Assembly (NCBI GenBank): GCA_045862915.1
Contig: BTVE01000009.1
Location: 20,670 to 84,669 of the forward strand
Direction: 5' to 3'
Length of the DNA stretch: 64,000 bases
From: Acidimicrobiia bacterium
GTDB lineage: Bacteria > Acidobacteriota > Vicinamibacteria > Vicinamibacterales > SCN-69-37
Part shown: positions 1 to 64,000 of the stretch, in pieces
How positions within the stretch are numbered: the stretch's first letter is position 1
How the letters are laid out: each line of letters opens with the position of its first letter
Notes under the pieces: generated by a model
Told to the model about the DNA's origin: nothing
Database searches by the model: none
Seen by the model: only the letters and a program-made list of their open reading frames with translations
Position numbers and translations under genes: made by a program

Positions 1-1
1 C

Positions 2-2557
<2,556 letters not shown>

Positions 2558-2560
2558 CCG

Positions 2561-6760
<4,200 letters not shown>

Positions 6761-6776
6761 TCGGCACTCTAGCAAT

Positions 6777-6801
6777 CGTGGGCTGGACCTTCAGGTCCGG
6801 C
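6777..6801. repeat. Hairpin repeat copy A: CGTGG, 8-bp stem, TTCA loop
   Basis: CGTGG GCTGGACC TTCA GGTCCGGC lies 17 nt after the rpoC stop. It has the same architecture as the two copies at 57299-57353. Confidence 0.6.
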
Positions 6802-6807
6802 GTCAGC

Positions 6808-6843
6808 GGGCGCGGGGGACACCCTCCGCGCCCGTTGTGTTTT
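6808..6843 (+). terminator. Intrinsic terminator of rpoBC
   Basis: GGGCGCGGGGG-ACAC-CCCTCCGCGCCC forms an 11-bp stem with one G-T wobble, followed by GTTGTGTTTT. Confidence 0.65.
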
Positions 6844-7020
6844 CACGGTGAGTCCATCGATCCCGGCGAAATCAGCCGGGTTTGATGTGTACACCGGGAG
6901 GTTGTGCGCGAGGGCCGTGCTGGCGATCAGGGCATCCAACGCTCTCGCTCTGACCTTGCGCCCAGGCCTGCCTGGCCGCACGTTTGTGTCGAGGATGCCT
7001 CGCTCATGGAACGGTCGGCG

Positions 7021-7212
7021 TCACCACGTGTCGTCCAGCACCGCGTCGATGTCTTTTCGGAGCTTGGCCGGGTCGACAGACGGGAGCCGGCGCCATCGTT
7101 CCAATAAGGCGCTGGCGGACAGGGGACGCGCCGTCAACGGCCGCAGTTCAGCGATACCCCGACCGTCGCGTGTAACCACCAGTGATTCGCCGCCGATTAC
7201 GCGATCGAGCAC
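7021..7212 (-). CDS. Phd/YefM-like antitoxin, possibly N-terminally decayed
   Basis: LDRVIGGESLVVTRDGRGIAELRPL matches the Phd/YefM core. The frame stays open upstream to 7299, but the only start codon is the GTG at 7212, so about 15-20 N-terminal residues appear to be missing. Confidence 0.45.
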   Translation of the reverse strand: MLDRVIGGESLVVTRDGRGIAELRPLTARPLSASALLERWRRLPSVDPAKLRKDIDAVLDDTW

Positions 7213-7299
7213 TGCTCCGATACCTGACCCGCGCGGTCGGGCATGCGGATACAGGCGCTTTCGCGCCTGGCCCCAGAGGCACGGGATGTCAGCGTTCGC

Positions 7300-8622
7300 C
7301 TATTTCCTGACCACCACGATCGTGTCGATGCCCATCGGATTACGCCCCGCTGCCGGGGTGTTGGTGAGACTGATTGACAAGGCGTCGATGACGGCGTCGG
7401 GATGCGGATTCACGACCTGCCGAAACGCACCGAACGTGTTCGACAGTTCTCCGGTCACCGTAAACACGGTCGCGCCATTGCGTGTGCCGGTCATGGTGTA
7501 CGGGATGCGCGTGGTGCTCGAGTACAGCTCGGCGGAGAAGAACGTGAACGGGGAGTCTCCGGTGACTTCAAGGCGCCCGGTTTCCGACGTGCCACCGTCA
7601 GCGTAGAACTGAATGAACGGAGCCGGCTGCCCGTAGGTGGTCCTCGCGGCCCATCCACTCGACGTGGTGACCACGGACATTCCGAATTCCGCATACCGCT
7701 CCACCGGCGTGGCGTCGGTCTGAAGGCCCGCGAAGCCGATGGTCGTCGCGCTCGCTGGAGCCGGTGTCCTCGGTGGGGTCGTGGCGTTTGGCGTCAGCCG
7801 CACGGATACCGATTTGTCCGAGTCGAGCGTGACCGATTCGGAGGCCGACTTGAAGCCGGCTGCCGAAACGCTGAGCGTGAGTGCGCCAGCGGTGAGGCTG
7901 TCAAAACGGAAGGCGCCGCCTGCATCTGTCGTGACACTGGTGCCCATGTCAGGGCCATTGTTGACCCGTACCCGGGCACCGGCGATGCCTCCCGAGCCGT
8001 CGGTGACGGTCCCGCTCAAGGCATGACGGGTTGGTGGAGCGGCCGGTGACTCACTGGTCACCAGGGTGTCGAAGCCCATGGGATTACGACCCGTACTGGT
8101 GTTGGTCAGGGCAATCGAAATCGCATCAACGATATCGCCGTGCGGATTGTTGATGGTTCTGAAGGATCCGTACGTGTTGGAGGTCGTGCCGCTCAGCGTG
8201 AAGACGACCGCCGACTGGCGAAGTCCCTTGATGACATACGGAATAGGTGTCGTGCTCGAATAGAGGTCGACTGAGGCGAAATACGTCGGGGCCGGCAGCG
8301 TCACGAGCGCTTCGCCAACGATCGTCTGGCCGGGCTCTGCGAGAAACTGCACGAACGGTGCGGGGTTGCCGTAAGTCGTCCTGGCGCTCCAGCCGCCGGA
8401 CCGCATCAACACCGTAAAACCCGATTCCGCATACGCGGTGACGGCTTCGGCATCAACCGTCAAGCTGGAGAAGGTGAGGCGCCGGCTGTCGGCCACAGCC
8501 GCTCCGCCGGAGACCATCGCGGACACTGACGGCGCGGTTGGTCCGCCGGCCGGATTCTCCGCACACGCGGCCATGGCGGCTGCGACGACTCCACACGCAA
8601 CGAGGAACACCCGATGGGTCAT
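7300..8622 (-). CDS. Secreted, lipoprotein-like protein: two homologous ~140-aa domains flanking a CarboxypepD_reg-like domain
   Basis: I chose the ATG at 8622 because GGAGG lies 8 nt upstream. The signal sequence is MTHRVFLVACGVVAAAMAAC. The central GTVTDGSGGIAGARVRVNNG...AGGAFRFDSLTAGALTLSVSAAGF is carboxypeptidase-regulatory-like. The flanking domains share GW.ARTTYG.PAPF.QF...LYSSTT.IPY...NP.G.DT.V. Confidence 0.75.
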   Translation of the reverse strand: MTHRVFLVACGVVAAAMAACAENPAGGPTAPSVSAMVSGGAAVADSRRLTFSSLTVDAEAVTAYAESGFTVLMRSGGWSARTTYGNPAPFVQFLAEPGQTIVGEALVTLPAPTYFASVDLYSSTTPIPYVIKGLRQSAVVFTLSGTTSNTYGSFRTINNPHGDIVDAISIALTNTSTGRNPMGFDTLVTSESPAAPPTRHALSGTVTDGSGGIAGARVRVNNGPDMGTSVTTDAGGAFRFDSLTAGALTLSVSAAGFKSASESVTLDSDKSVSVRLTPNATTPPRTPAPASATTIGFAGLQTDATPVERYAEFGMSVVTTSSGWAARTTYGQPAPFIQFYADGGTSETGRLEVTGDSPFTFFSAELYSSTTRIPYTMTGTRNGATVFTVTGELSNTFGAFRQVVNPHPDAVIDALSISLTNTPAAGRNPMGIDTIVVVRK

Positions 8623-8779
8623 TGGATAGCCTCCCCTCAGACACCTTAGCGACTTGCTGTGACGGGCGCAACCAGGCGTCCCCATCGGCCGGGACGTCAC
8701 CGTACCCGTGATTCCACTGCACAGCGTCGCGGGCTCAAAACGCTGGTGCAGCCAGACCAGTCGGACACGATGGACCTGT

Positions 8780-9160
8780 CTACACCGGATCGCGTCCCAC
8801 TGCCTGGATCCGCTCGTCGAGTGTCACGAGGTCTGCGCCCAGGGCGCCGGCGAGCCAGACGTAACTCGCATCATAGGCGGTGAGCCCGGTCTCCTGCGCC
8901 ACAAGCACGGCGTCCGTCAGGTTGACGTCGACCCAGGTAATCCCACCGTCATCGAGCGCAGCACGGAGCGCTGTCAGGATGGCGACGCCGGATGCCGGTT
9001 CGCGGCGGGCCTTCTTCCAGGCCACATTCGCGAGTTCAAATTGCAGCAGTGTCGGCGCAAACAGCTCGGCATCGTGCAACAGCGGCTCGATGCGCGCGGC
9101 ATCGGGCTCCCCGAAGATCACGGCCGACAGCGCCGACGCGTCCGGAACAACACGCCTCAC
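8780..9160 (-). CDS. vapC: Type II toxin VapC (PIN domain)
   Basis: 126 aa. Acidic PIN residues lie in VVPDASAL, FELANV, LTAYDASYVWLA and LVTLDERI. There is a 4-nt overlap with the upstream antitoxin. Confidence 0.85.
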   Translation of the reverse strand: MRRVVPDASALSAVIFGEPDAARIEPLLHDAELFAPTLLQFELANVAWKKARREPASGVAILTALRAALDDGGITWVDVNLTDAVLVAQETGLTAYDASYVWLAGALGADLVTLDERIQAVGRDPV

Positions 9161-9396
9161 CGCGTATCCCTCGTCTCACGCACGATCGCCACCGCATCCG
9201 CCGGCGTCGCCAGGCCCAGTGATTCGGCTCGACGCCGGATCCTGGCGGCATCAAAGCGCACGGGCTGGACGGCGGCTTCCAGAATGGACATCAACTCGCC
9301 CTGCAGCGACCGATGGTTGCGGCTGGCTCGTGCCGCCAACGCCCGGGCCAACGGCGCTGGAACGTTCTTGATGGAGAGGCTGGTCGCAGGTTCCAT
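9157..9396 (-). CDS. vapB: Ribbon-helix-helix (Arc/FitA-like) VapB antitoxin
   Basis: The internal ATG at 9396 gives 79 aa: MEPATSLSIKNVPAPLARALAARASRNHRSLQGELMSILEAAV, the typical RHH antitoxin N-terminus. The longer track ORF (to 9612) overlaps the polB 3' end and is rejected. Confidence 0.8.
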   Translation of the reverse strand: MEPATSLSIKNVPAPLARALAARASRNHRSLQGELMSILEAAVQPVRFDAARIRRRAESLGLATPADAVAIVRETRDTR

Positions 9397-9425
9397 TGTG
9401 GTTTCATTGTAGCGCCATAATGGAA

Positions 9426-11717
9426 CTATCCGCAGACTTCCAGCACGGGCCGGATGGTCGCGACATCCCCCGCAAACAGCGAGGGCTGATCGGCGCTGCC
9501 GAACACGACGGCGAAGTCTTCCGCGCTGAACGCACACTGCAGACGGCTGGCGTAAATCTCCGTCAGTAGTCGGATGTAGTGCTCGACGTCGTAGTCGCGC
9601 GCGTCCACCCATGCACGTTCCTGATCCGACAACGACTCGGCGTCCGGGTCGGGCACCACACCCCCGTGCCCACGGAACGTACGATACACGCGCACACGTT
9701 CACCCAGGCGCCAGTCGGTGCGCCCGGCCGCGAGCAGGGCCTCGTACACCAGCTCGCGTCGCTCCCCCCTGACGCGCAGGTAGTCCTCCGGTGACTTGGT
9801 GAGTCGGACGCGGGAGGACACATCCCACGTGCTCAGTGCGCGGCGTCTGAGGTCGGTGACGGCCTCCACGTACGCCGCCCGCACACCCTGTACGTTGCCA
9901 GTCAACAACTCGCGAACCGCGCGCTGGAGGAACGCGGCCGCATACGGCTCCGTGCGGCTGGACCGGAACGCCACGCCACGCAGCAGCAGCCGATCGTCGT
10001 AGGTGAGCAACGCGTAGTTCTTGGGTTCGTGCGACAACATCGCCCGGTAACGCCCCTCGTATTCCAGGTGCACGAGCGGGGGCAACAGTGTCGCCACGTC
10101 GGCCACCAGACGACGTTCGTCGGCCTCTGACCATCCCTCGGGAACGGCAAAGTAGACGCCATCGGTATCGGCTTCGATGAGCTGCACACCACGCAGCCGC
10201 AAGGCATCACAGATCACCGTGAGGGTGTCGCGTCCGCGGCGGGTCACCTCATTGGCCGCGCGCACATCGGCGAACCTGGTGAGTCCTCCGCCGGCAGCCA
10301 TGTAGCCATACGCCGAATTGACGACCAGTTTGATTGCCGCCGACATGGCCTCATGCGCGTGGCGCTCCGCCGATCCGGGCGCCGCCTGGCGCGCCGCTGC
10401 CTTGGCGGCGAGCCGATGCTCCACGAGTTGATCGACGATGGTGAGGAGGACGCCGAGATGATCGCGCGCCGGCCCGATGCGGAACGCGCGCATCAGCGAC
10501 GGGTAGAGGCTTGCGACGTCAGCTTTGACAACCCGGTGGGCGACCCCCGTGGCAAACAGGTGCAGGGCTGCGCCGGTGTGGATGGTGCCGTCGGAATCCT
10601 GGTGCGGCGGCAGCGCAGTCCCCGTACGCAGATACGCCCGCACGAGCAGTGGATCCAGCATGCCGGTCGCGGGGCCCGCATCCGCCAATCGCTCGTAGCG
10701 GCGAGGCACCATCTGCGCGAGCGCAAACGATGCGCCACCCAGCAGGCGAGCCACACCGGCGGCCTCGTCCACGTCTGCGCGCGCGTATCGGCGCACGCGT
10801 TCAGGATCCGCGCGGTACACCCGAAACACGTCATCGCCGCGGATCAGCTCTCGCTCAGGCCCCACAAGGCCCAGGTGTCGCGCCACGGCTTTCAGTCCGT
10901 AACCAGGCAACTCGCGCACGGCGAAGTCGTACGCGCGTGTGGCGTCGAGTGTATCGATCAACTCACGGCCGGGTGCGACGAGCCTCACCCGACGCCCGGA
11001 GCCGTCATCGTCGCGCATGCCGCGCCGCGCAGCCCGACGCCGCAGCCCGAGTCCGGGCACCCGGCCCAGTTGCAATCGGACGCCGAGGACGCGGGCGCGA
11101 TGTTCAAGAAACGGCAGGTCGAACCCGTGCAGGTTGTGATTTTCGATGACGTCCGGATCGGCCGTTCGCACTGTCGACTCGAGTTGTTGCAGCAGGGTTC
11201 GTTCTCCGGCGTCGTCAACCGATGGCGCTTCCAGCAACATCGTGGTGCCGTCGGGGAGACGCACGGCGATCAGAAAAACCCTGTCGCGGCGCGGGTCGAG
11301 CCCCGTCGTTTCAATGTCGAACTGCAGGCGACGCAGGTCGTCGAAGGTCAGGCCGCGGAAGTAGTTCCGGCCGGTCGCGACGAGGTACTGCTCCTCGGGC
11401 GGCAGGTTGAGCACGCGACGTTTGTCAGGAGCCGGCCCGCAGGCGTGCCTGAGTGCTGCGGTGAGCGCGCGGCCGGTGCCCGCGCTGACGTGGAACCGCA
11501 GCGCGCCTGGCCCCTCAAGTTCGTGCCATGTGAGGCCTTCACCCGCGAATGGCTCAACATCGTCAACGATCGCCCACGGCCGGTACTGATCGTCTTCCGC
11601 GCGCAGTGTGCCGTTGATCCGGCGCCAGACGCGCGCGCGTCCGCTGCCGTCCGCCCAGATCGAGACGATGCCGGGAGTTGGGTCCCAACCCCACAGCCAT
11701 TCGTCCTGAATCGACAC
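9426..11717 (-). CDS. polB: Family B DNA polymerase (Pol II-like) with intact 3'-5' exonuclease
   Basis: ExoI FDIETTGL, ExoII NHNLHGFDLPFL, ExoIII YARADVDE. Motif A DVASLYPSLM, motif B KLVVNSAYGYM, motif C IEADTDGVYF. The GTG start shares one base with the stop of the upstream gene (TAGTG). Confidence 0.88.
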   Translation of the reverse strand: MSIQDEWLWGWDPTPGIVSIWADGSGRARVWRRINGTLRAEDDQYRPWAIVDDVEPFAGEGLTWHELEGPGALRFHVSAGTGRALTAALRHACGPAPDKRRVLNLPPEEQYLVATGRNYFRGLTFDDLRRLQFDIETTGLDPRRDRVFLIAVRLPDGTTMLLEAPSVDDAGERTLLQQLESTVRTADPDVIENHNLHGFDLPFLEHRARVLGVRLQLGRVPGLGLRRRAARRGMRDDDGSGRRVRLVAPGRELIDTLDATRAYDFAVRELPGYGLKAVARHLGLVGPERELIRGDDVFRVYRADPERVRRYARADVDEAAGVARLLGGASFALAQMVPRRYERLADAGPATGMLDPLLVRAYLRTGTALPPHQDSDGTIHTGAALHLFATGVAHRVVKADVASLYPSLMRAFRIGPARDHLGVLLTIVDQLVEHRLAAKAAARQAAPGSAERHAHEAMSAAIKLVVNSAYGYMAAGGGLTRFADVRAANEVTRRGRDTLTVICDALRLRGVQLIEADTDGVYFAVPEGWSEADERRLVADVATLLPPLVHLEYEGRYRAMLSHEPKNYALLTYDDRLLLRGVAFRSSRTEPYAAAFLQRAVRELLTGNVQGVRAAYVEAVTDLRRRALSTWDVSSRVRLTKSPEDYLRVRGERRELVYEALLAAGRTDWRLGERVRVYRTFRGHGGVVPDPDAESLSDQERAWVDARDYDVEHYIRLLTEIYASRLQCAFSAEDFAVVFGSADQPSLFAGDVATIRPVLEVCG

Positions 11718-12991
11718 TACTTCTCTTTCAGCAGCTTTTCGATCAGGCGCGCGAGTGCCGGCTCGTTCGCATCGTCGTACCCGACCATGATCAGGCGGAT
11801 GCGGCCGTGACGATCGATGATGTGGATCTGCGGGATCCCACCAACCTCGTAGGCGGCGTCGTTGGGGTTGTCAAAGTGGGTGTACGTGCCGTCGGCATTG
11901 CGCACCGAGGGCTTGCGCTGGTTCTCGACGGCGATGGGCACCGACAGCCCTTCCTTCGCGAAGTACTCACGGTCGCGTGCGAACTCGTCATCGGCCGAGA
12001 TGCCGCGATCGGTGCCGAAGTATCCGTACAGCTCCGTCGCAAACACGGCGCGGAATCCCTGTGGGCCGTACTTGGCAAGCAGGCGCTTGATGCCCGGGTA
12101 ACTCTCCTTGCAGGGGCCGCACCAGTGCGCGGTGAACTCGAGCAGTGTCACGGCGCCGGTCATCGGGAGCGTGGTATTCGGATCGGCGTTCAGCCATCGC
12201 GGCGCAGAGATCGGCGCGCCAATCGTTCCGACCAGCGCGTAACGCGCCACTACGGGGTCGAGCATCTCCGAGGCGTTCCGGATGTCGGCCCACTGCTGCT
12301 TTGCTGACTGCAGCAGCGCACGAGCGCGGTCGGTATCGCCCTGACCGGCCCAGGCTTCGGCCATGTTGATATGCGCGCTCACCACAATGGAGCCGAACTG
12401 GCTGCGCTGTGCCGGCGTGAACGTCTTGGCGCGATTGATGATCCACGTCGAGTGTTTGATGATGCCGGCATCGATGTCGTCGCCGCGGTAGTAGCCGTTC
12501 AGGCGTGAGTGCACCGCCATCTGCTGGCCGAGCAGGTCACCAGGTAACTGGTCGAGTGCGTCCGCCCAGGCTTCGAGGCGTGCATTTCGGGCATCCGATT
12601 TGGGTTCAAGTAGTCCCGCCGCAATCGCCTGCTCCAGCACCTGCGCGCGAATGGGTGCGGGCATCGTGCGGGATGCGAGCGCCCTGGTCACGGCTGCTGA
12701 CGCCAACTCAGGCTGACCGGCTTCGCCATACAGTGAGATGAGCGCCGGCATGTCCGCGTCGGTCGCGCGGTCGAGCGCAAACTGCGCCGCACACGTTTTG
12801 GCCATGGCCCGCTTCTCTGCGTCGATCCGCCGCACATCATCAGCGGTGATGGAGCGTGCGAGCGCCTGCTGCGCGGTGCGCACGTAGGTGCGCGCCTGGG
12901 TGAGACACCCGTCCGGTGTGGCAGGTTGCGGGGTCTGCGGCTGAGCCGGGTGGGCCAGCAGCGTCACAAACATCACGGTGGGGATGAACAT
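11717..12991 (-). CDS. TlpA-like periplasmic thiol-disulfide oxidoreductase with a long helical N-terminal domain
   Basis: Signal peptide MFIPTVMFVTLLAHPAQP. The C-terminal thioredoxin fold carries LLEFTAHWCGPCKESYPG. Confidence 0.8.
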   Translation of the reverse strand: MFIPTVMFVTLLAHPAQPQTPQPATPDGCLTQARTYVRTAQQALARSITADDVRRIDAEKRAMAKTCAAQFALDRATDADMPALISLYGEAGQPELASAAVTRALASRTMPAPIRAQVLEQAIAAGLLEPKSDARNARLEAWADALDQLPGDLLGQQMAVHSRLNGYYRGDDIDAGIIKHSTWIINRAKTFTPAQRSQFGSIVVSAHINMAEAWAGQGDTDRARALLQSAKQQWADIRNASEMLDPVVARYALVGTIGAPISAPRWLNADPNTTLPMTGAVTLLEFTAHWCGPCKESYPGIKRLLAKYGPQGFRAVFATELYGYFGTDRGISADDEFARDREYFAKEGLSVPIAVENQRKPSVRNADGTYTHFDNPNDAAYEVGGIPQIHIIDRHGRIRLIMVGYDDANEPALARLIEKLLKEK

Positions 12992-12993
12992 GT

Positions 12994-14871
12994 CTACTCC
13001 TGCAGGCCTCTCTGAAGGAACGCCACAAAACGCGCGCGGTCGCGGGTGAGTCCGCCAAACGCGACGACCGGTGTGCCGGTCGGTTGCAGCACGGCGTAAT
13101 AGGGCAGAGCCACCGTGCCAAACACCTCTCGCTGCATCTGCTGGAATCGTGTGTAGGTCTCGCCGACGCCGTCAGTGTACAGCCGCACCCGCACGAACCG
13201 GGACAGCGCCTGCTCGACCTCAGGCTCGGTGAACATGTTGGCTTCCATCCAGCGGCAGTTGGTGCACGTGTAGCCGGTGAAGTCGACCAGCACCGGCTGG
13301 CCGGTCTGTCGAGCGGCGGTCAACGCGGCCTCGTAGTCGTTGACAATCCACGCCAGTTCGCCGTGCTGGCCACCGCCGAGGTCTCCCGGCGGCAGGAACG
13401 CTTCGAGTTCTCCCAGACGACGGCCAGCCAGGCCGGAGGCCAGATACACCGCGAGGACTGCCGTGAGCGCGGTGCCTGCGAGGCGCAGTGCGCCTGGCCG
13501 GCTCAACCGTGGCGCATGGCCAAGACGCAGTACACCCGCGAGGTAGGCCACCAGCACGAGTGCCAGCAGCGTCCAGGCAGTGAGCACGACCGGACGCGTG
13601 AAGATGCCCCAGTTCCAGATCAGGTCCACATTCGAGAGGAACTTGAACGCAGCCGCCAGTTCAAGCAGGCCCATGACCGCCTTTACCGAGAGCAGCCATC
13701 CGCCTGCGCGCGGTAACTGCGCCAGCCGATGTGGCGCCCACGCAAGCACAACAAACGGGATGGCAAACACCGACGCAAACGTCACCAGTCCTGCCAAAGG
13801 CCACTGCCAGTCGCCGGCCGCCGCCACCACAAGCAACGTCCCCAGGAACGGCGCCGTGCACGTGAACGACGTCAGCGTGAAGGCGAGGGCCATCAGGAGG
13901 GTGCCCGCCACGCGACCACGCCCCCGTTCGGCGCCCGACGCGCGCGTGAGCCACGACGAAGGCAGCGTCAGGTTGAACACGCCAAACAGGCTCAGCGCAA
14001 ACGTCAGGAACAACGCCGTGATCGCAAGGTTGAGCCATGGATTCGCGGCGAACTGATTGAGGCCGGCCGCGCCAAATCCCAGGGCGATGACCAGCCCGAC
14101 CCCGGCAAACGTCAGCACGATGCCCGCGCCGTACAACAGCGCGTCGCTGACGGCCGTCCGGGATCCGCGCTCCGCGCGCGCGGTGAAATACGACACCGTG
14201 ATGGGCACCATCGGGAAGACACACGGTGTCAGCAGCGACAGCGCGCCCATCAGTGCCGCCAGCGCGAGGTATCCCGCCAGGCTGGTCGCAGCGCTCGACG
14301 CCGCCATGTCCTCGACATTGGCGGTGCCGCTGCCCGCAACGACGGCCCCTGATGCCACGGTGACTGTCGCGTCCGCACCGGTGCCGGGCACACGCAGCGC
14401 AATCGTCACCGTGTCGGTCACCGCGGGCAGGCAGAAACGATCGGTGCATGTCTGATACGTCAGCGTCACCGTGCCGGTGACCACGCCGGACCCGTCGGCC
14501 GGGATCGAGAGGGGCACATAAAACGTGGCCGCCTCGGTATGTGAGTGTGTGTCGATGTTGAAGTTGGGATCAGGCGCGATGAATGGCAGCGGCCCGATGG
14601 GGGCGCCAAAAAGCGCGAGCGGAGACTGTGCCGGCGTGGCGATGACCAGGGGCTGCGGGCCGCCGGGCTCCTGCGTCAACGCGTACAACTTCCATCCGGG
14701 TTCGATCGTGGCGTCGAGGACCAGTTCCGTCGTGCCGCCTGCGGTGACCGGCGCGGTGGCGTCCACCGCACCCTTCCAGGTCACCACCTGCTGCGCAGCC
14801 GCGGACGTGGCATGAGCGAACAGCAGCACGGCCACGAAGATCCGGATCCCGCCAATGCGCATGCTGCGCAT
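12994..14871 (-). CDS. dsbD: Thiol:disulfide interchange protein DsbD-like
   Basis: N-terminal periplasmic domain (YQTCTDRFCLP). Membrane core with LLTPCVFPMVPIT and SFTCTAPFLG. C-terminal thioredoxin DFTGYTCTNCRWME. Confidence 0.85.
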   Translation of the reverse strand: MRSMRIGGIRIFVAVLLFAHATSAAAQQVVTWKGAVDATAPVTAGGTTELVLDATIEPGWKLYALTQEPGGPQPLVIATPAQSPLALFGAPIGPLPFIAPDPNFNIDTHSHTEAATFYVPLSIPADGSGVVTGTVTLTYQTCTDRFCLPAVTDTVTIALRVPGTGADATVTVASGAVVAGSGTANVEDMAASSAATSLAGYLALAALMGALSLLTPCVFPMVPITVSYFTARAERGSRTAVSDALLYGAGIVLTFAGVGLVIALGFGAAGLNQFAANPWLNLAITALFLTFALSLFGVFNLTLPSSWLTRASGAERGRGRVAGTLLMALAFTLTSFTCTAPFLGTLLVVAAAGDWQWPLAGLVTFASVFAIPFVVLAWAPHRLAQLPRAGGWLLSVKAVMGLLELAAAFKFLSNVDLIWNWGIFTRPVVLTAWTLLALVLVAYLAGVLRLGHAPRLSRPGALRLAGTALTAVLAVYLASGLAGRRLGELEAFLPPGDLGGGQHGELAWIVNDYEAALTAARQTGQPVLVDFTGYTCTNCRWMEANMFTEPEVEQALSRFVRVRLYTDGVGETYTRFQQMQREVFGTVALPYYAVLQPTGTPVVAFGGLTRDRARFVAFLQRGLQE

Positions 14872-14889
14872 TGTGGCACGTATGACCGG

Positions 14890-15804
14890 TTATGGCCGAT
14901 CGCAGATCAGGGTGAGGTAGTCCTGCGCTTCGGCGAGGGTGACCGCCGATGTCGCGTCGGACAGCAGCACGAGGTCATGACCGTCCAAGTAGCGTGTGCG
15001 GAATCCGAGGGTAGTCAGCTCGCCAAGGAACGCAGCCGGGTCCGTGCCAAGCGTGCGCAGCCCGTGCGGCCAGAACTCGAGGATCATCACCAGACCTGGA
15101 TGTGACGTCAGTACCGTGCGACCGCCCCTGATGATCTGCCCCTCGGCGCCCTGGGCATCCATCTTGATGACGTCGATCCGCTGGCCGGGCCGTTCGGCAA
15201 AGTAGGCGTCGAGTGTGGTGGTGGGCACAGTGACCGCACCACCTTCGCCGTGCTGGACATTCTGCGCGGAGACCGAGTGCGCGCCGAAGTTGCCTTCCGA
15301 GAGGAACAGCGTCAGCGTTCCCACCTCGTCGGACACGGCCACGGGCACGGCCGTGACGTTGGTGAACCCGTTGATCGTCGCGTGGTTGGCCAGCAACTCG
15401 AAGTTGCGTGGCGATGGCTCGAAGGCGAAGACGTGGCCCTGGGGGCCCACCCGCTGCGCCGCCAACATCGCGTGATAGCCGAAGTTCGCGCCAATGTCGA
15501 CGAGGACGCTGCCGGGTGACAGGAACCCGAGGATCAAGTCCCGTTCCTCGGGTTCCCATTCACCGTAGGTCAGCAGATTGCGGGCGACTACTTCGTCCTG
15601 GCTGTCCAACTGCCACGTCAGTCCCTGCGCCTGGATGCGCATCATCCCGCGCGGGCGCAGCACCGCGTAGAACGGCGCTCGCAGCACCTGGTAGACCCGC
15701 TTGTACACCGGTCCAATTCCCAGGCGATTGGCGGTCTGTTGTGCGGCCAGCGTGAGGCGCCGGAGGCGCGCAAACACAGCCAGCTTCAGCGACGGTGACG
15801 ACAC
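14890..15804 (-). CDS. FkbM-family SAM-dependent methyltransferase
   Basis: VLVDIGANFGYHAMLAA...VFAFEPSPRNFELL...IDVIKMDAQGAEG is typical of the FkbM family. Confidence 0.75.
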   Translation of the reverse strand: MSSPSLKLAVFARLRRLTLAAQQTANRLGIGPVYKRVYQVLRAPFYAVLRPRGMMRIQAQGLTWQLDSQDEVVARNLLTYGEWEPEERDLILGFLSPGSVLVDIGANFGYHAMLAAQRVGPQGHVFAFEPSPRNFELLANHATINGFTNVTAVPVAVSDEVGTLTLFLSEGNFGAHSVSAQNVQHGEGGAVTVPTTTLDAYFAERPGQRIDVIKMDAQGAEGQIIRGGRTVLTSHPGLVMILEFWPHGLRTLGTDPAAFLGELTTLGFRTRYLDGHDLVLLSDATSAVTLAEAQDYLTLICDRP

Positions 15805-15826
15805 CGTCGCAGTCTACACCGTTGCG

Positions 15827-17566
15827 TCAGTCCTTCTTGAACGTGACGAAGACGTCGATCGTGACGTCGACCGGCCGGCCGTTGAGTTCCGTCGGCGTGA
15901 ACTGCCACTGCTGCACGGCCTGGATCACGGCCGCAGCCGCATCCGGATTTGCCGCCGGTGCGCCCTCATCGTCGACCACGGTGGCGTCCTGGACCACTCC
16001 GCCCGTGTCGATCCGGGCTCGCACGTGCACCGGGAACTCACCGGACCCGAGTCCAGCGGGACACGCCGGCAACACGTGTTTGATTTTTTTCGGTTCACGG
16101 ATCTGCCCGCCGATGCGAACCGGCTGCTGTTGCGCTGAGAGCACTGGGAACAACGTCTCCCAGAGGCGTGTGGACAGGGAGGCGCACGTGACGGTCACCG
16201 TCTCGCGTAATGTACCGAGCTTGAGTGTCAACGTGTGGTCAATCGTACCGCCCGTCGCCTGCACGACAACCTTCACCGGTGCGAAGCCGGAGAGTCTCGC
16301 CTCGAGGTTGTAGGTGGCCGGAGCCACGTTGGGAAAGCTGAAGCGCCCGGGTGCGTTGGTGCGGACCTCGGTCTGAGCGCCGGTCTGCGGATCGGTCAGC
16401 GTGACCGTCGCGCCCGGAATCCGTCCGCCCGACTGGTCTTCCACCTGCCCGGTGATCGTGGCTGTCTGCGGCGTCACACGGCGCGGTGGGACAACGGCCG
16501 GCGGTGTCGTGGTGCCAGGCGCCGGTGGTGCCGCGGGCCGGACGACCGAGGGCGGCTGCTGTTCGAGCTGCGCGAGGTCGTCGGTCGCCGGCGAGACACT
16601 CGCTGCAGCAATGGGGAGACTGACGACAAGTGTGGCGAGTGCCGCGAGGCTCCATCCCCAACGACTGACCGGCGTGCGACGCGTGTGATTCTGCAACATG
16701 GCAACGATTCTCCTCTCGAGCATGGACGGGTGAACGATGGCCGGGGCCGACATCCACGGAGTGTGTCGCGCCGAAAGCCGGTGTGAGAGTTCAAGCAGGT
16801 GTGTGGCGTACTCGGTGGCGCGCACACCCTGGCGCAGCACCGCATCATCACAGGCGTGTTCGCTGTGCCGGCGTAACTGACGGCAGGCGAGCCAGACCAG
16901 CGGATGAAAGGAATACAGGACGCGGACGGCCTCACCCAACGTCTGGATCGCCGCATCAGCGCGGGCAATGTGGGCGACCTCGTGCTGGAGCACCACACGC
17001 CACCGTTCGTCGCTCCAGGACGTCGCGTCCGTGGGCACGATGATGCCAGGCCGGCGGGTGCCGTAGGTGACCAGCAGCGACTCCGACTCGGTTTGCAGCA
17101 ATCGAATCGGCCGGCTCACGCCAAAGTCGGACGCCACGCCGGAGAGGATCACGCGCGGACCGCCGTGTATCTCGCGAGCGGTTGTCCGCAGGCGCGCGAG
17201 CCGGTAGCGGCCGGTCAACAGCCCGGCCAGCAGCACCAGCGAGGCCGCGCCCCACAGGCCGATCACCACCCTCATTGGCGTGAGGAACGGCTCGCCGGCA
17301 GGTGTCTCGATTGTGGTCGCGATGTCCGCCGCGTCCGACGCGAACGTCACTCCTGACGAGGTCGCGGCTGTCGCGGCGGGCCACTGAAAGACCGTGCGTG
17401 CGGGCAGCGTCCACTCAAGCAGCGGCATGGCGGCCGCAGCGACAAGCGCCGACGTGAGGATGGCGTGCCGCAGTGCCGCGGAGCGCGAGCGGAGCAGCCA
17501 CGCCAGCAGCAGGCCAATCGCCAGGACGATGGTGACATCGACAACGACGGCAAGTAGAAACGTCAT
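15827..17566 (-). CDS. BlaR1-like M56 membrane metalloprotease fused to CarboxypepD_reg and TonB_C-like domains
   Basis: N-terminal TM segments, Zn motif LQHEVAHIARAD, GQVEDQSGGRIPGATVTLTD...FSFPNVAPATYNLEARLSGF, and a C-terminal TonB_C-like GGVVQDATVVDD...AVQQWQFTPTELNGRPVDVTIDVFVTF. No penicillin-binding sensor domain was seen. Confidence 0.8.
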   Translation of the reverse strand: MTFLLAVVVDVTIVLAIGLLLAWLLRSRSAALRHAILTSALVAAAAMPLLEWTLPARTVFQWPAATAATSSGVTFASDAADIATTIETPAGEPFLTPMRVVIGLWGAASLVLLAGLLTGRYRLARLRTTAREIHGGPRVILSGVASDFGVSRPIRLLQTESESLLVTYGTRRPGIIVPTDATSWSDERWRVVLQHEVAHIARADAAIQTLGEAVRVLYSFHPLVWLACRQLRRHSEHACDDAVLRQGVRATEYATHLLELSHRLSARHTPWMSAPAIVHPSMLERRIVAMLQNHTRRTPVSRWGWSLAALATLVVSLPIAAASVSPATDDLAQLEQQPPSVVRPAAPPAPGTTTPPAVVPPRRVTPQTATITGQVEDQSGGRIPGATVTLTDPQTGAQTEVRTNAPGRFSFPNVAPATYNLEARLSGFAPVKVVVQATGGTIDHTLTLKLGTLRETVTVTCASLSTRLWETLFPVLSAQQQPVRIGGQIREPKKIKHVLPACPAGLGSGEFPVHVRARIDTGGVVQDATVVDDEGAPAANPDAAAAVIQAVQQWQFTPTELNGRPVDVTIDVFVTFKKD

Positions 17567-17955
17567 TGGTCTTCCTCCTTGCGCGCCTCGTCGATCAGCG
17601 CGGCAATCCGTGCGAGTTGTTCGTCCGTCAGCTTCGCGGCCTCTCCGCCGAGCAGGGCAGCCACGGCCTGTTCTGGGGACCCATCAAAAAAGGTGTCGAC
17701 GACGTGGCGCAGGGCGGAGCGGCGGGCCGTCTGGCGCGCGGCAACGGGCGCATACACATACCGCACCCCATCGTCGTGGTGCCGCACATGCCCCTTGCGT
17801 TCGAGGACACGCAGCTGCGTGCGGACCGTCGAGGACGTGGTGTCGGCCGGCAGGTCGGCCATGACCTCGGCGGCGGTGGCACGTCCGCGGCGGAAGAGGA
17901 TGTCCATGATTTCGCGTTCGCGGCGGGAGAGGGTGGCGTGGGGGTGTTTCGGCAT
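17563..17955 (-). CDS. blaI: BlaI/MecI/CopY-family transcriptional repressor
   Basis: LSRREREIMDILFRRGRATAAEVMADLP...STVRTQLRVLERKGHV is a winged-helix Penicillinase_R type. There is a 4-nt overlap with the downstream blaR1-like gene. Confidence 0.88.
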   Translation of the reverse strand: MPKHPHATLSRREREIMDILFRRGRATAAEVMADLPADTTSSTVRTQLRVLERKGHVRHHDDGVRYVYAPVAARQTARRSALRHVVDTFFDGSPEQAVAALLGGEAAKLTDEQLARIAALIDEARKEEDQ

Positions 17956-17994
17956 TGTTATTTTTGTCGCACCTTGTGTGCGAGAAAAATAACA
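17956..17994. promoter_or_regulatory. Candidate BlaI operator: 17-5-17 AT-rich dyad
   Basis: TGTTATTTTTGTCGCAC-CTTGT-GTGCGAGAAAAATAACA has arms complementary at 16 of 17 positions. It abuts the blaI start codon in the divergent blaI/MFS intergenic region and is the most AT-rich stretch I noticed. Confidence 0.6.
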
Positions 17995-18014
17995 GTCATG
18001 GCCGGGTGTGTCAA
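17986..18014 (-). promoter_or_regulatory. Candidate sigma70-type promoter of the blaI operon
   Basis: On the minus strand: TTGACA (18014-18009), a 17-nt spacer, TATTTT (17991-17986). The -10 box sits inside the right arm of the dyad. Confidence 0.5.
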
Positions 18015-18053
18015 GCCCACCCGCCTTTACGCCCCGGGGCTCTCTCGTCTACC

Positions 18054-19535
18054 ATGCGCCCACCCCACATGGCGACGTCCCGCGACCTTTCCCCAGCCCA
18101 GATCCGCCAGGTCATCACCGCATCGGCGGTCGGCACGATGATCGAGTGGTACGACTTCTACATTTTCGGGAGTCTGGCGACCATCATTGCGCCGCGGTTT
18201 TATCCGGCAGGTAACGACACACTCGCACTGATTGCCTACCTGTCCACGTTTGCCGTGGGCTTTGTGGTGCGTCCGTTTGGCGCGCTGGTGTTTGGACGGA
18301 TCGGTGACCTGGTCGGACGCAAGTATGCGTTTCTGGTGACGCTGATCCTCATGGGGGCATCGACCGCGCTGGTCGGCGTGTTGCCCACCTACGAAACGAT
18401 CGGAATGCTCGCGCCGGCAGCCTTGCTGGTGATTCGTGTGTTGCAGGGGCTTGCGCTCGGCGGCGAGTACGGTGGTGCTGCCGTGTACGTCGCAGAGCAC
18501 GTCCCCGATCATCGCCGCGGCTTCTACACCAGCTTCATCCAGATCACGGCGACGCTTGGCCTCTTCGTCTCGCTCATTGTCATCCTCGCCGTGCAGTCGA
18601 TGGTCGGGCCGGAGGCGTTTGCCGCCTGGGGCTGGCGCGTGCCGTTCCTGGTCTCGATCGGCCTGGTGGCGATTTCGCTCTACATCCGGCTGCGCATGCA
18701 GGAGTCGCCGATCTTTGAACATCTGAAGACACAGGGCATGACATCGGCCCGCCCGCTCAAGGAGGCGTTCACCGAGTGGCCGAACCTCAAGCGTGTGCTG
18801 GTCTCGTTGTTTGGTGCCACCGCCGGACAAGGTGTCGTCTGGTACACCGGGCAGTTTTATGCGTTGTTCTAGCTGCAGACGGTGCTGAAGGTGCACCCCA
18901 CCTCGGCCAACTACATCATTGCGACCGCGTTGCTGCTGGGCCTGCCGCTGTTTGTGATCATGGGCGCGTTGTCCGACCACGTCGGCCGCAAGCGTCTGAT
19001 GCTGGCCGGTTGCCTGCTGGCGGCGCTGGCGTATCTGCCGATTTACCAGGCAATGCAGGTCGCCGCCGGCAGTGACGTGGTGACGGCGATCTCTCAGCGG
19101 CATCCGATCACCGGAGCCATTTCACTCACGCCGATGACGATGCAGGACGGCGCGCTCGTGCCGGCCGCGCAGGTGCTGCCGTTCACCAGTGCCGCCGCGT
19201 TGTTTGCGTCAGGCACCGCCTGGACGCTGATCGGGCTGGTCTGGATCCAACTGGTGTTCGTCGCGATGGTGTATGGCCCGATTGCGGCGTATCTCGTTGA
19301 GGCGTTCCCTGCGCGCATTCGATACACGGCGTTGTCTCTGCCGTATCACATTGGCAACGGCGTCTTCGGCGGCTTGTTGCCGCTCATCGGCCTCTCAGTG
19401 GTTGCCGAAACCGGCAACATCTACGCCGGGCTGTACTATCCGATTGCGGTGGCGCTGATCACGGTGGTCGTTGGCGCCATCTGGCTTCAGGAAACCCATC
19501 ACCATCGCATCTGGGACGAGGTGGAACCACGATGA
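18054..19535 (+). pseudogene. MHS-type MFS transporter (ProP/KgtP-like) interrupted by an in-frame TAG
   Basis: Track ORFs 17955-18872 and 18882-19535 are in the same frame. The sequence reads ...VVWYTGQFYALF-TAG-LQTVLKVHPTSANYII, and each half has about 6 TM helices. The start is ATG 18054 or 18069 (MATSRDLSPAQIRQVITASAVGTMIEWYDFYIFG). Confidence 0.7.
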
Positions 19536-20803
19536 CCCGCATTCGCATCGGCCTGCTGGCCACGTTCGTCTGGGCGCTGTACGTTGTCGGCACATCGGCC
19601 GCCCCGGCGCAGGCCCAGAGCGCCGGTCTCGACCGTGCCCGCCTGGCGCACCTCGATCGCGTACTTGATGAACATGTCGCCTCGGGCCGGTTGCCTGGCG
19701 CCGTCGCGCTGGTCCTGCGTGACGGACAGGTCGTGTATGAGCGTGCCGTCGGATTTGCTGACCGGGAGGCCGGTGTGCCGATGGCGGCAGACTCGCTGTT
19801 CCGGATCGCCTCGCAGACCAAGGCCATCACCAGCGTTGCGGCCTTGATGCTGATGGAGGAGGGGCGGCTGCAACTGACCGACCCCATCAGCCGGTGGATG
19901 CCGACGTTCGCGAAGCCGGTCGTGGCGGTGGCAGGCACGGATGGCGCGACGGTGCGGGAACCTGCTCGCCGTGCCATTCGCGTGAACGACCTGCTCCTGC
20001 ACACCGCAGGGCTGTCGTACGGGACAGGCGCACGGGTCGCCGCAGAGTACGAAGCGGCTGGTCTTGGCCCGGCGGCGGGTTACGGCTGGTACACGGCCGA
20101 TAAGGCCGAGCCGATCTGCGCCACGATGGATCGCCTTGGCACGTTGCCGCTTGTCGCCCAGCCCGGAGAGGCCTGGGTGTACGGCTACGCCACCGACGTC
20201 CTCGGCTGTATCGTCGAGCGCGTGAGCGGCATGACGCTGGACACGTTTTTCCAGAGCCGGATCACCGGCCCGTTGGGGATGAACGACACGCACTTCTTTC
20301 TGCCGGCCGACAAGGCACGACGTCTCGCCGCCGTGTACGCCAGCGATGGCGACGGCAAAGCCATCCGCGCGCCCGAAGGATCGCGTGGGCAGGGGCACTA
20401 CACGACAGGACCACGCGCCAGTTACTCCGGCGGAGCCGGACTCGTGTCGACCGCACGCGACTACGCGCGACTGCTCGAGATGGTTCGACGCGGCGGCGAA
20501 CTCGATGGCGTTCGCCTGCTGTCGCCGCGCACGGTTGCCCTGATGACCACCAATCAGGTTGGAACGCTCCACTCGTCAGCGGGGCTGGGGTGGGGACTGG
20601 CCTTCGAGACCACGGATCGCCTGGGTGCCAACGGGCTGAGCGCACCGGGATCGTTCGGATGGGGAGGCGCGTACGGCTCGGTCTACCGCGTTGATCCGGA
20701 GGCCGGACTCACCATGGTGCTGCTGATTCAGCTGATACCCAATTCGACCGACATTCGAACGTTGTTCCCCACGCTGGTCACACAGGCCGTGGTGGGGAGG
20801 TAG
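19532..20803 (+). CDS. Beta-lactamase-family serine hydrolase (class C / esterase-like), secreted
   Basis: Signal peptide MTRIRIGLLATFVWALYVVGTSAAPAQA. SxxK motif in FRIASQTKAITSVAALML. ATGA overlap with the MFS stop. Confidence 0.8.
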   Translation: MTRIRIGLLATFVWALYVVGTSAAPAQAQSAGLDRARLAHLDRVLDEHVASGRLPGAVALVLRDGQVVYERAVGFADREAGVPMAADSLFRIASQTKAITSVAALMLMEEGRLQLTDPISRWMPTFAKPVVAVAGTDGATVREPARRAIRVNDLLLHTAGLSYGTGARVAAEYEAAGLGPAAGYGWYTADKAEPICATMDRLGTLPLVAQPGEAWVYGYATDVLGCIVERVSGMTLDTFFQSRITGPLGMNDTHFFLPADKARRLAAVYASDGDGKAIRAPEGSRGQGHYTTGPRASYSGGAGLVSTARDYARLLEMVRRGGELDGVRLLSPRTVALMTTNQVGTLHSSAGLGWGLAFETTDRLGANGLSAPGSFGWGGAYGSVYRVDPEAGLTMVLLIQLIPNSTDIRTLFPTLVTQAVVGR

Positions 20804-21974
20804 GCGTCCGGGCACGCACCAGCGTCCAGACCGGAATCAGCGACAGGCCCAGGCCCACGAGACTCAGCGCCGGAAATCCCGTGCGCGCCAGTAACCAGCC
20901 GGACGACAGGCTGGCGATCGCGCTGCCGCCCCAGATCAGGCTGTCCCCGGCGCCCTGCACACGCACACGGTGCTCAGGCGCGGTGCTGTCAGTCAGCAGT
21001 GCGCTGCCGCCGACAAAACCGAAGTTCCATCCCAGACCCAGCAGGAACAACGACACGGTCATCCACAGATAACTGCCGTCGCCGAGTGCGCCGATCAGGC
21101 ACGCCAGGACGAGGAGCGCCAGGCCCGTCCACAGCAGTGCGAATCGGCCGTAGCGATCGCCGATGCGGCCGGTGATCGGCGAAAACGCGAACATCCCCAG
21201 CGTGTGCGCCGAAATGACACCACCAATCGCCGACAGTTCGTGACCTTCATGGCGCAGATGCAGCGGCGTCATGGTCATCAGCAGCACCATCACGAACTGG
21301 CCGATCACCATCACAAGCAGCGCCAATCGCACGCCGGGGACGACAAGCAACTCGCGCAGGGGCACCAGGGACTGCGGGCGGGCGGCTTCACGTGTGGCCG
21401 CGTCCATGGCCGTCGGCGCGGTGAACATGATGGCGGCCGACACTACGCAAGCGACCAGGCACGCAACCAGGGGACCGGCCAGGGTGTTGATCTGCAGCCA
21501 ATGCGCCAGGTGCGTGGAGGGCCCCAGCAACGACGGGCCGGCTACCGCACCAATGGTGGAGGCCCAGACGATCCAGCCGATCATCGTGGCGCGACGGTCG
21601 GCGCTGTAGAGGTCCGCCACGACGTAGCGCGCCAGGCGATTGGAGCCGAAGCCCGCGCCGAAGAAAAACAGCGCGACGACAAACGTCAGGAACTGCTGTG
21701 TGAGGATGGCGCCGATGGCCGTGGTGATCGCGACCGCAGCCAGCAGGTACCCAAGCGCGAGTCCCGTGCGTGCGCCGCGCCGCCGGACCAGCGCTGCCAG
21801 GGCGGTGGCTCCCGCCGCCGTGCCGAGGACGGTGGCGGCCGCGGGCAGACCGGTCCACGTCGCGTGACCGGTCAGGTCTTCCGCCACCAATCCGTTCACG
21901 GTGTTGGACGCCAGGAAGCCGGTCGTCGAGACCGCCACACTCCCGAACACCGCGCCAAACGCGCGCCGAGTCAC
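20778..21974 (-). CDS. MFS transporter
   Basis: 398 aa, about 12 hydrophobic segments, typical MFS loop GRIGDRYGR. Its 3' end overlaps the convergent hydrolase gene by 26 nt. Confidence 0.75.
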   Translation of the reverse strand: MTRRAFGAVFGSVAVSTTGFLASNTVNGLVAEDLTGHATWTGLPAAATVLGTAAGATALAALVRRRGARTGLALGYLLAAVAITTAIGAILTQQFLTFVVALFFFGAGFGSNRLARYVVADLYSADRRATMIGWIVWASTIGAVAGPSLLGPSTHLAHWLQINTLAGPLVACLVACVVSAAIMFTAPTAMDAATREAARPQSLVPLRELLVVPGVRLALLVMVIGQFVMVLLMTMTPLHLRHEGHELSAIGGVISAHTLGMFAFSPITGRIGDRYGRFALLWTGLALLVLACLIGALGDGSYLWMTVSLFLLGLGWNFGFVGGSALLTDSTAPEHRVRVQGAGDSLIWGGSAIASLSSGWLLARTGFPALSLVGLGLSLIPVWTLVRARTPTSPPRPV

Positions 21975-23209
21975 TGTTTGAGGAACGCCAACATCTGGGC
22001 GGAGGTCTGATAGCCGGAGACCTTGCGAAGTGCGCTGCCGTCAGCCGGATTCACGACCACCATCGTGGGATAACCGGCCACACCAAAACGCTTTACCAAG
22101 GCTTTTTCGATGTCGCCGTCCAGCTTCACGCCGACAAAACCTGCGCTGATGACGCCGGCAACTTCTGCATCCGTCCAGATCCACTCGTCCATCGTCTTGC
22201 ACGGGCCACACCATGTGGTTTCGAAGTCGATCAGCAGGCGCTTGCCGGAGGCCTTGGCTGACGCGAGTGCCTCCTCGAAATTGTGCGACCAGGTCAGCGG
22301 CGCCTTGGTGCGGGCGCGTGGCCGTTCCGCGGCGACGCTGTCGTCGGCGAGTCGATCCTCGGCCTTGGTCACAGGTTTGTCGACGACCGCGAACGTAATG
22401 GACGAACCGTCACGCGCAAACGATCGGAACTCGAGCACCAGGTCTTTCTGGCCGTTGCCGCGTTCGAGGAACATCATGCGCGACGTATCGCGCGCTTCCT
22501 TGATTGAGAGGACGGCGGAGGCCGCATTGGGCATCGACGACTGGACGACCGACCACGAGTCACCTGGGCCATACACGGCGTCGTTGTTGCCGTCCATCGC
22601 GGCGACCAGCGCCTGCACACCGTTGACGGTGACCGGCGCCGAAGCCACCCACGAGCGCCGCGAGTACCGCAGAACGTCAGGCGCGGGCTGGCCGTCTTCG
22701 CGAACAATCCAGAAGCTGACCGAATACGGAAGTTCACGCACGGGGTCGGCGAACCGCACCTTCAACTCCGTTTCGTCAAACGAACTCCACCAGGCCTTAG
22801 TCTTCTCGTTCTGCGACGGCGTGGCCACGAGCGGCTGCTCGTCGGTGAACTGTCCGTCGCGATCGCGGTCGATGTAGATCTGCACCAGATCCGAGGGGTG
22901 TTTCGCGGTTGCCGTGGCCAGCACAGGGAGCCACGAACTGCGGTCGGGGCCAACCTGAATACGTCCCACCTTGGCCGGGCGCTGGGCGCCGGCGGGGAGG
23001 GCGAACGAGGCGGGCACGTTGCCGAGCGTGACCTGCGTGCCCTTGGGACTGAAGTTGGGCTTGGGCTGACTGCCGGTGGGGACCTGATAGGTGAGCGGGA
23101 CTGTGACCGTGCGCTCCTGCGCGGACACGCCGATCACCAGGGCCGCCGCCGTCACGAACACACCTGCGCCGAAAGCCAGTCTCTGCATCCCGGCATTGTG
23201 GCAGATCAC
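21971..23209 (-). CDS. Secreted thioredoxin-domain protein with an unknown ~280-aa N-terminal domain
   Basis: C-terminal LLIDFETTWCGPCKTMDEWIW...GYPTMVVV is a thioredoxin fold. Signal peptide MQRLAFGAGVFVTAAALVIGVSAQ. The alternative start ATG 23188 is plausible. Confidence 0.7.
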   Translation of the reverse strand: MICHNAGMQRLAFGAGVFVTAAALVIGVSAQERTVTVPLTYQVPTGSQPKPNFSPKGTQVTLGNVPASFALPAGAQRPAKVGRIQVGPDRSSWLPVLATATAKHPSDLVQIYIDRDRDGQFTDEQPLVATPSQNEKTKAWWSSFDETELKVRFADPVRELPYSVSFWIVREDGQPAPDVLRYSRRSWVASAPVTVNGVQALVAAMDGNNDAVYGPGDSWSVVQSSMPNAASAVLSIKEARDTSRMMFLERGNGQKDLVLEFRSFARDGSSITFAVVDKPVTKAEDRLADDSVAAERPRARTKAPLTWSHNFEEALASAKASGKRLLIDFETTWCGPCKTMDEWIWTDAEVAGVISAGFVGVKLDGDIEKALVKRFGVAGYPTMVVVNPADGSALRKVSGYQTSAQMLAFLKQ

Positions 23210-25134
23210 GGGTGCAGGAGTTCGCGGATCTTTCGCAGCAGTTGGTCGGACAAAAACGGCTTCTGGATGAAGGACACCTCCGCGTCGAGCACGCCGTGAC
23301 GCCCGATGACGTCGTTTGGATACCCGGACATGAACAGCACTCGTAGAGTGGGACGATGTGCAACGAGCTGGGTTGCCAGCTCCCGGCCGTTGGCGCCCGG
23401 CATGACTACATCGGTGAGCAGCAGGTGAATGTCCCCGTCGTGGGCGTGGGCCACCTCGACCGCTTCTTCCGCGTTGCCGGCTTCGAGCACGTGATAGCCG
23501 CGCCGCCGAAGGATTTCGGCCACGGCCGACCGTGTGTCCACCCGGTCTTCGACAACGAGCAGTGTCTCGGTGCCGCCGTGGCGCGCCGCTTCGGCAGCCG
23601 CAGGGGATAACGGCCGGGGCGGTGGTACGCCGACCGCCGGCAACAGGACGGTGAACGTGGTGCCCATGCCGGGCGTGCTCTCGACGCCGATCCAGCCGTC
23701 GCCCTGTTTCACGATGCCGTACACCGTGGCCAGCCCGAGTCCTGTGCCCTTGCCCAGTTCCTTGGTCGTGAAGAACGGCTCAAACACCCGGGTCTGTGTC
23801 GCCGCATCCATGCCGGTGCCCGAGTCGGTGACCGACAGCACGACGTAGTGCCCCACCTTCAGGCCCGGCGTGCGATTCGCCTCTTCGGTGGTGACGACGT
23901 GTTGACCCGTGGACACCAGGATGCGGCCGCCGTCCGGCATGGCATCGCGGGCATTGGCCGCCAGGTTGATCAGCACCTGTTCCAGTTGTGCGGCATCGGC
24001 ATGGATGGCCGGCAGATCCGGTGCGAGTGCGATCGCAATGGCGATGTTGTCGCCGACAAGGCGGCGCAGCAGCGGGTCTGCATGCCGCACGACATCGTTG
24101 ATGGCCAGGGTGGTCGGCTGGATGACACCTTGCCGGCTGAAGGCGAGTAACTGCGACGTCAGGGCCGCCGCGCTGCGGGCGGCGGTGGTGATCTCGTTTA
24201 ACAGCGGACCACCGTCGTGGTCGCGGCCCAGATCTTCGGCGAGCAGGGATGCGGATCCCAGGATGACGGTCAGCAGGTTGTTGAAGTCGTGCGCCACGCC
24301 GCCGGCCAGGCGCCCCACCGCTTCCATGCGCTGTGCCTGCGCGAGTTGGCGTTCACGCACGCGCATGTCGGTGACGTCTTCCGCGAGGATCACAAAACGG
24401 GTGGTGGCGTGCGCCCGAACGATGGGGAACAGCCGGCTGCGAATCCACGCAGTCGAACCGTCCTCCCGCGTGAGGCGCACCGTGACATCAGCGGTGCGTC
24501 CCGCCGCGACACGTGTCAAGGCGTGCTGATAGTCGTCATGGTCGGCCGGGTGGACGACGCGCAGCCAGGCCAGTGGCCCACCCAGCGCCTCGGCGACCGG
24601 TTGTCCCCAGATGGTTTCCCACGATCGGCTGACATACCGAACCTGAAACGTCGGCAGATCGACCATCACAAACGCTTCGCGGATCGCTTCCACGAGTTGC
24701 CGGAAGCGTGCTTCGCTGTCACTGAGTGCCGCCAGCGCGGCGTGACGTTCCACGGCGTGCCGCAGGGTGCGATGCAGGGTGGCGCCGTCACATTCACCCT
24801 TGACGAGATAGTCCTGCGCTCCCTCGCGTACGGCGCGTGCGGCTACCGACGAATCGGCCAGTCCCGTGAGCACCACGATGGGTGCCTGCGGCGCCTGCTC
24901 GTGCGTCCGCAGAAACGTGTCGAGGCCCTCACTGTCGGGCAGTGAGAGGTCGAGCAGCACGACATGAAAGCCGCCGCGACGCAACTGCGCAAGCGCATCA
25001 CTGAGAAGCGGCGTATGGGTGACGGCGGTGTTCGCATGTGTGTCGGCCAGCCACTCCCGCACCAGCCGGGCGTCGGCCGCGTTGTCTTCCACGAGGAGGA
25101 TGTTCAGCCGGGATTCGACGGCGGCGGCATTCAT
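23206..25134 (-). CDS. Hybrid sensor histidine kinase with REC-PAS-HisKA-HATPase-REC architecture
   Basis: N-terminal REC (ILLVEDNAADARL...VLLDLSLPD), H-box GGVAHDFNNLLTVILG, N/G boxes (NLAANARDA, DSGTGMD, GTGLGLATVYG), and a C-terminal REC (LLVVEDR...LLLTDVVMPG). Confidence 0.88.
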   Translation of the reverse strand: MNAAAVESRLNILLVEDNAADARLVREWLADTHANTAVTHTPLLSDALAQLRRGGFHVVLLDLSLPDSEGLDTFLRTHEQAPQAPIVVLTGLADSSVAARAVREGAQDYLVKGECDGATLHRTLRHAVERHAALAALSDSEARFRQLVEAIREAFVMVDLPTFQVRYVSRSWETIWGQPVAEALGGPLAWLRVVHPADHDDYQHALTRVAAGRTADVTVRLTREDGSTAWIRSRLFPIVRAHATTRFVILAEDVTDMRVRERQLAQAQRMEAVGRLAGGVAHDFNNLLTVILGSASLLAEDLGRDHDGGPLLNEITTAARSAAALTSQLLAFSRQGVIQPTTLAINDVVRHADPLLRRLVGDNIAIAIALAPDLPAIHADAAQLEQVLINLAANARDAMPDGGRILVSTGQHVVTTEEANRTPGLKVGHYVVLSVTDSGTGMDAATQTRVFEPFFTTKELGKGTGLGLATVYGIVKQGDGWIGVESTPGMGTTFTVLLPAVGVPPPRPLSPAAAEAARHGGTETLLVVEDRVDTRSAVAEILRRRGYHVLEAGNAEEAVEVAHAHDGDIHLLLTDVVMPGANGRELATQLVAHRPTLRVLFMSGYPNDVIGRHGVLDAEVSFIQKPFLSDQLLRKIRELLHP

Positions 25135-25568
25135 GCGTCCCTCCGTTCGGCCGGGGTGGGCAGGCGGGCCGTGGTCAACCAGAACTGCAGCGTCGCATCA
25201 ATGACGGCGAGAAACTGGTCCAGGTCGACCGGCTTGATCACGTAGGCATTGGCGCCGAGCGCGTAACAGGCACGCACGTCGGCGTCGGCTGAGGACGTGG
25301 TGAAGATCACGACGGGAATCGCGGCCAGCGCCGGATTGGACTTGATGTCGCGCAGCACCTCCCGTCCGTCGCGTCGCGGCAGGTTCAGGTCGAGCAGGAT
25401 CAGATCCGGCAAAGCGGCATGTGGTCGCGTGAGCAGGTCGAGCGCCTCCACGCCATCACGCGCGGTGGTCAGCGCGGCCGATCCGCCGGCTTCGTACATC
25501 GCTTCTGTGGTGAGGCGTGCGTCAGCGGCGTTGTCTTCCACCAGCAGGATGCGTCCTCGCGGTTTCAT
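25131..25568 (-). CDS. Single-domain response regulator (REC only)
   Basis: The ATG at 25568 gives 145 aa: MKPRGRILLVEDNAADARL...LILLDLNLPRRDG...YVIKP. ATGA overlaps on both sides. The longer track ORF (to 25793) is rejected. Confidence 0.85.
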   Translation of the reverse strand: MKPRGRILLVEDNAADARLTTEAMYEAGGSAALTTARDGVEALDLLTRPHAALPDLILLDLNLPRRDGREVLRDIKSNPALAAIPVVIFTTSSADADVRACYALGANAYVIKPVDLDQFLAVIDATLQFWLTTARLPTPAERRDA

Positions 25569-26695
25569 CGGTCCACCGCCGGAAGCGTGAAGTAGAACGT
25601 GGTGCCGTGGCCGGGTGTGGAGGAGAGCCAGATGCGTCCGCCGTGCCGGTCGATGATCTTGCGGCAGATGGCGAGGCCCACACCCGTGCCCGGGTAGGCT
25701 TCGCGTGTATGCAGGCGCTGAAAGATGACGAAAATACGCTCGAAGTACGCGGCGTCGATACCGATGCCGTTGTCGGCGACGCTGAACTGCCACATCTGGC
25801 CATGGCGCGCGACGCCGATATGAATGTGTGGCGGGTCGCTGCCCCTGAACTTGAGGGCGTTGCCGATCAGGTTCGAGAGCACCTGGCGCAACTGGCTGGC
25901 GTCCGCGAGCACCGCGGGCATCTCGTCGTGAGTCACCGTGGCGTTCGCCTGCACGATCGCTGCGCGCAGCCCGTGCAACGTATCCGTCAGCGCAGTGCCC
26001 GCGTCGGTCGCCGATGGGGCCTCTCCATGCGTGGCGACGCGTGAAAATGCCAGCAGATCTTGAATCAGCTGTTCCATGCGACGGGCGCCTCCCACCGCAA
26101 AGTCGATGAACTCGCAGGCTGTGGCGTCCAGGTGCGGCCGATAGCGCCGTTCAAGCAGTTGAAGGTAACTCGCTACCGTGCGCAGGGGCTCCTGCAGGTC
26201 GTGCGAGGCCACGTACGCAAAACGTTCGAGTTCTTCGTTGGAGCGCCGCAGTTCCTCTTCTGCGCGTTTGCGGGGGCTGATGTCCACCACCGACGCGAGG
26301 ACAAACAAGCCCTCGGCGGTCTCGACGGGATTAAGTCCGATCTCGACGGGAATCTCCGTTCCGTCCTTGCGCACGGCAAACAGGTCGCGGCCTGCGCCCA
26401 TCGCCCGGCTGTGAGGGTTGTGGAGGAATGTGTCGCGGTCGCGAGGGTGCTGGTCCCGGAGCCGGCGCGGCACCAGGCGTTCGATCGACTCTCCGAGCAA
26501 CTCGTCCCGGTGGTAGCCAAACAGGCGTTCGGTTTCGCGATTGACCAGACGAATGATGCCGTGGCGGTCGACCATGACCACCCCGGTCGGGGCCGATTCA
26601 ACGACCGCGCGGAACAGATGCTCCGACGGCGCAGCCGCAGGTGTCTCCGACGGTAAACCCGGTCGCGACTCCAGCATGGATGGGAAACCCGTCAC
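25565..26695 (-). CDS. PAS-domain sensor histidine kinase
   Basis: PAS (VMVDRHGIIRLVNRETERLFGY), H-box ASHDLQEPLRTVASYLQLL, HATPase (NLIGNALKF, DNGIGID, GTGVGLAICRKI). Confidence 0.88.
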   Translation of the reverse strand: MTGFPSMLESRPGLPSETPAAAPSEHLFRAVVESAPTGVVMVDRHGIIRLVNRETERLFGYHRDELLGESIERLVPRRLRDQHPRDRDTFLHNPHSRAMGAGRDLFAVRKDGTEIPVEIGLNPVETAEGLFVLASVVDISPRKRAEEELRRSNEELERFAYVASHDLQEPLRTVASYLQLLERRYRPHLDATACEFIDFAVGGARRMEQLIQDLLAFSRVATHGEAPSATDAGTALTDTLHGLRAAIVQANATVTHDEMPAVLADASQLRQVLSNLIGNALKFRGSDPPHIHIGVARHGQMWQFSVADNGIGIDAAYFERIFVIFQRLHTREAYPGTGVGLAICRKIIDRHGGRIWLSSTPGHGTTFYFTLPAVDR

Positions 26696-26761
26696 ACAGG
26701 ATACTTCGAACCGACGCTGCCCATCGGCCCGGGCCGGGTCCCGTAAACGGACGAACCGCTC

Positions 26762-26770
26762 TGGTAGTAT
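26762..26770 (+). promoter_or_regulatory. Candidate extended -10 promoter element (TGgTAGTAT)
   Basis: The hexamer ends 9 nt before the ATG at 26780, which implies a leaderless or near-leaderless mRNA. There is no convincing -35. Confidence 0.3.
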
Positions 26771-26779
26771 GCCGGGGCT

Positions 26780-29212
26780 ATGACCGAGTCAGGCGCGTCC
26801 TCCTCTGCTATCGATCGTGTGTTGCCGGCGATGCTGGCGTTGTTCGTGGGGAGCGGCGCCGCCGCGCTGATCTACGAAGTGGTCTGGTTCCAGATGCTCC
26901 AGCTTTCGCTGGGCTCATCGTCGGTCTCCCTGGGCGTGTTGCTCGGGGTGTTCATGGGCGGCATGTGTCTGGGGAGCTGGCTGTTTCCGAAAAAGGTGGA
27001 TGCCACACACCATCCGCTGAAGGTCTACGCCTATCTGGAACTGGGCATCGGCCTCTGCGGCCTGCTGGTCCTGTTCATCGTGCCGCTGCTGGGCGGGGTG
27101 TATGCGGCGGTCGCCGGCACCGGACAGTTCAGCGTGTTCCTGCGCGGCCTTGTGGCTGCCATCATCCTGCTGCCGCCGACGCTGATGATGGGGGCGACGT
27201 TGCCCGCCATCGCGCGTTACGTCGAGACGACCCCCAAGGGTGTGTCATGGATGGGATTTTTCTACGGCGGCAACATCGCCGGCGCGGTCATCGGCACTCT
27301 GCTGGCAGGCTTTTACCTGCTGCGGGTGTACGACATGGTCACCGCCACGATGGTGGCCGTGGCGCTCAACGTGCTCGTGGCGGGTCTGGGCCTGTTCCTG
27401 GCGGGGCGGGCGCCGTATGCCGCTGATCAGAAGGCCAAGAAGGATCCGGTGCTGGCCCCCGGCGCCAGGGTCGTGTACATCGCAATCGCTTTGTCCGGCC
27501 TGACAGCCCTGGCCTCGCAGGTCGTGTGGGCGCGTGTGCTGTCGTTGCTAATCGGCGCCACGGTCTACACGTTCTCGCTGATCCTTGCGGTGTTTCTCGT
27601 TGGCCTCGGCATCGGCAGCTCACTCGGCTCGTCGATGGCCCACACACTCAAACACCCGCGGCAGGCACTGGGATGGGTGCAGATGTTGCTCTGTGTGGCG
27701 CTCGCCTACGCGGCGTACATCTCGACGGCCGGTATGCCGTTCTGGCCCATCAACCCGGCCATTTCCTCGGATCCGATTTTTAACTTCCAGCTTGACCTCA
27801 TGCGCGCGGCCTTTGTCGTCATGCCCGGCGCCATCCTGTGGGGCATGAGCTTTCCATTGGCGCTGGCCTCGGTGGCTGAAAAGGGACAAGACCCCGCCCG
27901 GTTGGTGGGTGGTGTCTATGCCGCCAACACTGTGGGCGCCATCATCGGTGCCTTGTTTGCCAGCCTGCTGGCTATCGCCTGGATCGGGTCGCAGCACACC
28001 CAGATGCTGCTGATTGGCCTGTCGGCGATCTCGGGCCTGATGTTGCTTGCCAGCCACGCCGACGAGGTGGGCAAGGGCAAGTCGCAGGTTGTGAGCATGG
28101 CCATGCTCGTGCTGGTGACAGCCGGCGCGGGTCTGCTGGCGCGGTCGGTGCCGCAGATGCCTGGCTTGCTCGTGGCGTACGGCCGGTACGCCGCGACCTG
28201 GGTCGGTCAGAACGAAATCATCTACTCCGGCGAGGGCATGATGGCGTCCGTCGCGGTGTCGCGCACGCCGAACGGCGTCCTCAACTATCACAACGCCGGC
28301 AAGGTCCAGGCGTCCAGTGAGCCGCAGGACATGCGTCTGCAGCGCATGCTCGGCCACATGACCACACTCATTCCGGAGAACGTCCGTACGGCCGTGGTCA
28401 TCGGTTGCGGCGCCGGTGTCACCGCCGGTGCGGTGTCGATTGATCCCGAACTTGAGCAGATGACGATTGCGGAGATCGAACCGCTGGTGCCGGAAGTGGT
28501 CTCGAAGTATTTCTCCGAACACAACTTCGCGGTGGTGCAGAATCCGAAGGTGCGCGTCCACCTCGACGACGCGCGGCACTTCCTGACGACGACCAAAGAC
28601 AAGTTCGACGCCATTACGTCCGACCCGCTGGACCCGTGGGTCAAGGGCGCGGCCACGCTGTATACGCGCGAGTTCTTCGAACTCGTCAAGACGCGCCTCA
28701 ATCCCGGCGGCATCGTCACATTGTTCGTGCAGCTGTACGAAAGCAGCGAAGAAGCCGTCAAGAGCGAGATCGCCACGTTCCTCGAGGCCTTCCCACAGGG
28801 TGTGGTGTTTGCCAACACCATCAACGGACAGGGCTACGACCTCGTGCTTGTGGGCATGCTGGATCCGAAGCCTATCGATGTGGATCGCGTCCAGGCTCGC
28901 CTGAGTGATCCCAGGAACGCAGCCATTGCGCAGTCACTGGCCGAAATCGGGATCTATTCGGCCGTCGACCTGTTCGGCACCTACGGCGGACGCCGGGACG
29001 ACATGGCGCGGTGGCTGGCCAACGCGCAGATCAACACGGACCGCAACCTCCGCCTGCAGTACCTCGCCGGCCTTGGCCTCAACACCTACCAGGCCGCAGG
29101 TATCTACCGGAACATGACCATCGACAGCCAGTATCCGGAAGGCCTGTTCACCGGCTCGGACGCCACCATGCAGGAACTGCGGGCCGCGATTGAACGGGCG
29201 CATGGCAGGTAG
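26780..29212 (+). CDS. Fused polytopic-membrane / spermidine-synthase-like (aminopropyltransferase-fold) protein
   Basis: 810 aa. The N-terminal ~480 aa are highly hydrophobic with many TM helices. The C-terminal Rossmann part carries VVIGCGAGVTAGAV, MTIAEIEPLV and DAITSDPLDPW, as in spermidine synthases. Confidence 0.75.
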   Translation: MTESGASSSAIDRVLPAMLALFVGSGAAALIYEVVWFQMLQLSLGSSSVSLGVLLGVFMGGMCLGSWLFPKKVDATHHPLKVYAYLELGIGLCGLLVLFIVPLLGGVYAAVAGTGQFSVFLRGLVAAIILLPPTLMMGATLPAIARYVETTPKGVSWMGFFYGGNIAGAVIGTLLAGFYLLRVYDMVTATMVAVALNVLVAGLGLFLAGRAPYAADQKAKKDPVLAPGARVVYIAIALSGLTALASQVVWARVLSLLIGATVYTFSLILAVFLVGLGIGSSLGSSMAHTLKHPRQALGWVQMLLCVALAYAAYISTAGMPFWPINPAISSDPIFNFQLDLMRAAFVVMPGAILWGMSFPLALASVAEKGQDPARLVGGVYAANTVGAIIGALFASLLAIAWIGSQHTQMLLIGLSAISGLMLLASHADEVGKGKSQVVSMAMLVLVTAGAGLLARSVPQMPGLLVAYGRYAATWVGQNEIIYSGEGMMASVAVSRTPNGVLNYHNAGKVQASSEPQDMRLQRMLGHMTTLIPENVRTAVVIGCGAGVTAGAVSIDPELEQMTIAEIEPLVPEVVSKYFSEHNFAVVQNPKVRVHLDDARHFLTTTKDKFDAITSDPLDPWVKGAATLYTREFFELVKTRLNPGGIVTLFVQLYESSEEAVKSEIATFLEAFPQGVVFANTINGQGYDLVLVGMLDPKPIDVDRVQARLSDPRNAAIAQSLAEIGIYSAVDLFGTYGGRRDDMARWLANAQINTDRNLRLQYLAGLGLNTYQAAGIYRNMTIDSQYPEGLFTGSDATMQELRAAIERAHGR

Positions 29213-29235
29213 TACCATCCAGACTTCGCGTTCAC

Positions 29236-30333
29236 ATGGTGCTGCGACGACGGAGTCTGACGCCGGTACTGCTTGCCGTCTTTCTGGCGACCGCCGGGCC
29301 TCTCACGGCCCGGCAGGCGCCGGCGTTGCCGGCGTCGCTGTCCAACGCCCAGTTCTGGGCCCTCAGCAGTGAGTTGTCGGAATCGGACGGATACTTCCGC
29401 TCCGACAATCTCGTCTCAAACGAGATCTACTTTCAGACCATCATTCCTGAACTGATCGAGGTGACCAAGCCGGGGCGTGTCTACCTCGGCGTTGGGCCTG
29501 AGCAGAACTTCACGTACATCTCGGCCCTCAAACCGCGCATGGTATTCATCGTGGACGTGCGGCGCGGGAACCTGCACACACACCTGTTGTACAAGGCGCT
29601 GTTCGAGATGGCGAAGGACCGCGCAGACTTCGTCTCGTTGCTGTTTTCGAAACCCAGACCGGCGGGTCTGACGACCAAGAGCACGGTGCAGGAGATCTTC
29701 AACGCATTCCTGCCGGTCGAGACGTCGGAGACGGCCTACAAGACAAACCTGGCGGCTGTACTCGATCACCTCGTGACCACACGGGAGATCCCGCTGAGCG
29801 TCGACGACCGCAAAGGGATCGAGTACGTCTACTACCACTTCTACTGGTTCGGACCCGGACTGACGTATTCGTCGAGCACCGGTGGCGCGGCACGCGGCAA
29901 CTTCGTCAACTACCAGTCGTTGATGGTGGCCGATGACGGTCTCGGCACCTCGCGCAGCTTTCTGGCGTCGGAGACCCACTTCGACTTTCTCAAGGGACTG
30001 CACGCCAGAAACCTCATCGTGCCTGTGGTGGGCAACTTCGCCGGTTCCAAGGCGCTGCGCAATCTGGGCGCGTGGATCAAGGCGCACGGGTCAATCGTCT
30101 CGGCGTTTTATCTCTCGAATGTCGAGCAGTACCTGAGCGGCGACGGCCTCTGGTACACGTTCTGCGGCAATGTGGCGCAGTTGCCGCTGGACGACACGAG
30201 CACCTTCATCTACTCACAGACCGGCGGACGGGGCGGCGGGGGTCGCGGTTCGCTGCTCTCGTATTACCGGCCGATGCTTCAGGACGTCAAGGCGAACAAA
30301 TGCGACATCGCACCGCCGCCGATTCCACGCTGA
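29236..30333 (+). CDS. Secreted protein of unknown function, paralogue 1 of 3
   Basis: Signal peptide MVLRRRSLTPVLLAVFLATAGPLTA. Shared motifs: SDNLVSNE, YLGVGPEQNFTYI, FIVDVRRGNL, NLIVPVVGNF, YLSNVEQYL. Confidence 0.7.
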   Translation: MVLRRRSLTPVLLAVFLATAGPLTARQAPALPASLSNAQFWALSSELSESDGYFRSDNLVSNEIYFQTIIPELIEVTKPGRVYLGVGPEQNFTYISALKPRMVFIVDVRRGNLHTHLLYKALFEMAKDRADFVSLLFSKPRPAGLTTKSTVQEIFNAFLPVETSETAYKTNLAAVLDHLVTTREIPLSVDDRKGIEYVYYHFYWFGPGLTYSSSTGGAARGNFVNYQSLMVADDGLGTSRSFLASETHFDFLKGLHARNLIVPVVGNFAGSKALRNLGAWIKAHGSIVSAFYLSNVEQYLSGDGLWYTFCGNVAQLPLDDTSTFIYSQTGGRGGGGRGSLLSYYRPMLQDVKANKCDIAPPPIPR

Positions 30334-31430
30334 CGTTCTGGCGGCTCGTCGTGGCGATTGTCTCCACGATGGCACTGGCGGTCTCGGCACCGTCGGCATC
30401 GCCGGCCGACCTGCGGGTGCCGGAGCGGCTGTCTGATGCGCAGTTCTCGCACCTGATGACGGAGTTCTCCGAAGGCGACGGCTACTTTGCCTCCGACAAT
30501 CTGGTGTCGAACGAGCTGACGTTTCAGTGGGTGATTCCCGATCTGCTCAAGGCCTGGACCAACGGGCGCGCCTACGTTGGCGTCGGACCCGATCAGAACT
30601 TCACCTATATCGCCAACCTTCGCCCCTCGGTCGCATTCATCGTCGACATCCGACGCGACAATCTGCGGCTGCAGTTGCTCTACAAGGCGTTGATGGAGAT
30701 GGCGCCCTCGCGCGTCGAGTTCCTGTCGCGGCTGCTGTCGCGGGAGCTCACGTCACCGGTGCCGGCAGACGCGTCAGCTGCCCGTCTGTTTCAGGCATTT
30801 GCGGAAGTGAAGCCCACCGTAGACCGCTTCGCCGCAACGTTTACGGCCGTCAAGGAACGCCTGACCGTGCAGCACGGCCTCCTGTTGTCGGAAGACGATC
30901 TGGGCCACATTGAATACGTGCTGACGGCGTTTTATTACGCAGGCCCCTCGCTGGCGTACGCCAACACCGGATTCCGCGGCCGGTATCCCAGTTACCAGGA
31001 TCTGATGGTCGCCACCGACGAGGCGGGCGACGCGCGGAGTTATCTCGCCGATGAGCAACGGTATGGCGTTGTCCGGCAGATGCAGCTGCGGAATTTGATC
31101 GTTCCGGTGGTGGGAGACTTCACCGGGACGCGTGCGCTCCGCGGCGTGGGGCAGTGGCTCAAGGATCACGGGGCGACGGTGGGGGCGATCTACACGTCCA
31201 ACGTCGAGCAGTACCTCTTCCAGTACCAGACCTGGCCCCGGTACTACGAAAACGTGGCGACGCTGCCGATTGATGACGCCTCGCTGTTCATCCGGTCGTG
31301 TTTTAACACCTGTTCCACCGTGCCGTGGTCGCGCTCGGCGCAGCTGCTTGACCCGGTCGCGGCGCTGTTGCGGGATGTGGCCGCCGGCAAGGTGCAGTCC
31401 TACTGGGAACTGCTCGCGCGCTCCCGCTGA
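30300..31430 (+). CDS. Secreted protein of unknown function, paralogue 2 of 3
   Basis: I chose the ATG at 30300 (MRHRTAADSTLTFWRLVVAIVSTMALAVSAPSA), which overlaps paralogue 1 by 34 nt. Motifs: SDNLVSNE, YVGVGPDQNFTYI, FIVDIRRDNL, NLIVPVVGDF, YTSNVEQYLF. Confidence 0.65.
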   Translation: MRHRTAADSTLTFWRLVVAIVSTMALAVSAPSASPADLRVPERLSDAQFSHLMTEFSEGDGYFASDNLVSNELTFQWVIPDLLKAWTNGRAYVGVGPDQNFTYIANLRPSVAFIVDIRRDNLRLQLLYKALMEMAPSRVEFLSRLLSRELTSPVPADASAARLFQAFAEVKPTVDRFAATFTAVKERLTVQHGLLLSEDDLGHIEYVLTAFYYAGPSLAYANTGFRGRYPSYQDLMVATDEAGDARSYLADEQRYGVVRQMQLRNLIVPVVGDFTGTRALRGVGQWLKDHGATVGAIYTSNVEQYLFQYQTWPRYYENVATLPIDDASLFIRSCFNTCSTVPWSRSAQLLDPVAALLRDVAAGKVQSYWELLARSR

Positions 31431-31439
31431 CGTTCGACA

Positions 31440-33032
31440 CTACCAGTCTGGCGTCACGCCGAATTCCTCGAAGTTCGTGAGGAGGACGCCGATGTCGCCT
31501 GCATACCAGGCAAGGCTCCACACACACGTGATGACCGCTGCCGCGATACGCCAGCGCGGCGCGTGGCGTGGTGGTGTCAGCAGCAGCGGCAGCGACACCA
31601 GCAGCGGCGAGATGTGTTTGGTCATGCGCCAGTCCACGAAGGTGAAGACCACGGCCGTCACCAGCGTCCACGACAACAGCAGCGCGGTGAACGTGTGATC
31701 GCGCGGGACACAAGCGTGCCGGAGGTCGTGACACGCGCACAGGATTGCCACCGGCAGGAGTAAATATCCCGTGTGCCCACCGAACTCGCGCCACAGGCCG
31801 AGGTGCGACAGATAGCCCTCGTAGCCGAGCGGGTTGTCGTGGGTAATTCGGTCCATGAGGTGGTGCTGGACGTGGTCGGCGAGGAAGTCGCCCGGATTCA
31901 CCAGCAGTCCCCAGATCCAGAACGCGGCGCTGCCGGCGGCAAAGGCGAGCACGATGCCGCCCGTGCGGTGCCACGCACGCATCCATGTGCCTGCGGTCAG
32001 CCGAGCGCCGGCGAGCAGGGCTGCCGGCAGCAGCACCAGTTTGTGGTTGGCCAGCGCACCCCATGCCGCCGCCCAGGTGATGCCGCGAAGACGCCGAATG
32101 TGGTCAGCGTGCACGAGCATCAACAGTGCGGCACAGGTCGAGATCGCGAAATAGCCCCCATACGAGGACCGCACGAGTACCTCGGGATTGGCGGCATACG
32201 CCAGAGCCATCAAGGCGCCGAGCCACACGCGACGTGACCGGCGCACCGTGATCACTGCAATCATCGCCACCGAGAGTGCTGCCAGGACGACATTCGGTGA
32301 GCGGGTCTCCGCGATCAACGGGGTGCGGGCGTAGTGTTCGTACGCCGCCGCCAGCGCGGCCGCATCGTCACGGCCAGTCGCGGCTGAGGTGATCGTGTCG
32401 TACGCCCGAAGCGACTCCACACCACCCTGCAGGACGATCGACGCGGCGCCATAGACGTGGAGCAGTGGCGGATGGGCAAAGTAGTAGAGCAGCCCACGAT
32501 CATTGATCACCCGCGGCGTCAGGGATGTCAGCAGGGCATAACCGGGGCCCTGCAGATCCAGGTCGTGGTCCACCATCGGCGGCACCACGGCAACGGCCAT
32601 CCGCTCGAACACGACGAGTGATCCCGCGAACATCACCACCGCCAGCGCGGCGGCCGCTCCCCGGACAGCTCGAGTCGCAGGGACGCGCGTGACGCGGCCT
32701 GACGGCAGGACGAACGGCAGGATCACGCCCATCGCGGTGAACGCGCACAGTGAGAACCAGAGTGACGCGGCGGCCAGGGGCACTGCGACCAGCCGCAACG
32801 CCAGGGCAGCGACGATCAGGACCAGCGCTGCGGCGACGAGGTCCCGCGCCAGGGTGACACCCCAGGCGCGCGAGTGCGAGCGCCAGCACCAGCGCCACGC
32901 CACGCCCGGCAGCCACCCGAGCACCGCAGTGACGATGAGCATGCGCAGCGGGCCTGGCCAGAGGTGGAGCACCGCCGGGTGTGCGGCCAGCATGCCGAGC
33001 ACGACTCCGGCCGTCGTGCGCACCGACTTCAC
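31440..33032 (-). CDS. Polytopic membrane protein with a GT-C (ArnT/PMT-like) signature
   Basis: 530 aa, more than 10 hydrophobic segments. The first large loop carries VDHDLDLQG...YYFAHPPLLH, resembling the acidic motif plus HPPL of GT39/GT83-type enzymes. Confidence 0.5.
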   Translation of the reverse strand: MKSVRTTAGVVLGMLAAHPAVLHLWPGPLRMLIVTAVLGWLPGVAWRWCWRSHSRAWGVTLARDLVAAALVLIVAALALRLVAVPLAAASLWFSLCAFTAMGVILPFVLPSGRVTRVPATRAVRGAAAALAVVMFAGSLVVFERMAVAVVPPMVDHDLDLQGPGYALLTSLTPRVINDRGLLYYFAHPPLLHVYGAASIVLQGGVESLRAYDTITSAATGRDDAAALAAAYEHYARTPLIAETRSPNVVLAALSVAMIAVITVRRSRRVWLGALMALAYAANPEVLVRSSYGGYFAISTCAALLMLVHADHIRRLRGITWAAAWGALANHKLVLLPAALLAGARLTAGTWMRAWHRTGGIVLAFAAGSAAFWIWGLLVNPGDFLADHVQHHLMDRITHDNPLGYEGYLSHLGLWREFGGHTGYLLLPVAILCACHDLRHACVPRDHTFTALLLSWTLVTAVVFTFVDWRMTKHISPLLVSLPLLLTPPRHAPRWRIAAAVITCVWSLAWYAGDIGVLLTNFEEFGVTPDW

Positions 33033-34855
33033 CGCGCGGCTCCTGGAATGCGGTAGTACGCGCAGACGCCGTCGTCGACGACCAGCGGCAGTTGCAGCGG
33101 CAGCGTGTTGTTGGCGATGACGTCAACGAAGCCGTACTTCGCGGCAAGGGCCACCCACTGTGCCGTGGTGCGATCAGGCCATCGGATGGCCAGTTCACTG
33201 CGCATCCCTGTGGGAATGGGCTGATGGTAGATCTCGTCGAGCATTTGGGCGGCGCGTGGCAACACCGCGGGCGTGAACGGCAGGATGTTGATGTCCATCA
33301 CCTCGAACAGGAATGGTCGCCGCGTGCGCGCCTGTATCCACTCGGCCGCCCACAGCCGTGGAGCCAGCAGCAGTGTCCCCTCGAACCGGCTGGCCTCGGC
33401 AAGTGCGACATGGCAGGCACCGGTTCCGCCGGCACCGTACCATCGGCTGCGCTGGAACGGCAGCGCACACATCACGAGAACCGCCACCGTTGCCAGCCAG
33501 CCCCACCAGCGAGGCACCCGGCGGGTGGGCCGGCCCACGGCGCGGCTCTGCATGAAGGCGACTGCAAGCACGAGGCCCAGGGGGCCGACACCAGAAAGAA
33601 AGTACAGCGCGGTCTTCAGTGGTGTCGCCGGGGTGGCGAGATACGCCGCGCCAAACCCTGACCAGAACGTGATGCCCTGCACGAGTGCCATCTGCACCGC
33701 GATGAGTGTGCCTGCCAAGAGCAGTGCGGCAAACCGGTGCCCACCGACCAGCGCCAGGTGAGCCAATCGCGCTCCGGTCACCACGATGAAAAACCAGGAC
33801 GCCACATTCATCCATCGCGGGATCAGAGCCGTGCGCATCTGCCAGGGGACAACCGTCGGCGCGTACGCGAGCGTGACCGTAAACGCGGCGCTGATGACCG
33901 TCATCGTCAGCACGACCGCCGCCACGGCTCGTACGCCGGGTGGCAGCAGCGAGCGCCAGCGCGTCAGCAGCAGAGTTCCCAGCAGCAGCGTGTGAAACGC
34001 CGGCTCGAGCAACAGGTGCAGCCGCCTCGTCGCAGGAATGACGGTGTGATCGTTCCAGCGTTCAACGATCTGCCGCGCGAACGTTTGCGCTGCGGCGAGA
34101 TCGACCACCGGCGAGGAGGGCAGATACAGGAAATACGCGGCCAGCGACACGACACCAACGCCGAGGCCGATCGCCGCCATCCGCGCCACACCGGGCCACG
34201 CGTCGCCGACACGCGCACGGCCCAGCCAGGCGACCGGCAGCAGGGCTGCGTACAACGGCAGCGCGAGGCCAGGGTGGATGAACGGCAGGAGCGCTGCGGG
34301 AAGGGCCGCCGCCTTCCAGCGCTCGAGTCCAATCAAGCCAAGGATCAGAATGCAGAGGTACAAACCGACGGCGCCAAACACCCCGGGCGCGGCCGGAAAG
34401 GTGTTCGGATACAGGTGCCCGTGAAACACGTCGACGTACATGCCGATCCATCGAGGCTGGTGCATCGACAACTTCACGATGAGTGCCAGGGTGATAACAG
34501 CTGACAGCCAATGTCGCGAAATGGCCAGCGCGAGTGTCGTCAACGCTGCGCACGCGAGTGCGCCCTGCAGTCCGGAGAAGATGAGCGAGACATACCATTC
34601 CCGGATGCCCATCCACAGCAGCAGCGCGGCGAGCTGCGTGACAAGCGAATGCGGGCGGAGGTAGGTCAGCGGGACGAGACTGTCGGCCGGGTACTCGACA
34701 ACGCCGGCGATGATCTGCGCCGGTATGAGGTTGTCGGTCCAGACAGGCTTGACCAGCACACCCAGCGCCGCTCCGAGCAGCGCGGCGACACCGATCACCC
34801 AGGCGGTCGGTAATCGGTCGGCGTGCATGCGCCATTCTGTCATATCGAGTTTCAT
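33029..34855 (-). CDS. Large polytopic membrane protein, unknown function
   Basis: 608 aa, many TM segments plus a ~130-aa C-terminal soluble part. ATGA overlap with the downstream GT-C-like gene. Alternative starts at 34843 or further in. Confidence 0.55.
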   Translation of the reverse strand: MKLDMTEWRMHADRLPTAWVIGVAALLGAALGVLVKPVWTDNLIPAQIIAGVVEYPADSLVPLTYLRPHSLVTQLAALLLWMGIREWYVSLIFSGLQGALACAALTTLALAISRHWLSAVITLALIVKLSMHQPRWIGMYVDVFHGHLYPNTFPAAPGVFGAVGLYLCILILGLIGLERWKAAALPAALLPFIHPGLALPLYAALLPVAWLGRARVGDAWPGVARMAAIGLGVGVVSLAAYFLYLPSSPVVDLAAAQTFARQIVERWNDHTVIPATRRLHLLLEPAFHTLLLGTLLLTRWRSLLPPGVRAVAAVVLTMTVISAAFTVTLAYAPTVVPWQMRTALIPRWMNVASWFFIVVTGARLAHLALVGGHRFAALLLAGTLIAVQMALVQGITFWSGFGAAYLATPATPLKTALYFLSGVGPLGLVLAVAFMQSRAVGRPTRRVPRWWGWLATVAVLVMCALPFQRSRWYGAGGTGACHVALAEASRFEGTLLLAPRLWAAEWIQARTRRPFLFEVMDINILPFTPAVLPRAAQMLDEIYHQPIPTGMRSELAIRWPDRTTAQWVALAAKYGFVDVIANNTLPLQLPLVVDDGVCAYYRIPGAAR

Positions 34856-34860
34856 ATAAT
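34855..34860 (+). promoter_or_regulatory. Perfect TATAAT box 11 nt upstream of the ATG at 34872
   Basis: The sequence catTATAATcagtcgcaccgATG lies in a 16-nt divergent gap, and the box overlaps the start codon of the minus-strand gene. I found no good -35. Confidence 0.3.
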
Positions 34861-34871
34861 CAGTCGCACCG

Positions 34872-36686
34872 ATGAGTGCTGACGAGCGCGAGCGCTATCG
34901 CCTGTGGCCGTCGGTGCTGCTGCTGGCGTGCGCCACGCTCGTCGTGTGCGCGCCGTTGCTGACGCGCTGGGACGCCTACGGCTGGCAGGACTGGGACCAG
35001 TTCACCACAAGGCATGAGGTCGCGCGGCTCGCGGTCATGACCTTCCGCGACTGGCCCGTCTGGAATCCCTACGCCGAGGGAGGCACGGTGCTGCTGGCGC
35101 ATCCCCACTCGCCGGTGCTGGCTCCGTGGTTCGCTCTGACACTCCTGCTCGGGTCTCAGATAGCCGTACGTGTGCTCGTCGTCGCGGCCATGTGGCTTGG
35201 CGCAGTGGGAATGGCGGTCTGGTTGCGCGACCACCGCGCAACACGTGCGGCAGGTGTGCTGGCCGGCATCCTCCTGATGATGTCGACCCATTACGTGCTG
35301 CACGTCACCGAAGGACACCTGGAGTGGACGGCGCTGGGCGTGATGCCGTGGGTGGCGGTGTGGCTGGAGCGCGCGGCTGCCGGACGCAGGCGGGCCGGCG
35401 TCATCGCAGCGCTACTGCTCGCCTCGGTGCTGATCTCTGGAAACGTCTACATCCCGGCCCTGTTTGCCATCGTCCTGACGACCTGGTCGATGTTGGAAGC
35501 GGTGCGTGCACGTACCCTCAGGCCGGTGGTGGTCTGGGGGGCCGCGGCCGCGCTGGCGGTGGGCCTTGCTGCCGCAAAGTTGATCCCGACGGCGATGTTC
35601 GTCCGCGAGTACCCGCGGGAACAGACGCTGGTCAGTCACACGTCGCTGAACACGCTGCGTGCAGCCCTGTTCCACCCGAAGCCTGCGGCGATCTACCACT
35701 ACTACCGTGACGAAGCCGCGGTCGGGCAGGATCCTCCGCCTCCCGCTCCAGCCGACCTGTTCGAGATGACGGTGGGCTTCCATGAAGCCGGCGCGTACCT
35801 CTCTGCGGTTGGTATTGCGCTTGTATGCGTTGGCGCGCTTGGCGCATGGCGTCGTCACTGGCCGCTGCTGATGACCGGCGCTGTCGCGGGTGTGTTCGTG
35901 CTGGGCTGGACCTCGCCGATTGATCTGTGGGCCGAGCTGCACAAGCTGCCGTTTTATCGCCAGTTGCAACTGCCGTCACGCATGCTCGCCGGAGTCATCT
36001 TCGTCGCAGCCTTTTTCGGCGGGCTCGGACTGGACCTCGTCGTCCACTGGCTGCGCGGCCGGACCCACAGGGCGGTGCTGGTCGGCTGGCTGCTGATCGC
36101 CCTCAGTTATGGCGAGTTGGCGATACAGGCGCATCTCGTCTTCCGCGACGTCTTCCGCCTGTCGCCGATCGTCCTGCCGGTCAGTCCCACGTTTGTGCAA
36201 CACGAGCCGCCGCCACAGGCTGCCGAGCGGGTGCCGCATCAGATGCACAGCCTGCTGTTGCCGCGGGTGCGCGCCAATTGGGGTGCGCTCGACGGATACG
36301 AAAACCTGGCCGTCGAGCAGGGCGACGTCATGGTCGTTGGTGAGCTCGGCTACCGCGGCGAGGTGTTCCTCACAGGGACTGACGGGACCGTGACGCTCTC
36401 GCACTGGTCGATGCGCGCGCTCACCATCGAGGTCGTCGCCTCATCACCCGGCGTGTTGACCGTCAATCAGAATTTCGATCGCGGGTGGTCCGTCGAGGTG
36501 ACGCCGGAGGCCGGCGCGACATCCCCCCAGCCGGCGGTGGAAGCGACGGGCCGTTTGCTTGCCGCGCCCGTCCCTCAGGGCCGTTCGCGTGTGACGTTCA
36601 CCTACTGGCCGCGTGGCCTGGCCGCCGGCCTCTGGCTCTCGGCGCTCAGCCTGCTGGCGGCCGCCGTCTGGTGGCGAAGGCCATGA
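34872..36686 (+). CDS. Large polytopic membrane protein, unknown function (possible glycosyltransferase/polymerase-type)
   Basis: 604 aa. The N-terminal ~430 aa have many TM helices. The C-terminal ~170 aa are soluble, followed by a final TM (GLWLSALSLLAAAVWW). Confidence 0.55.
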   Translation: MSADERERYRLWPSVLLLACATLVVCAPLLTRWDAYGWQDWDQFTTRHEVARLAVMTFRDWPVWNPYAEGGTVLLAHPHSPVLAPWFALTLLLGSQIAVRVLVVAAMWLGAVGMAVWLRDHRATRAAGVLAGILLMMSTHYVLHVTEGHLEWTALGVMPWVAVWLERAAAGRRRAGVIAALLLASVLISGNVYIPALFAIVLTTWSMLEAVRARTLRPVVVWGAAAALAVGLAAAKLIPTAMFVREYPREQTLVSHTSLNTLRAALFHPKPAAIYHYYRDEAAVGQDPPPPAPADLFEMTVGFHEAGAYLSAVGIALVCVGALGAWRRHWPLLMTGAVAGVFVLGWTSPIDLWAELHKLPFYRQLQLPSRMLAGVIFVAAFFGGLGLDLVVHWLRGRTHRAVLVGWLLIALSYGELAIQAHLVFRDVFRLSPIVLPVSPTFVQHEPPPQAAERVPHQMHSLLLPRVRANWGALDGYENLAVEQGDVMVVGELGYRGEVFLTGTDGTVTLSHWSMRALTIEVVASSPGVLTVNQNFDRGWSVEVTPEAGATSPQPAVEATGRLLAAPVPQGRSRVTFTYWPRGLAAGLWLSALSLLAAAVWWRRP

Positions 36687-37411
36687 CGACGGTGGACGTT
36701 GTGGTGCCGGTGCGCGACGAAGCGCATGTGCTGGAAGGATCGATCGCGCGACTGCGCGACTTCCTGGCGGCACACGCGGGCTACGACTGGACGATCACGA
36801 TCGCGGAAAACGGCTCCACCGATCGGACGCGCGAGATCGCCGGACACCTGTGTGCGGCTGACCCGCGGCTGCGATTCCTCGCGCTTGACCTGCCCGGACG
36901 TGGTCGCGCGCTCCGGCAGGCCTGGACGACCTCCGTCGCCGACGTGGTGTGTTACGTGGACGTTGATCACTCCACCGAACTGGCAGACCTGCCGAAGCTG
37001 ATCGATCCGGTCGCGACAGATGTGTGTGATCTGGCCGTGGCCTCTCGCAGGCTGCCCGGATCCCGTGTGCGACGCTCGTGGCGACGGCAGGTGATCTCCG
37101 ACACGTACAACACGTTGCTGCGTGTCGCGCTCTCGGTGTCATTCTCGGATGCACAAACCGGCTGCAAGGCGCTGAGCCGCCGCGTCGTCACCGAACTGCT
37201 CCCCGACGTGGTTGACCAGTCGTGGTTTCTCGACACAGAACTGCTCGTGCTGGCCGAACGCCGCGGCTACCGCATTCTCGATGTCCCGGTGTCGTGGACC
37301 GAGGATGACGACAGCCGAGTGCGGATCATCCCGACCGCGATTGAAGACATGAAGGGCGTGTTCCGGCTCTGGCGCACGCACGGTCGCCGACCACGAGGAG
37401 CGCGCGCGTGA
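36683..37411 (+). CDS. GT2-family glycosyltransferase, polyprenyl-phosphate sugar synthase (Ppm1/GtrB-like)
   Basis: The ATG at 36683 overlaps the upstream stop (ATGA). VDVVVPVRDE...ITIAENGSTDRT...VCYVDVDHST...TGCKAL is a GT-A fold with a DxD-type VDVD. Confidence 0.75.
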   Translation: MTTVDVVVPVRDEAHVLEGSIARLRDFLAAHAGYDWTITIAENGSTDRTREIAGHLCAADPRLRFLALDLPGRGRALRQAWTTSVADVVCYVDVDHSTELADLPKLIDPVATDVCDLAVASRRLPGSRVRRSWRRQVISDTYNTLLRVALSVSFSDAQTGCKALSRRVVTELLPDVVDQSWFLDTELLVLAERRGYRILDVPVSWTEDDDSRVRIIPTAIEDMKGVFRLWRTHGRRPRGARA

Positions 37412-38775
37412 AGGTCGCGCTCGTCAACCCCGGACAGACGACCGTGGTGAGTCGCCGTGGTCGCATCTACAACCGCGTGTGGCCGCCGCTGGATCTGGCG
37501 ACCACTGCCGGCGGCCTGCTGAGCGACGGAGTGGATGTGTCGATCGTCGACGCAAACGCCGAAAACCTCACCCCCGCCGAGGTCGCCGATCGTGTGCGCG
37601 GCGCCGACATGGTCTTCGTCACATCGTCGAGCCTCGATCGCTGGCAGTGTCCAGTCCTCGACCTCCGTCCGTTCCACGAAACCGTCGCGGCACTGCGTGC
37701 CCAGACACCGCAGCTCATCGTCCTTGGCAGCCACGGCACCGTGCGGCCGGCCGAGGTGCTTGCGCTCACGCAGGCGAACGCCGTTGTCCGCGGTGAGCCC
37801 GAAGCGACCGTCCGTGCAATTGTGCGGAAGGGGCGTGCAGACGATGTGCCTGGTGTGACGTGTCGCGACGCCGATGGCCGAAGTGTGCATCACGCCGATC
37901 CACCCCCGATGCCGCTGGCGCAACTGCCGGCGCCCGCGTGGCACCTGCTCCCGATGGACCGGTACCACTACGAGGTGCTGGGCGGGAACTTCACGCTCTT
38001 TGAAATGAGCCGCGGCTGCGCTTCGTCATGCACCTTCTGTCTGTTGAAGACATACGGCGAAGGCGTGCGCCGCAAGCCACTCGATGCCTTGTTGCGCGAG
38101 ATTCACACCGCGGTGACCGAGCACGGTGTACGGACCGCCTATTTCATTGACCTCGAGTTCACCGTGCTGCGCAAACAGGTGCTTGAACTCTGCGCGGCCC
38201 TTGAAGCTGCGAAGTATCCGCTCACCTGGTGCTGCCAGACGCGGCTCGATCTGGTAGACGATGAGCTGCTGGCGGCGATGGGTCGAGCCGGATGCCGCTT
38301 GATTCATGTCGGTGTGGAGGCGGGCAGCGATCGCGTGCTGGCATCCACCAACAAGGACCTGACACTGGCACAGGTGAGGGAAGGGCTCGCGAAGATTCAC
38401 GCTGCGGGGATCGACACCGCGTGTTTTTTTCTGCTGGGGCTGCCCGGTGCCACACGCCAGGATGCGGATGACTTGTTGCGGCTGGCGATCGAACTCGGAC
38501 CGACGTATCCCTTGTTCCACGTCGCCGCGCCGTATCCCGGGACGGCCATGTACGACGCCGTGCACGACACGCCGGGAGCCGCGTTCAGCGACGAGTCGCT
38601 GTTTCCCGAAGCGGTCGTGGGGCCGTTGACGTTGCAGGAACTCAAGGGCCTGACGCGTCGCGCGTACCTGCGGTATTACGCGAGGCCCGCGTATGTCGCG
38701 GCGAGGATCCGGCGAGGGCAGTGGGGGCTGTTGTGGCGGCAGGCCCGGCTGTTTGCCGGACTGGTCCGCAGCTGA
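37408..38775 (+). CDS. B12-binding-domain radical SAM enzyme
   Basis: GTGA overlap with the GT2 gene. N-terminal cobalamin-binding Rossmann part (KVALVNPG...VDVSIVDANAENL...MVFVTSSS). Radical SAM cluster FEMSRGCASSCTFCLL (CxxxCxxC). Confidence 0.8.
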   Translation: MKVALVNPGQTTVVSRRGRIYNRVWPPLDLATTAGGLLSDGVDVSIVDANAENLTPAEVADRVRGADMVFVTSSSLDRWQCPVLDLRPFHETVAALRAQTPQLIVLGSHGTVRPAEVLALTQANAVVRGEPEATVRAIVRKGRADDVPGVTCRDADGRSVHHADPPPMPLAQLPAPAWHLLPMDRYHYEVLGGNFTLFEMSRGCASSCTFCLLKTYGEGVRRKPLDALLREIHTAVTEHGVRTAYFIDLEFTVLRKQVLELCAALEAAKYPLTWCCQTRLDLVDDELLAAMGRAGCRLIHVGVEAGSDRVLASTNKDLTLAQVREGLAKIHAAGIDTACFFLLGLPGATRQDADDLLRLAIELGPTYPLFHVAAPYPGTAMYDAVHDTPGAAFSDESLFPEAVVGPLTLQELKGLTRRAYLRYYARPAYVAARIRRGQWGLLWRQARLFAGLVRS

Positions 38776-38791
38776 GAAGATACGGGCATCC

Positions 38792-39961
38792 ATGTTGCCG
38801 TCCCGCCGGACCCTCGTCGGCATCCTGATTGGGTGCCTCGGCCTGCTGCTGGTAGGCGCCGGCTCGGCATGGCGCGGTGTCGTGGAGCCGCTGCCCGAGT
38901 CGCTCACCAACGAGCAGTTCTGGGCGCTGACCCAGAAGTTCTCGGAGCCAGACGGTTTTTTTCAGTCCGACAACCTGGTCTCCAACGAGCATTCGTATCA
39001 GTGGGTGGCGCCGGCGCTTGAGCAACAACGGCGACCGAATCTTGTGTACCTGGGCGTCGCGCCCGACCAGAACTTCACCTACATCCTCGCGCTCCAGCCG
39101 CGCATGGCATTCATCGTCGACATCCGGCGCGGCAACCTGGTGACGCACCTGATGTACAAGGCGATCTTTGAGTTGTCGGCCGACCGAGCCGACTTTCTGT
39201 CGCTGCTGTTTTCACGGCCGCGCCCCGAAAGCCTCAGGGCGGACGCGCCGGTGGGCCAGTTGCTGGATGCCTTCATGCGCGTGCCGGCTGATGAACTGCA
39301 GTTTCGCGACAACCTGCTCATCCTGCAGCACCATCTGACCAAGACCCGCGGGTTCCCGCTGACGGCCGAGGACCTCCGGGGGCTGGACAGCATCTACAGC
39401 AACTTCTATTTGTATGGGCCTCAGCTGGCGTACTCCTCCAGGGGCGGCTTCCGGTCGGCGCCGTTCGGGATGGGCGGGACTGGCCGAGGCGGACGGAACC
39501 GGTTTCCGAGCTGGCAGGAGATGGCCCGCGAAGCGGACGGCAGTGGGGTGCAGCGCGGGTACCTCGCGAGTGAGACGGCGTTCAAAGCCGTCAAGTCGTT
39601 CCAGGAAAAGAACTTGCTAGTGCCGGTCGTGGGTGACCATACCGGACCCAAGGCGCTGCGCGAAGTGGGCCGGTACATCCGTCAGCACGGGGCCGTGGTG
39701 GGCGCGTTCTACACGTCCAACGTCGAGCAATACCTGTTTCGCTACGGGACGTGGGAACGGTTTGCCGAGAACCTCGGGCATCTGCCCGTGGACGACCGAT
39801 CCGTCATCATCCGGTCCGTATCTCCACGCGATGGCTACCTCGGCGTGCCCCAGGGCCCTGACGGGCGGTCCAACGTGCTCGACCCCATCGGTCCTCTCGT
39901 TCGCGACGCGGCGGACGGAAAGATCCGGGGGTATTGGGACGTGACGGGGCGCAGCCGGTAG
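38792..39961 (+). CDS. Secreted protein of unknown function, paralogue 3 of 3
   Basis: The ATG at 38792 (MLPSRRTLVGILIGCLGLLLVGAGSA) lies after the radical SAM stop. Motifs: SDNLVSNE, YLGVAPDQNFTYI, FIVDIRRGNL, NLLVPVVGDH, YTSNVEQYLF. Confidence 0.7.
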   Translation: MLPSRRTLVGILIGCLGLLLVGAGSAWRGVVEPLPESLTNEQFWALTQKFSEPDGFFQSDNLVSNEHSYQWVAPALEQQRRPNLVYLGVAPDQNFTYILALQPRMAFIVDIRRGNLVTHLMYKAIFELSADRADFLSLLFSRPRPESLRADAPVGQLLDAFMRVPADELQFRDNLLILQHHLTKTRGFPLTAEDLRGLDSIYSNFYLYGPQLAYSSRGGFRSAPFGMGGTGRGGRNRFPSWQEMAREADGSGVQRGYLASETAFKAVKSFQEKNLLVPVVGDHTGPKALREVGRYIRQHGAVVGAFYTSNVEQYLFRYGTWERFAENLGHLPVDDRSVIIRSVSPRDGYLGVPQGPDGRSNVLDPIGPLVRDAADGKIRGYWDVTGRSR

Positions 39962-39964
39962 GTA

Positions 39965-40159
39965 TTGTCTATGGTGGTTACCGGCGAATACCATCGAGCC
40001 ATGCGCACGGTCGAGGTGGTTGCCGGTTTGCTGAGGGAGTGGGCTCGGCGGGGGTGGCTGAGTCCCCCCGTACATGTGCCTCTGCCGGCCGTTCGCAAGC
40101 CGGTGGCCCCGCTGGCCACGGTGCTGCTTGAACTCGACCTCGACCGCGACGACCGCTAG
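39965..40159 (+). CDS. Small hypothetical protein (64 aa)
   Basis: It starts (TTG 39965 or ATG 39971) 3 nt after the paralogue 3 stop. Third-position GC is about 80% by hand count, consistent with coding. No recognisable motif. Confidence 0.3.
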   Translation: MSMVVTGEYHRAMRTVEVVAGLLREWARRGWLSPPVHVPLPAVRKPVAPLATVLLELDLDRDDR

Positions 40160-40216
40160 TTTGGGCCGCCCGGGCCCTGGGCATCGAAGAATTTCGGCTC
40201 TGATTTCGTGACACGG

Positions 40217-40246
40217 TTGTTGTTTCCGTTCCGGCTGTGTTATGCT
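40217..40246 (+). promoter_or_regulatory. Candidate promoter of the rpsL super-operon
   Basis: TTGTTG, 18-nt spacer, TGtTATGCT (extended -10). It lies about 300 nt upstream of the rpsL ATG. Confidence 0.3.
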
Positions 40247-40547
40247 CGTCCGGTTCTTCGGGCACTAGGACACCCTATCTAGTGCTCGCTTCAGACGGCC
40301 CTGAACGAAATCGCCGTCTTGTAGTTACCGAGCGCCACGCTCGCCGCGCGACACGCGCGTGCCATAGCCGGCGCCACGCTGTTTGCCAGCAATAGGGGAA
40401 ATGTTTCAGGTGCCGAACCCGTGAGGGTTCCCAGGCCTGGAGCGAACACGACTCGCCGAACCGATGGCGCGCGCACTCGCGTCGTCGCTGGCCGGTGTGA
40501 TGTGTTGGGTTGTTTCAGGAAACGGACGAAGGTTCAAGGTTCACGGT

Positions 40548-40925
<378 letters not shown>

Positions 40926-40939
40926 GGGGAATCTGAGTC

Positions 40940-41413
40940 ATGCCGCGTAGACGAGAAATTCCAAAGCGTGAAGTTCCGGCGGATCCGATTTACGACAGTC
41001 CGCTGGTCACCAAGTTCATCCGCACGATCATGAAGGACGGCAAGCGGTCCACCGCGGAGCGCATCATGTACGGCGCGCTCGATATCGTGAAGGACAAGAC
41101 GGCCGACGATCCGCTCAAGACCTTCAAGAAGGCCGTCGACAACGTCAAGCCCGCGCTGGAAGTGAAGTCCCGCCGCGTGGGTGGTTCCAACTACCAGGTG
41201 CCGGTCGAGGTCAACCCGACCCGCCGCCTGTCCCTGTCGCTCCGCTGGCTCGCCGGCTACGCCACCGAACGTGGCGACGGCAAGACGATGCAGGAGAAGC
41301 TGGCCAACGAATTCATGGATGCCGCGAACCTGCGGGGTGGAGCCGTCAAGAAGCGCGAAGACGTGCACCGCATGGCCGAAGCCAACAAGGCGTTCGCGCA
41401 CTACCGCTTCTAA
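40940..41413 (+). CDS. rpsG: 30S ribosomal protein S7
   Basis: [20 protein letters not shown]...[11 protein letters not shown]. Confidence 0.97.
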
Positions 41414-41434
41414 TCGGGCAGGACGTTAGCAGTC

Positions 41435-43543
<2,109 letters not shown>

Positions 43544-43546
43544 GAC

Positions 43547-43882
43547 ATGGCGAATCCATTCAGCGACAAGATCCGCATCCGCCTCAAGGCGTACGACTAC
43601 CGGGTGCTCGACCAGTCGACGACCGAAATCGTCGACACGGCGAAGCGCACGGGCGCCCGCCTGGCCGGCCCGGTGCCGTTGCCCACCGAGAAGAACAAGT
43701 GGACGGTGCTCCGTTCGCCCCACGTCGACAAGAAGTCGCGTGAGCAGTTCGAGATCCGCACGCATCGCCGGCTCATCGACATCTTCGAGCCGACGCCGCA
43801 GACGGTGGACGCCCTCATGAAGCTCGACCTGCCCGCGGGCGTGGACGTCGAGATCAAGGCGTTCGGGAAGGAACACAAGTAA
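43547..43882 (+). CDS. rpsJ: 30S ribosomal protein S10
   Basis: [16 protein letters not shown]...[15 protein letters not shown]. It starts 3 nt after the fusA stop. Confidence 0.97.
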
Positions 43883-44559
43883 TGGTCACCGGAATTCTCG
43901 GTCGCAAGCTGGGCATGACCCAGGTCTATCAGCCGGACGGCACCGCCGTTCCTGCGACGATCATCAAAGCCGGTCCGTGTGTCGTGGTGCAGGCCAAGAC
44001 GGCTGCCACCGACGGCTACGAGGCCGTGCAGCTCGGCCTGGTCGAAGAGGTCGGCAAGGCCAACAAGCCGACGATCGGCCACTTCAAGAAGGCCGGCGTG
44101 CCCCCGACCCACATCACGCGTGAAGTGAAGGTCAAGGCCGGCGGTGACGCGCCCAAGGCGGGGGATCCCGTCCTGGTCAACATCTTCAACGCGGGCGACC
44201 GCGTGGACGTCATCGCGAACGGTCGCGGCAAGGGCTTCCAGGGTGTCGTGAAGCGTCACGGCTTCGGCGGCGGCGCGGCGACCCACGGCTCGATGTTCCA
44301 TCGCGCGCCCGGCTCGATTGGCGCCTCGTCGTTCCCGTCGCGTGTCGTCAAGGGCATGCGTGCAGCCGGCCGCATGGGCGGCAAGCGCGTGACGACGCTC
44401 AACCTGAAGGTCGTGAGCATCGACGCCGAGCAGAACCTGCTGGTCCTGCATGGCGCGGTGCCGGGCGCTCCCAACGGGCTCGTGCTCGTGCGGCACGCGG
44501 TGGCCAAGAAGAAGGACCCGATTCCGCAGCCCGAGAAGCCGAAGAAGGGGAAGAAATAA
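43882..44559 (+). CDS. rplC: 50S ribosomal protein L3
   Basis: [13 protein letters not shown]...[18 protein letters not shown] overlap with rpsJ. Confidence 0.97.
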
Positions 44560-45180
44560 ATGACTCTCGATGTCGTGAATTCCCAGAACCAGAAGGTCGG
44601 CGCGGTCGATTTGAACGACGCCGTCTTCGGCGGGACGATCAAGACGGACCTGGTGTGGGCGTCGGTCGTGCGGCAGAACGCCTCCGAGCGCGCCGGCACA
44701 CACGCCACGAAGAACCGCGCACTGGTCAGCGGCGGCGGCAAGAAGCCGTACAAGCAGAAGGGCACGGGTCGCGCCCAGGCCGGTTCGAGCCGTTCACCGC
44801 TGTGGCGCAAGGGCGGCACCGTGTTTGGTCCGCAGCCCCGCAGCTACGACTACCAGCTGCCCCGCAAGGTGGAGCGTGGCGCGTTGCGCGCCGCCATCCA
44901 GAGCAAGCTGAAGGATGGCGCGGTGATCATCGTTGACGAACTCAAGGCGTCGGCGATCAAGACGAAGGATGCGGCGGCTCTGCTGGCGCGTCTGGGGGTG
45001 ACCGGCAAGGCGCTGGTGACCGATGTGCAGCTCGATGAAAACTTCGCGAAGTCGGCGCGCAACATTGCCGGCATCCGCCTGGTGCCGAGCGGCCGTGTCA
45101 CGGCGCGCGACGTGATGGACACGACGCGTGTGGTGGTGACCCGCGCTGCCGTCGAGCGGTGGCAGGAGGTGCTGGGATGA
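44560..45180 (+). CDS. rplD: 50S ribosomal protein L4
   Basis: [29 protein letters not shown]. Confidence 0.96.
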
Positions 45181-45467
45181 AGACCACAAGCGTCATTCGT
45201 CGTCCCCTCGTGACCGAGAAGACCACGGTGGCCCGTGATGCGGGCAATGTCGTGGTGTTCGAAGTGGCGCGCGAGGCGACCAAGGTGGATATCCGGCGCG
45301 CGGTCGAGACCCTGTTCGGGTCGAAGGTCGCCGACGTGCGCACGCAGATGCAGCACGGCAAGGTCAAGCGCCAAGGTCGTTTTTCGGGGCAGCGGCCTGA
45401 TTGGAAGAAGGCCTGGGTCCGGCTCAAGGCCGGTGAGAAGCTGCCCGAGTTCCTGGAAGGGGCCTGA
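45177..45467 (+). CDS. rplW: 50S ribosomal protein L23
   Basis: The ATG at 45177 (ATGA overlap with rplD) gives [16 protein letters not shown]...[14 protein letters not shown]. Confidence 0.95.
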
Positions 45468-45472
45468 GGATC

Positions 45473-46297
<825 letters not shown>

Positions 46298-46299
46298 CC

Positions 46300-46593
46300 A
46301 TGGGCAGATCACTCAAGAAGGGCCCGTTCATTGATCTCCACCTGCTTGAAAAGGTGGAAGGCATGAACCGGCAGAACGAGAAGAAGGTCATCAAGACGTG
46401 GTCGCGCCGGTCGACCGTGGTGCCCGAGATGATTGGGCACACGCTGGCCGTCCACAACGGCAAGAAGTTCGTGCCGGTGTACCTGACCGAGAACATGGTC
46501 GGGCACAAGCTGGGCGAGTTTGCGCCCACGCGCACCTTCAAGGGCCACGCGGCGAAAGCCGACAAGGCGGCCCCGGGCAAGGGAGGCAACTGA
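46300..46593 (+). CDS. rpsS: 30S ribosomal protein S19
   Basis: The ATG at 46300 gives [16 protein letters not shown]...[27 protein letters not shown]. Confidence 0.97.
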
Positions 46594-47051
46594 TGGTGCA
46601 GGCGCAGGCTACGGCCAAGTACGTCCGCACCTCGGCCCAGAAGGCCGGGCTGGTGCTTGACCTCATCCGCGGCGTGGACGTCAACGGCGCTCTGGCGACG
46701 CTGCAGTTCTCGCGCAAGAAGATCGCGAAGGACATCGAGAAGGTGTTGCGATCGGCGATTGCCAATGCGCAGCAGGCCGATGGCTTTGGCGGCGACGTCG
46801 AGCGGCTCTTTGTGAAGGCGTGTTACGCCGACCAGGGCCCGACGATGAAGCGGGTGCGCCCTGCCCCGATGGGCCGCGCGTTCCGCATCATCAAGCGCAC
46901 GACCCACCTGACGGTGGCCGTCGCCGAGCGGCCTGCCAAGCGTGTGGGTACGACGGCCGGCACCACCGCGCCGACGACACGTCGCGCGCGCGCAGCGAAG
47001 TCGCAGGCGAAGGAAGCGGCCAAGGCGGCCAAGGGCAAGGGGACGGAGTAG
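46593..47051 (+). CDS. rplV: 50S ribosomal protein L22 with a basic C-terminal extension
   Basis: The ATG at 46593 overlaps the rps[31 protein letters not shown]. The tail is RRARAAKSQAKEAAKAAKGKGTE. Confidence 0.95.
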   Translation: MVQAQATAKYVRTSAQKAGLVLDLIRGVDVNGALATLQFSRKKIAKDIEKVLRSAIANAQQADGFGGDVERLFVKACYADQGPTMKRVRPAPMGRAFRIIKRTTHLTVAVAERPAKRVGTTAGTTAPTTRRARAAKSQAKEAAKAAKGKGTE

Positions 47052-47054
47052 TTC

Positions 47055-47735
47055 ATGGGTCAGAAAGTCCATCCGTACGGGTTCCGCCTCGGGTTCAACA
47101 AGACGTGGCGGTCGCGCTGGTTCGCCGACAAGGACTACGCGAAGCTGCTGCACGAAGATCTGAAGCTGCGTGACGAGCTGAAGAAGCGGTTCTCACACGC
47201 GGGTGTGTCGCGCATCGACATCGAGCGCGCCGCCAACAAGCTGAAGATCGACATTCACACCTCGCGTCCGGGCATCATCATCGGCCGCAAGGGCACCGAG
47301 GTCGACAAGCTGCGCCAGGAGCTGGCGAAGGTCACGGGTCGTGAGGTGTTCATCAACATCCTCGAGATCCAGAAGCCGGAACTCGACGCGCAGCTGATTG
47401 GCGAGTCGGTGGCGATGCAGCTGGAAAAGCGCGTGGCGTTCCGCCGCGCGATGCGCAAGGCCGTTGAGTCGGCGCTGCGGTTCGGCGCCAAGGGCATCAA
47501 GGTGCGCGTGTCCGGTCGCCTGAACGGCGCGGAAATCGCGCGGTCGGAGTGGTATCTGCACGGCCAGCTGCCGCTGCAGACGCTGCGCGCGGACATCGAT
47601 TACGGGTTCGCGCAGGCGTTCACGACCTACGGCGCCATCGGCGTGAAGGTGTGGCTCTACAAGGGCGAGCGGCTGACGCCGCGCGTGGGCCGCGAAGAAG
47701 AGTATCGGCAGCCGCGCCGGGCGGCGCGGGGCTAA
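47055..47735 (+). CDS. rpsC: 30S ribosomal protein S3
   Basis: [23 protein letters not shown]...[13 protein letters not shown]. Confidence 0.98.
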
Positions 47736-47750
47736 GGAAGGAATCGCATC

Positions 47751-48176
47751 ATGTTGATGCCAAAGAAGGTCAAGTACCGAAAGCAGCAGCGTGGCCGGAT
47801 GCGCGGCAAGGCGTATCGCGGGTGCACGGTGGCGTTCGGGGATTTCGGGCTGATGGCGCTCGAGCCGTGCTGGATGACCGACCGCCAGATTGAGGCGGCG
47901 CGTGTCGCGATGGCGCGGTCGATCAAGCGCGGCGGCAAGATCTGGATTCGGGTGTTCCCCGACAAGCCGATCACCAAGAAGCCGCAGGAAACCCGAATGG
48001 GTAAGGGCAAGGGCGCGCCGGAAGGCTGGGTCGTGGTCGTCAAGCCGGGCCGCATCCTCTTCGAAATGGAAGGGGTGTCGGAGGCGGAAGCTCGCGCGGC
48101 CATGCGGTTGGCGTCGGCGAAGCTCCCGATGAAGACGCGGTTCGCGACCCGCTTTGCCGAGGAGAAGGTGTCATGA
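47751..48176 (+). CDS. rplP: 50S ribosomal protein L16
   Basis: [19 protein letters not shown]...[13 protein letters not shown]. Confidence 0.97.
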
Positions 48177-48376
48177 AGGTGACCGAACAAGTGGCGGAAC
48201 TGCGCGGCCTGTCGGCCGACGACCTCAAGCAGCGGGCGGCGACCCTGGAAGAGCAGGTGTTCAAGACGCGGCTGCAGAAGGCGCTGGGACAGACCGAGCA
48301 GGCCAACCGGCTGCGACCGATGCGTCGTGAGCTGGCGCGGATCCACACGATCCTGCGTGAAAAGAGCGGCAGGTAG
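48173..48376 (+). CDS. rpmC: 50S ribosomal protein L29
   Basis: [31 protein letters not shown] overlap with rplP. Confidence 0.93.
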
Positions 48377-48382
48377 ACGGGT

Positions 48383-48631
48383 ATGGCGAACACAGAGATT
48401 ACCGGCAGGGTCGTGAGCGACAAGATGACGAAGACCGTGGTCGTGACCACGGAGCGTCAGGTGCGTGACCCGCGTTATGGCAAGCAGATGAAGCGCACCA
48501 CGCGGTACACGGCGCATGACGAGAGTGGCGAGGCCAAGGTCGGTGACCTGGTGGCCATTGTCCAGACCCGTCCGCTGAGCCGCAGCAAGCGCTGGGCCGT
48601 GACGCGCATCGTCGAACGCGCGCGACTGTAG
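48383..48631 (+). CDS. rpsQ: 30S ribosomal protein S17
   Basis: [14 protein letters not shown]...[18 protein letters not shown]. Confidence 0.95.
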
Positions 48632-48659
48632 AGACGACGGCAGGAAGAGGAGAACGACC

Positions 48660-49028
48660 ATGGTTCAGATGCGATCGATTCTTGACGTCGCCGACAACTC
48701 GGGCGCCCGCAAGATCGCGGTGATCAACCCGATTGGCGGATCGACCGGGCGCTACGCGCGGATTGGCGACATCGTCACCGCGTCGGTGAAGGAAGCGACG
48801 CCCGATGCCACCGTCAAGAAGGGGCAGGTGGTGAAAGCCGTCATCGTGCGCACGCGCAAGGAACTGCGCCGGCGCGACGGGTCGTACATCCGGTTCGACC
48901 GGAATGCGGCCGTGATTGTGAACGCGGAAGGTGAGCCGGTGGGCACCCGCGTGTTCGGGCCGGTGGCCCGTGAACTGCGCGAGCGGCGCTTCATGAAGAT
49001 CATTTCGCTCGCGCCGGAGGTCCTGTAG
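48660..49028 (+). CDS. rplN: 50S ribosomal protein L14
   Basis: [19 protein letters not shown]...FGPVARELR. Confidence 0.98.
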
Positions 49029-49031
49029 GTC

Positions 49032-49352
49032 ATGAAGATTCGCAAGAACGACCAGGTGCTGGTCATCGCCGGGCGTGACCGCGGCAAGCGCGGACGCGTG
49101 CTGCGGGTCGACCGTGACAAGACGCGCGTGGTGATCGAGGGCGTGAACCTCGTGAAGAAGCACACCAAGCCGAACCCGCAGCGCAACGTCAAGGGCGGCA
49201 TCGTCGAGCGCGAGGGCAGCATCCATGCCTCGAACGTGATGCTGGTGGATCCGGATTCATCGCAGCCCACACGTGTGGGATTCCGGATTGCCGAAGACGG
49301 CAGCAAGCTGCGCATTGGCCGCAAGAGCGGCGCCGTGGTGGATAACAAATGA
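49032..49352 (+). CDS. rplX: 50S ribosomal protein L24
   Basis: [24 protein letters not shown] (KOW motif). Confidence 0.96.
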
Positions 49353-49891
49353 ACCGCCTGAAGGATCGTTATCAGCAGGAAGTGATCCCGGCGCTCCGCA
49401 AGGAGTTCGGGTACGCCAACGTCAACGCCGTGCCGAGGATCGTCAAGGTCGTCGTGAACATGGGGCTGGGCGAGGCGACGCAGAACAGCAAGATCGTCGA
49501 CACCGGCGCCGAGGAACTCGGCAAGATCACCGGCCAGAAGGCGGCCGTGACCCGGGCGAAGAAGTCGATCGCGCAGTTCAAGGTGCGGCAGAACCAGGCG
49601 ATTGGCGCAATGGTGACGCTGCGCGGACAGCGCATGTATGACTTCCTGGACCGGATGATTGCCATTGCGCTGCCGCGCGTGCGCGACTTCCGCGGCATCT
49701 CGACGCGCGGGTTCGACGGGCGCGGCAACTACACGATGGGCCTGCGCGACCAGTTGATCTTCCCGGAGATTGATTACCTCAAGGTCGACAAGGCGCGCGG
49801 CATGAATATCTCGGTCGTGACCACGGCCAAGACGGATGAAGAAGCCCGGCGGCTGCTGCAGCTGATCGGCCTGCCGTTCCGGCAGAACTAA
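49349..49891 (+). CDS. rplE: 50S ribosomal protein L5
   Basis: [16 protein letters not shown]...[24 protein letters not shown] overlap with rplX. Confidence 0.97.
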
Positions 49892-49911
49892 CGCGAGAGA
49901 TTCAGAGACAC

Positions 49912-50097
49912 ATGGCTACCACTGCAAAACGCGTCAAGGATGCTCAAGGCCTGAAGTTCGAAGTGCGCGCGCACAACCGCTGCAAGCGGTGCGGGCGATC
50001 GCGCGCCTACATGCGCAAGTTCGCGCTGTGCCGCCTCTGCTTTCGCGAACTCGCGCTGCGCGGAGAAGTCGCCGGCGTGGTCAAGAGCAGCTGGTAA
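49912..50097 (+). CDS. rpsN: 30S ribosomal protein S14, type Z (zinc-binding)
   Basis: 61 aa. [38 protein letters not shown] has CxxC...CxxC. Confidence 0.95.
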
Positions 50098-50137
50098 CGC
50101 GCCGCTGGTAACAGGTTCCTAGGAAAGAGCTGAGACT

Positions 50138-50539
50138 ATGACCGACCCGATCGCAGACATGCTGACCCGCATCCGGAATGCGGTGCACGCGCGGCACACC
50201 CGCGTGGACATTCCGGCGTCCCGCCTGAAGGTGGAAATCGCGCGCATCCTCGAGCGCGAGGGGTACATCCAGAGCCACAAGCTGGTGGAGGGCACCGAAG
50301 ACGCCCCCGGCCAGAAGCTGCGGATTGCCCTGAAGTACGGCCCGCGAGGCGAAAAGGTGATTTCGGGCCTGTCGCGCGTGAGCCGTCCCGGCCGTCGCGT
50401 GTACTTCGGCCGCAACGATGTGCCGAAGGTCATGGGAGGCCTGGGCACGAGCATCCTGACGACCTCGGCCGGTGTAATGACCGGGCGCGACGCGGTGAAG
50501 GCCGGCGTTGGCGGCGAGGTCCTCTGCAACATCTGGTAG
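50138..50539 (+). CDS. rpsH: 30S ribosomal protein S8
   Basis: MTDPIADMLTRIRNA...GGEVLCNIW. Confidence 0.97.
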   Translation: MTDPIADMLTRIRNAVHARHTRVDIPASRLKVEIARILEREGYIQSHKLVEGTEDAPGQKLRIALKYGPRGEKVISGLSRVSRPGRRVYFGRNDVPKVMGGLGTSILTTSAGVMTGRDAVKAGVGGEVLCNIW

Positions 50540-50547
50540 GAACGCAT

Positions 50548-51084
50548 ATGTCGCGCATTGGCAAAAAACCCATTCCGGTTCCCAAGGGCGTCACGGTCAC
50601 CGTGGGCAAGGGAGTCATTGATTTCAAGGGCCCGAAGGGCGCGCTCAAGCAGGCGATCCCGCCCGGCGTGAAGTTCGCGGTGAAAGACGGCGAACTGGTG
50701 GCCGAGACGCTGACCGACGACAAGGAACTCGGCAAGTTCCATGGTCTGGCGCGCAGCCTGATGGCCAACGCCGTGACCGGCGTCACCGAAGGCTTCAAGA
50801 AGGAGCTCGACATCGTGGGTGTCGGCTACCGGGCGGAGCTCAAGGGCCAGCAGGTGCACTTTGCGCTCGGCTACTCGCACCCGGTGATCTTCGACATCCC
50901 GAAGGGCATCGATGTCGCGGTCGACAAGCAGACCCACATCACGGTGACCGGTGTCGACTGCCAGCTGGTGGGCCAGGTTGCGGCCAACATCCGCCGCCTG
51001 CGCAAGCCGGACCCCTACAAGCAGAAGGGTGTCCGCTACATGGGCGAAGTGTTGAAGAAGAAGGTCGGCAAGACCGGGGCGTAG
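50548..51084 (+). CDS. rplF: 50S ribosomal protein L6
   Basis: MSRIGKKPIPVPKGV...DPYKQKGVRYMGE. Confidence 0.97.
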   Translation: MSRIGKKPIPVPKGVTVTVGKGVIDFKGPKGALKQAIPPGVKFAVKDGELVAETLTDDKELGKFHGLARSLMANAVTGVTEGFKKELDIVGVGYRAELKGQQVHFALGYSHPVIFDIPKGIDVAVDKQTHITVTGVDCQLVGQVAANIRRLRKPDPYKQKGVRYMGEVLKKKVGKTGA

Positions 51085-51110
51085 GCCTCGACTTGACCTG
51101 GAGCTGAACG

Positions 51111-51485
51111 ATGAAGATTCGAACCAAGAAGGATCGTCGAGAGCGCGTCCGGTTGCGGCAGCGCAAGCGGATTTCCGGCACGGCCGAGCGGCCGCGCCTG
51201 GCGGTGTTCCGCTCGGTGACCCATATCTACACGCAGGTCATCGACGACCTCGCGGGCCGCACGATTGCGGCGGCCGCCAGCACCGAACCGGGCCTCAAGG
51301 GCACGTTCAGCGGGGATGTGCGCGGGGGCAACAAGGCGGGCGCGGAAGCCATCGGCAAGGTGATTGCCGAACGGCTCAAGGAAAAGGGCATCACACGTGT
51401 GGTGTTCGACCGCGGCGGGTATCTGTATCACGGTCGGGTGCGCGCGGTGGCCGAAGCGGCGCGTGCGGCCGGGCTCGAGTTCTGA
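51111..51485 (+). CDS. rplR: 50S ribosomal protein L18
   Basis: [19 protein letters not shown]...[22 protein letters not shown]. Confidence 0.96.
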
Positions 51486-51496
51486 GGATCTGAACG

Positions 51497-52009
51497 ATGG
51501 ATGTTCGCGAAAAGATTGACGCGTCGCAGCTGGAACTGAAGGATACGGTCGTCAGCATCGGCCGCGTCACGAAGGTCGTCAAGGGCGGCAAGAACATGAG
51601 CTTCAGCGCGCTGGTGGTCGTCGGTGACGGCGCCGGTGTGGTGGGCTTCGGCATCGGCAAGGCGAAGGAAGTGCCGTCGGCCATCAAGAAGGGGATCGAA
51701 GCGGCCAAGAAGGCGCTGATTCGTGTGCCGATGAAGGGCACGTCGATTCCGCATCCCGTGCTGGGCCAGTTCGGCGCCGGATCGGTGCTGCTCAAGCCCG
51801 CGCCGGACGGCACGGGCATCATCGCCGGCGGCGCCGTGCGCGCGGTGGTGGAGTCGGCCGGGATCCACAACGTGCTGACCAAGTCGCTGGGCTCGGCCAA
51901 CGCGCACAACGTGGTGCGCGCGACGTTCACGGCGCTGTCCGAACTGCGCGATCCGGCCGCGGTGGCCCGGCTGCGCGGCAAGGATGTCGAAGAACTGGTG
52001 GGAGCGTAA
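51497..52009 (+). CDS. rpsE: 30S ribosomal protein S5
   Basis: [37 protein letters not shown]. Confidence 0.97.
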
Positions 52010-52013
52010 CGTC

Positions 52014-52190
52014 ATGGCGCGCCTGAAGATCACCCAGCTCAAGAGCACGATCGGGTTCAACAAGAACCAGGCCGTGGTGCTCAAGTCGCTTGGCCTGCGG
52101 CGCATCCGCCACACGGTCGAGGTGGAAGATACGCCGGAGAACCGGGGCCGCCTGCTCAAGGTGCGTCATCTGGTGAAGGTGGAGAACTAG
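52014..52190 (+). CDS. rpmD: 50S ribosomal protein L30
   Basis: The ATG at 52014 gives [31 protein letters not shown] (58 aa). Confidence 0.93.
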
Positions 52191-52194
52191 ACTT

Positions 52195-52644
52195 ATGTCA
52201 CTGAACAATCTGCGTCCTCCCAAGGGCGCCAAACATGCCAAGAAGCGCGTGGGTCGTGGTCCCGGCTCGGGTCATGGCCACACCTCGGCGCGCGGTGAAA
52301 AGGGCGCGCAGTCGCGTTCGGGCTTCTCCTACAAGCGCGGGTTTGAAGGCGGCCAGATGCCGCTGCATCGCCGTCTGCCCAAGCGCGGGTTCACCAACCC
52401 GTTCCGCGTCGAGTACGCGGTGATCAACCTCGACACGCTCGAAGAGGTGTTTGACGCCGGCTCCGACGTGACGCCCGAAGTGCTGCGTGAGCGCGGCCTG
52501 GTGCGTGACGCGCGGGCGAAGATCAAGGTGCTGGCGCGCGGCGAGTTCAGCAAGAAGCTGACGGTGCGTGCGCACAGGTTCAGCGGCGCGGCGGCCGAGA
52601 AGATCGCGGCAGCCGGCGGCGTCGCGGAAGTGATCGCCGGATAA
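52195..52644 (+). CDS. rplO: 50S ribosomal protein L15
   Basis: [28 protein letters not shown]...[15 protein letters not shown]. Confidence 0.97.
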
Positions 52645-52647
52645 CTT

Positions 52648-54033
<1,386 letters not shown>

Positions 54034-54053
54034 CCCTCGGAAGCCCCTACGCG

Positions 54054-54692
54054 GTGCGGCTCGTGATGTTGGGCCCCCCGGGTGCCGGCAAAGGCACCCA
54101 GGCGGAGCGGTTCGCGAGAACGCACGGGATTCCGAAGATCTCGACCGGCGACATCCTGCGCGAGGCCGTGCAGGCCGGCACAGAGATGGGCCGCCTGGCG
54201 CGGGAAGTGATGGACGCCGGCCGGCTGGTCAGCGACGACATCATGATCGGCATCGTGCGTGAACGCCTCGAACGGCCCGATGCCGACGCGGGGTTCGTGC
54301 TGGATGGGTTCCCGCGGACGGTGGGTCAGGCGCAGGCGCTCGACACGATGGTGGACGAAGCGCAGCCGCTGGTCATCGTGGACGTCGAGGTGCCGACCGA
54401 GATTCTGGTGCAGCGTCTGCGGACGCGCCGGATTTGCGGGTCGTGCGGCGTCGGCGCCCCTCCGGGGGCGAAGGTGTGCGCCAAGTGCGGCGGAGCGCTG
54501 GTGCAGCGCGTCGACGACAACGAACATGTCGTGCGTGAGCGGCTGTCGGTGTACGAGCGGCAGACGCAGCCCATCGTGGACTTCTACGCAGGGCGCAAGA
54601 CATTCCGGTCGATCGACGGCGATCAGACCGAGGACAGTGTGGCGGCGGATCTGGCGGCGGCGGTGGCGTCGGCGCTTGGAGCCTACCGGTGA
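54054..54692 (+). CDS. adk: Adenylate kinase (Cys4 lid)
   Basis: The GTG at 54054 gives MRLVMLGPPGAGKGTQAERFA (P-loop). The lid is CGSCG...CAKCGG. The alternative GTG at 54030 overlaps the secY stop. Confidence 0.92.
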   Translation: MRLVMLGPPGAGKGTQAERFARTHGIPKISTGDILREAVQAGTEMGRLAREVMDAGRLVSDDIMIGIVRERLERPDADAGFVLDGFPRTVGQAQALDTMVDEAQPLVIVDVEVPTEILVQRLRTRRICGSCGVGAPPGAKVCAKCGGALVQRVDDNEHVVRERLSVYERQTQPIVDFYAGRKTFRSIDGDQTEDSVAADLAAAVASALGAYR

Positions 54693-55465
54693 TTGCCTGC
54701 CGGTCGACCGCCGAACTCGAGCGGATGCGCGTAGCCAATCGGCTGGTGGCTCAGGTGCTCGAGGTGCTCGAAGGCATGGTTGAGCCGGGGGTGACCACGG
54801 CGGACCTCGACGAAACGGCCGAGCGGCTGGTGCGTGAGGGCGGTGCGGTGCCGGCGTTCAAGGGGTATCGCGGGTTTCCCGCGACCCTGTGTACGTCGGT
54901 CAACCAGGAGGTGGTGCATGGGATTCCGTCCCGGCAGCGTCCCCTGGCCGCGGGTGACATCGTGTCGATCGACATCGGCGTGAAGCTCGACGGGTACTAC
55001 GGCGACTCGGCGGTGACCGTGCCGGTGGGACCGGTGCCGGAACGGACGCAGGATCTGCTCCGGGTCACGCGTGAATCGCTTGAACGCGCGATCGAGCAGG
55101 TGAAGGTTGGCGGCCGCGTCTCGGATATCGGGGCGGCGGTGCAGCAGTGGGTCGAAGCGCACGGGTTCACGGTGGTGCGCGAGTTTGTGGGCCACGGCAT
55201 CGGGCAGCAGCTGCACGAAGAGCCGCAGGTGCCCAACTACGGGCAGCCGGGCCGCGGTCCGGTGCTGGCCGAGGGCATGGTGCTGGCCATCGAGCCGATG
55301 GTGGCGATGGGCCGGCCCGAGGTGAAAGTGCTGCGGGACGGCTGGACGGCGGTCACGCGCGACGGCAGCCTGGCGGCGCACTTCGAGCACACGGTGGCCG
55401 TGGGCGCGGATGGCCCGATGATCCTGACGGCGAGACAGACCGCGGTGGAGACGCCTGCGGGGTGA
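54689..55465 (+). CDS. map: Type I methionine aminopeptidase
   Basis: VHGIPS...GDIVSIDIGV..DGYYGDSA...GHGIG..LHEEP...LAIEPM are metal-ligand motifs. Confidence 0.95.
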   Translation: MIACRSTAELERMRVANRLVAQVLEVLEGMVEPGVTTADLDETAERLVREGGAVPAFKGYRGFPATLCTSVNQEVVHGIPSRQRPLAAGDIVSIDIGVKLDGYYGDSAVTVPVGPVPERTQDLLRVTRESLERAIEQVKVGGRVSDIGAAVQQWVEAHGFTVVREFVGHGIGQQLHEEPQVPNYGQPGRGPVLAEGMVLAIEPMVAMGRPEVKVLRDGWTAVTRDGSLAAHFEHTVAVGADGPMILTARQTAVETPAG

Positions 55466-55704
55466 GCGCCGAGGATGACGCGCCGGACGGGCGGGCGCAG
55501 ACGGTGGTAGACGGGACGGTGAAGGCGGTGTTGCCGCAGGCGCTGTACCGGGTGGTGGTGGAAGGTGGACGTGAAGTGACGGCGCATGCGGCGTCGGGCC
55601 CCACGGTCAACTTCATTCGGCTGCTGGTGGGTGATCGGGTGGCGGTGGCGTTGGCCCCCCACGATGCGGGACGCGGACGGGTCATCCGGAAGCTGCCGCG
55701 GTGA
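55462..55704 (+). CDS. infA: Translation initiation factor IF-1-like S1-domain protein (divergent)
   Basis: It sits at the canonical position between map and rpmJ. The GTG at 55462 overlaps the map [64 protein letters not shown] follows the IF-1 fold pattern with unusual substitutions. Confidence 0.75.
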
Positions 55705-55715
55705 AAGAGGAAGCG

Positions 55716-55829
55716 ATGAAGGTCAGAGCATCGGTCAAACGAATCTGTGTGAAGTGCAAGGTGGTGCGACGGCAGGGTGTCGTGCGCATCATTTGCCCGA
55801 ATCAGAAGCACAAGCAGCGGCAGGGATAA
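55716..55829 (+). CDS. rpmJ: 50S ribosomal protein L36
   Basis: Not in the ORF track (37 aa). My translation is [44 protein letters not shown] lies upstream. Confidence 0.93.
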
Positions 55830-55833
55830 CGAT

Positions 55834-56208
55834 ATGGCACGTATTGCAGGCGTCGATCTTCCGCGGACCAAGCGGGTCGAGATCGGACTCACGTACATCT
55901 ACGGCATCGGGCGGAAGCGCGCGAACGACATTCTGACCGCCGCCGAAGTGAGCGGCGACATCCGCGTGAAGGACTTGTCGGAAGACGACGTGCGCAAGAT
56001 CACGCGCGTGATCGAAGAGCAGGGCCGCGTGGAAGGTGATCTCCGCAAGGAGATCTCCATGAGCATCAAGCGGCTGGTGGAAATCGGCAGCTACCGCGGG
56101 TCACGGCACCGGCGGAACCTGCCGGCGCGGGGACAGCGGACACGCACCAACTCCCGCACCCGCAAAGGCCCGCGCAAGGGCGCGGTGGCCAGAAAGAAGA
56201 CGGAGTAG
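55834..56208 (+). CDS. rpsM: 30S ribosomal protein S13
   Basis: The ATG at 55834 gives [26 protein letters not shown]. Confidence 0.97.
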
Positions 56209-56211
56209 CAG

Positions 56212-56640
56212 ATGGCGAAGACCCAGGCAGACGGCGCCGACAAGAAGGCGGGCAAGCCCAAGAAGACGTTCAAGAAGCGCGGCGAAAAGCGCGTGGTGCA
56301 CCACGGCTTTGCGCACGTCCACGCGTCGTTCAACAACACGACGGTCACCATTACCGACACCGAGGGCAATGTGATTGCCTGGTCGAGTGCGGGTGGCATC
56401 GGCTTCAAGGGTTCGCGCAAGGGCACGCCGTTTGCGGCGACCCAGGCCGCGATGGCGGCGGGCAACGTCGCGAAGACGTACGGCCTGCGGTCACTCGACG
56501 TGCGGGTCAAGGGACCGGGCGCCGGCCGCGAATCGGCGATTCGCGCGCTGCAGACGGTGGGCATCGACGTCAAGTCGATCCGCGACGTCACGCCCATTCC
56601 GCATAACGGCTGCCGTCCGACCAAGCGGCGTCGGGTCTGA
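56212..56640 (+). CDS. rpsK: 30S ribosomal protein S11
   Basis: [27 protein letters not shown]...[20 protein letters not shown]. Confidence 0.97.
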
Positions 56641-56667
56641 TCGGGTTTCGGAGAAGGACAGAAAGAT

Positions 56668-57297
56668 ATGGCGAGATATATCGGTCCCGTCTGCCGGCTG
56701 TGCCGGCGTGAAGGCATGAAGCTGTTTCTCAAGGGTGAGCGCTGCTACACGGAGAAGTGCGCCATCGAGAAGCGCAACGTGCCGCCAGGACAACACGGCC
56801 GTTCGCGTCGCGCGAAGGTGGCCGGCTACGGCATCCAGCTGCGTGAGAAGCAGAAGGTCAAGCGTACGTATGGCGTGCTCGAGAACCAGTTCCGGCGCTA
56901 CTTCGAGGCCGCGGATCGGCAGAAGGGCATCACCGGCGAACTGCTGCTCCAGTCGCTCGAACGTCGTCTGGACAACGTGATTTACCGCATCGGTTATGCC
57001 ACCTCTCGCGCGCAGGCGCGTCAGCTGGTGCGCCACGGCCACTTCACGGTGAACGGCCGCAAGGTCGACATCCCGTCGTTTGCGGTGCGTCAGGGCGACA
57101 TGATCGGCATCAAGGCGACGAGCCTCGAGAACGCGTCGATTGCGCACGCGCGCGAAGAGGTGAAGGGCCGCGGCATCCCCGAGTGGCTGTCGCTGGATGC
57201 GGCCGGCACGTCGGCGCGTATTGCGTCGCTGCCGACGCGCGAGCAGATCAACCTGCCCGTGCAGGAACAGCTCATCGTCGAGTTGTATTCGAAGTAA
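56668..57297 (+). CDS. rpsD: 30S ribosomal protein S4
   Basis: [31 protein letters not shown]...[11 protein letters not shown]. Confidence 0.97.
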
Positions 57298-57298
57298 C

Positions 57299-57353
57299 CG
57301 TGGGGCGGGTCTTCAGACCCGCCGGAAACGTGGGGCAGGCCTTCAGGCCTGCC
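57299..57353. repeat. Two tandem hairpin repeats (copies B and C) of the CGTGG, 8-bp stem, TTCA loop family
   Basis: CGTGG GGCGGGTC TTCA GACCCGCC lies at 57299-57323 and CGTGG GGCAGGCC TTCA GGCCTGCC at 57329-57353. Both stems are perfect, with a 30-nt period, starting 2 nt after the rpsD stop. Confidence 0.7.
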
Positions 57354-57480
57354 AATCTCGCCGGGATGTCCCCGGCGGCCAGTCACCGGCCCGCAGCTTG
57401 TCAGGCCTGCAGCGGGAGGCCGGTGACCGTAACCCGCAGGTCTGGAGCCCGCCGGGGCTCGTTGGCGAAAGGACGAAGCG

Positions 57481-58443
57481 ATGTTGTGGAAGAATTTTCA
57501 GCGGCCGAAGCGGCTTGAGTTCGAACGGGAGACCCTGACCGACCGGTTTGGCCGGTTCACGGCGCAGCCGTTCGAGCGCGGATTCGGCACGACCGTCGGC
57601 AACGCGATGCGTCGCGTGCTGCTGTCATCGATCGAAGGCGCCGCAGTCACGGCCGTCAAGGTCGAAGGCGTGCTCCACGAGTTCTCCCCCATCCAGGGCG
57701 TGGTCGAGGACGCGACGGACCTGATCCTCAACCTCAAGCAGATCCCGCTCAAGGTGCACACCGATCAGCCCAAGACGTTGACCGTCCGTGTGACCAAGCC
57801 GGGCGAAGTGCGCGCCAAGGACATCCAGGTGGACGCGGACGTCGAAATCCTCGAACCCGAAGCGCACATCGCGACGGTGAGCGAGGGCGGCAAGCTCGAG
57901 ATGGAACTGCGCGTCAAGCGCGGTCGCGGCTACGTGTCGGCCGACAAGAACTTCGACGAGGACCTCGGCATCGGCTGGATCCCGATTGATTCGGTGCACT
58001 CGCCGATCAAGAAGGTGAACTACGTCGTCGAAGCGGCGCGTGTCGGCCAGACCACCGACTACGACAAGCTCACGCTTGAAGTGTGGTCCAACGGCGCGGT
58101 CACGCCGCACGACGCGGTGTCGCTGGCAGCGAAGCTGATTCGCGACCACTTCTCGATCTTCGTGAGCCTGGAAGACGCCGGCGAGTCGGCGTTTGACGCA
58201 AGCGGCGATGCGCCGAGTTCGTCGGGCAACGAACACCTCGACAAGAGCGTCGAGGAGCTCGAGCTGTCGGTGCGGTCGTACAACTGCCTGAAGAACGCGA
58301 ACATCCGGACGATTCGCGAGCTGGTGCAGAAGAGCGAGGGCGAGATGCTGAAGACGAAGAACTTCGGCCGCAAGTCCCTCAATGAGATCAAGGAAATCCT
58401 GACCACCATGGGCCTCAGCCTCGGCATGCGGCTGGACGGCTGA
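57481..58443 (+). CDS. rpoA: DNA-directed RNA polymerase subunit alpha
   Basis: [27 protein letters not shown]... and the C-terminal domain [24 protein letters not shown]. Confidence 0.97.
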
Positions 58444-58477
58444 TCAGGACACAGCAGAACGGAACGAGAGCGAGAGT

Positions 58478-59074
58478 ATGCGTCACCGAGTCGCACATCG
58501 AAAACTGGGCCGCGTCACCGAGCACCGCATCGCGATGCTCCGGAACCAGGCGTCGGACCTCATCAAGTACGGGCACATCCAGACGACCGTCGCGCGTGGC
58601 AAGGAACTGCGCCCGTTCGTCGAGCGGCTGATCACCATCGCCAAGCGCACGCTGGGTGAAGGCGAGAAGTCGATCAAGTCGGTCAACGCGCGCCGCATGG
58701 TCGCCGTCGACATCGTCGACAAGCGCGTCGTCAAGACGTTGTTCACCGACATCGCGCCGCGGTACGCGGAACGTAAAGGTGGATACACGCGCCTGCTGCG
58801 CATGGGTTACCGCCGCGGTGACAGCGCCGAAGTCGCAGTCATCGAGCTGCTCGGCAGCGAATACGACCCGAACGCCGAGGTCAAGGCAACAAAGGACGCC
58901 GAAGCTGCGGGTGACGGCGCTGAGAAGCCGAAGAAGAGCGTTGGCGCGCGTCTGCGTCAGGCCATCGGCGGCGGCAGCCGCGCGAAGGAAAGCGGCGGCG
59001 CCAAGAAGGCCGACAAAACCGCCAAGGGCGGCAAGCGCGTCAACACGCCGCGCAAGGCTGGCGGCGGGTCGTAG
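58478..59074 (+). CDS. rplQ: 50S ribosomal protein L17 with a ~70-aa Lys/Ala/Gly-rich C-terminal extension
   Basis: MRHRVAHRKLGRVTEHRIAMLRN...GGYTRLLRMGYRRGD, then a KATKDAEAAGDGAEKPKK...KGGKRVNTPRKAGGGS tail. Confidence 0.96.
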   Translation: MRHRVAHRKLGRVTEHRIAMLRNQASDLIKYGHIQTTVARGKELRPFVERLITIAKRTLGEGEKSIKSVNARRMVAVDIVDKRVVKTLFTDIAPRYAERKGGYTRLLRMGYRRGDSAEVAVIELLGSEYDPNAEVKATKDAEAAGDGAEKPKKSVGARLRQAIGGGSRAKESGGAKKADKTAKGGKRVNTPRKAGGGS

Positions 59075-59154
59075 TTCCGGGGTTCCGTGGTTCCGGGGTT
59101 CCGTGGTTCCGGGGTTCCGGGGTTCCGGGGTTCCGGGGTTCCGGGGTTCCGAAG
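59075..59154 (+). repeat. Octanucleotide tandem repeat (TTCCGGGG/TTCCGTGG, 10 units) forming a G-quadruplex motif
   Basis: It starts at the base after the rplQ TAG. There are 7 GGGG and 2 GTGG tracts spaced by TTCC. The last five GGGG tracts are consecutive (59111-59146). Confidence 0.9.
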
Positions 59155-59159
59155 TAATG

Positions 59160-59200
59160 AAGGGGCCGGTGGCGAAAGCTGCCGGCCCTTTGTCTTTCTT
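59160..59200 (+). terminator. Intrinsic terminator of the ribosomal super-operon; copy 1 of a 32-nt repeat
   Basis: AAGGGGCCGGTGGC-GAAA-GCTGCCGGCCCTTT forms a 14-bp stem with G-U wobbles and a GNRA-type loop, followed by GTCTTTCTT. Confidence 0.75.
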
Positions 59201-59339
59201 GTTACCCTAAGTGTTGTCTAAGTGTCTTCGTGGACTCCTGTGTCTCACGACCACCGTCCACGTAGAATGCTAGGCCGGTTGATCATTGCTTGCTACCACA
59301 GGACTCCCATGCTAAGGTCTGACCGGGAGACAAGAGACA

Positions 59340-60461
59340 ATGAGCAGCGCTCTTCGCTGGTCCAGAGTGGCTTTGGCTGCTTGCCTTGGCTTGTATTTCG
59401 CTGCCACGCCGGGCAGCCTCAATGCGGTCTCGACGGCTGGTTCTTCGGCTCAGCGTGTCGAGGGAGCCACGTGCCAGCAAGACTTGTGTGAAATTGTTCT
59501 GACAGCGGTGACTAAGTTGCCGGAGGGGGCGCATCGCCTGCATCGCCCTGCGCTCAACGTGGTCGCTGATCCGAGCGGCAACTTCTATGTGCGCAGCGCC
59601 GACGAACGTCAAGTTGTGGTGTTCGACGGGGCGGGTCGCCAGGTGGGTACGCTCGCGGTTCCTGTGGAAGGACAGCGAATCGGCCTTCGCCTCGTCCCCG
59701 TTATCGGTGGGACCGTGCTGGCTTGGGTCGGAGCCTCCGGTGCAGGCTTCGAGCTGTTACCGAACCTGACAGCTCGCGCTTGGAAAGGCGCGATGCCGTT
59801 TCTGCCGGTATATGTCGGCAGCGATCGCTCCATGATCGTCTCGCAGCAAATCAGGACACCTCAGCAGGTCGGGTTTCCGATCCACCTCGTTGGCGCAGAC
59901 GGGACGGTGCTTCGGTCGTTTGGCTCAGACGTCGCTGAATATCGAGCCGACCTGCGGCTGCTTCTGGAAAGAGTAGTGGCACCAGGAACGAACGGACTCC
60001 TTTGGGCGATTCCCAAGGGACGCTACTCGATCGAGCGTTGGGATCCAACTACCGGTAAGTTGATCGGAAGGGTGTCAGTCAAATCAAATTGGTTTGTTGA
60101 ATCAAAGACATTTCGCGTGGACACCAACACAAAGCCGAACGCGGTGATTGAAGGCATTTGGGAGGACGGTGGCGTGGTCTGGACGCTCATTAGGGATGGG
60201 GCCAACGACTGGAAGCCTACAGTCAAGCCTGAGCAGTCATGGAGCGTTAGAGATTACAACTCCGAGCATGACTGGGTGCTTGAAGCGGTGAATGGGACTA
60301 CTGGGGAGGTTCTTGCCAGTCGCCGTGTTCCGCACGCTCTGTCTCGAGTTGGAGTTGGACCACTCGTGGCTTCGTATGCCCTGACGCAGGCGGGCGAAGC
60401 CGATGGGCTCGCGATTTGGCGGCCCGAAGTGCGTCGGAGAGGAACTCAGTCATGGCAGTAG
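59340..60461 (+). CDS. Secreted hypothetical protein (373 aa), lower-GC islet
   Basis: Signal peptide MSSALRWSRVALAACLGLYFAATPGSLNA. GGGAGA lies upstream. Repetitive beta-strand-like segments suggest a possible propeller, which is unproven. Many A/T-ending codons, unlike the flanking genes. Confidence 0.6.
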   Translation: MSSALRWSRVALAACLGLYFAATPGSLNAVSTAGSSAQRVEGATCQQDLCEIVLTAVTKLPEGAHRLHRPALNVVADPSGNFYVRSADERQVVVFDGAGRQVGTLAVPVEGQRIGLRLVPVIGGTVLAWVGASGAGFELLPNLTARAWKGAMPFLPVYVGSDRSMIVSQQIRTPQQVGFPIHLVGADGTVLRSFGSDVAEYRADLRLLLERVVAPGTNGLLWAIPKGRYSIERWDPTTGKLIGRVSVKSNWFVESKTFRVDTNTKPNAVIEGIWEDGGVVWTLIRDGANDWKPTVKPEQSWSVRDYNSEHDWVLEAVNGTTGEVLASRRVPHALSRVGVGPLVASYALTQAGEADGLAIWRPEVRRRGTQSWQ

Positions 60462-60970
60462 TTAGACGCGGTTTCGTCGGCGTGTTTACTGTGGCACTCA
60501 TCGTTGCGATTGCAATTCCATCCTTGTCGAAGGATGCGATCGCGTCTTCCGTCGTGCTCAACGCGGAGCTGAGTTCTGGAGTCAGTTGCGATATCGACTG
60601 CGGCGAGCAATACTGCGATGGCGGCTATCACGATGCTTGGGAGACTCACCCTAACTTCTACTTTTGGACGCGGAACGGCGGAGTGCATACGGGCGTCGAT
60701 GATTGCCGTGCCGGCACTTGTGACACCATGCATGGCCCTTGGTGCAATCCGATGGAAGAAGACCGTCCAGACATGGACGCCATCCGGAAGTACTCTAGGG
60801 ACTCTGATGCGCAGTCAATCGCAGCGGTGGTGAGTCGGGATCCGCGCGTGACGTTCAACAGCGATCGGTCGGCGGTACAGGTGATCGACTGCAAGGGAAG
60901 TGTCGTCATGCATCTGCCCGTTCGATTCCAAGTAGCGAGGCGTGTCGCGTCTCTGCTAAACGCGAACTAG
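60452..60970 (+). CDS. Small secreted Cys-rich hypothetical protein (172 aa)
   Basis: The ATG at 60452 gives MAVVRRGFVGVFTVALIVAIAIPSLS (a signal or anchor). The mature part has 8 Cys, including SCDIDCGEQYCDGG and DDCRAGTCDTMHGPWCNP. It overlaps the upstream gene by 10 nt. Confidence 0.55.
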   Translation: MAVVRRGFVGVFTVALIVAIAIPSLSKDAIASSVVLNAELSSGVSCDIDCGEQYCDGGYHDAWETHPNFYFWTRNGGVHTGVDDCRAGTCDTMHGPWCNPMEEDRPDMDAIRKYSRDSDAQSIAAVVSRDPRVTFNSDRSAVQVIDCKGSVVMHLPVRFQVARRVASLLNAN

Positions 60971-60992
60971 AGCGAGCCGAATCGTGGTTGCT

Positions 60993-61030
60993 ATCGCAGA
61001 CGCACGGCTGTTAGGTCGGGCGTCTGCGAT
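60993..61030 (+). terminator. Stem-loop after the Cys-rich ORF (possible terminator or attenuator, no T-run)
   Basis: ATCGCAGACGC, 16 nt, GCGTCTGCGAT is a perfect 11-bp inverted repeat. Confidence 0.35.
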
Positions 61031-61088
61031 GTGACCTGCGGTGCGAATCTAGCTTCCATTAGTCGCGATAGCATCGAGGAAACAGGTC

Positions 61089-63533
61089 TTGGATTTGCGG
61101 TATGTGGTTCGGAGACTCAGGAACCGGCCATTTCGGACCTTCCTGTGCATTCTGGTCCTTTCACTGGGTGCAGGTGGAGCCTCAGCGACCCATGCGGTCG
61201 TTCGTCACATCCTCACACCGGAGCATCCCTGGCCAGCGGCCCATGAGTTGTTTGTGGTACACCGCGTGGCCCTCGGCCTACGAAACAACCCAGCATACGC
61301 GGATTCCTGGGACCGGCAGCCCCTCTCTTGGATGGACTGGGAGCAAATCAGGGCGCTCGGTACGTTTGAGACTGTCGGGGCGTGGAGCGCGACTCAACAG
61401 ATTGTCCGGACCGAGCAGTCAGAAGCCGTCGATGCCGCTTACGCATCGAGCAGCTATTTCTCGGTATTGGGTATAGCCCCGGCGCTCGGCCGGACGTTTA
61501 CGGACGAGGATGACTCTGAAAGCACCGATAACGTCATTCTGACTCACCTCGCGTGGCGTCGCTACTTCGGCGGCAGAGAGGACGTCGTTGGCCAGCGCCT
61601 CACGCTCGCTTCGCACCCGGATGCGGCTGGCCGGCCGATGGTAGTCGTCGGGGTACTGGGGCCAAGCGTCAGCTTTCCAGGGCACGCTCCAGAGTTGCTC
61701 CTGCCTCTCGGGCACCTCGCCTACGCAGGGACTTTTCCTGAGAACCGGCTGTTAAGATTGCTCGGTCGTCTGCGGCCAGGCGTTTCGGTTTCGAGTGTCG
61801 AGTCTCTGGCACCCTTCGTTGTTGGAGAGGGGGCGACGCCGGGGGGGAAGAGCGCGAGGCTTGTCGATCTGGACAGTGAGCTTAGCGGTCGTCTGCACAC
61901 GCCAATGTCGATACTGTTCGGAGGTTCGGTCCTGCTATTGGTTCTGGCGTGTTCGAGTGTTGGTGGCATCCTCTTGGTCGACATGAGACAGCGCCGAGGT
62001 GAGACCGCCATTCAACTTGCGCTCGGGGCGAGTGGCAGTCGGCTTTTGCGGCAGTTTCTTGGAGAAACTCTTGTGATCGGCGCACTGGCGGTGATTGGGG
62101 GCACCGCCTTGGGTGTGTGGTTAACTGAAGTTCTGGCTATCGTCGCCCCGAAGCAGCTTCAGTCGTTTGGGGCCATCAGACTCGACCCGGTAGTCGTCCT
62201 CCTGATTTGCTGCGCGTTGGTAGGGATACTCGCGGTATTTGCGGTGGTGGTGTCATTCCAGGAGATCTTCGCCAAGCTGAGGCCTGCCGCCTCAGGCCAG
62301 TTTCAACGGTGTGTCGTCGCTGGTCAAGTGGCGTTCGCAGTTTTCCTAGTCAGCACCGCAGCAATGTTCGGACATGCTTTCCTTGCTCTTCGGTCCGCGC
62401 CACTTGGATTCGAGCCACAGGGGGTCGCGCTGGCCCAGATCAGGTTGGTTCACGCCTCTCGAGTCGTCGACATTATGCAGAGGGGTTCGCTCGATAGCCG
62501 TGTGGAAAGCATTGGAAGTCGAAGCGCCGCGTTGGCCAGGTCTGCCGGAGCCTGGAGGCAGACCGCTGCGCTGTTGAGCCGGATCGAGGCGCTCCCAGGC
62601 GTCACGGCCGCAGCGGCATCCAGCAACGTTCCATTCTCAGCCATCACGTCCAGGTTCGTCCCCTTCAGTCTGGAAGGGGATAACGATGGCGTGGACCATA
62701 CGTTTCTGACGCGGATCGTCAGCGAGAGGTACTTCGAGGTACTACGAGTGCCCCTTGAATCCGGACGAGTGTTCTCGCCGGAGGATCGATCGATCGCCGC
62801 TCCACAACCAGTCGTGGTCTCAAGCGCGGCACAAACACGCTCCAAGAAGTTTGAACAACCTGGAGCACGACTGTCCACCATCGCTGGTGGTTATCCTCAC
62901 ATTGTTGTCGGCGTGGTTGGACACAGCCGGGAGCGCCCCGTCACGATCAATAGCAGCGAACCCCCGGCCATGTATTTTCTCAACCTCCGGCCGGATCAGG
63001 TGAGGTACCTTCTGGTGCGCGTTTCCGGGAATGTTTCGACAATGCTCCCGGCGCTCCGCGAGGCAATCGAAGAGTTCGATCCCGGTATCAAGGTCATGAG
63101 CACTGCTTCACTCGCTACGATCGTCGATGATTCGGTTGCTGGCGAGCGCTTTCGTGCTGCTCTGTCATCGATTTTCGGGGGTTGTGCTCTCGTGCTGGCA
63201 GCGATCGGATTGTTTGGTCTGGCAGTTGAACGCGTGGCGCAAAGGCAGAGTGAACTTGCTATTCGTGCCGCTCTAGGTGCTCCGCGTGAAGCCCTTAGTT
63301 GGTTGATAGTGAGAGAGACCGGGCTCACAGCGCTAGTTGGTACGGCGATAGGGCTGGCAGCATCGGTAGCTCTTTCGATTCTGGCTCGGGCGTTGATGCA
63401 TGACGTTACAACGTTGCCTCTTGGATTTCTCGCGCTCGTAGTGGTAGCGACTCTGGCCACCTGTGCGCTCGCTATTGCCGGCCCGGCTTGGAGGGCTGGC
63501 CGCGTCGAGGCCGCTCGCCTCGTTTTGCGGTGA
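61089..63533 (+). CDS. Duplicated FtsX/MacB-type ABC permease without a cognate ATPase (ADOP-like)
   Basis: 814 aa. N-terminal DLRYVVRRLRNRPFRTFLCILVLSLGAG. There are two FtsX-type 3-TM bundles, each preceded by a large periplasmic domain (MRQRRGETAIQLALGASGSRLL and VAQRQSELAIRAALGAPREAL). TTG start is uncertain. Confidence 0.8.
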   Translation: MDLRYVVRRLRNRPFRTFLCILVLSLGAGGASATHAVVRHILTPEHPWPAAHELFVVHRVALGLRNNPAYADSWDRQPLSWMDWEQIRALGTFETVGAWSATQQIVRTEQSEAVDAAYASSSYFSVLGIAPALGRTFTDEDDSESTDNVILTHLAWRRYFGGREDVVGQRLTLASHPDAAGRPMVVVGVLGPSVSFPGHAPELLLPLGHLAYAGTFPENRLLRLLGRLRPGVSVSSVESLAPFVVGEGATPGGKSARLVDLDSELSGRLHTPMSILFGGSVLLLVLACSSVGGILLVDMRQRRGETAIQLALGASGSRLLRQFLGETLVIGALAVIGGTALGVWLTEVLAIVAPKQLQSFGAIRLDPVVVLLICCALVGILAVFAVVVSFQEIFAKLRPAASGQFQRCVVAGQVAFAVFLVSTAAMFGHAFLALRSAPLGFEPQGVALAQIRLVHASRVVDIMQRGSLDSRVESIGSRSAALARSAGAWRQTAALLSRIEALPGVTAAAASSNVPFSAITSRFVPFSLEGDNDGVDHTFLTRIVSERYFEVLRVPLESGRVFSPEDRSIAAPQPVVVSSAAQTRSKKFEQPGARLSTIAGGYPHIVVGVVGHSRERPVTINSSEPPAMYFLNLRPDQVRYLLVRVSGNVSTMLPALREAIEEFDPGIKVMSTASLATIVDDSVAGERFRAALSSIFGGCALVLAAIGLFGLAVERVAQRQSELAIRAALGAPREALSWLIVRETGLTALVGTAIGLAASVALSILARALMHDVTTLPLGFLALVVVATLATCALAIAGPAWRAGRVEAARLVLR

Positions 63534-63567
63534 TACCAGGAGGTCGGAAGGCCAACAATATGACCGA

Positions 63568-63606
63568 AAGGGGCCGGTGGCGAAAGCTGCCGGCCCTTTT
63601 CCTTTT
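63568..63606 (+). terminator. Intrinsic terminator; copy 2 of the 32-nt repeat
   Basis: AAGGGGCCGGTGGCGAAAGCTGCCGGCCCTTT is identical to 59160-59191, followed by TCCTTTTCC. Confidence 0.75.
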
Positions 63607-63664
63607 CCGAACACTCCGCGCGCTCCGTGGCTCCCGTGCAACGGTGTTGAACGATAATTCCCCG

Positions 63665-64000
63665 GTGACACTACCCCCGCTTTCAGAGTTCATTGCCGCG
63701 CGTGCGCGGATGGAACCCCACGTCAAACACACACCGCTCCTGACGTCGCGGGTGCTGTCCGAGAAGACCGGCTACGACGTGCGGCTGAAGGCCGAGTTGT
63801 TTCAGCGGACGGGGTCGTACAAAATTCGCGGTCCGCTGAACAAGTTCACCTTTCTGACAGACGAGCAGAAACGGCGCGGTGTGATTTGTTCTTCCGCCGG
63901 CAATCACGCGCAGGGTGTTGCCCTGGCGGCGAGAATTCACGGCATCCGCGCGGTGGTTGCGATGGCCGAAAATGCCACGCCCTCAAAGATCGCGGCTACG
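63665..64000 (+). CDS. Threonine ammonia-lyase / PLP-dependent dehydratase, 3'-truncated by the window edge
   Basis: My translation is TLPPLSEFIAARARMEPHVKHTPLLTSRVLSEKTGYDVRLKAELFQRTGSYKIRGPLNKF...VICSSAGNHAQGVALAA, with the PLP-lysine motif SYKIRG. Start uncertain (GTG 63665, 63644, or TTG 63647). Confidence 0.8.
   Translation, partial: MTLPPLSEFIAARARMEPHVKHTPLLTSRVLSEKTGYDVRLKAELFQRTGSYKIRGPLNKFTFLTDEQKRRGVICSSAGNHAQGVALAARIHGIRAVVAMAENATPSKIAAT

Follow-up and report, generated by a model that had tools for sequence, protein, structure and literature searches.

The eight minus-strand genes at positions 8780-17955 of the window (the whole 64,000-nucleotide stretch of DNA that was analyzed) are probably a lineage-specific mosaic directon of Vicinamibacterales (Acidobacteriota) rather than a dedicated system. 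Five modules of separate history would have been united by one rearrangement ancestral to a single, narrow sub-genus clade of soil Acidobacteria: an autoregulated blaI-blaR1-like pair, an orphan fkbM gene, a dsbD-tlpA pair, an accessory and patchily distributed polB, and a mobile vapBC module. The ancestral order appears to have been dsbD-tlpA-trx2, in which trx2 is a second secreted thioredoxin-domain gene. In this clade, dsbD and tlpA would have been parted from trx2 and set behind blaR1-fkbM, and polB would have been fused right at the tlpA stop codon (TAGTG), occupying the translationally coupled slot of trx2. The comparisons described below reveal the module boundaries, a single origin of the arrangement and its lack of wider conservation. 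The thiol reductase and the DNA polymerase would be neighbors through history, and no conserved link in function is seen between them.

Open reading frames of the region were recomputed and searched against Pfam and NCBIfam. A first-pass annotation had described the string as blaI, blaR1-like, fkbM, dsbD, tlpA-like, polB, vapB and vapC, and all eight genes were recovered with the same family assignments. Recalculated from coordinates, the seven junctions measure -4, 22, 18, 2, -1 (TAGTG), 29 and -4 nt, as had been reported. The fkbM/dsbD gap is 27 nt instead of 18 if dsbD starts at its second ATG, which is the start picked by the gene caller in the related contig L220. The co-directional run counts nine genes, because a CarboxypepD_reg gene at 7300-8700 continues on the minus strand. 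This layout leaves at least dsbD-tlpA-polB without space for intergenic promoters. Genome-wide, a crude ORF caller placed 59% of co-directional neighbor pairs within 30 nt of each other and found 44 directons of at least eight genes, as well as nine runs of at least eight genes with no junction longer than 30 nt; the compactness of the string is not exceptional in this genome. GC and GC3 are even across the string, with no compositional trace of recent import. A repeat search detected no IS-like ends and no module flanked by direct or inverted repeats, and no RNA family was matched in 6500-20000 by an Rfam scan (E <= 0.1).

It had also been noted that the string has a lone strong promoter and no obvious internal terminator, and our analyses bear out both observations. 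The sole sigma-70-like site found in a scan of 8600-18200 is TTGACA-17-TATTTT at 18014-17986, in front of blaI. It overlaps a predicted 17-5-17 dyad operator at 17956-17994 (promoter and operator together span 17956-18014, minus strand), and both elements are kept upstream of the orthologous blaI genes in G012, G010, G016, G006 and L220. The dyad occurs nowhere else in the window or in the whole genome; when further BlaI operators were sought within the string or the genome, the only copies were the two dyad arms at the blaI promoter. Two weak terminator-like hairpins are present in the string, both within ORFs, and neither is convincing; the mean after shuffling is higher, at 4.1.

The first module begins with blaI (17563-17955, minus strand), whose 130-residue product matches Penicillinase_R (PF03965) over its full length with 92 bits. 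This protein is 100% identical in L220, 98% identical in G012 and about 73% identical in other members of the genus. With its winged helix and candidate dyad operator, it is a predicted repressor of the BlaI/MecI type. The adjacent blaR1-like gene (15827-17566, minus strand) encodes a predicted M56 membrane protease with a Peptidase_M56 match of 93 bits at residues 9-289 and an HEVAH (HEXXH) motif at residue 195; the NCBIfam blaR1_generic model aligns with residues 81-291 only, reaching 67 bits where the cut-off is 400. As in known BlaI/BlaR1 (MecI/MecR1) systems, the Penicillinase_R repressor gene overlaps the gene for the M56 HEXXH metalloprotease by 4 nt, and the pair's promoter shares sequence with the dyad operator. 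Unlike in those systems, the repressor gene comes first, and Pfam searches of the C-terminal part of the protease found no penicillin-binding (transpeptidase-like) sensor domain, CarboxypepD_reg and TonB_C domains standing where the extracellular sensor would be. In three of four other genomes (G016, G015 and G006), the orthologous pair has the same promoter and dyad and is followed by a convergent gene, which makes it a stand-alone two-gene unit there, whereas the pair here has acquired four to six unrelated genes downstream.

The FkbM-family methyltransferase gene that comes next (14890-15804, minus strand; Methyltransf_21/TIGR01444) is a rare orphan. No orthologue was found in 18 relatives, where the top match is 35% identical, and only three homologues above 50% identity exist among 5.8 billion clusters. 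One of them (55%) lies behind a gene of about 236 codons on a contig that also has a Wzy_C gene, and another (61%) lies on a short contig behind a gene similar to that one.

The third module is a reducing pathway. The dsbD gene (12994-14871, minus strand) encodes a predicted three-domain thiol:disulfide electron transporter (DsbD_N, DsbD_TM and Thioredoxin_7). Its product has exactly six cysteines, arranged as pairs 142/147, 217/338 and 536/539, such that the alpha, beta and gamma domains each carry one pair; it scores 157 bits against the NCBIfam DsbD model, which has a subfamily cut-off of 330. The neighboring tlpA gene (11717-12991, minus strand) encodes a TlpA-like, presumably secreted thioredoxin-fold protein of 424 residues with an N-terminal hydrophobic leader, a helical/TPR-like N-terminal part (a weak TPR match) and a CGPC motif at residues 291-294. 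Its Redoxin and Thioredoxin matches are weak (Redoxin, 27.1 versus 26.6), and the NCBIfam TlpA/ResA models, at about 20 bits, fall far short of their cut-offs (170-230). Homologues are annotated in the source databases as "TlpA disulfide reductase family protein". At all genus loci examined, dsbD adjoins tlpA.

In G014, G009 and Logan contig L227, trx2 orthologues come straight after tlpA. The trx2 orthologue of this window (21971-23209, minus strand; Thioredoxin_7/Thioredoxin) lies elsewhere, about 9 kb from dsbD-tlpA. The arrangement resembles known DsbD-TlpA/CcmG/ResA pathways in that a six-cysteine, three-domain DsbD is encoded beside a presumably secreted CxxC thioredoxin-fold protein, a pair kept genus-wide; it differs from them in the length and helical/TPR-like N-terminal part of the TlpA-like protein, which falls far under the family cut-offs, and in the removal of the ancestral second thioredoxin partner to that distant site. 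At loci of the ancestral type, trx2 starts 3 nt past the tlpA stop codon and its Shine-Dalgarno sequence lies within the 3' end of tlpA; the tlpA 3' end here still holds a remnant of that sequence. The junction reads AAGGAGAAATAGACCATG (trx2) in the ancestral type versus AAAGAGAAGTAGTG (polB) in the genome under study (G000). The coupling of tlpA to polB, which the first-pass annotation had regarded as functionally unexpected, is explained by the apparent replacement of trx2, a gene predicted to have been coupled to tlpA ancestrally, by polB. Where tlpA meets polB, G000 and G012 show a sliding identity of 0.86-0.87, below the peaks of 0.88-0.90 inside tlpA, which gives no indication of a hidden element. 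Because the intergenic space is gone, dsbD, tlpA and polB would now be co-transcribed and probably translationally coupled, with transcription supplied by read-through from the blaI promoter or by promoters buried in upstream coding sequence.

The string was then placed among relatives, whose genes were called with a crude ORF and GC3 caller. Contigs L220/L221 carry all eight genes at 93% nucleotide identity to G000. In G012, blaI-blaR1 lies at the edge of one contig and dsbD-tlpA-polB on a second one, the assembly being broken between blaR1 and dsbD. L138 and L226, which come from one sample and show about 78% nucleotide identity, contain blaR1-fkbM-dsbD and dsbD-tlpA-TAGTG-polB start. The TAGTG overlap is conserved in all four clade members, and in a TlpA tree G000, L220/L221, G012 and the L138/L226 lineage form one clade with support of 100/100; the sister clade (G014 and L227) and G009 have trx2 after tlpA. 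The six-gene core and its junctions (22, 18-19, 2-3 and -1 nt) have been retained in these four lineages across nucleotide divergence of about 22-24%. Such persistence of the core would fit selection for the arrangement, but also plain inheritance.

The polB gene (9426-11717, minus strand) encodes a B-family DNA polymerase with a proofreading exonuclease. Exo I-III and Pol A-C were all recovered in a motif pattern search (DIE134, NLHGFD195, YARAD311, DVASLYPS400, KLVVNSAYG463 and EADTDG), and the C terminus carries a predicted clamp-binding motif, QPSLF744. The best PDB matches are archaeal PolB proteins, over residues 105-715, with a lower score for E. coli Pol II. An identity as E. coli-type Pol II (G1) was rejected, since the top Pol II model, whose cut-off is 570, gave 96.6 bits. 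E. coli polB (Pol II) is SOS-regulated. Like that enzyme, the protein encoded here is an accessory proofreading B-family polymerase of a bacterium; unlike it, it falls in another group, its gene lies behind a periplasmic redox gene and there is no space for a LexA box. The product probably belongs to the uncharacterized bacterial G3 group (Pol-epsilon-N-like), to which it is assigned by its motifs and which has no experimentally studied member. Features of this group, namely its motifs, the motif C glutamate and the beta-clamp motif, have been set out previously (Kazlauskas et al. 2020, PMC7544198; Nucleic Acids Res 2026, PMC12926913), and the protein shares with it the canonical N-terminal/exonuclease/polymerase architecture with intact motifs, the glutamate ahead of DTD, the C-terminal QPSLF and a scatter over many phyla. 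Its role would be that of its family, i.e., accessory, accurate, clamp-dependent synthesis, with no mechanistic tie to disulfide reduction.

Occurrence of polB is patchy: it was found in 13 of 61 related genomes, including 12 of the 20 within the genus. There, G002 and G007 have degraded copies, and the G016 copy is broken up by a frameshift or an assembly error. Family members elsewhere (61-73% identical) occur in Acidobacteriota, Gemmatimonadota, Myxococcota and Chloroflexota. We inspected 160 of these wider polB loci (80 from genomes and 80 from metagenomes), and none had a homologue of tlpA, dsbD, blaR1, fkbM or vapBC within 6-9 kb. A conserved polB partner of any kind was also sought by all-against-all ORF clustering and rejected, since even the largest neighbor family is present at only 10 of the 80 genome loci and reflects local synteny within Gemmatimonadaceae. 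Of 19 genomes searched, 16 have tlpA orthologues, and in just two of them, G000 and G012, does polB come after tlpA. The adjacency of polB to tlpA/dsbD was therefore not seen in any phylogenetically independent lineage, either in the 160 wider loci or in the genus, where G012 is the only other genome with it and all carriers form one clade. In relatives, the adjacency is shared within that clade and was not seen beyond it, which largely matches the outcome that the first-pass annotation had named as refuting its reading, an adjacency that is unique and hence accidental.

The last two genes form a predicted type II toxin-antitoxin module. They encode the RHH antitoxin VapB (9157-9396, minus strand; 79 residues; FitA-like_RHH, 38 bits) and the PIN-domain toxin VapC (8780-9160, minus strand; 126 residues; PIN, 46 bits), in which visual inspection of the translation shows acidic residues D7, E42, D96 and D114. 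In G012, vapB is 86% identical and the module lies at another site, 5.8 kb from polB. Despite the different sites, about 45 nt before the vapB ATG (9397-9441, minus strand), with a TACAAT -10-like hexamer and TCCA/TGGA palindromes, are common to G000 and G012, and the similarity ends farther upstream; the region is also present in L220. The 4-nt RHH/PIN gene overlap, the acidic residues, the palindromic promoter-like upstream region and the variable location among relatives are all as in VapBC modules, and we saw no feature unusual for them. The module would be transcribed independently. The functional linkage of BlaI/BlaR1, DsbD-TlpA, the polymerase and VapBC implied by the first-pass annotation is not borne out by these data, given the confinement of the adjacency to one narrow clade and the separate site of vapBC in G012 with its own promoter/operator-like 45 nt.

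Several other explanations were weighed against the mosaic. The modules might be packed together yet transcriptionally independent, each served by a promoter embedded in its upstream neighbor's 3' end, and the string would then have no regulatory meaning. This is unlikely: TACAAT does lie between the polB stop and the vapB start, in a region that moves with vapBC, and acidobacterial promoters may differ from those modeled by the sigma-70 scan used, but at the scan threshold no promoter-like site was found upstream of fkbM, dsbD or polB. In addition, dsbD is missing the divergent intergenic region of about 130 nt that precedes it in G009, and the 2-nt gap, the 1-nt overlap and the Shine-Dalgarno remnant in the upstream gene resemble coupled translation.

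It is a good deal less probable that the string is one regulated operon, in which a BlaR1-like envelope sensor lifts BlaI repression and co-induces all genes as a stress response. The single strong promoter with its genome-unique candidate operator at the head, the lack of convincing internal terminators, the absence of promoter space at junctions of -4 to 29 nt and the core order preserved in four related lineages are what such an operon would have. However, each module is found separately elsewhere in the genus. The blaI-blaR1 pair usually stands alone behind the same operator, polB lacks such neighbors in the 160 loci elsewhere, and vapBC has its own promoter-like region and is located elsewhere in G012. 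Long tight directons are common in this genome, and read-through from blaI may happen, yet as a by-product of rearrangement and not as a designed regulon.

A small mobile or accessory island of polB and vapBC, inserted after tlpA and with the toxin-antitoxin module stabilizing polB, is very improbable and was largely rejected: polB is patchy and often decayed within the genus, the gene content of the polB-rpoC interval differs among G000, L220 and G012, and G000/G012 similarity ends exactly at the polB stop codon, but adjacency of vapBC to polB is confined to G000 and L220/L221, with none in G012 and none in the 160 wider loci, no integrase, transposase or flanking repeat was found, GC3 of polB and vapC equals that of adjacent genes, and the nearest polB relatives lie within the genus, such that relocation inside the genome fits better than import.

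It is similarly remote that the rearrangement placed the reducing pathway and the proofreading, clamp-binding polymerase under the BlaI/BlaR1-like envelope sensor, such that envelope or thiol stress would raise the polymerase; if true, a link from envelope sensing to DNA synthesis or repair would have newly evolved here and been maintained by selection.

Read as a mosaic, the locus is a clean case of polB occupying a translationally coupled slot left by a thioredoxin gene. It also carries a caution: in compact GC-rich genomes, rearrangement readily leaves unrelated genes overlapping at start and stop codons or separated by short junctions, and such features can last across species. Since they arise easily, tight packing alone is no sign of shared function. 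In soil Acidobacteria and Gemmatimonadota, the G3-like bacterial PolB is a stand-alone accessory gene that is often relocated and often lost, and its distribution provides useful background for the study of that polymerase group.

The string under study consists of eight minus-strand genes: blaI (17563-17955), blaR1-like (15827-17566), fkbM (14890-15804), dsbD (12994-14871), a tlpA-like gene (11717-12991), polB (9426-11717), vapB (9157-9396, with its ATG at 9396) and vapC (8780-9160). A ninth co-directional gene (7300-8700) extends it. The ORF list, together with Pfam and NCBIfam matches, backed every assignment made in the first-pass annotation, and every component comes from known families. 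Characteristic residues are intact in the M56 protease encoded by the blaR1-like gene (HEVAH), DsbD (six cysteines in three pairs), the TlpA-like protein (CGPC), PolB (DIE, NxxxFD, YxxxD, DxxSLYPS, KxxxNSxYG and DTD, with QPSLF close to the C-terminus) and VapC (PIN acidic residues). The junctions, from blaI to vapC, measure -4, 22, 18, 2, -1, 29 and -4 nt, exactly as first described, and the tlpA/polB overlap, TAGTG at 11717, was read directly from the sequence. A consensus scan likewise gave a single promoter-like site, the one first described (TTGACA-17-TATTTT, 18014-17986), and only two terminator-like hairpins were detected, both weak, inside ORFs and fewer than the shuffled expectation, in agreement with the reported lack of an obvious internal terminator. 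As an observation, the first-pass annotation is accurate.

Compactness is a trait of the genome and is not special to this locus. In the source assembly (G000, 4.5 Mb in 180 contigs; window G000:C9:20670-84669), a rough gene caller based on ORFs and GC3, which called ~3,150 genes and missed small ones, placed 59% of co-directional neighbor pairs in overlap or <=30 nt apart, with 4-nt overlaps in 15% and 1-nt overlaps in ~4% of pairs, 44 directons with at least 8 genes, and 9 runs of at least 8 genes in which all junctions are <=30 nt. An Rfam search returned no match, and we found no repeats bounding the modules, no compositional anomaly along the string and no unusual conservation at the tlpA-polB junction.

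Of 61 related genomes, 13 have the polymerase gene (12 among the 20 from the genus and one from another genus of the family), and its neighbors vary from genome to genome. Three genus members carry damaged copies: G007 (L027 = G007:C64) has lost all but residues ~5-31 and 581-761, fused by an internal deletion that leaves ~205 aa; G002 (L026 = G002:C32) retains N-terminal residues 4-232 (about 230 residues); and G016 (L023 = G016:C3) has two frames split at approximately residue 111, the result of either a frameshift or faulty assembly. These copies suggest weak selection on polB. Among the genomes compared, polB often starts with GTG near an upstream stop, and the residues before its conserved EWLWGW motif vary in number and sequence. 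Two papers (PMC7544198, PMC12926913) describe the uncharacterized bacterial G3 group of B-family polymerases as having an active exonuclease, a clamp motif and a motif-C glutamate. The window polB shares all three features in a motif comparison (exonuclease motifs, motif-C glutamate and clamp motif), and would fit the G3 group.

Adjacency of polB to tlpA, when sought in relatives, was confined, among the genus genomes searched, to G000 and a second genome, G012. The wider polymerase family has >540 loci in the genome collection and >540 in the metagenome collection; the best 160 of these, 61-73% identical, are spread over Acidobacteriota, Gemmatimonadota, Myxococcota and Chloroflexota (one Limnocylindrales MAG). 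None of these 160 has a tlpA, dsbD, blaR1, fkbM, vapB or vapC homolog within 6-9 kb, and no recurrent neighbor family was seen beyond local synteny. Identity this high between phyla suggests that polB has moved horizontally more than once as a solitary gene, by a vehicle that is not obvious. In every family locus (L058-L219) polB is a single gene, in varied contexts.

The string is shared by a few close relatives. Logan contigs L220-L225 (93% nucleotide identity) have the whole series, blaI-blaR1-fkbM-dsbD-tlpA-polB-vapBC, with unchanged junctions. Two contigs from one sample (L138 and L226, ~78% nucleotide identity) contain blaR1-fkbM-dsbD, and dsbD-tlpA with TAGTG and the N-terminal part of polB behind it. 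In G012, blaI-blaR1 runs off a contig end, and another contig has dsbD-tlpA-polB, with dsbD present from residue 59 onward and TAGTG again at the tlpA/polB overlap. These carriers, four lineages with G000 included, formed one clade with 100/100 support in a maximum-likelihood, midpoint-rooted TlpA tree. The simplest reading would be one rearrangement in the clade ancestor, with vapBC moving later.

Orthologs of tlpA occur in 15 of 18 other genus genomes searched (62-82% identical), adjoining polB only in G000 and G012, and dsbD and tlpA are adjacent in all loci examined. In the sister clade (G014 and contig L227) and in G009, which lies across the midpoint root, tlpA is directly followed by a 400-aa secreted thioredoxin-domain gene, trx2. 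The window ortholog of trx2 (21971-23209, minus strand) now stands fourth in a kinase operon, and in G009 the opposite flank of dsbD is occupied by the ortholog of window gene 26780-29212; these flanks place the ancestral dsbD-tlpA site between 23209 and 26780. The MFS gene (20778-21974) and trx2 were the ancestral downstream partners of dsbD-tlpA (G009, G014, L227), and three signaling genes (23206-26695) fill its former position in the clade, so the five-gene kinase operon (20778-26695) is likewise a mosaic. Ancestral-type loci (L029 3568-3620, L227 307-334) have a dsbD-tlpA spacer of ~30-50 nt that holds a free-standing GGAG-type ribosome-binding site; in the polB clade the spacer has shrunk to 2-3 nt (window 12992-12993), and AGGAG lies within the dsbD 3' end.

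Loci of the ancestral type have AAGGAGAAATAGACCATG at the 3' end of tlpA; trx2 uses a Shine-Dalgarno sequence within tlpA, and its ATG follows the tlpA stop at a distance of 3 nt. The equivalent position in G000 reads AAAGAGAAGTAGTG, and its GTG is the polB start. The polymerase gene thus took a position where translational coupling was already in place. The TlpA-polymerase coupling had been called unexpected; the overlap is real, but inheritance of the trx2 slot explains it.

The remaining modules have other distributions. Orthologs of blaI (~73% identical) and blaR1 (~47-50%) have the same TTGACA promoter and dyad, and the promoter with its 17-5-17 dyad (TGTTATTT.T.TCGCA ... TGCGA.AAAAATAACA, window 17956-18014) is kept upstream of blaI genus-wide (L054, L055, L057, L053, L220), with no second copy of the operator in the G000 genome. 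In G016, G015 and G006 a convergent gene directly follows blaI-blaR1, which identifies a self-contained pair there. No fkbM ortholog was detected in 18 relatives, and only three homologs >50% identical in a large protein collection (5.8 billion clusters); those at 55% (on a contig with a Wzy_C gene) and 61% (on a short contig) overlap by 4 nt an unannotated upstream gene of 236-237 aa (L139 3679-5306). In G012, vapBC lies 5.8 kb from polB and adjoins rpoC; it is 86-90% identical to that of G000 and keeps the same ~45 nt upstream, with TACAAT and TCCA/TGGA palindromes, beyond which similarity stops.

Three close relatives differ in the genes that lie beyond the polB stop codon, up to the rpoC end (window 6760-9430; L017 5273-12134; L220 8736-13198): vapBC, a CarboxypepD_reg protein and a decayed TA pair in G000; vapBC, three unknown genes, an ECF sigma factor and another PIN gene in L220; and a 314-aa unknown gene, the same CarboxypepD_reg protein as in G000, a 752-aa peroxidase-domain protein, an SLT transglycosylase and vapBC in G012. 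The segment looks like a local hot-spot of gene gain and loss.

A functional tie of the polymerase with the redox or envelope modules is very improbable. Since dsbD appears to have lost its own upstream region (~130 nt in G009), with 18-27 nt now separating it from fkbM, dsbD-tlpA-polB would be transcribed from upstream: either transcripts from the blaI promoter read through, or promoters lie within blaR1 or fkbM. Judged from the gene arrangement, co-transcription of the three genes is fairly likely, and read-through from the blaI promoter as far as these genes has slightly less than an even chance. Translation of polB is probably coupled to that of tlpA. The vapBC pair most likely has its own promoter and, because TACAAT ends 9 nt before the ATG, a near-leaderless mRNA. 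Overall, the string consists of five modules with separate histories in an arrangement of single origin and without wider association, and the proposed linkage of BlaI/BlaR1, DsbD-TlpA, the polymerase and VapBC arose by chance in one lineage, through rearrangement, and was passed on to a few related species.

Follow-up and report, generated by a model that had tools for sequence, protein, structure and literature searches.

Two interleaved gene modules in an acidobacterial genome: an operon of exported DUF7790 paralogues and a probable polyprenyl-phosphate-sugar glycosylation cassette

Introduction

In Bacillus, Listeria and Staphylococcus, experiments have established a three-component scheme by which teichoic acids are glycosylated, comprising a GT2 glycosyltransferase, a flippase and a YfhO protein (PMC7389260). 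In these CsbB/GtlA-GtcA-YfhO/GtlB systems, a small cytoplasmic GT2 is encoded beside a YfhO-like polytopic protein, and a polyprenyl-phosphate sugar is made, flipped and transferred outside the membrane. In mycobacteria, a soluble DPM1-like GT2 (Ppm1) supplies several co-encoded GT-C enzymes (AftA, AftB and PimE/GT87), and the ArnC/ArnT aminoarabinose pathway offers a further point of comparison. Exported proteins can also be acceptors: the Pgf system glycosylates streptococcal adhesins, and a PMT/Ppm1 system glycosylates secreted proteins of actinobacteria. Among radical SAM enzymes with a B12-type N-terminal domain followed by the radical SAM core, AprD4 carries out C3' deoxygenation in apramycin biosynthesis, while HpnJ forms the cyclitol ether of hopanoids and works downstream of the GT2 HpnI.

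Here, we analysed a locus of nine genes (A to I) in a 64,000-nucleotide stretch of acidobacterial DNA, hereafter the window. We distinguish module 1, comprising A, B, C and I, from module 2, comprising D to H (31440–38775). The locus is probably best explained as two interleaved modules, a conserved operon and a cassette for periplasmic glycosylation from a polyprenyl-phosphate sugar with a radical SAM tailoring step. Neither is a characterised gene set.

Gene content of the locus

An initial annotation made from the sequence counted eleven ORFs, although its own list sums to ten; every ORF it described was found in place (Table 1). The F/G and G/H overlaps are ATGA and GTGA, as it had read them, while the E/D overlap, given as ATGA, is GTGA. 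The starts listed for C (30300) and I (38792), which are those used in near-identical contigs, are the most likely ones. Genes A to I recur with order and orientation kept in three other contigs, at protein identities of 66–98%, and thus represent more than chance ORFs. The 64-aa ORF J is present but shows no conservation: it has no Pfam or NCBIfam match and no tblastn match in related loci. DNA similarity to the loci L092, L091 and L005 ends at the I stop codon, before J, and even in a strain contig that is 98% identical it ceases at the same codon, and J is therefore unlikely to be a gene.

The domain calls of the initial annotation were upheld by Pfam and NCBIfam profile matches. It had found no described pathway for these genes, and indeed none of them reached the cutoff of a characterised NCBIfam equivalog. 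Since, in addition, we found no description of DUF7790 or of the fused MFS/spermidine synthase family in the literature searched, its term "unassigned" is fair.

Table 1. Open reading frames of the locus, with positions in the window
ORF	Coordinates	Strand	Length (aa)	Description
A	26780..29212	+	810	MFS-like (6+6 TM), 13th TM and spermidine-synthase-fold domain; first gene of module 1
B	29236..30333	+	365	Exported DUF7790 paralogue 1
C	30300..31430	+	376 (per gene calls in related contigs)	Exported DUF7790 paralogue 2
D	31440..33032	-	530	Predicted GT-C-fold glycosyltransferase; distal gene of the minus-strand pair, module 2
E	33029..34855	-	608	Polytopic membrane protein with ~130-aa C-terminal soluble domain
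F	34872..36686	+	604	Polytopic membrane protein, weakly YfhO/PTPS-related
G	36683..37411	+	242	Soluble GT2
H	37408..38775	+	455	Radical SAM enzyme with N-terminal B12-binding-type domain
I	38792..39961	+	389	Exported DUF7790 paralogue 3; module 1 member, now downstream of H
J	39965..40159	+	64	TTG start; probably not a gene

Module 1: a fused membrane protein and exported paralogues

Protein A passed the cutoff of the NCBIfam fused MFS/spermidine synthase model NF037959 (123.5 bits, cutoff 40), with which it shares a 6+6 TM repeat and a C-terminal SpeE fold, and matched Spermine_synth (PF01564) in Pfam with 75.9 bits. Its scores lie far below the cutoffs of the NCBIfam speE equivalogs and of the membrane-bound SpeE model PRK03612. 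Hydropathy indicates 13 TM segments, the mean K+R summed over loops being 15.2 on the side assigned as cytoplasmic versus 2.3 on the other; the spermidine-synthase-fold domain spans residues ~505–720. Gene calls elsewhere give lengths of 810 or 793 aa. In alignments with the SpeE structures 1UIR and 3O4F, GGGE/DG is replaced by GCGAG and YHE by LQR, whereas D-x-x-D-P is kept as SDPLDP, and all three versions are conserved or invariant in 23 orthologues. The label "aminopropyltransferase-like" therefore stands for the fold only: where aminopropyltransferases have a YHE motif and an acidic residue in the GGG(D/E)G loop, all 23 orthologues examined have other residues. To judge from these alignments, A lacks the residues that give true aminopropyltransferases their specificity for decarboxylated SAM, and with them the hallmarks of its use. 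Acidic residues of nucleotide binding are retained, and A probably binds an adenosyl ligand without making spermidine.

The proteins B, C and I matched DUF7790 (PF25046) in Pfam with 92.6, 122.2 and 100.6 bits, respectively, and each has a predicted N-terminal signal peptide. The family counts more than 7,600 relatives. The AlphaFold model of C (pLDDT 88.4) retrieved with Foldseek an uncharacterised Leptospira protein (6ULO, E 4e-14) and, more weakly, class-I SAM methyltransferase folds (Dam, CypM, NNMT and NodS), so that the paralogues are modelled as methyltransferase-like in fold. Only one relative of B, C and I has a solved structure, the Leptospira interrogans protein LipL40 (LIC10091) in 6ULO (profile E 8e-18). 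LipL40 is an exported protein like them, specifically a lipoprotein, and adhesion assays have used it as a control that does not bind (PMC2935396). Identity to LipL40 is only 17%, and the LIC_10091 equivalog scores (49–67 bits) stay below the cutoff of 350. Module 1 would thus pair an MFS-like/spermidine-synthase-fold fusion with an array of exported methyltransferase-like-fold paralogues.

Module 2: membrane proteins, a GT2 and a radical SAM enzyme

No Pfam family was matched by the polytopic proteins D and E. D belongs to a rare family, with only 35 relatives among 5.8 billion clusters. The AlphaFold model of D (pLDDT 91.9) has ArnT (5F15, E 3.3e-05) as its best Foldseek match, followed by AftA/AftB, STT3, Pmt4, ALG and DPY19, and nearly all high-probability matches are GT-C enzymes; a GT-C fold is accordingly predicted by the model. 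The motifs VDHDLD and YYFAHPPLLH, pointed out in the initial annotation, start at positions 154 and 183 of D. Across 24 homologues, D155 and A186-H187-P188 never vary, and D157, F185, P189, L190 and H192 hardly do. The more distant homologues of D are always found among PMT_2, YfhO or GT87 membrane glycosyltransferases and small GT2 genes, with DegT aminotransferases, epimerases and a GT9 heptosyltransferase as other neighbours.

For E, a word-indexed search returned 4 close relatives and a profile search 1,036 representatives. None of 49 family members matched Pfam, no PDB sequence was matched, and hhalign detected no similarity between E and D. In two unrelated contigs, relatives of E adjoin GT2 genes of 234 and 245 aa. 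E represents an undescribed membrane family, a candidate GT-C-type transferase or carrier-lipid flippase. F matched only the final 80 positions of the YfhO profile (PF09586; 31.5 bits, cutoff 28.5), which make up its C-terminal 10%; it also matched PF10131 with 17 bits and carries WQDWDQF at residue 38, after TM1. Its orthologues in L005 (76% identity) and L006 (52%) always adjoin G and H, and F is a candidate GT-C transferase.

G matched GT2 (PF00535) with 69.9 bits and has no TM segment. Its sole solved relative is the Pyrococcus dolichol-phosphate-mannose synthase 5MLZ (E 4.3e-07), and its weak NCBIfam matches are mostly polyprenyl-phosphate sugar transferases (AglJ, DPM, PpgS, ArnC and PgfS). 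G is, by homology, a candidate polyprenyl-phosphate sugar synthase. Together with the GT-C matches of D, this agrees with the two-step GT2 and GT-C logic proposed in the initial annotation.

The best structural match of D and the weak match of G to ArnC bring to mind an Arn-type modification of lipid A or the LPS core, in which the GT2 would make a polyprenyl-phosphate amino- or deoxy-sugar that ArnT-like D would transfer to lipid A. In the locus L101, a D homologue also has as neighbours a 330-aa GT2, a DegT aminotransferase, an acetyltransferase and a GT9 heptosyltransferase. Nevertheless, no Arn equivalog cutoff was reached (ArnC, 26 bits against 529), Pfam and NCBIfam searches revealed no equivalents of ArnA, ArnB, ArnD, ArnE or ArnF at the locus, and the Foldseek TM-score to ArnT is modest (0.47), with other GT-C enzymes similar. 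We regard this reading as quite unlikely. It amounts to a narrower form of the explanation preferred here.

In H, Radical_SAM (PF04055) was matched with 84.5 bits and the B12-binding domain (PF02310) with 34.4 bits (cutoff 32.1), and a CX3CX2C motif lies at residue 204 (CASSCTFC). The best solved relative is AprD4 (6FD2, E 1.1e-30), with which, as with HpnJ, H shares its domain layout. To our knowledge, AprD4 itself does not use cobalamin, so "B12-dependent" can be only putative for H. The best NCBIfam matches of H all fall far below their cutoffs (HpnJ, 145 bits against 577.6; TIGR04295, 141 against 400; AprD4, 134 against 500), and no aminoglycoside or hopanoid genes lie near it. Orthologues of H, 91% identical in L005 and 74% in L006, are always linked to small GT2 and GT-C-type genes.

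This constant linkage weighs against radical-SAM-dependent lipid remodelling, the idea that H serves membrane-spanning or branched lipids, or HpnJ-type chemistry on hopanoid side chains. Acidobacteriota do make unusual membrane lipids, HpnJ heads the NCBIfam matches of H, and G faintly matches HpnB. On the other hand, H scores 57 bits against 650 for HpnR and 90 against 360 for the ladderane-type lipid radical SAM model, and Pfam detected no other hpn-type family among 30 window proteins (56–44703). The membrane-spanning-lipid option of the initial annotation fares poorly, given that the best matches of H act on sugars or sugar-like substrates, and lipid remodelling as a whole appears very improbable.

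Returning to the preferred explanation, module 2 would be a self-contained, laterally movable cassette for lipid-carrier-based extracytoplasmic glycosylation. By homology, DPM1-like G would use a nucleotide sugar to charge polyprenyl phosphate on the cytoplasmic side. In what is the weakest step, H might act on this sugar or on a precursor of it, with deoxygenation, C-methylation or rearrangement as examples of the tailoring. The lipid-linked sugar would then be flipped, and since module 2 contains no GtrA/GtcA-type flippase, E is a candidate for this role. Finally, D, YfhO-like F and possibly E may attach the sugar to acceptors in the periplasm, of which LPS, lipid A or some other glycan of the envelope are the most likely; the sequences of D to H reveal neither acceptor, sugar nor radical SAM reaction.

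Compared with the three-component systems, with which it shares a small GT2 gene beside one for a YfhO-like membrane protein, module 2 resides in a Gram-negative-type acidobacterium, lacks their GtcA/GtrA-type flippase, has three large membrane proteins instead of one, includes a B12-domain radical SAM enzyme in its conserved core, and offers in F a fit only to the C-terminal end of YfhO. The mycobacterial Ppm1/GT-C systems resemble it in their structural matches to D (AftA and AftB) and in the GT87 and PMT_2 genes that accompany D homologues, but there is no sequence-level membership, and phylum and envelope differ.

Gene neighbourhoods and the origin of the arrangement

In L001, L002 and L011, one-to-one orthologues of A, B, C and I are contiguous; in L001 and L002, the orthologue of B is 74% identical and that of I (67%) directly follows that of C. 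Overall, A adjoins DUF7790 genes in ~25 related loci, none of which contains D to H. About 20 of these, in Vicinamibacterales/Acidobacteriota, carry 2–11 DUF7790 copies, mostly directly upstream of rpsL, while a Gemmatimonadaceae genome (L034) and a MAG labelled Betaproteobacteria (L033) show the adjacency at sites other than rpsL. Outside the window, D to H lie between C and I only in its near relatives L005, L091 and L092 (66–98% identity). Conversely, L006 has D (51%), F (52%), G (67%) and H (74%) together without A or DUF7790, accompanied by additional GT2 genes, a methyltransferase and a PMT_2-like protein. The initial annotation had treated the region as a single locus, a view that it had made dependent beforehand on conserved co-localisation; the glycosylation genes are not consistently co-localised with A and the DUF7790 paralogues, and neither one co-evolving unit nor a single eleven-gene pathway is supported by these comparisons.

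In an integrated pathway such as the initial annotation proposed, the cassette would act on module 1 itself, for example by O-glycosylating the exported DUF7790 proteins in the manner of the Pgf or PMT/Ppm1 systems, or would glycosylate the envelope molecule on which A and the DUF7790 proteins work. In favour of this, the cassette lies within the operon rather than beside it, with 16 nt from the H stop to the I start and 9 nt between the convergent C and D, and the arrangement is kept in four contigs even though D identity falls to 66%. That D to H have been retained in the operon, immediately followed by I, would fit a functional link to module 1, and F and G weakly match PgfM1 and PgfS. These Pgf equivalog scores are, however, negligible (16 bits against 1400 and 26 against 500), and both the ~25 A-DUF7790 loci without the cassette and L006, with the cassette alone, argue against integration. 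Moreover, the array seems to tolerate insertions, given that an unrelated esterase-like gene occupies a similar site between DUF7790 copies in L038 and L042. Integration therefore seems unlikely.

Under the two-module explanation, module 1 would be the older of the two, an operon conserved in Vicinamibacterales and some Gemmatimonadota, which the cassette entered in this lineage only, in a recent ancestor of this organism. No repeats or other insertion scars were seen at the D to H junctions, and GC3 of D to H (0.77–0.83) resembles that found elsewhere in the genome. Parsimony among the loci sampled is thus the basis for reading the event as a gain here instead of a loss in the other lineages. 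Having landed between paralogues 2 and 3, the cassette would account for I now being read after H.

Gene content of the locus

The genes described in the initial annotation were borne out by the ORF list and the family scans (see table), except for its count of eleven ORFs, as its own list sums to ten. The window has a G+C content of 65%. Within the locus, E and D overlap by GTGA rather than ATGA. Upstream, it is bordered by minus-strand histidine kinase and response regulator genes, downstream by rpsL-rpsG-fusA. No relatives were found for the 64-aa ORF J, and the DNA similarity between the window and the contig of a 98%-identical strain runs precisely up to the I stop codon and no further; thus, J is probably not a gene.

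Genes of the locus, with positions in the window
ORF	Position	Strand	Length (aa)	Features
A	26780-29212	+	810	Polytopic N-terminal half and Spermine_synth domain; above the NF037959 cutoff, far below all speE equivalog cutoffs
B	29236-30333	+	365	DUF7790 (PF25046), signal peptide
C	30300-31430	+	376	DUF7790, signal peptide
D	31440-33032	-	530	Polytopic, without Pfam family
E	33029-34855	-	608	Polytopic, without Pfam family
F	34872-36686	+	604	Polytopic, marginal YfhO match at C-terminus
G	36683-37411	+	242	Soluble GT2
H	37408-38775	+	455	B12-binding-type domain and radical SAM core, CX3CX2C at residue 204
I	38792-39961	+	389	DUF7790, signal peptide

Two modules with different distributions

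Synteny comparison divides the locus into two modules, one formed by A and the DUF7790 genes B, C and I (module 1) and the other by D to H (module 2). The initial annotation had treated all of these genes as a single co-localised locus; the co-localisation of the two sets is not conserved, which is the outcome that it had itself named as counting against the proposal. In genome scanning, tight packing and overlapping stop and start codons do not, in this case, amount to one pathway.

DUF7790 relatives of C number more than 7,600, the nearest being found in MAGs of Vicinamibacterales and other Acidobacteriota. In the contigs that carry a 69%-identical C orthologue, A, B, C and I are contiguous and followed by a GntR gene and then rpsL; by tblastn, orthology is one-to-one (86% identity for A, 74% for B, 69% for C and 67% for I), and no trace of D-H was detected within 10 kb. 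A profile scan with one genome per species yielded 80 loci, in about 25 of which A adjoins DUF7790 genes, D-H being present in none of these. In about 20 of the 25, DUF7790 forms arrays of 2 to 11 copies, which in most cases lie immediately upstream of rpsL. A followed by a single DUF7790 gene, distant from rpsL, was found in a Gemmatimonadaceae locus (L034) and in a MAG labelled Betaproteobacteria (L033), so that the pairing predates the position beside the str operon. In many further loci, DUF7790 occurs singly and A is absent from the surrounding 10 kb. Across 52 loci with such singletons, no neighbouring family recurs in more than 8, and the neighbours checked as possible partners (ABC permease, TPR regulator and amino acid permease) were unrelated.

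The DUF7790 family expands and decays within tandem arrays. The window has three copies, and 8 to 11 tandem copies or fragments follow A in two other acidobacterial loci (L004, 7745-14776, and L019, 5999-15600). In two more (L038, 12377-14230, and L042, 13418-15262), the DUF7790 copies are interrupted by an opposite-strand gene of about 615 aa, in a position like that of D-H. A possible likeness of these genes to E was examined, and they proved unrelated to D-H: the former has a weak match to Esterase (PF00756) and the latter none. The array therefore appears to tolerate insertions.

The complete order A-B-C-(D,E)-F-G-H-I was seen again only in three close-relative contigs, L005 (66% identity for D and 91% for H) and L091 and L092 (about 98%). 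In L005, the final 60 nt of gene I are present twice (2193-2252 and 3077-3136), and toxin-antitoxin genes (PIN, PhdYeFM) take the place of rpsL after I. Among 5.8 billion clusters, D has 35 relatives, which marks its family as rare. In the more distant contig L006, homologues of D, F, G and H (51%, 52%, 67% and 74% identical, respectively) are grouped together with two more GT2 genes, an FkbM-type methyltransferase and a PMT_2-like protein, and A and DUF7790 are absent; D-F-G-H thus forms a module by itself. The junctions between the modules are clean, with the stop codons of C and D 9 nt apart and 16 nt between the stop of H and the start of I. The GC3 of D-H equals the genomic background, so that this comparison gives no compositional sign of recent transfer; the event was either not recent or involved a donor of similar composition.

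A proposed variant of polyprenyl-phosphate-sugar glycosylation

The description that best fits module 2 is that of a polyprenyl-phosphate-sugar glycosylation system in a novel form. The pairing of a GT2 with a GT-C enzyme put forward in the initial annotation holds, given the fold of D and the likeness of G to dolichol-phosphate-mannose synthase. The AlphaFold model of D (pLDDT 91.9, pTM 0.93) retrieved ArnT first in a Foldseek search against the PDB (E 3.3e-05, probability 1.00), followed by AftA, DPY19, STT3, AftB, Pmt4, ALG3/9/12 and PglB, almost only GT-C enzymes. As modelled, D is thus a polytopic membrane protein with a GT-C fold, as had been guessed from its motifs. Across 24 homologues, D155 of the VDHDLD motif is invariant and D157 conserved in at least 90%; in YYFAHPPLLH, A186-H187-P188 are invariant and F185, P189, L190 and H192 nearly so. 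The VDHDLD loop presumably corresponds to the first large extracytoplasmic loop, on the periplasmic side. Searching PDB sequences with the D family profile returned nothing meaningful, and a Pfam scan of 24 members gave marginal TMEM260-like and PMT matches in single members. Distant D homologues always lie amid PMT_2, YfhO or GT87 membrane glycosyltransferases, small GT2s and sugar-nucleotide enzymes, with a GT9 heptosyltransferase gene nearby in one case. The context of small GT2 genes near D and its homologues would fit a polyprenyl-phosphate-linked sugar as the putative donor.

G matches PF00535 at 69.9 bits and has a DxD motif (DVD) at residue 93. Its sole solved relative is the Pyrococcus dolichol-phosphate-mannose synthase 5MLZ (E 4.3e-07), and most of its weak NCBIfam matches are polyprenyl-phosphate sugar transferases. 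G therefore has a GT2 catalytic domain closest in similarity to polyprenyl-phosphate sugar synthases, outside the characterised equivalogs AglJ, PpgS, ArnC, PgfS and DPM (all at 26-46 bits against cutoffs of 325-529). No hydrophobic segment was found in its 242 aa, and hence no C-terminal membrane helices of the GtrB/ArnC kind; in sequence, it resembles the soluble DPM1/Ppm1 type.

The other two membrane proteins are more divergent. F reaches 31.5 bits against YfhO (PF09586, cutoff 28.5), a match confined to profile positions 756-835 of 835 (the C-terminal 80 residues), and 16 bits against the PgfM1 equivalog (cutoff 1400); a PDB sequence search with F returned nothing meaningful. E has four close relatives and, by profile search, 1,036 representatives, while a metagenome scan for the family with a narrow alignment gave 7 loci. 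None of 49 sampled members of the E family had a Pfam family, and its profile matched nothing meaningful among PDB sequences. Relatives of E are immediate neighbours of a GT2 (234 or 245 aa) in two unrelated contigs; this fits a role of E in the same lipid-carrier chemistry, as a candidate transferase or the missing flippase. hhalign detected no relationship between E and D or between D and F, indicating that the three are not recent paralogues.

H contains CASSCTFC (CX3CX2C) and scores 84.5 bits against PF04055 and 34.4 bits against PF02310 (cutoff 32.1), and thus combines a radical SAM motif with an N-terminal B12-binding-type domain. Its best solved relative is AprD4, a sugar C3'-deoxygenating radical SAM enzyme (E 1.1e-30). 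AprD4 is not known to require cobalamin, and use of this cofactor by H is therefore putative. The best NCBIfam matches, HpnJ, TIGR04295 and AprD4, all score about a quarter to a third of the cutoff; for the HpnJ equivalog, H has 145 bits against a cutoff of 577.6, placing it outside. No other hpn-type families were found among 30 window proteins (56 to 44703) scanned against Pfam, and the lipid remodelling suggested in the initial annotation is without support.

The closest mechanistic precedent for module 2 is the established three-component scheme (PMC7389260), in which a cytoplasmic GT2 produces C55-P-sugar and a flippase and an extracellular transferase of the YfhO type complete the set. 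To these components, module 2 adds a radical SAM enzyme and multiple large membrane proteins. Literature searches for radical SAM enzymes with GT-C, YfhO or polyprenyl returned only this teichoic acid system, and the A-I gene combination was not covered in the literature searched; the claim that the genes match no known pathway stands, and the region is without anything categorically new. In a more speculative and rather improbable reading, H would act on the polyprenyl-phosphate-linked sugar to give a radical-SAM-tailored lipid-linked donor, and the rare ArnT-like D family together with the undescribed E family would install the tailored sugar on the envelope. H would then be a fourth enzymatic component beside the classical GT2, flippase and GT-C. 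If the general reading of module 2 as a glycosylation system is right, it would extend the well-known polyprenyl-phosphate-sugar scheme by a conserved radical SAM tailoring enzyme and by two membrane families absent from Pfam, D and E, the latter with about 1,000 unannotated representatives. It would also suggest that the Acidobacteriota, which are dominant in soil and difficult to culture, carry a so far unrecognised sugar modification of the envelope.

The SpeE-fold fusion and its DUF7790 partners

The four genes of module 1 make up a conserved, unassigned operon. A matches PF01564 at 75.9 bits (cutoff 22.9) and 23 SpeE structures (best E 1.9e-15), and by these similarities is assigned the SpeE fold. 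It passes the subfamily model of fused MFS/spermidine synthases (NF037959, 123.5 bits, cutoff 40) and falls below the speE equivalogs TIGR00417 (76 against 249.55 bits), PRK00811 (86 against 260) and PRK03612 (148 against 472). The SpeE-fold domain retains the nucleoside-binding acidic residues (EIE, DDAR) and the D-x-x-D-P loop. Two hallmarks of the decarboxylated-SAM site, the acidic residue of GGG(D/E)G and YHE, are absent from A and from 23 orthologues, in which the changes to GCGAG and LQR, respectively, are invariant. In SpeE structures, the acidic residue of the GGG(D/E)G loop excludes the SAM carboxylate; given its loss, A is unlikely to be a genuine aminopropyltransferase using decarboxylated SAM.

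The hydropathy profile of A shows a 6+6 internal repeat and a 13th hydrophobic segment, and Lys+Arg counts are 15.2 for the loops taken to be cytoplasmic and 2.3 for those of the opposite side. Thirteen transmembrane segments and this strong positive-inside bias, taken at face value, would put the SpeE-fold domain on the periplasmic side, where the exported paralogues are. This conflicts with the conserved nucleoside-binding residues, and the placement is therefore tentative.

B, C and I score 92.6, 122.2 and 100.6 bits, respectively, against PF25046 (cutoff 23). They fall outside the LIC_10091 (LipL40) lipoprotein equivalog (49-67 bits against a cutoff of 350). Among 113 DUF7790 relatives, only 6 have a lipobox-like motif; the N-termini are ordinary signal peptides, and Tat export was rejected, as an RR pair occurs in 64 of the 113 and a Tat-like consensus in only 16. 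The one PDB entry that a DUF7790 model (pLDDT 88.4) matched was 6ULO, which is an uncharacterised protein from Leptospira and belongs to the LIC_10091/LipL40 family; beyond it, the model showed a weak likeness to class-I SAM methyltransferase folds. Invariant polar residues are clustered in motifs such as SDNLVSNE, GVGPDQNFTY, FIVDIRR and SNVEQYL, a pattern that hints at enzymatic activity or at a specific ligand site. Literature on DUF7790/LIC10091 dealt only with LipL40 as an antigen or control, including its use, as a putative lipoprotein, solely as a non-binding control (PMC2935396), and searches on the fused MFS/spermidine synthases gave nothing further.

One possibility is that a periplasmic SpeE-fold domain of A works with the exported methyltransferase-fold DUF7790 proteins in an extracytoplasmic alkyl-transfer or ligand-handling system, on a membrane side where SAM is not expected. 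Like the tailoring of a lipid-linked sugar by H, this scheme seems to us rather improbable. Module 1 ties together two large families without an assigned function, the fused MFS/spermidine synthases and DUF7790/LipL40, the latter with a solved structure, in an operon conserved in two phyla. The pairing provides a genetic handle on both families and a caution against annotating A as a polyamine synthase. The interest of the region lies in this conserved two-family pairing, in two unannotated membrane families and in the unusual context of a radical SAM enzyme.

Genomic surroundings

The rpoB-rpoC and rpsL-rpsG-fusA operons are usually neighbours. Here, rpoB-rpoC opens the window (56-6760) and rpsL-rpsG-fusA follows from about 40.5 kb (40548-43543), so that the entire 6.8-40.4 kb sits between rpoC and rpsL. 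These approximately 33 kb of accessory genes include, besides A-I, DsbD-like, thioredoxin, family B DNA polymerase, BlaR1-like, beta-lactamase and two-component genes, and the gene content of the interval varies among related genomes. The genes at 23206-26695, between A and the thioredoxin gene, encode histidine kinase, response regulator and hybrid kinase proteins; they are missing in L091, about 98% identical over the locus, where A is directly followed by thioredoxin and MFS genes. The difference is a strain-level indel.

Over about 220-320 nt, the noncoding stretch 40223-40530 in front of rpsL shares 77-78% identity with the corresponding position in two other contigs (L002 and L012), whose protein-coding neighbours there differ from those of the window. 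It matches no Rfam family and could represent a conserved leader or promoter of the str operon. Only 16 nt (34856-34871) lie between the divergent genes E and F; either the promoters of both lie inside neighbouring coding sequences or transcription starts further off. Promoter and terminator scans gave background levels only, and an Rfam scan of the whole window gave no matches, hence no cobalamin riboswitch.

An FkbM-type methyltransferase gene (PF05050, 14890-15804) lies 11 kb upstream of the locus, and the same family directly adjoins the H orthologue in L006, which may be a coincidence. The source records of the window genome and its closest relative (P0121, P0015, L011) are labelled 'Acidimicrobiia bacterium'. 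Among the other close relatives, most are labelled as acidobacterial (Vicinamibacterales, Acidobacteria/Acidobacteriota and Solibacteraceae), and the 'Acidimicrobiia bacterium' label is probably wrong.

Follow-up and report, generated by a model that had tools for sequence, protein, structure and literature searches.

Predicted exported DUF7790 paralogues with a methyltransferase-like Rossmann core, encoded behind a fused SpeE-like membrane protein

Three paralogous genes in a 64,000-nucleotide stretch of DNA (the window) encode members of an already catalogued protein family of unknown function, DUF7790. The proteins appear to be soluble, with predicted Sec-type signal peptides, and a model of one copy suggests a class-I-methyltransferase-like Rossmann core with a variable helical insertion of ~145 residues. 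DUF7790 is a large exported family with a solved structure and a methyltransferase-like look in a compartment without a known cofactor. Here it is linked to a membrane protein whose second, methyltransferase-type domain is also predicted to face outward, so that SAM-type envelope chemistry is possible.

A conserved gene array

The features are given below by position in the window and strand, with the evidence for each; the lengths of the three copies follow the start codons chosen in an earlier sequence-only reading.

26780..29212, +, fused MFS-like/SpeE-like membrane protein, 810 aa (NF037959, PF01564, AF2, Foldseek)
29236..30333, +, DUF7790 copy 1, 365 aa, predicted exported (PF25046, 92.6 bits; hydropathy; signal-like segment, residues ~1-25)
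30300..31430, +, DUF7790 copy 2, 376 aa, predicted exported (PF25046, 123.2 bits; signal-like segment ~1-34)
30579..30647, +, copy 2 motif I loop to Asp116, candidate nucleotide/adenosyl pocket (conservation, DSSP on model)
31440..38775, strand not assigned, inserted 7.3-kb block, outside the DUF7790 module (Pfam/NCBIfam; absent from 80 related loci)
31440-33032 and 33029-34855, -, two polytopic membrane genes within the block (Pfam/NCBIfam)
34872-36686, YfhO-like gene within the block (Pfam/NCBIfam)
36686-37411, GT2 gene within the block (Pfam/NCBIfam)
37408-38775, B12-binding radical SAM gene within the block (Pfam/NCBIfam)
38792..39961, +, DUF7790 copy 3, 389 aa, predicted exported (PF25046, 101 bits; signal-like segment ~1-26)

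The sequence-only reading had described three paralogues at these positions, and the open reading frames bear this out, including the 34-nt overlap of copies 1 and 2 (30300-30333). Pairwise BLASTP gives identities of 44-46% with E values from 2e-95 to 5e-108 (copy 1 versus copy 2, 44%, 2e-95; copy 1 versus copy 3, 46%, 5e-108). Every shared block that it had listed is present in the three-way alignment, which has a mean column identity of 65%: NAQF/DAQF/NEQF, DG(Y/F)FxSDNLVSNE, Y(L/V)GV(G/A)P(E/D)QNFTYI, (V/A)FIVD(I/V)RRxNL, YKA(L/I)xE(M/L), NL(I/L)VPVVG(D/N) and YxSNVEQYL. It had not recognised the family. All three copies score above the gathering cut-off of PF25046 (23 bits), the model is matched by 123 of 123 family representatives scanned, and a relative with a crystal structure exists (6ULO). 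The profile-HMM and structure searches that the reading had proposed gave PF25046 and 6ULO, followed in the structure search by weak class I methyltransferase matches. A match to a domain of known function, which it had named as grounds for giving up its view, was not what emerged, since DUF7790 is itself without known function. Scans of the three copies against Pfam and NCBIfam at E ≤ 1 returned DUF7790 and LIC_10091 only, and no methyltransferase family. No functional account of DUF7790, of 6ULO or of spermidine synthases of the membrane-bound or MFS kind came out of a literature search. The family comprises 4328 clusters at 50% identity, and a fourth paralogue is found on another contig of the same genome (G000:C24:6340-7569; 40% identity to copy 2, E 6e-76).

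In Vicinamibacterales relatives, the fused MFS/SpeE-like gene is followed by at least three tandem DUF7790 genes and then by rpsL. This is the ancestral layout of a conserved Vicinamibacterales module. The linkage to the fused gene, noted earlier from this sequence, is real and conserved: of 25 DUF7790-positive relatives, 21 have the fusion immediately in front of the array. Among 80 related loci, 23 carry it immediately upstream in the same orientation and 26 within 8 kb, including two Gemmatimonadaceae-type loci. The number of tandem copies behind it ranges from 2 to 10. Copy 1 is 67-74% identical to the first tandem copy of relatives, copy 2 has orthologues at 61-69%, and copy 3 is 59-69% identical to the third tandem copy; the three copies are old positional orthologues.

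The partnership is nevertheless facultative, because two genomes (G002 and G010) retain the SpeE fusion beside rpsL with DUF7790 nowhere in the genome. Most Gemmatimonadaceae copies and the fourth copy of this genome are solo genes; when the flanking ORFs of 54 solo loci were clustered, no family occurred in more than eight loci, and spurious ORFs contribute to the largest clusters. Phylogenetic co-occurrence with the fused gene, put forward earlier as a check, goes in the expected direction, with an NF037959 match in 25/25 DUF7790-positive versus 13/16 DUF7790-negative genomes, but it is only marginal (Fisher p ~0.05, hand-calculated and uncorrected for phylogeny).

In this genome the array is split. 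An unrelated glycosylation/radical-SAM block of 7.3 kb, containing the membrane-protein, YfhO, GT2 and radical-SAM genes, separates copy 2 from copy 3. The sequence-only reading had taken the third copy to close a GT2/radical-SAM operon, and DUF7790 as a whole could on that basis be a functional part of the GT2/GT-C-like/radical-SAM glycosylation operon that copy 3 ends. Copy 3 does begin, in the same direction, 16 nt past the stop codon of the radical-SAM gene, and co-transcription is likely. However, the positional orthologue of copy 3 in relatives without the block is the third tandem copy, the block genes occur within 8 kb of DUF7790 in 0 of 80 related loci, and the YfhO-GT2-rSAM unit is found on other contigs in three genomes (G015, G006 and G037). 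In G015 and G006 the orthologous unit (71% identity) is on a contig different from that of the DUF7790 array. Since the block entered the array between copies 2 and 3, the link of copy 3 to that operon is a secondary juxtaposition, and a role in glycosylation is very improbable. No direct or inverted repeats of the kind left by a mobile element flank the insertion (31431-31440 and 38776-38791).

Predicted export

All three copies begin with basic residues followed by one hydrophobic stretch, and hydropathy reveals no other TM-like segment. They show a basic n-region, an h-region of ~10-20 residues and a small-residue cleavage motif, as expected of Sec-type signals. These calls come from a hydropathy and charge heuristic, not from SignalP, and the cleavage sites are not rigorously predicted. 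By this heuristic the signal peptides claimed earlier for all copies hold. A signal-like N terminus is present in 108 of 121 full-length homologues, the feature being kept where the sequence is not conserved, and no TM segment was seen in the mature part of any of the 121.

The earlier reading had itself raised the prospect that the signal peptides were artefacts of start-codon choice, in which case the proteins could be ordinary cytoplasmic methyltransferases. In this high-GC DNA the ORFs do stay open upstream of the chosen starts (from 30072 for copy 2 and 38693 for copy 3), but extending the genes to these positions would create overlaps of 83-262 nt with those upstream, and the start of copy 2 at 30300 is supported by 376-aa homologues that cover 100% of it. 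The basic and hydrophobic N terminus is retained in the large majority of homologues noted above despite its unconserved sequence. Some relatives also carry C-terminal CarboxypepD_reg, fn3 or TonB_C domains, which are of periplasmic type, and the member from Leptospira has been described as lipid-anchored (a lipoprotein). A cytoplasmic location is hardly credible.

Export with a pre-bound cofactor by the Tat pathway was considered as a general route and rejected. The genome encodes two TatC genes, and RR is frequent in the family (74 of 123 sequences). The conserved RR of an S/T-R-R-x-F-L-K-like motif is absent, however: copy 2 has R-H-R, and its positional orthologues have RHR, KHR, RCR or RR. 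Because the positional orthologues do not keep the twin-arginine pair, export probably runs through Sec, with the proteins unfolded and no cofactor bound beforehand. A lipobox, with Cys at +1, is likewise missing; the signal regions of copies 1 and 2 contain no Cys, and copy 3 has L-I-G-C inside a hydrophobic core that runs 10 residues further.

Fold of the DUF7790 proteins

The AF2 model of copy 2 (pLDDT 90.3, pTM 0.86) contains a Rossmann core in which DSSP assigns strands β1 (91-94), β2 (111-116), β3 (267-271) and β4 (294-300). The core is split by the helical insertion (residues 119-263), and the model has six strands, not seven. Using this model, Foldseek returned 6ULO as the best match (E 2e-14, TMt 0.71). 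The matches after it are class I methyltransferases only (Dam, NNMT and CcbJ), and they are weak, with E ~1e-3, TM 0.3-0.45 and an rmsd of ~10 Å, at a Foldseek probability of 0.97-0.99 for Dam.

The loop after β1 reads G94-V95-G96-P97-x-Q99-N100, and Asp116 ends β2. Gly94 is invariant, and Gly96 and Asp116 are conserved in at least 90% of 123 sequences. Residues that are invariant or at least 90% conserved (34 and 123 sequences) cluster after β1 (GVGPxQN), β2 (D116-x-R118), β3 (P269..G272) and β4 (Y298-x-SNVE), and in the model these clusters occupy the positions of methyltransferase motifs I-IV. The at least 90% conserved residues make up 18 of 28 positions in the β1-β2 segment versus 28 of 145 in the insertion. 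Many Asp, Glu, Asn, Gln, Ser, Tyr, Arg and Lys residues are conserved in DUF7790, and no His or Cys.

The likeness to class I methyltransferases with an inserted target-recognition domain (Escherichia coli Dam, 2ORE and 4RTP; NNMT) extends to strand order and motif positions, to the Gly-rich loop after β1, the acidic end of β2, the G(D/N) after β3 and the polar motif after β4, as well as to a large helical insertion after β2. In contrast, those enzymes have seven strands and lack the predicted extracytoplasmic location, and no HMM or profile similarity accompanies the low TM values. No Pfam methyltransferase model was matched by any of the 123 DUF7790 representatives at E values up to 1, and hhalign of the DUF7790 profile against the neighbouring SpeE-like domain gave nothing (probability 0.3%). 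The methyltransferase resemblance of DUF7790 is confined to the level of the fold. There the Rossmann/methyltransferase-like interpretation offered earlier survives, through the model, the conserved blocks at the C-terminal strand ends of β1-β4 and the weak Foldseek matches; it finds no sequence or profile link. Its pattern of motif I followed by hhhhD is also partly upheld: the Gly-rich loop and the β2 Asp are present, but they are ~20 residues apart and not ~15.

6ULO, an N-terminally truncated, uncharacterised protein of Leptospira interrogans, also ranks first by sequence (E 3e-16), and a profile search of PDB sequences found it alone. Copies 1-3 match NF047518, the LIC_10091 family lipoprotein equivalog model, over partial stretches with 49.3, 68.3 and 49.7 bits against a cut-off of 350; they are distant relatives of LipL40 (LIC10091) and not NF047518 members. 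Both groups share VSNE, GVGxEQN, the β2 Asp, G(N/D) and SNxExY, and both are exported, copies 1-3 by prediction. The identity of 6ULO to copy 2 is only ~17% in the Foldseek alignment, however, and the Leptospira protein lacks the RR after the β2 Asp. It is described as a lipoprotein, whereas copies 1-3 have cleavable-type signals without a lipobox. Neither group has a known biochemical function. LipL40 has been described as a lipoprotein (PMC2935396, PMC2889836), and the only reports on it have it binding plasminogen in vitro (PMC2889836) or serving as a control that did not bind (PMC2935396).

The fused protein and possible chemistry

The fused protein upstream of the array scores 123.5 bits with NF037959 (cut-off 40) and also matches PF01564. 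Its AF2 model (pLDDT 80) has 13 predicted TM helices at residues ~10-455, followed by a spermidine-synthase-fold domain at ~479-700 plus an extension. Alternate loops contain 17 versus 1 Lys and Arg residues (means of 14.7 versus 1.3 across 23 orthologues). The 13 helices together with this strong positive-inside bias place the SpeE-like domain, by prediction, in the periplasm.

In its fold the C-terminal domain resembles SpeE (PF01564, TIGR00417), the top Foldseek matches including 1UIR and 1INL, and also 3O4F (TMt 0.6-0.76), and it retains a D-x-x-D-P segment and the acidic residue after β2. It scores 76 bits with TIGR00417 against a cut-off of 249.55 and is not a spermidine synthase proper. 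When aligned with HMMER to SpeE of Thermus and of E. coli, the fusion has G-C-G-A-G as motif I where SpeE has GGGEG or GGGDG. The acidic residue of GxG(D/E)G selects decarboxylated SAM in spermidine synthases (PMC10349129); in the fusion this gatekeeper is Ala545, invariant in 23 of 23 orthologues. Unlike SpeE, the domain follows 13 TM helices in one polypeptide and has a predicted extracytoplasmic location. Replacement of the same acidic residue sets the fungal N-terminal histidine methyltransferase NHMT (Aspergillus nidulans AN4663), an ER-resident 7TM enzyme that acts on secreted proteins in a non-cytosolic compartment, apart from spermidine synthases (PMC10349129). NHMT and the fusion both combine a polytopic membrane domain with a spermidine-synthase-annotated domain that has Ile (NHMT) or Ala (the fusion) at the acidic position. 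NHMT is eukaryotic, however, and its seven helices have a fungi-only fold, whereas the fusion has 13 helices and its membrane part is MFS by the NCBIfam model. NHMT is an analogue of the upstream fusion and not of DUF7790.

We tentatively propose that copies 1-3 could be periplasmic enzymes using an adenosyl or SAM-type co-substrate. The canonical Rossmann pocket formed by the loops after β1-β4 would bind this co-substrate, most likely SAM, and the enzymes would transfer a group onto envelope or secreted acceptors. With a common cofactor site and differing helical insertions, the three paralogues might select different acceptors. The MFS-like domain of the fusion would bring the co-substrate into the periplasm, where the SpeE-like domain, without the acidic residue for decarboxylated SAM, is likewise predicted to face. 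To our knowledge, neither a pool of SAM nor an exporter of it has been described in the periplasm of bacteria, and a literature search by phrase for periplasmic methyltransferases found nothing. The fold matches, the pocket-like clustering of conserved residues, the predicted export, the conserved module and the topology and motif I of the fusion speak for a SAM-type co-substrate, as does the fact that the Leptospira homologue of known crystal structure keeps GVGxEQN, the β2 Asp, G(N/D) and SNxExY. The fold-level nature of the resemblance, the null Pfam and hhalign comparisons, probable Sec export without cofactor, the facultative partner and the solo copies speak against it, as does the lack of a SAM riboswitch: no Rfam element of any kind was found in the whole window, and none at E ≤ 1 in 26500-26900.

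A wider version, which we hold to be rather doubtful, would make the fusion and the DUF7790 paralogues an extracytoplasmic SAM-dependent alkylation system. The transporter would carry SAM or a derived donor out across the inner membrane, and the SpeE-like domain and DUF7790 would methylate differing envelope or secreted targets. If so, DUF7790 would be the first periplasmic enzyme family described as using SAM, and the system might account for cases in which exported proteins of bacteria such as Leptospira, which has the DUF7790 member LipL40, carry unexplained methylation. If either protein binds SAM, bacteria need a periplasmic SAM supply, and a new class of envelope modification would follow; if neither does, a methyltransferase scaffold has been re-used for other chemistry.

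Two other explanations keep the proteins in the periplasm and dispense with SAM. They may be cofactor-independent enzymes on a methyltransferase-like Rossmann scaffold, for instance hydrolases, lyases, or transferases whose donor (a lipid-linked sugar or a phospholipid head group) is already present outside, linked to the fusion by a shared envelope pathway and not by a co-substrate. The extracytoplasmic location with predicted Sec-type export, the missing sequence-level methyltransferase link and the existence of solo copies without the partner all agree with this, and conserved polar and charged residues without His or Cys fit carbohydrate or phosphate chemistry equally well as SAM binding. 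Yet the best-conserved part of the protein is the G-x-G after β1, the acidic end of β2 and the G(D/N) after β3, the classic adenosine-binding signature, and beyond 6ULO all fold matches with a probability above 0.9 are SAM enzymes. We consider such cofactor-independent chemistry somewhat improbable. It is unlikely that the copies are instead non-catalytic ligand-binding or adaptor pseudo-enzymes that deliver substrates to the outward SpeE-like domain, regulate it or are modified by it. The 2-10 tandem copies right behind a transporter-type gene do resemble binding-protein arrays, but we know of no MFS transporter that uses binding proteins, and the family also persists as solo genes at a distance from any such partner. 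No conserved residue at the mature N terminus hints at an NHMT-like substrate. In favour of an adaptor, the only experimental reports on the relative LipL40 deal with in vitro binding of host plasminogen and not with catalysis (PMC2889836). Across the paralogues, however, the conserved residues are identical and form one pocket with a variable periphery, the opposite of what specificity-diverged binding proteins would show.

Three exported members of the DUF7790 family

The three paralogous genes described in the sequence-only reading are all present in the list of open reading frames, and their products have the following lengths when the start codons of that reading are used.

29236-30333, plus strand, copy 1, 365 residues
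30300-31430, plus strand, copy 2, 376 residues
38792-39961, plus strand, copy 3, 389 residues

Copy 1 shares 44% identity with copy 2 (E 2e-95) and 46% with copy 3 (E 5e-108), every motif block listed earlier is found in the three-way alignment, and copies 1 and 2 do overlap by 34 nt. The family had gone unrecognised, but it is catalogued as Pfam PF25046 (DUF7790), and all three copies pass the gathering score. The three copies add new members to a family that is already known but uncharacterised; the family itself is not new. The copies also match NCBIfam NF047518, "LIC_10091 family lipoprotein", far under its cut-off. LIC10091 is LipL40 of Leptospira interrogans, a putative lipoprotein in two papers, one of which reports it as an in vitro plasminogen binder while the other uses it as a non-binding control (PMC2889836, PMC2935396). 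The sole relative with a solved structure, PDB 6ULO, is likewise from L. interrogans and is labelled "uncharacterized protein". In the literature search, DUF7790 was mentioned nowhere and 6ULO was interpreted nowhere.

The family is large, with 4328 clusters at 50% identity (E <= 1e-3), and 6751 matches among 8000 scored candidates in the 90% collection. The matches with names come from MAGs of Acidobacteria/Vicinamibacterales and Gemmatimonadaceae. Some members (homologues P0198, P0178, and P0175 and one protein in A4, the alignment of family representatives) carry C-terminal CarboxypepD_reg or fn3 beta-sandwich or TonB_C domains; others reach 590-780 aa, and their additional regions have no Pfam match. 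A fourth paralogue in the source genome (locus L008, G000:C24:6340-7569, minus strand), with 40% identity to copy 2 (E 6e-76), had been overlooked because it is situated outside the window. It adjoins a 756-aa gene that is M1-peptidase-like as judged by eye.

Each of the three copies begins with basic residues followed by a single hydrophobic stretch, and none contains a further TM-like segment, which agrees with the export proposed earlier. Such an N terminus is present in 108 of 121 homologues, although its sequence is not conserved, and the chosen starts are backed by homologues of equal length. An origin of the apparent signal peptides in wrongly assigned start codons is essentially excluded. 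The genome has two tatC genes, and RR is common in the n-regions; the positional orthologues vary (RHR, KHR, and RCR), and because RR is not conserved among them, export by Sec appears more likely than export by Tat. Unfolded, cofactor-free export sharpens the paradox of methyltransferase-like motifs in exported proteins.

Organization of the DUF7790 locus

Copy 1 directly follows a gene that meets NCBIfam NF037959, "fused MFS/spermidine synthase".

26780-29212, plus strand, fused MFS-like/SpeE-like membrane protein of 810 aa (SpeE fusion)

In the same order, 25 genomes were DUF7790-positive, and in 21 of them a tandem DUF7790 array is directly preceded, on the same strand, by an SpeE fusion of ~815 aa. 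Among 80 loci from other assemblies, an SpeE fusion occurs within 8 kb in 26 (directly upstream and on the same strand in 23), and at these loci the array usually ends at rpsL. The literature searched contained no description of this conserved pairing of DUF7790 with an SpeE-like transporter fusion predicted to face outwards. Arrays contain from 2 to about 10 copies. At loci L098 (G022:C8:239000-258500, on the same contig as L022) and L011, the SpeE fusion and rpsL enclose about 8-10 tandem DUF7790 genes, several of them frameshifted or fragmentary; these may be pseudogenes or may reflect errors in long-read assembly.

Two genomes of the same genus, G010 and G002, have an intact SpeE fusion (81-87% identity) beside rpsL (L099, G010:C30; L100, G002:C32), yet no DUF7790 genome-wide; the whole array is lost in both. 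The site is occupied by a GntR gene and ABC-transporter genes in G010, and in G002 by an oppositely oriented gene for a secreted protein of 571 aa. Twelve Gemmatimonadaceae-type genomes show several scattered matches each, corresponding to roughly two to six dispersed genes per genome as counted by hand from split matches, and only 2 of the 12 have a copy beside an SpeE fusion. The solo loci have no conserved neighbour in common, and no SpeE fusion was found near the fourth paralogue. At least one NF037959 match is present in every DUF7790-positive genome examined, with an open frame of 766-822 aa in all four Gemmatimonadaceae-type genomes checked for it; its presence is too common to discriminate.

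Each of the three copies has its positional orthologue in the copy of the same rank in the relatives (identity 67-74% for copy 1, 61-69% for copy 2, and 59-69% for copy 3). Copy 3 therefore has an origin separate from that of the GT2/radical-SAM genes, and its earlier assignment to their operon is essentially excluded. The 7.3-kb block at 31440-38775 is an insertion placed precisely between copies 2 and 3, and it contains the following genes.

Minus strand, two overlapping polytopic membrane genes, no Pfam or NCBIfam match
YfhO-like gene
GT2 gene, polyprenyl-phosphate-sugar-synthase-like
B12-binding radical SAM gene, best NCBIfam match HpnJ, far under cut-off

None of the block genes is found near DUF7790 in the same 80 loci, and an orthologous YfhO-GT2-radical SAM unit is present on other contigs in three related genomes (G015, G006, and G037). 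No repeats were found at the borders. The G+C content of the block is about 3-5 points above that of the flanking DUF7790 genes. The stop codons of copy 2 (31428-31430) and of the convergent minus-strand membrane gene (31440-31442) are only 9 nt apart, so a terminator would not fit between the two transcripts. Between copy 3 and rpsL, about 590 nt (39962-40547) contain no convincing gene; in the close relatives L009 and L010, a divergent GntR-family gene occupies the corresponding position. Nowhere in the window (1-64000), the long ribosomal-protein gene array from rpsL included, does an Rfam family reach its gathering score.

Predicted fold and possible function

The AF2 model of copy 2, built with 34 homologues, is confident (pLDDT 90.3, pTM 0.86). 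A cleavable-looking N-terminal helix precedes a conserved segment and the following elements.

Residues 91-94, beta1, then a helix; conserved GVGPxQN after beta1
Residues 111-116, beta2; conserved D116-x-R118 at its end
Residues 119-263, helical insertion of about 145 residues
Residues 267-271, beta3; conserved P269..G272(D/N) after it
Residues 294-300, beta4; conserved Y298-x-S-N-V-E after it
Residues 329-335, beta5
Residues 346-352, last strand

The conserved residues occupy the sites of methyltransferase motifs I-IV. Conservation is far higher in the core than in the helical insertion, as would be expected if these were enzymes that share a cofactor site and differ in their acceptor-recognition parts. 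In a Foldseek search against the PDB, the top match is 6ULO (E 2e-14, TMt 0.71), followed by class I SAM-dependent methyltransferases only (Dam, NNMT, CcbJ, and others), which match weakly (E >= 1e-3, TM 0.3-0.45, rmsd about 10 Å). None of 123 DUF7790 representatives matches a Pfam methyltransferase model at E <= 1, and hhalign against the neighbouring SpeE-like protein was empty. Since the family shows no link to methyltransferases by any sequence method, the "Rossmann/methyltransferase-like" description is supported at the level of the fold only.

The AF2 model of the SpeE fusion (pLDDT 80) predicts 13 membrane helices followed by an SpeE fold; residues 372-430 form a single 59-residue helix in which SQHTQ parts two hydrophobic cores. 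Alternate inter-helix segments contain 17 versus 1 Lys and Arg residues (means 14.7 versus 1.3 in 23 orthologues). This 17:1 positive-inside bias fits an N-in, 13-TM topology that would place the SpeE-like domain in the periplasm. Motif I reads GCGAG, as opposed to GGGEG in Thermus SpeE and GGGDG in E. coli SpeE, and its alanine is invariant in the orthologues. According to one report, the acidic residue of GxG(D/E)G is required for decarboxylated SAM, and its replacement separates NHMT, a fungal ER-resident seven-TM methyltransferase, from spermidine synthases (PMC10349129). Like NHMT, the SpeE fusion lacks this residue. Since GCGAG replaces the motif specific for decarboxylated SAM, a SAM-type transferase would be a likelier assignment for the fusion than an aminopropyltransferase.

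Family membership, the export-type N termini, the conserved module, and the insertion are observed or computed, as is, weakly, the fold class. Building on these, we tentatively propose that DUF7790 proteins could act as enzymes in the periplasm, with an adenosyl-type co-substrate (SAM being the most likely) bound in the canonical pocket; their divergent insertions would direct action onto different acceptors, and the MFS-like domain of the SpeE fusion would supply the co-substrate. The proposal as a whole is possible but doubtful. It is unlikely that the proteins are cofactor-independent enzymes on a recycled scaffold, and somewhat more unlikely that they lack catalytic activity and serve the SpeE-like domain as binding or adaptor proteins. 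That the family is conservedly paired with an SpeE-like fusion predicted to face outwards poses a clear and cheaply testable question, namely whether DUF7790 proteins bind SAM. The source genome contains a second gene of the fused MFS/spermidine synthase type, at G000:C57:17845-19800.

Follow-up and report, generated by a model that had tools for sequence, protein, structure and literature searches.

A compositionally foreign three-gene segment lies between two identical terminator-like hairpins downstream of rplQ in a member of the Acidobacteriota

The DNA that was analysed (a stretch of 64 kb from a soil acidobacterium, hereafter the window) holds near its end the ribosomal protein gene rplQ, a segment of 4.4 kb with three genes (the islet) and the 5' part of a PALP gene (encoding a PLP-dependent serine/threonine dehydratase-like protein), all of them on the + strand. 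The 198-aa product of rplQ (58478..59074) is ribosomal protein L17, extended at its C-terminus by a Lys/Ala-rich stretch (Pfam Ribosomal_L17, 1e-32; TIGR00059, 1.4e-38). By the gene calls of the JGI contig L017, rplQ closes the S13-S11-S4-rpoA-L17 operon. Its 3' UTR is occupied by a tandem array of 9.8 copies of the octamer GTTCCGGG (59074..59151, + strand; TRF score 142). The PALP gene (63665..64000; Pfam PALP, 3.4e-25; TIGR01127, 8.7e-34) is truncated where the window ends. No tRNA genes were found in the window, and an Rfam scan of positions 57000-64000 returned a sub-threshold, terminator-driven sRNA as its sole match.

The islet opens with a non-coding region of about 48% GC (59192..59339, 148 nt), which holds the T-tail of the first hairpin described below, the motif CTAAGTGT in duplicate and a -10-like TAGAAT, and which is identical in the strains L017 and L049. 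A promoter scan called no sigma-70 consensus promoter in this region; that it may be the promoter region of the cassette is something we infer from reading the sequence. The first gene (59340..60461) encodes a 373-aa secreted or lipoprotein-like protein of an uncharacterised family, which had no Pfam or NCBIfam match and is predicted to be a beta-propeller (the AlphaFold model has a pLDDT of 78 and Foldseek related it to 6-bladed NHL/WD40-type propellers with TM 0.5-0.6); its homologues make up 634 representative clusters at E<=1e-30. The second gene (60452..60970), taken from the ORF list, overlaps the first by 10 nt and encodes a protein of 172 aa that combines a hydrophobic helix at its N-terminus with a conserved Cys/His-rich domain (CDIDC...HDAW...DCR..C...HGP.C), the Cys and His residues of which are invariant across four homologues. 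This protein had no family match in Pfam or NCBIfam either and its structure model is of low confidence (pLDDT 54). An internal hairpin with perfect 11-bp arms (60993..61030, + strand; DNA fold -19.6 kcal/mol, z -6.4) separates it from the third gene (61089..63533), which starts either with TTG at 61089 (814 aa) or with GTG at 61104 (809 aa) and encodes a duplicated MacB/FtsX permease of the ADOP type (acidobacterial duplicated orphan permease, TIGR03434). Like the ADOP proteins, the permease matches the family model over its full length (1.8e-144), has two halves with MacB_PCD and FtsX each (Pfam) and has no ATPase gene beside it in the islet; unlike them, it scores 482.8 bits, under the cut-off of 622.3, and sits in a conserved three-gene module. 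The final 34 nt of the islet (63534..63567, + strand) contain AGGTCGGAAGGCCAACAAT.

The islet is bracketed by a 32-mer, AAGGGGCCGGTGGCGAAAGCTGCCGGCCCTTT, which occurs on the + strand at 59160..59191 (copy 1) and at 63568..63599 (copy 2). The first-pass annotation had described it as a perfect direct repeat of which each copy forms a 14-bp stem with a GAAA loop and a T-rich tract, and both descriptions hold: the copies are exact and are the only ones in the window at up to three mismatches (100 shuffles gave none, and the extra 5 kb past the window in L017 contained no additional copy), and the RNA fold gave for each a 14-pair stem (3 of the pairs being G-U), a GAAA loop and a T-rich tail (TTTGTCTTTCTT and TTTTCCTTTTCC). 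The predicted energies are -28.4 kcal/mol for copy 1 and -31.4 kcal/mol for copy 2, the stem of which lengthens to 16 pairs. Past the 32 nt the repeat extends weakly (38 nt at 95% identity). The hairpin is strand-specific, since the minus strand folds markedly worse, as is expected for a terminator of + strand transcripts, and copy 1 was the top-ranked match in a terminator scan. Both copies are predicted rho-independent terminators and fit that description in having a G+C-rich stem-loop, a U-tract and a position 3' of a same-strand gene. Aligned with the rplQ terminators of relatives, the hairpin has a consensus stem of 13 pairs, 4 of them compensatory; the left flank and hairpin of copy 1 are orthologous to these terminators, which identifies the hairpin as the predicted native rplQ intrinsic terminator of the clade. 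The two copies in the window are identical to one another and distinct from the hairpins of all the relatives.

The composition of the islet is foreign. Its interior (59192..63567, 4,376 bp) has 59.2% GC versus 65.2% for positions 1-59159, and the GC3 of its three genes is 0.626, 0.647 and 0.632 in order, versus an average of 0.81-0.85 (range 0.76-0.91) for 36 other genes in the window, which puts the islet at a z of about -5. AGA and AGG together make up 27% of the Arg codons in the islet and 3% elsewhere. The lower GC content and the frequent A/T-ending codons noted before were both recovered in the full counts. The two copies of the repeat coincide with the compositional boundaries and also with a break in synteny. 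The islet is tidy, running from a presumed promoter region to a terminator, and no terminal inverted repeats were seen at its ends. Scans with Pfam and NCBIfam found no integrase, no relaxase, no fragment of either, no transposase and no Cas1 among the islet proteins, and no integrase or relaxase was found among the 18 large ORFs of the window.

In two related lineages rplQ and the PALP gene are direct neighbours. The relatives L030-L033 have rplQ, a single orthologous hairpin and the PALP gene with a gap of 166 nt (L17 83% and PALP 88-89% identical), and L041-L043 have the same arrangement with a gap of 81 nt (L17 84% and the PALP N-terminus 95% identical); the islet genes are absent from the junction in both groups. 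The flanks are clearly orthologous, with rpoA 95-96% and PALP 86-95% identical. As reconstructed from these flanks, the ancestral order is rplQ, one predicted terminator and the PALP gene, which is the original junction that the first-pass annotation had proposed; its proposal that foreign DNA was inserted at, or recombined through, the rplQ terminator is supported by both synteny and composition, and none of the relatives was found to carry the same three genes at the site. Other lineages have different small inserts: a 184-aa gene on the minus strand in L038, a 129-aa gene and a different second terminator in L039, and another gene after the terminator in L037. The site is an insertion hot spot in this clade, because three other lineages carry different inserts there, and across the lineages the rplQ-PALP interval has at least four different contents. 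No copy of the terminator was added along with the inserts of L038 and L039.

The three genes also recur elsewhere in unchanged order, at 34-49% amino-acid identity, in three different neighbourhoods (L044/45, L046 and L047). The L044 cassette is likewise an islet of low GC3 (0.60-0.68 versus 0.88-0.90), and the L047 cassette adjoins the type IV secretion genes TrbC/VirB3/VirB4/CagX/TrbI. On both sides of the L046 cassette (49% identical) lie direct repeats at least 148 nt long (77-87% identical) that stem from the 3' end of its neighbour gene, the pattern that a single crossover gives. There is no clear flanking repeat around the L044 cassette (only a 10-mer is shared) and no shared repeat at the ends of that in L047. 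Judged by gene content and order, the three-gene cassette is a conserved module that occurs as a unit in unrelated contexts. We found no paper describing a module of a beta-propeller, a Cys/His-rich protein and an ADOP permease.

The origin of the second hairpin may be reflected in its left flank. The sequence AGGTCGGAAGGCCAACAAT is similar to the left flank of the rplQ terminator in L030, which consists of an octamer unit plus spacer, and unlike the left flank of copy 1. The local alignment score was 25, while 20 control flanks reached at most 22; 0.055% of the 34-mers in the window reach the score of the copy-2 flank (p of about 0.01 when corrected for about 20 comparisons). The similarity is modest and no more than suggestive of a flank from the rplQ 3' UTR of another lineage. 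The right flanks of the hairpins are T-rich and uninformative.

In our view the 4.4 kb were likely gained by horizontal transfer, as a cassette of three genes that entered at the hot spot of the rplQ terminator by a single crossover. A circular DNA with the cassette and a copy of an rplQ-type terminator region would have met the resident terminator, the probable source of the circle being a related lineage whose cassette simply lay downstream of the terminator. One Campbell-type crossover inside the 32-nt hairpin, with either RecA (using the short homology) or a recombinase in trans as the catalyst, would then have left the identical hairpins as attL/attR-like direct repeats. Copy 1 (attL-like) would keep ending the highly expressed ribosomal operon, the cassette would be read from its own AT-rich upstream region, and copy 2 (attR-like) would end the cassette and insulate the PALP gene, which would thereby retain its own promoter. 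For RecA-dependent recombination, 32 nt is at the lower limit. Neither a circular form nor an empty site within the species was seen, and no recombinase either. The 34 nt to the left of copy 2 and the direct repeat in L046 speak for the crossover model; the cassettes without clear repeats in L044 and L047 and the inserts without terminator duplication in L038 and L039 speak against it. As a horizontal gene insertion at a recombination hot spot, the case is clean and not particularly unusual.

Other origins of the repeat were weighed against this crossover. The islet might be a decayed or satellite element like the CIMEs, with the hairpin as the attB of a recombinase (tyrosine or serine) and the islet as cargo between attL and attR that was moved in trans, its own integrase having been lost or never present. 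The exact direct repeats, the atypical composition and the type IV secretion genes beside the homologous cassette in L047 fit such an element, and IMEs with a tyrosine recombinase have been documented at the 3' ends of ribosomal protein genes, as have CIMEs that keep attL and attR (PMC5704250). We nevertheless regard this as unlikely, given that neither an integrase nor a relaxase, nor a fragment of one, turned up within the islet or among the large ORFs of the 64 kb, that pseudogene debris is lacking, that the hairpin core was found on no viral contig and that no integrase-bearing element occupies the site in five relative lineages. A long target-site duplication is very unlikely. Here a structure-specific nuclease, a casposase/Cas1-like integrase or an unknown transposase would have made staggered breaks at the two bases of the hairpin or cruciform; capture of the cassette and gap fill-in would have followed, which duplicates the whole palindrome of 32 nt. 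The repeat is indeed an exact symmetric stem-loop (14+4+14 nt) at the edges of which the identity ends, and the terminator of the relatives lies inside a quasi-palindrome of about 150 nt (in L030, -87.8 kcal/mol, z -8). Large quasi-palindromes are known as a fragile type of structure. Against such breaks, transposase, Cas1 and terminal inverted repeats are all missing, the palindrome is imperfect at the DNA level (three G-T/C-A mismatches, with a weaker minus strand) and the likeness of the copy-2 left flank to the rplQ 3' UTR of another lineage is left unexplained. Moreover, to our knowledge a duplication of 32 nt far exceeds the target-site duplications of known transposons, for which it is far too long. 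The L046 cassette hints at flanking repeats other than hairpins, which would be a further point against a duplication of this kind.

The two hairpins could also belong to a dispersed family of repeated terminators or REP-like sequences, two members of which would flank the islet by chance and tell nothing about insertion. The 24-nt core of the hairpin does serve as a predicted terminator in 16 genomes, from at least 10 or so unrelated lineages, of the GTDB representatives scanned (a set that lacks the source genome), and a 28-mer of it follows other genes, among them rpoC, rpoD and a peroxiredoxin gene, in 5 metagenome contigs. The hairpin sequence is therefore not unique to the locus in nature, and the repeat alone is weaker evidence than synteny and composition. 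In those 16 genomes, however, there is a single core copy in the 8 kb fetched from each, the window has just the two copies in 64 kb and a different hairpin after its own rpoC, and in the relatives the orthologous hairpin occurs a single time, at rplQ. We take the recurrence across unrelated lineages to be convergence and not a family dispersed in this window, and with both copies on the compositional boundaries and the synteny break, the chance that a dispersed family accounts for them is slight, as judged from the 64 kb and the 5 kb past it in L017. Practically negligible is the chance of an assembly artefact through the shared 32-mer, or of native genes that were deleted in the relatives by recombination between the repeats. 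A 32-nt repeat does break k=31 graphs (in the Logan k=31 assembly, contigs of 4,436 bp terminate exactly in it) and recombination between direct repeats could remove the interval. However, the whole A-R-B-R-C structure (R being the repeat and B the islet) is present in L017 and the A-R-B junction in L049, a JGI contig from a separate project; the islet is not an assembly artefact, since three independent assemblies of the species, made with larger k, share the junction. The GC3 of the genes speaks against a native origin, and repeated precise loss would be unparsimonious with site contents that differ and hairpins that have diverged. Quite unlikely, finally, is a self-contained mobile cassette that recombines at terminator hairpins or the 3' ends of neighbours and duplicates the site, and which depends for its movement on breakage directed by the hairpin or on a recombinase gene located elsewhere. 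Hints at it are that the repeat is exactly the hairpin and that the 3' end of a neighbour was duplicated in L046. If true, there would be an integrase-less cassette system targeting terminators, which could help explain the multiplication of ADOP paralogues in Acidobacteriota.

The islet shares traits with several known systems. The MMEs of Neisseria are defined as cassettes without mobility genes at sites between conserved genes (PMC3898611). As with these and other hot spots, the conserved pair of rplQ and PALP holds different whole-gene contents per lineage and no mobility genes, and spread presumably occurs by homologous recombination. MMEs, however, vary between strains of naturally transformable Neisseria, enter by a double crossover in the flanking genes and leave no target duplication, whereas the variation seen here is among related species-level lineages, and a perfect duplication of the terminator brackets the islet. 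Streptococcal IMEs are found at rplL, rpmE, rpmG and rpsI, and CIMEs are decayed derivatives of such elements, without integrase (PMC5704250). The islet likewise lies just after a ribosomal protein gene and has direct repeats (attL/attR in those elements) and an atypical composition, but it has no integrase, relaxase or remnants, its repeat is a terminator hairpin and not a 3' coding end, its host belongs to the Acidobacteriota and the attL/attR role is putative. Class C group II introns insert after intrinsic terminators (PMC4424553), so that in both cases a terminator stem-loop is the landmark for insertion of mobile DNA; the islet differs in lacking a reverse transcriptase and intron RNA, and the introns leave the terminator unduplicated. 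An integron cassette is similar in being a short gene unit with imperfect palindromic boundaries and no mobility gene. This identity was rejected, as the hairpin and the sequence next to it lack an attC-type R''/R' core (GTTRRRY), the window showed no IntI or attI, and the islet has three genes with a 148-nt upstream region where a cassette has one promoterless ORF. A transposon or IS was also rejected (no transposase, no terminal inverted repeats, and a duplication of 32 nt versus 2-14 bp).

Between the strains there is 1 substitution in the 4.4 kb of the islet. Clonal-frame stretches of the ribosomal operon, in which the differences are grouped into clustered tracts, show a matching near-zero divergence. 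By this measure the islet does not come out as younger than the flanking DNA, which counts against the proposed insertion. The octamer array in the rplQ 3' UTR is hypervariable, with 5 units fewer in the 99%-identical strain L017; its RNA is self-complementary and folds on itself, and relatives have arrays of other units at the same position.

The islet downstream of rplQ is foreign DNA that has been inserted at the transcription terminator, with the whole terminator hairpin (R) present on both sides. In the 64-kb window the 32-mer AAGGGGCCGGTGGCGAAAGCTGCCGGCCCTTT occurs as two exact copies, at 59160-59191 (copy 1) and 63568-63599 (copy 2), both on the plus strand, and the identical repeat, 14-bp stem, GAAA loop and T-rich tract described in the first-pass annotation were all recovered; no further copies were found in the window at up to three mismatches, nor any in 100 shuffles. 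As RNA, both copies form a stem of 14 pairs, with three G-U pairs among them, capped by a GAAA loop and followed by a T-rich tail; the folding energy is -28.4 kcal/mol for copy 1 and -31.4 kcal/mol for copy 2, where the stem reaches 16 pairs. The complementary strand of the hairpin folds clearly more poorly, as expected of a terminator acting on plus-strand transcripts. The only Rfam hit was a sub-threshold match to the sRNA BjrC68, owing to the terminator's own shape. Identity between the copies ends at the symmetric hairpin edges, with slight further agreement in the T-tails only (the junctions read GAAGTAATGA-R-GTCTTTCTTGTT for copy 1 and ATATGACCGA-R-TCCTTTTCCGAAC for copy 2), and this perfect duplication of a whole terminator hairpin is the one unusual detail of the locus.

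The hairpins of related acidobacterial loci can be aligned with those of the window and have in common GGGGyCCGGTGGC...GCyGCCGGnCC followed by a T-run, the tandem U-G/G-U wobble included; the alignment yields a 13-pair consensus stem in which four pairs are preserved via two-sided changes. The hairpin variant differs from lineage to lineage and the two copies in the window are identical to each other, which indicates that copy 2 derives from this lineage's own rplQ-type terminator and is no unrelated chance import.

The rplQ gene (58478-59074) is the last part of the S13-S11-S4-rpoA-L17 operon. Its stop codon is followed by a 9.8-copy octamer array of GTTCCGGG, a short spacer and copy 1, after which come a 148-nt AT-richer non-coding stretch, a gene for a 373-aa protein with a signal sequence, an overlapping gene for a 172-aa protein, a strong internal hairpin, the gene for an 809/814-aa permease, 34 nt of non-coding DNA and copy 2; another 65 nt of non-coding DNA lead to the PLP-dependent serine/threonine dehydratase-like gene (PALP), which continues past the end of the window. 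The lower GC content and atypical codon use of the islet, both claimed earlier, are borne out by the 4,376 bp between the copies, with 59.2% GC against 65.2% in the 59 kb upstream, and by the GC3 values of the three islet genes (0.626, 0.647 and 0.632) against means of 0.853 in 17 ribosomal-operon genes and 0.813 in 19 other window genes, none of which falls below 0.76. This places islet GC3 at z of about -5 relative to the other window genes, and the rare codons AGA and AGG make up 27% of islet arginine codons versus 3% elsewhere.

The permease matches TIGR03434 (ADOP) over its full length (E 1.8e-144), at 482.8 bits and thus below the cut-off of 622.3, and consists of two MacB_PCD/FtsX halves without a neighbouring ATPase. 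The 373-aa protein received no family assignment, and its structure model (pLDDT 78) predicts a generic six-bladed beta-propeller; environmental data contain 634 representative clusters of this large family at E<=1e-30. The 172-aa protein has a hydrophobic helix at its N-terminus and an invariant Cys/His pattern, and its structure model (pLDDT 54) was too poor for a fold search. The internal hairpin between the 172-aa and permease genes (60993-61030) has 11-bp perfect arms, is not followed by a T-tract and folds as DNA at -19.6 kcal/mol (z -6.4).

The junctions are supported by agreement between independent assemblies. JGI contig L017, from another strain of the species, matches the window at 99.1% identity over 15.5 kb and shows the rplQ-R-islet-R-PALP layout as well, the rplQ-R-islet junction is present in a contig of another JGI project (L049, 97.8% identical), and in additional samples 4,436-bp Logan contigs have both ends within the repeat, because a 32-nt repeat breaks the k=31 graph. 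Among the sampled strains of this species the islet is fixed. Comparing the window with L017 gives one substitution in the 4.4 kb islet versus 0.88% over 10 kb upstream, where the differences are clustered in two dense tracts with 2-kb stretches at zero between them. These tracts, at 52982-55482 (with 56982-57482 as the second), diverge by 2-3% inside the ribosomal operon and correspond to the secY-adk-map-infA region and the rpsD/rpoA junction, forming a recombination mosaic in core genes. The idea that the islet is younger than its flanks was dropped, since this mosaicism explains the contrast.

The L17 homologues that are 78-87% identical come from uncultured Acidobacteriota, and the neighbouring genes are orthologous, as judged by identities of 95-96% for rpoA and 86-95% for PALP. 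The original junction proposed in the first-pass annotation, rplQ, terminator, dehydratase gene, exists in these relatives: the interval is empty and has one hairpin in L030-33 (L17 83%, 166-nt gap) and in L041-43 (L17 84%, 81-nt gap). In L038 (L17 81%) a minus-strand gene of 184 aa lies between the rplQ terminator and PALP, in L039 (L17 78%) a 129-aa gene and a different second terminator, and in L037 (L17 85%) an unrelated gene follows the terminator on a contig that stops short of PALP. None of the relatives examined (L030-33, L037, L038, L039, L041-43) carries the three islet genes at this site, and the proposal of a foreign insertion at the rplQ terminator is thereby supported. For this clade of uncultured acidobacteria, the rplQ-PALP interval is a hot spot of insertion. 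Comparison of 59192-59339 with the rplQ-PALP spacers of relatives gave no significant homology, a -10-like ACRTAGAATG being all they have in common.

The region 3' of PALP varies too, with PadR and an 878-aa ADOP-like permease in L039 (12300-15260), a 459-aa protein without family matches in the window's species (L017 16091-17470) and an NMO-family gene in L030 (11688-13130), so that the entire rplQ-PALP-SLT region is variable by lineage.

Several lineages have tandem arrays of period 7-8 nt directly 3' of the rplQ stop, with lineage-specific units (GTTCCGGG, AAGGTCCG, GGGTTCWG, GGGTCCA). Such arrays lie at 59074-59151 in the window, at 10586-10650 and 10698-10735 in L030, at 688-722 and 1385-1420 in L038, at 10525-10610 in L034 and at 16307-16385 and 12195-12250 in L039, and other intergenic regions of L039 contain similar 8-nt arrays. 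Compared with the 99%-identical strain, the window has five extra array units; as RNA, its array is self-complementary. A further array, inverted, lies to the right of the L030 terminator and creates a quasi-palindrome roughly 150 nt long (-87.8 kcal/mol, z -8). Structures of this kind are generally prone to breakage, and a terminator placed between inverted octamer arrays, as in some relatives, is a possible cause of the hot spot; the adjacent ribosomal operon offers a highly conserved recombination anchor.

The same three genes were found in the same order in three other contig families, with protein identities to those of the islet of 49/42/40% (L046), 42/42/34% (L044/45) and 37/34/35% (L047), and in all of these the neighbourhood differs. 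This recurrence in different contexts indicates that the islet is a conserved, horizontally moving functional module. In L047 the cassette (1322-7154) lies 850 nt from a type IV secretion block with TrbC, VirB3, VirB4, CagX and TrbI genes (8001-12158), on a conjugative element or next to one, and is probably cargo of such an element. In L044, too, the cassette has a low GC3 (0.60-0.68) and stands as an islet between genes of 0.88-0.90. On either side of the L046 cassette stands a copy of a direct repeat (3134-3315 and 7878-8026; at least 148 nt, 77-87% identical) that corresponds to the 3' end of the convergent neighbour, a small gene, and is frameshifted in the left copy. A plasmid or viral origin was rejected, as a tblastn search of PLSDB plasmids with the beta-propeller gave no match, no cassette relatives were found in IMG/VR and the hairpin core was absent from viral contigs. 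No literature description of the three-gene module was found; two papers name ADOP, both in passing. Just upstream of the L046 cassette, an ADOP-like gene is split into three ORFs, and in L044 the 10-mer CGTACGATAG occurs in both flanking intergenic regions (3083-3092 and about 7684-7693; chance expectation about 0.04), possibly as a short duplication or a coincidence.

The left flank of copy 2 (34 nt) does not look like that of copy 1; it resembles the flank of the L030 rplQ terminator, with its octamer units and spacer (AGGTCGGAAGG-CC--AACAAT versus AGGTCCGAAGGTCCGAAACAAT). The score exceeds those of 20 control flanks and is reached by just 0.055% of the 34-mers in the window; after correction for about 20 comparisons, kinship of the two flanks is suggested, not proven. 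The right flanks of both copies matched the terminator tails of relatives no better than control tails from unrelated genomes. From the identity up to the hairpin edges, the copy-2 flank and the L046 repeat we infer, as the simplest model, circularisation followed by a single crossover. The cassette would simply have been located 3' of the rplQ terminator in a related lineage, like the genes in L038 and L039; a fragment consisting of array remnant, spacer, hairpin, tail and cassette would then have circularised, and one crossover within the hairpin with the resident terminator would have produced the order hairpin-cassette-hairpin, catalysed either by RecA on short homology or by a recombinase encoded elsewhere.

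A rival reading of the same hairpin edges is a 32-nt target-site duplication with staggered breaks at the hairpin base, to be set beside the copy-2 flank and the L046 repeat, which the single-crossover model covers together with those edges. The islet may also, with low probability, be what is left of an integrase-borne element, similar to a CIME; in geometry the locus matches integrative elements found at the 3' ends of ribosomal-protein genes, or the CIMEs that derive from them and lack an integrase (PMC5704250). We found no integrase, transposase or terminal inverted repeats in the islet, no recombinase among 18 large ORFs elsewhere in the window and no tRNA genes in the window. A terminator-targeting, integrase-less cassette system, the most novel of the readings, appears improbable. 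No terminator duplication was found around the other inserts (those of L038 and L039 and the 459-aa gene of L017).

Finally, the two hairpins might be a coincidence within a dispersed terminator family. An exact scan of GTDB representatives found the 24-nt core GGCCGGTGGCGAAAGCTGCCGGCC once each in 16 genomes, the source not among them, which belong to about ten unrelated lineages (Actinomycetota, Hyphomicrobium, Bacteroidota, Gemmatimonadales, Planctomycetota, Ignavibacteria, Steroidobacteraceae, a betaproteobacterium and others). The core, tandem wobble pairs included, is followed by a T-run every time, and rpoC, rpoD and a peroxiredoxin gene are among the genes that precede it. A JGI metagenome scan found the 28-mer in five unrelated contigs at other genes, in a collection that is incomplete for the window's species, as the scan passed over known carriers (core and 28-mer matches together are loci L001-L016 and L025-L029). 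This distribution looks like convergence on a strong GNRA-looped terminator. The rpoC terminator of the window is a different hairpin, so the hairpin is no repeated family within this window.

The locus is a small genomic islet at a hot spot, of a known type. In its behaviour it is comparable to a minimal mobile element or integration hot spot (PMC3898611), and it shares with class C group II introns the terminator as a landmark and nothing more (PMC4424553); it does not show the hallmarks of transposons, integron cassettes or integrase-bearing islands. It offers a clean, fully delimited case of a small cargo module entering the chromosome without a mobility gene of its own, immediately after one of the most conserved operons, where duplication of the terminator would leave both the ribosomal operon and the downstream gene undisturbed. 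The conserved three-gene module thus defined, with its large signature protein family (634 clusters), offers an entry point to the expansion, so far unexplained, of orphan ADOP permeases. Its practical use lies mainly in annotation and comparative genomics of Acidobacteriota, no new principle being shown.

In three lineages PALP has a -10-like hexamer (GATAAT, TAGAAT or TAAAAT) about 7 nt before the start codon (window 63647-63667, L041 about 3040-3060, L030 about 10733-10751), which suggests that the PALP mRNA may be leaderless or nearly leaderless. Two further products encoded in the window are unrelated to the islet: a BlaR1/M56 peptidase with fused CarboxypepD_reg and TonB_C domains (15830-17566, minus strand) and a family B DNA polymerase that has an RNase H-like exonuclease domain (9429-11717, minus strand).
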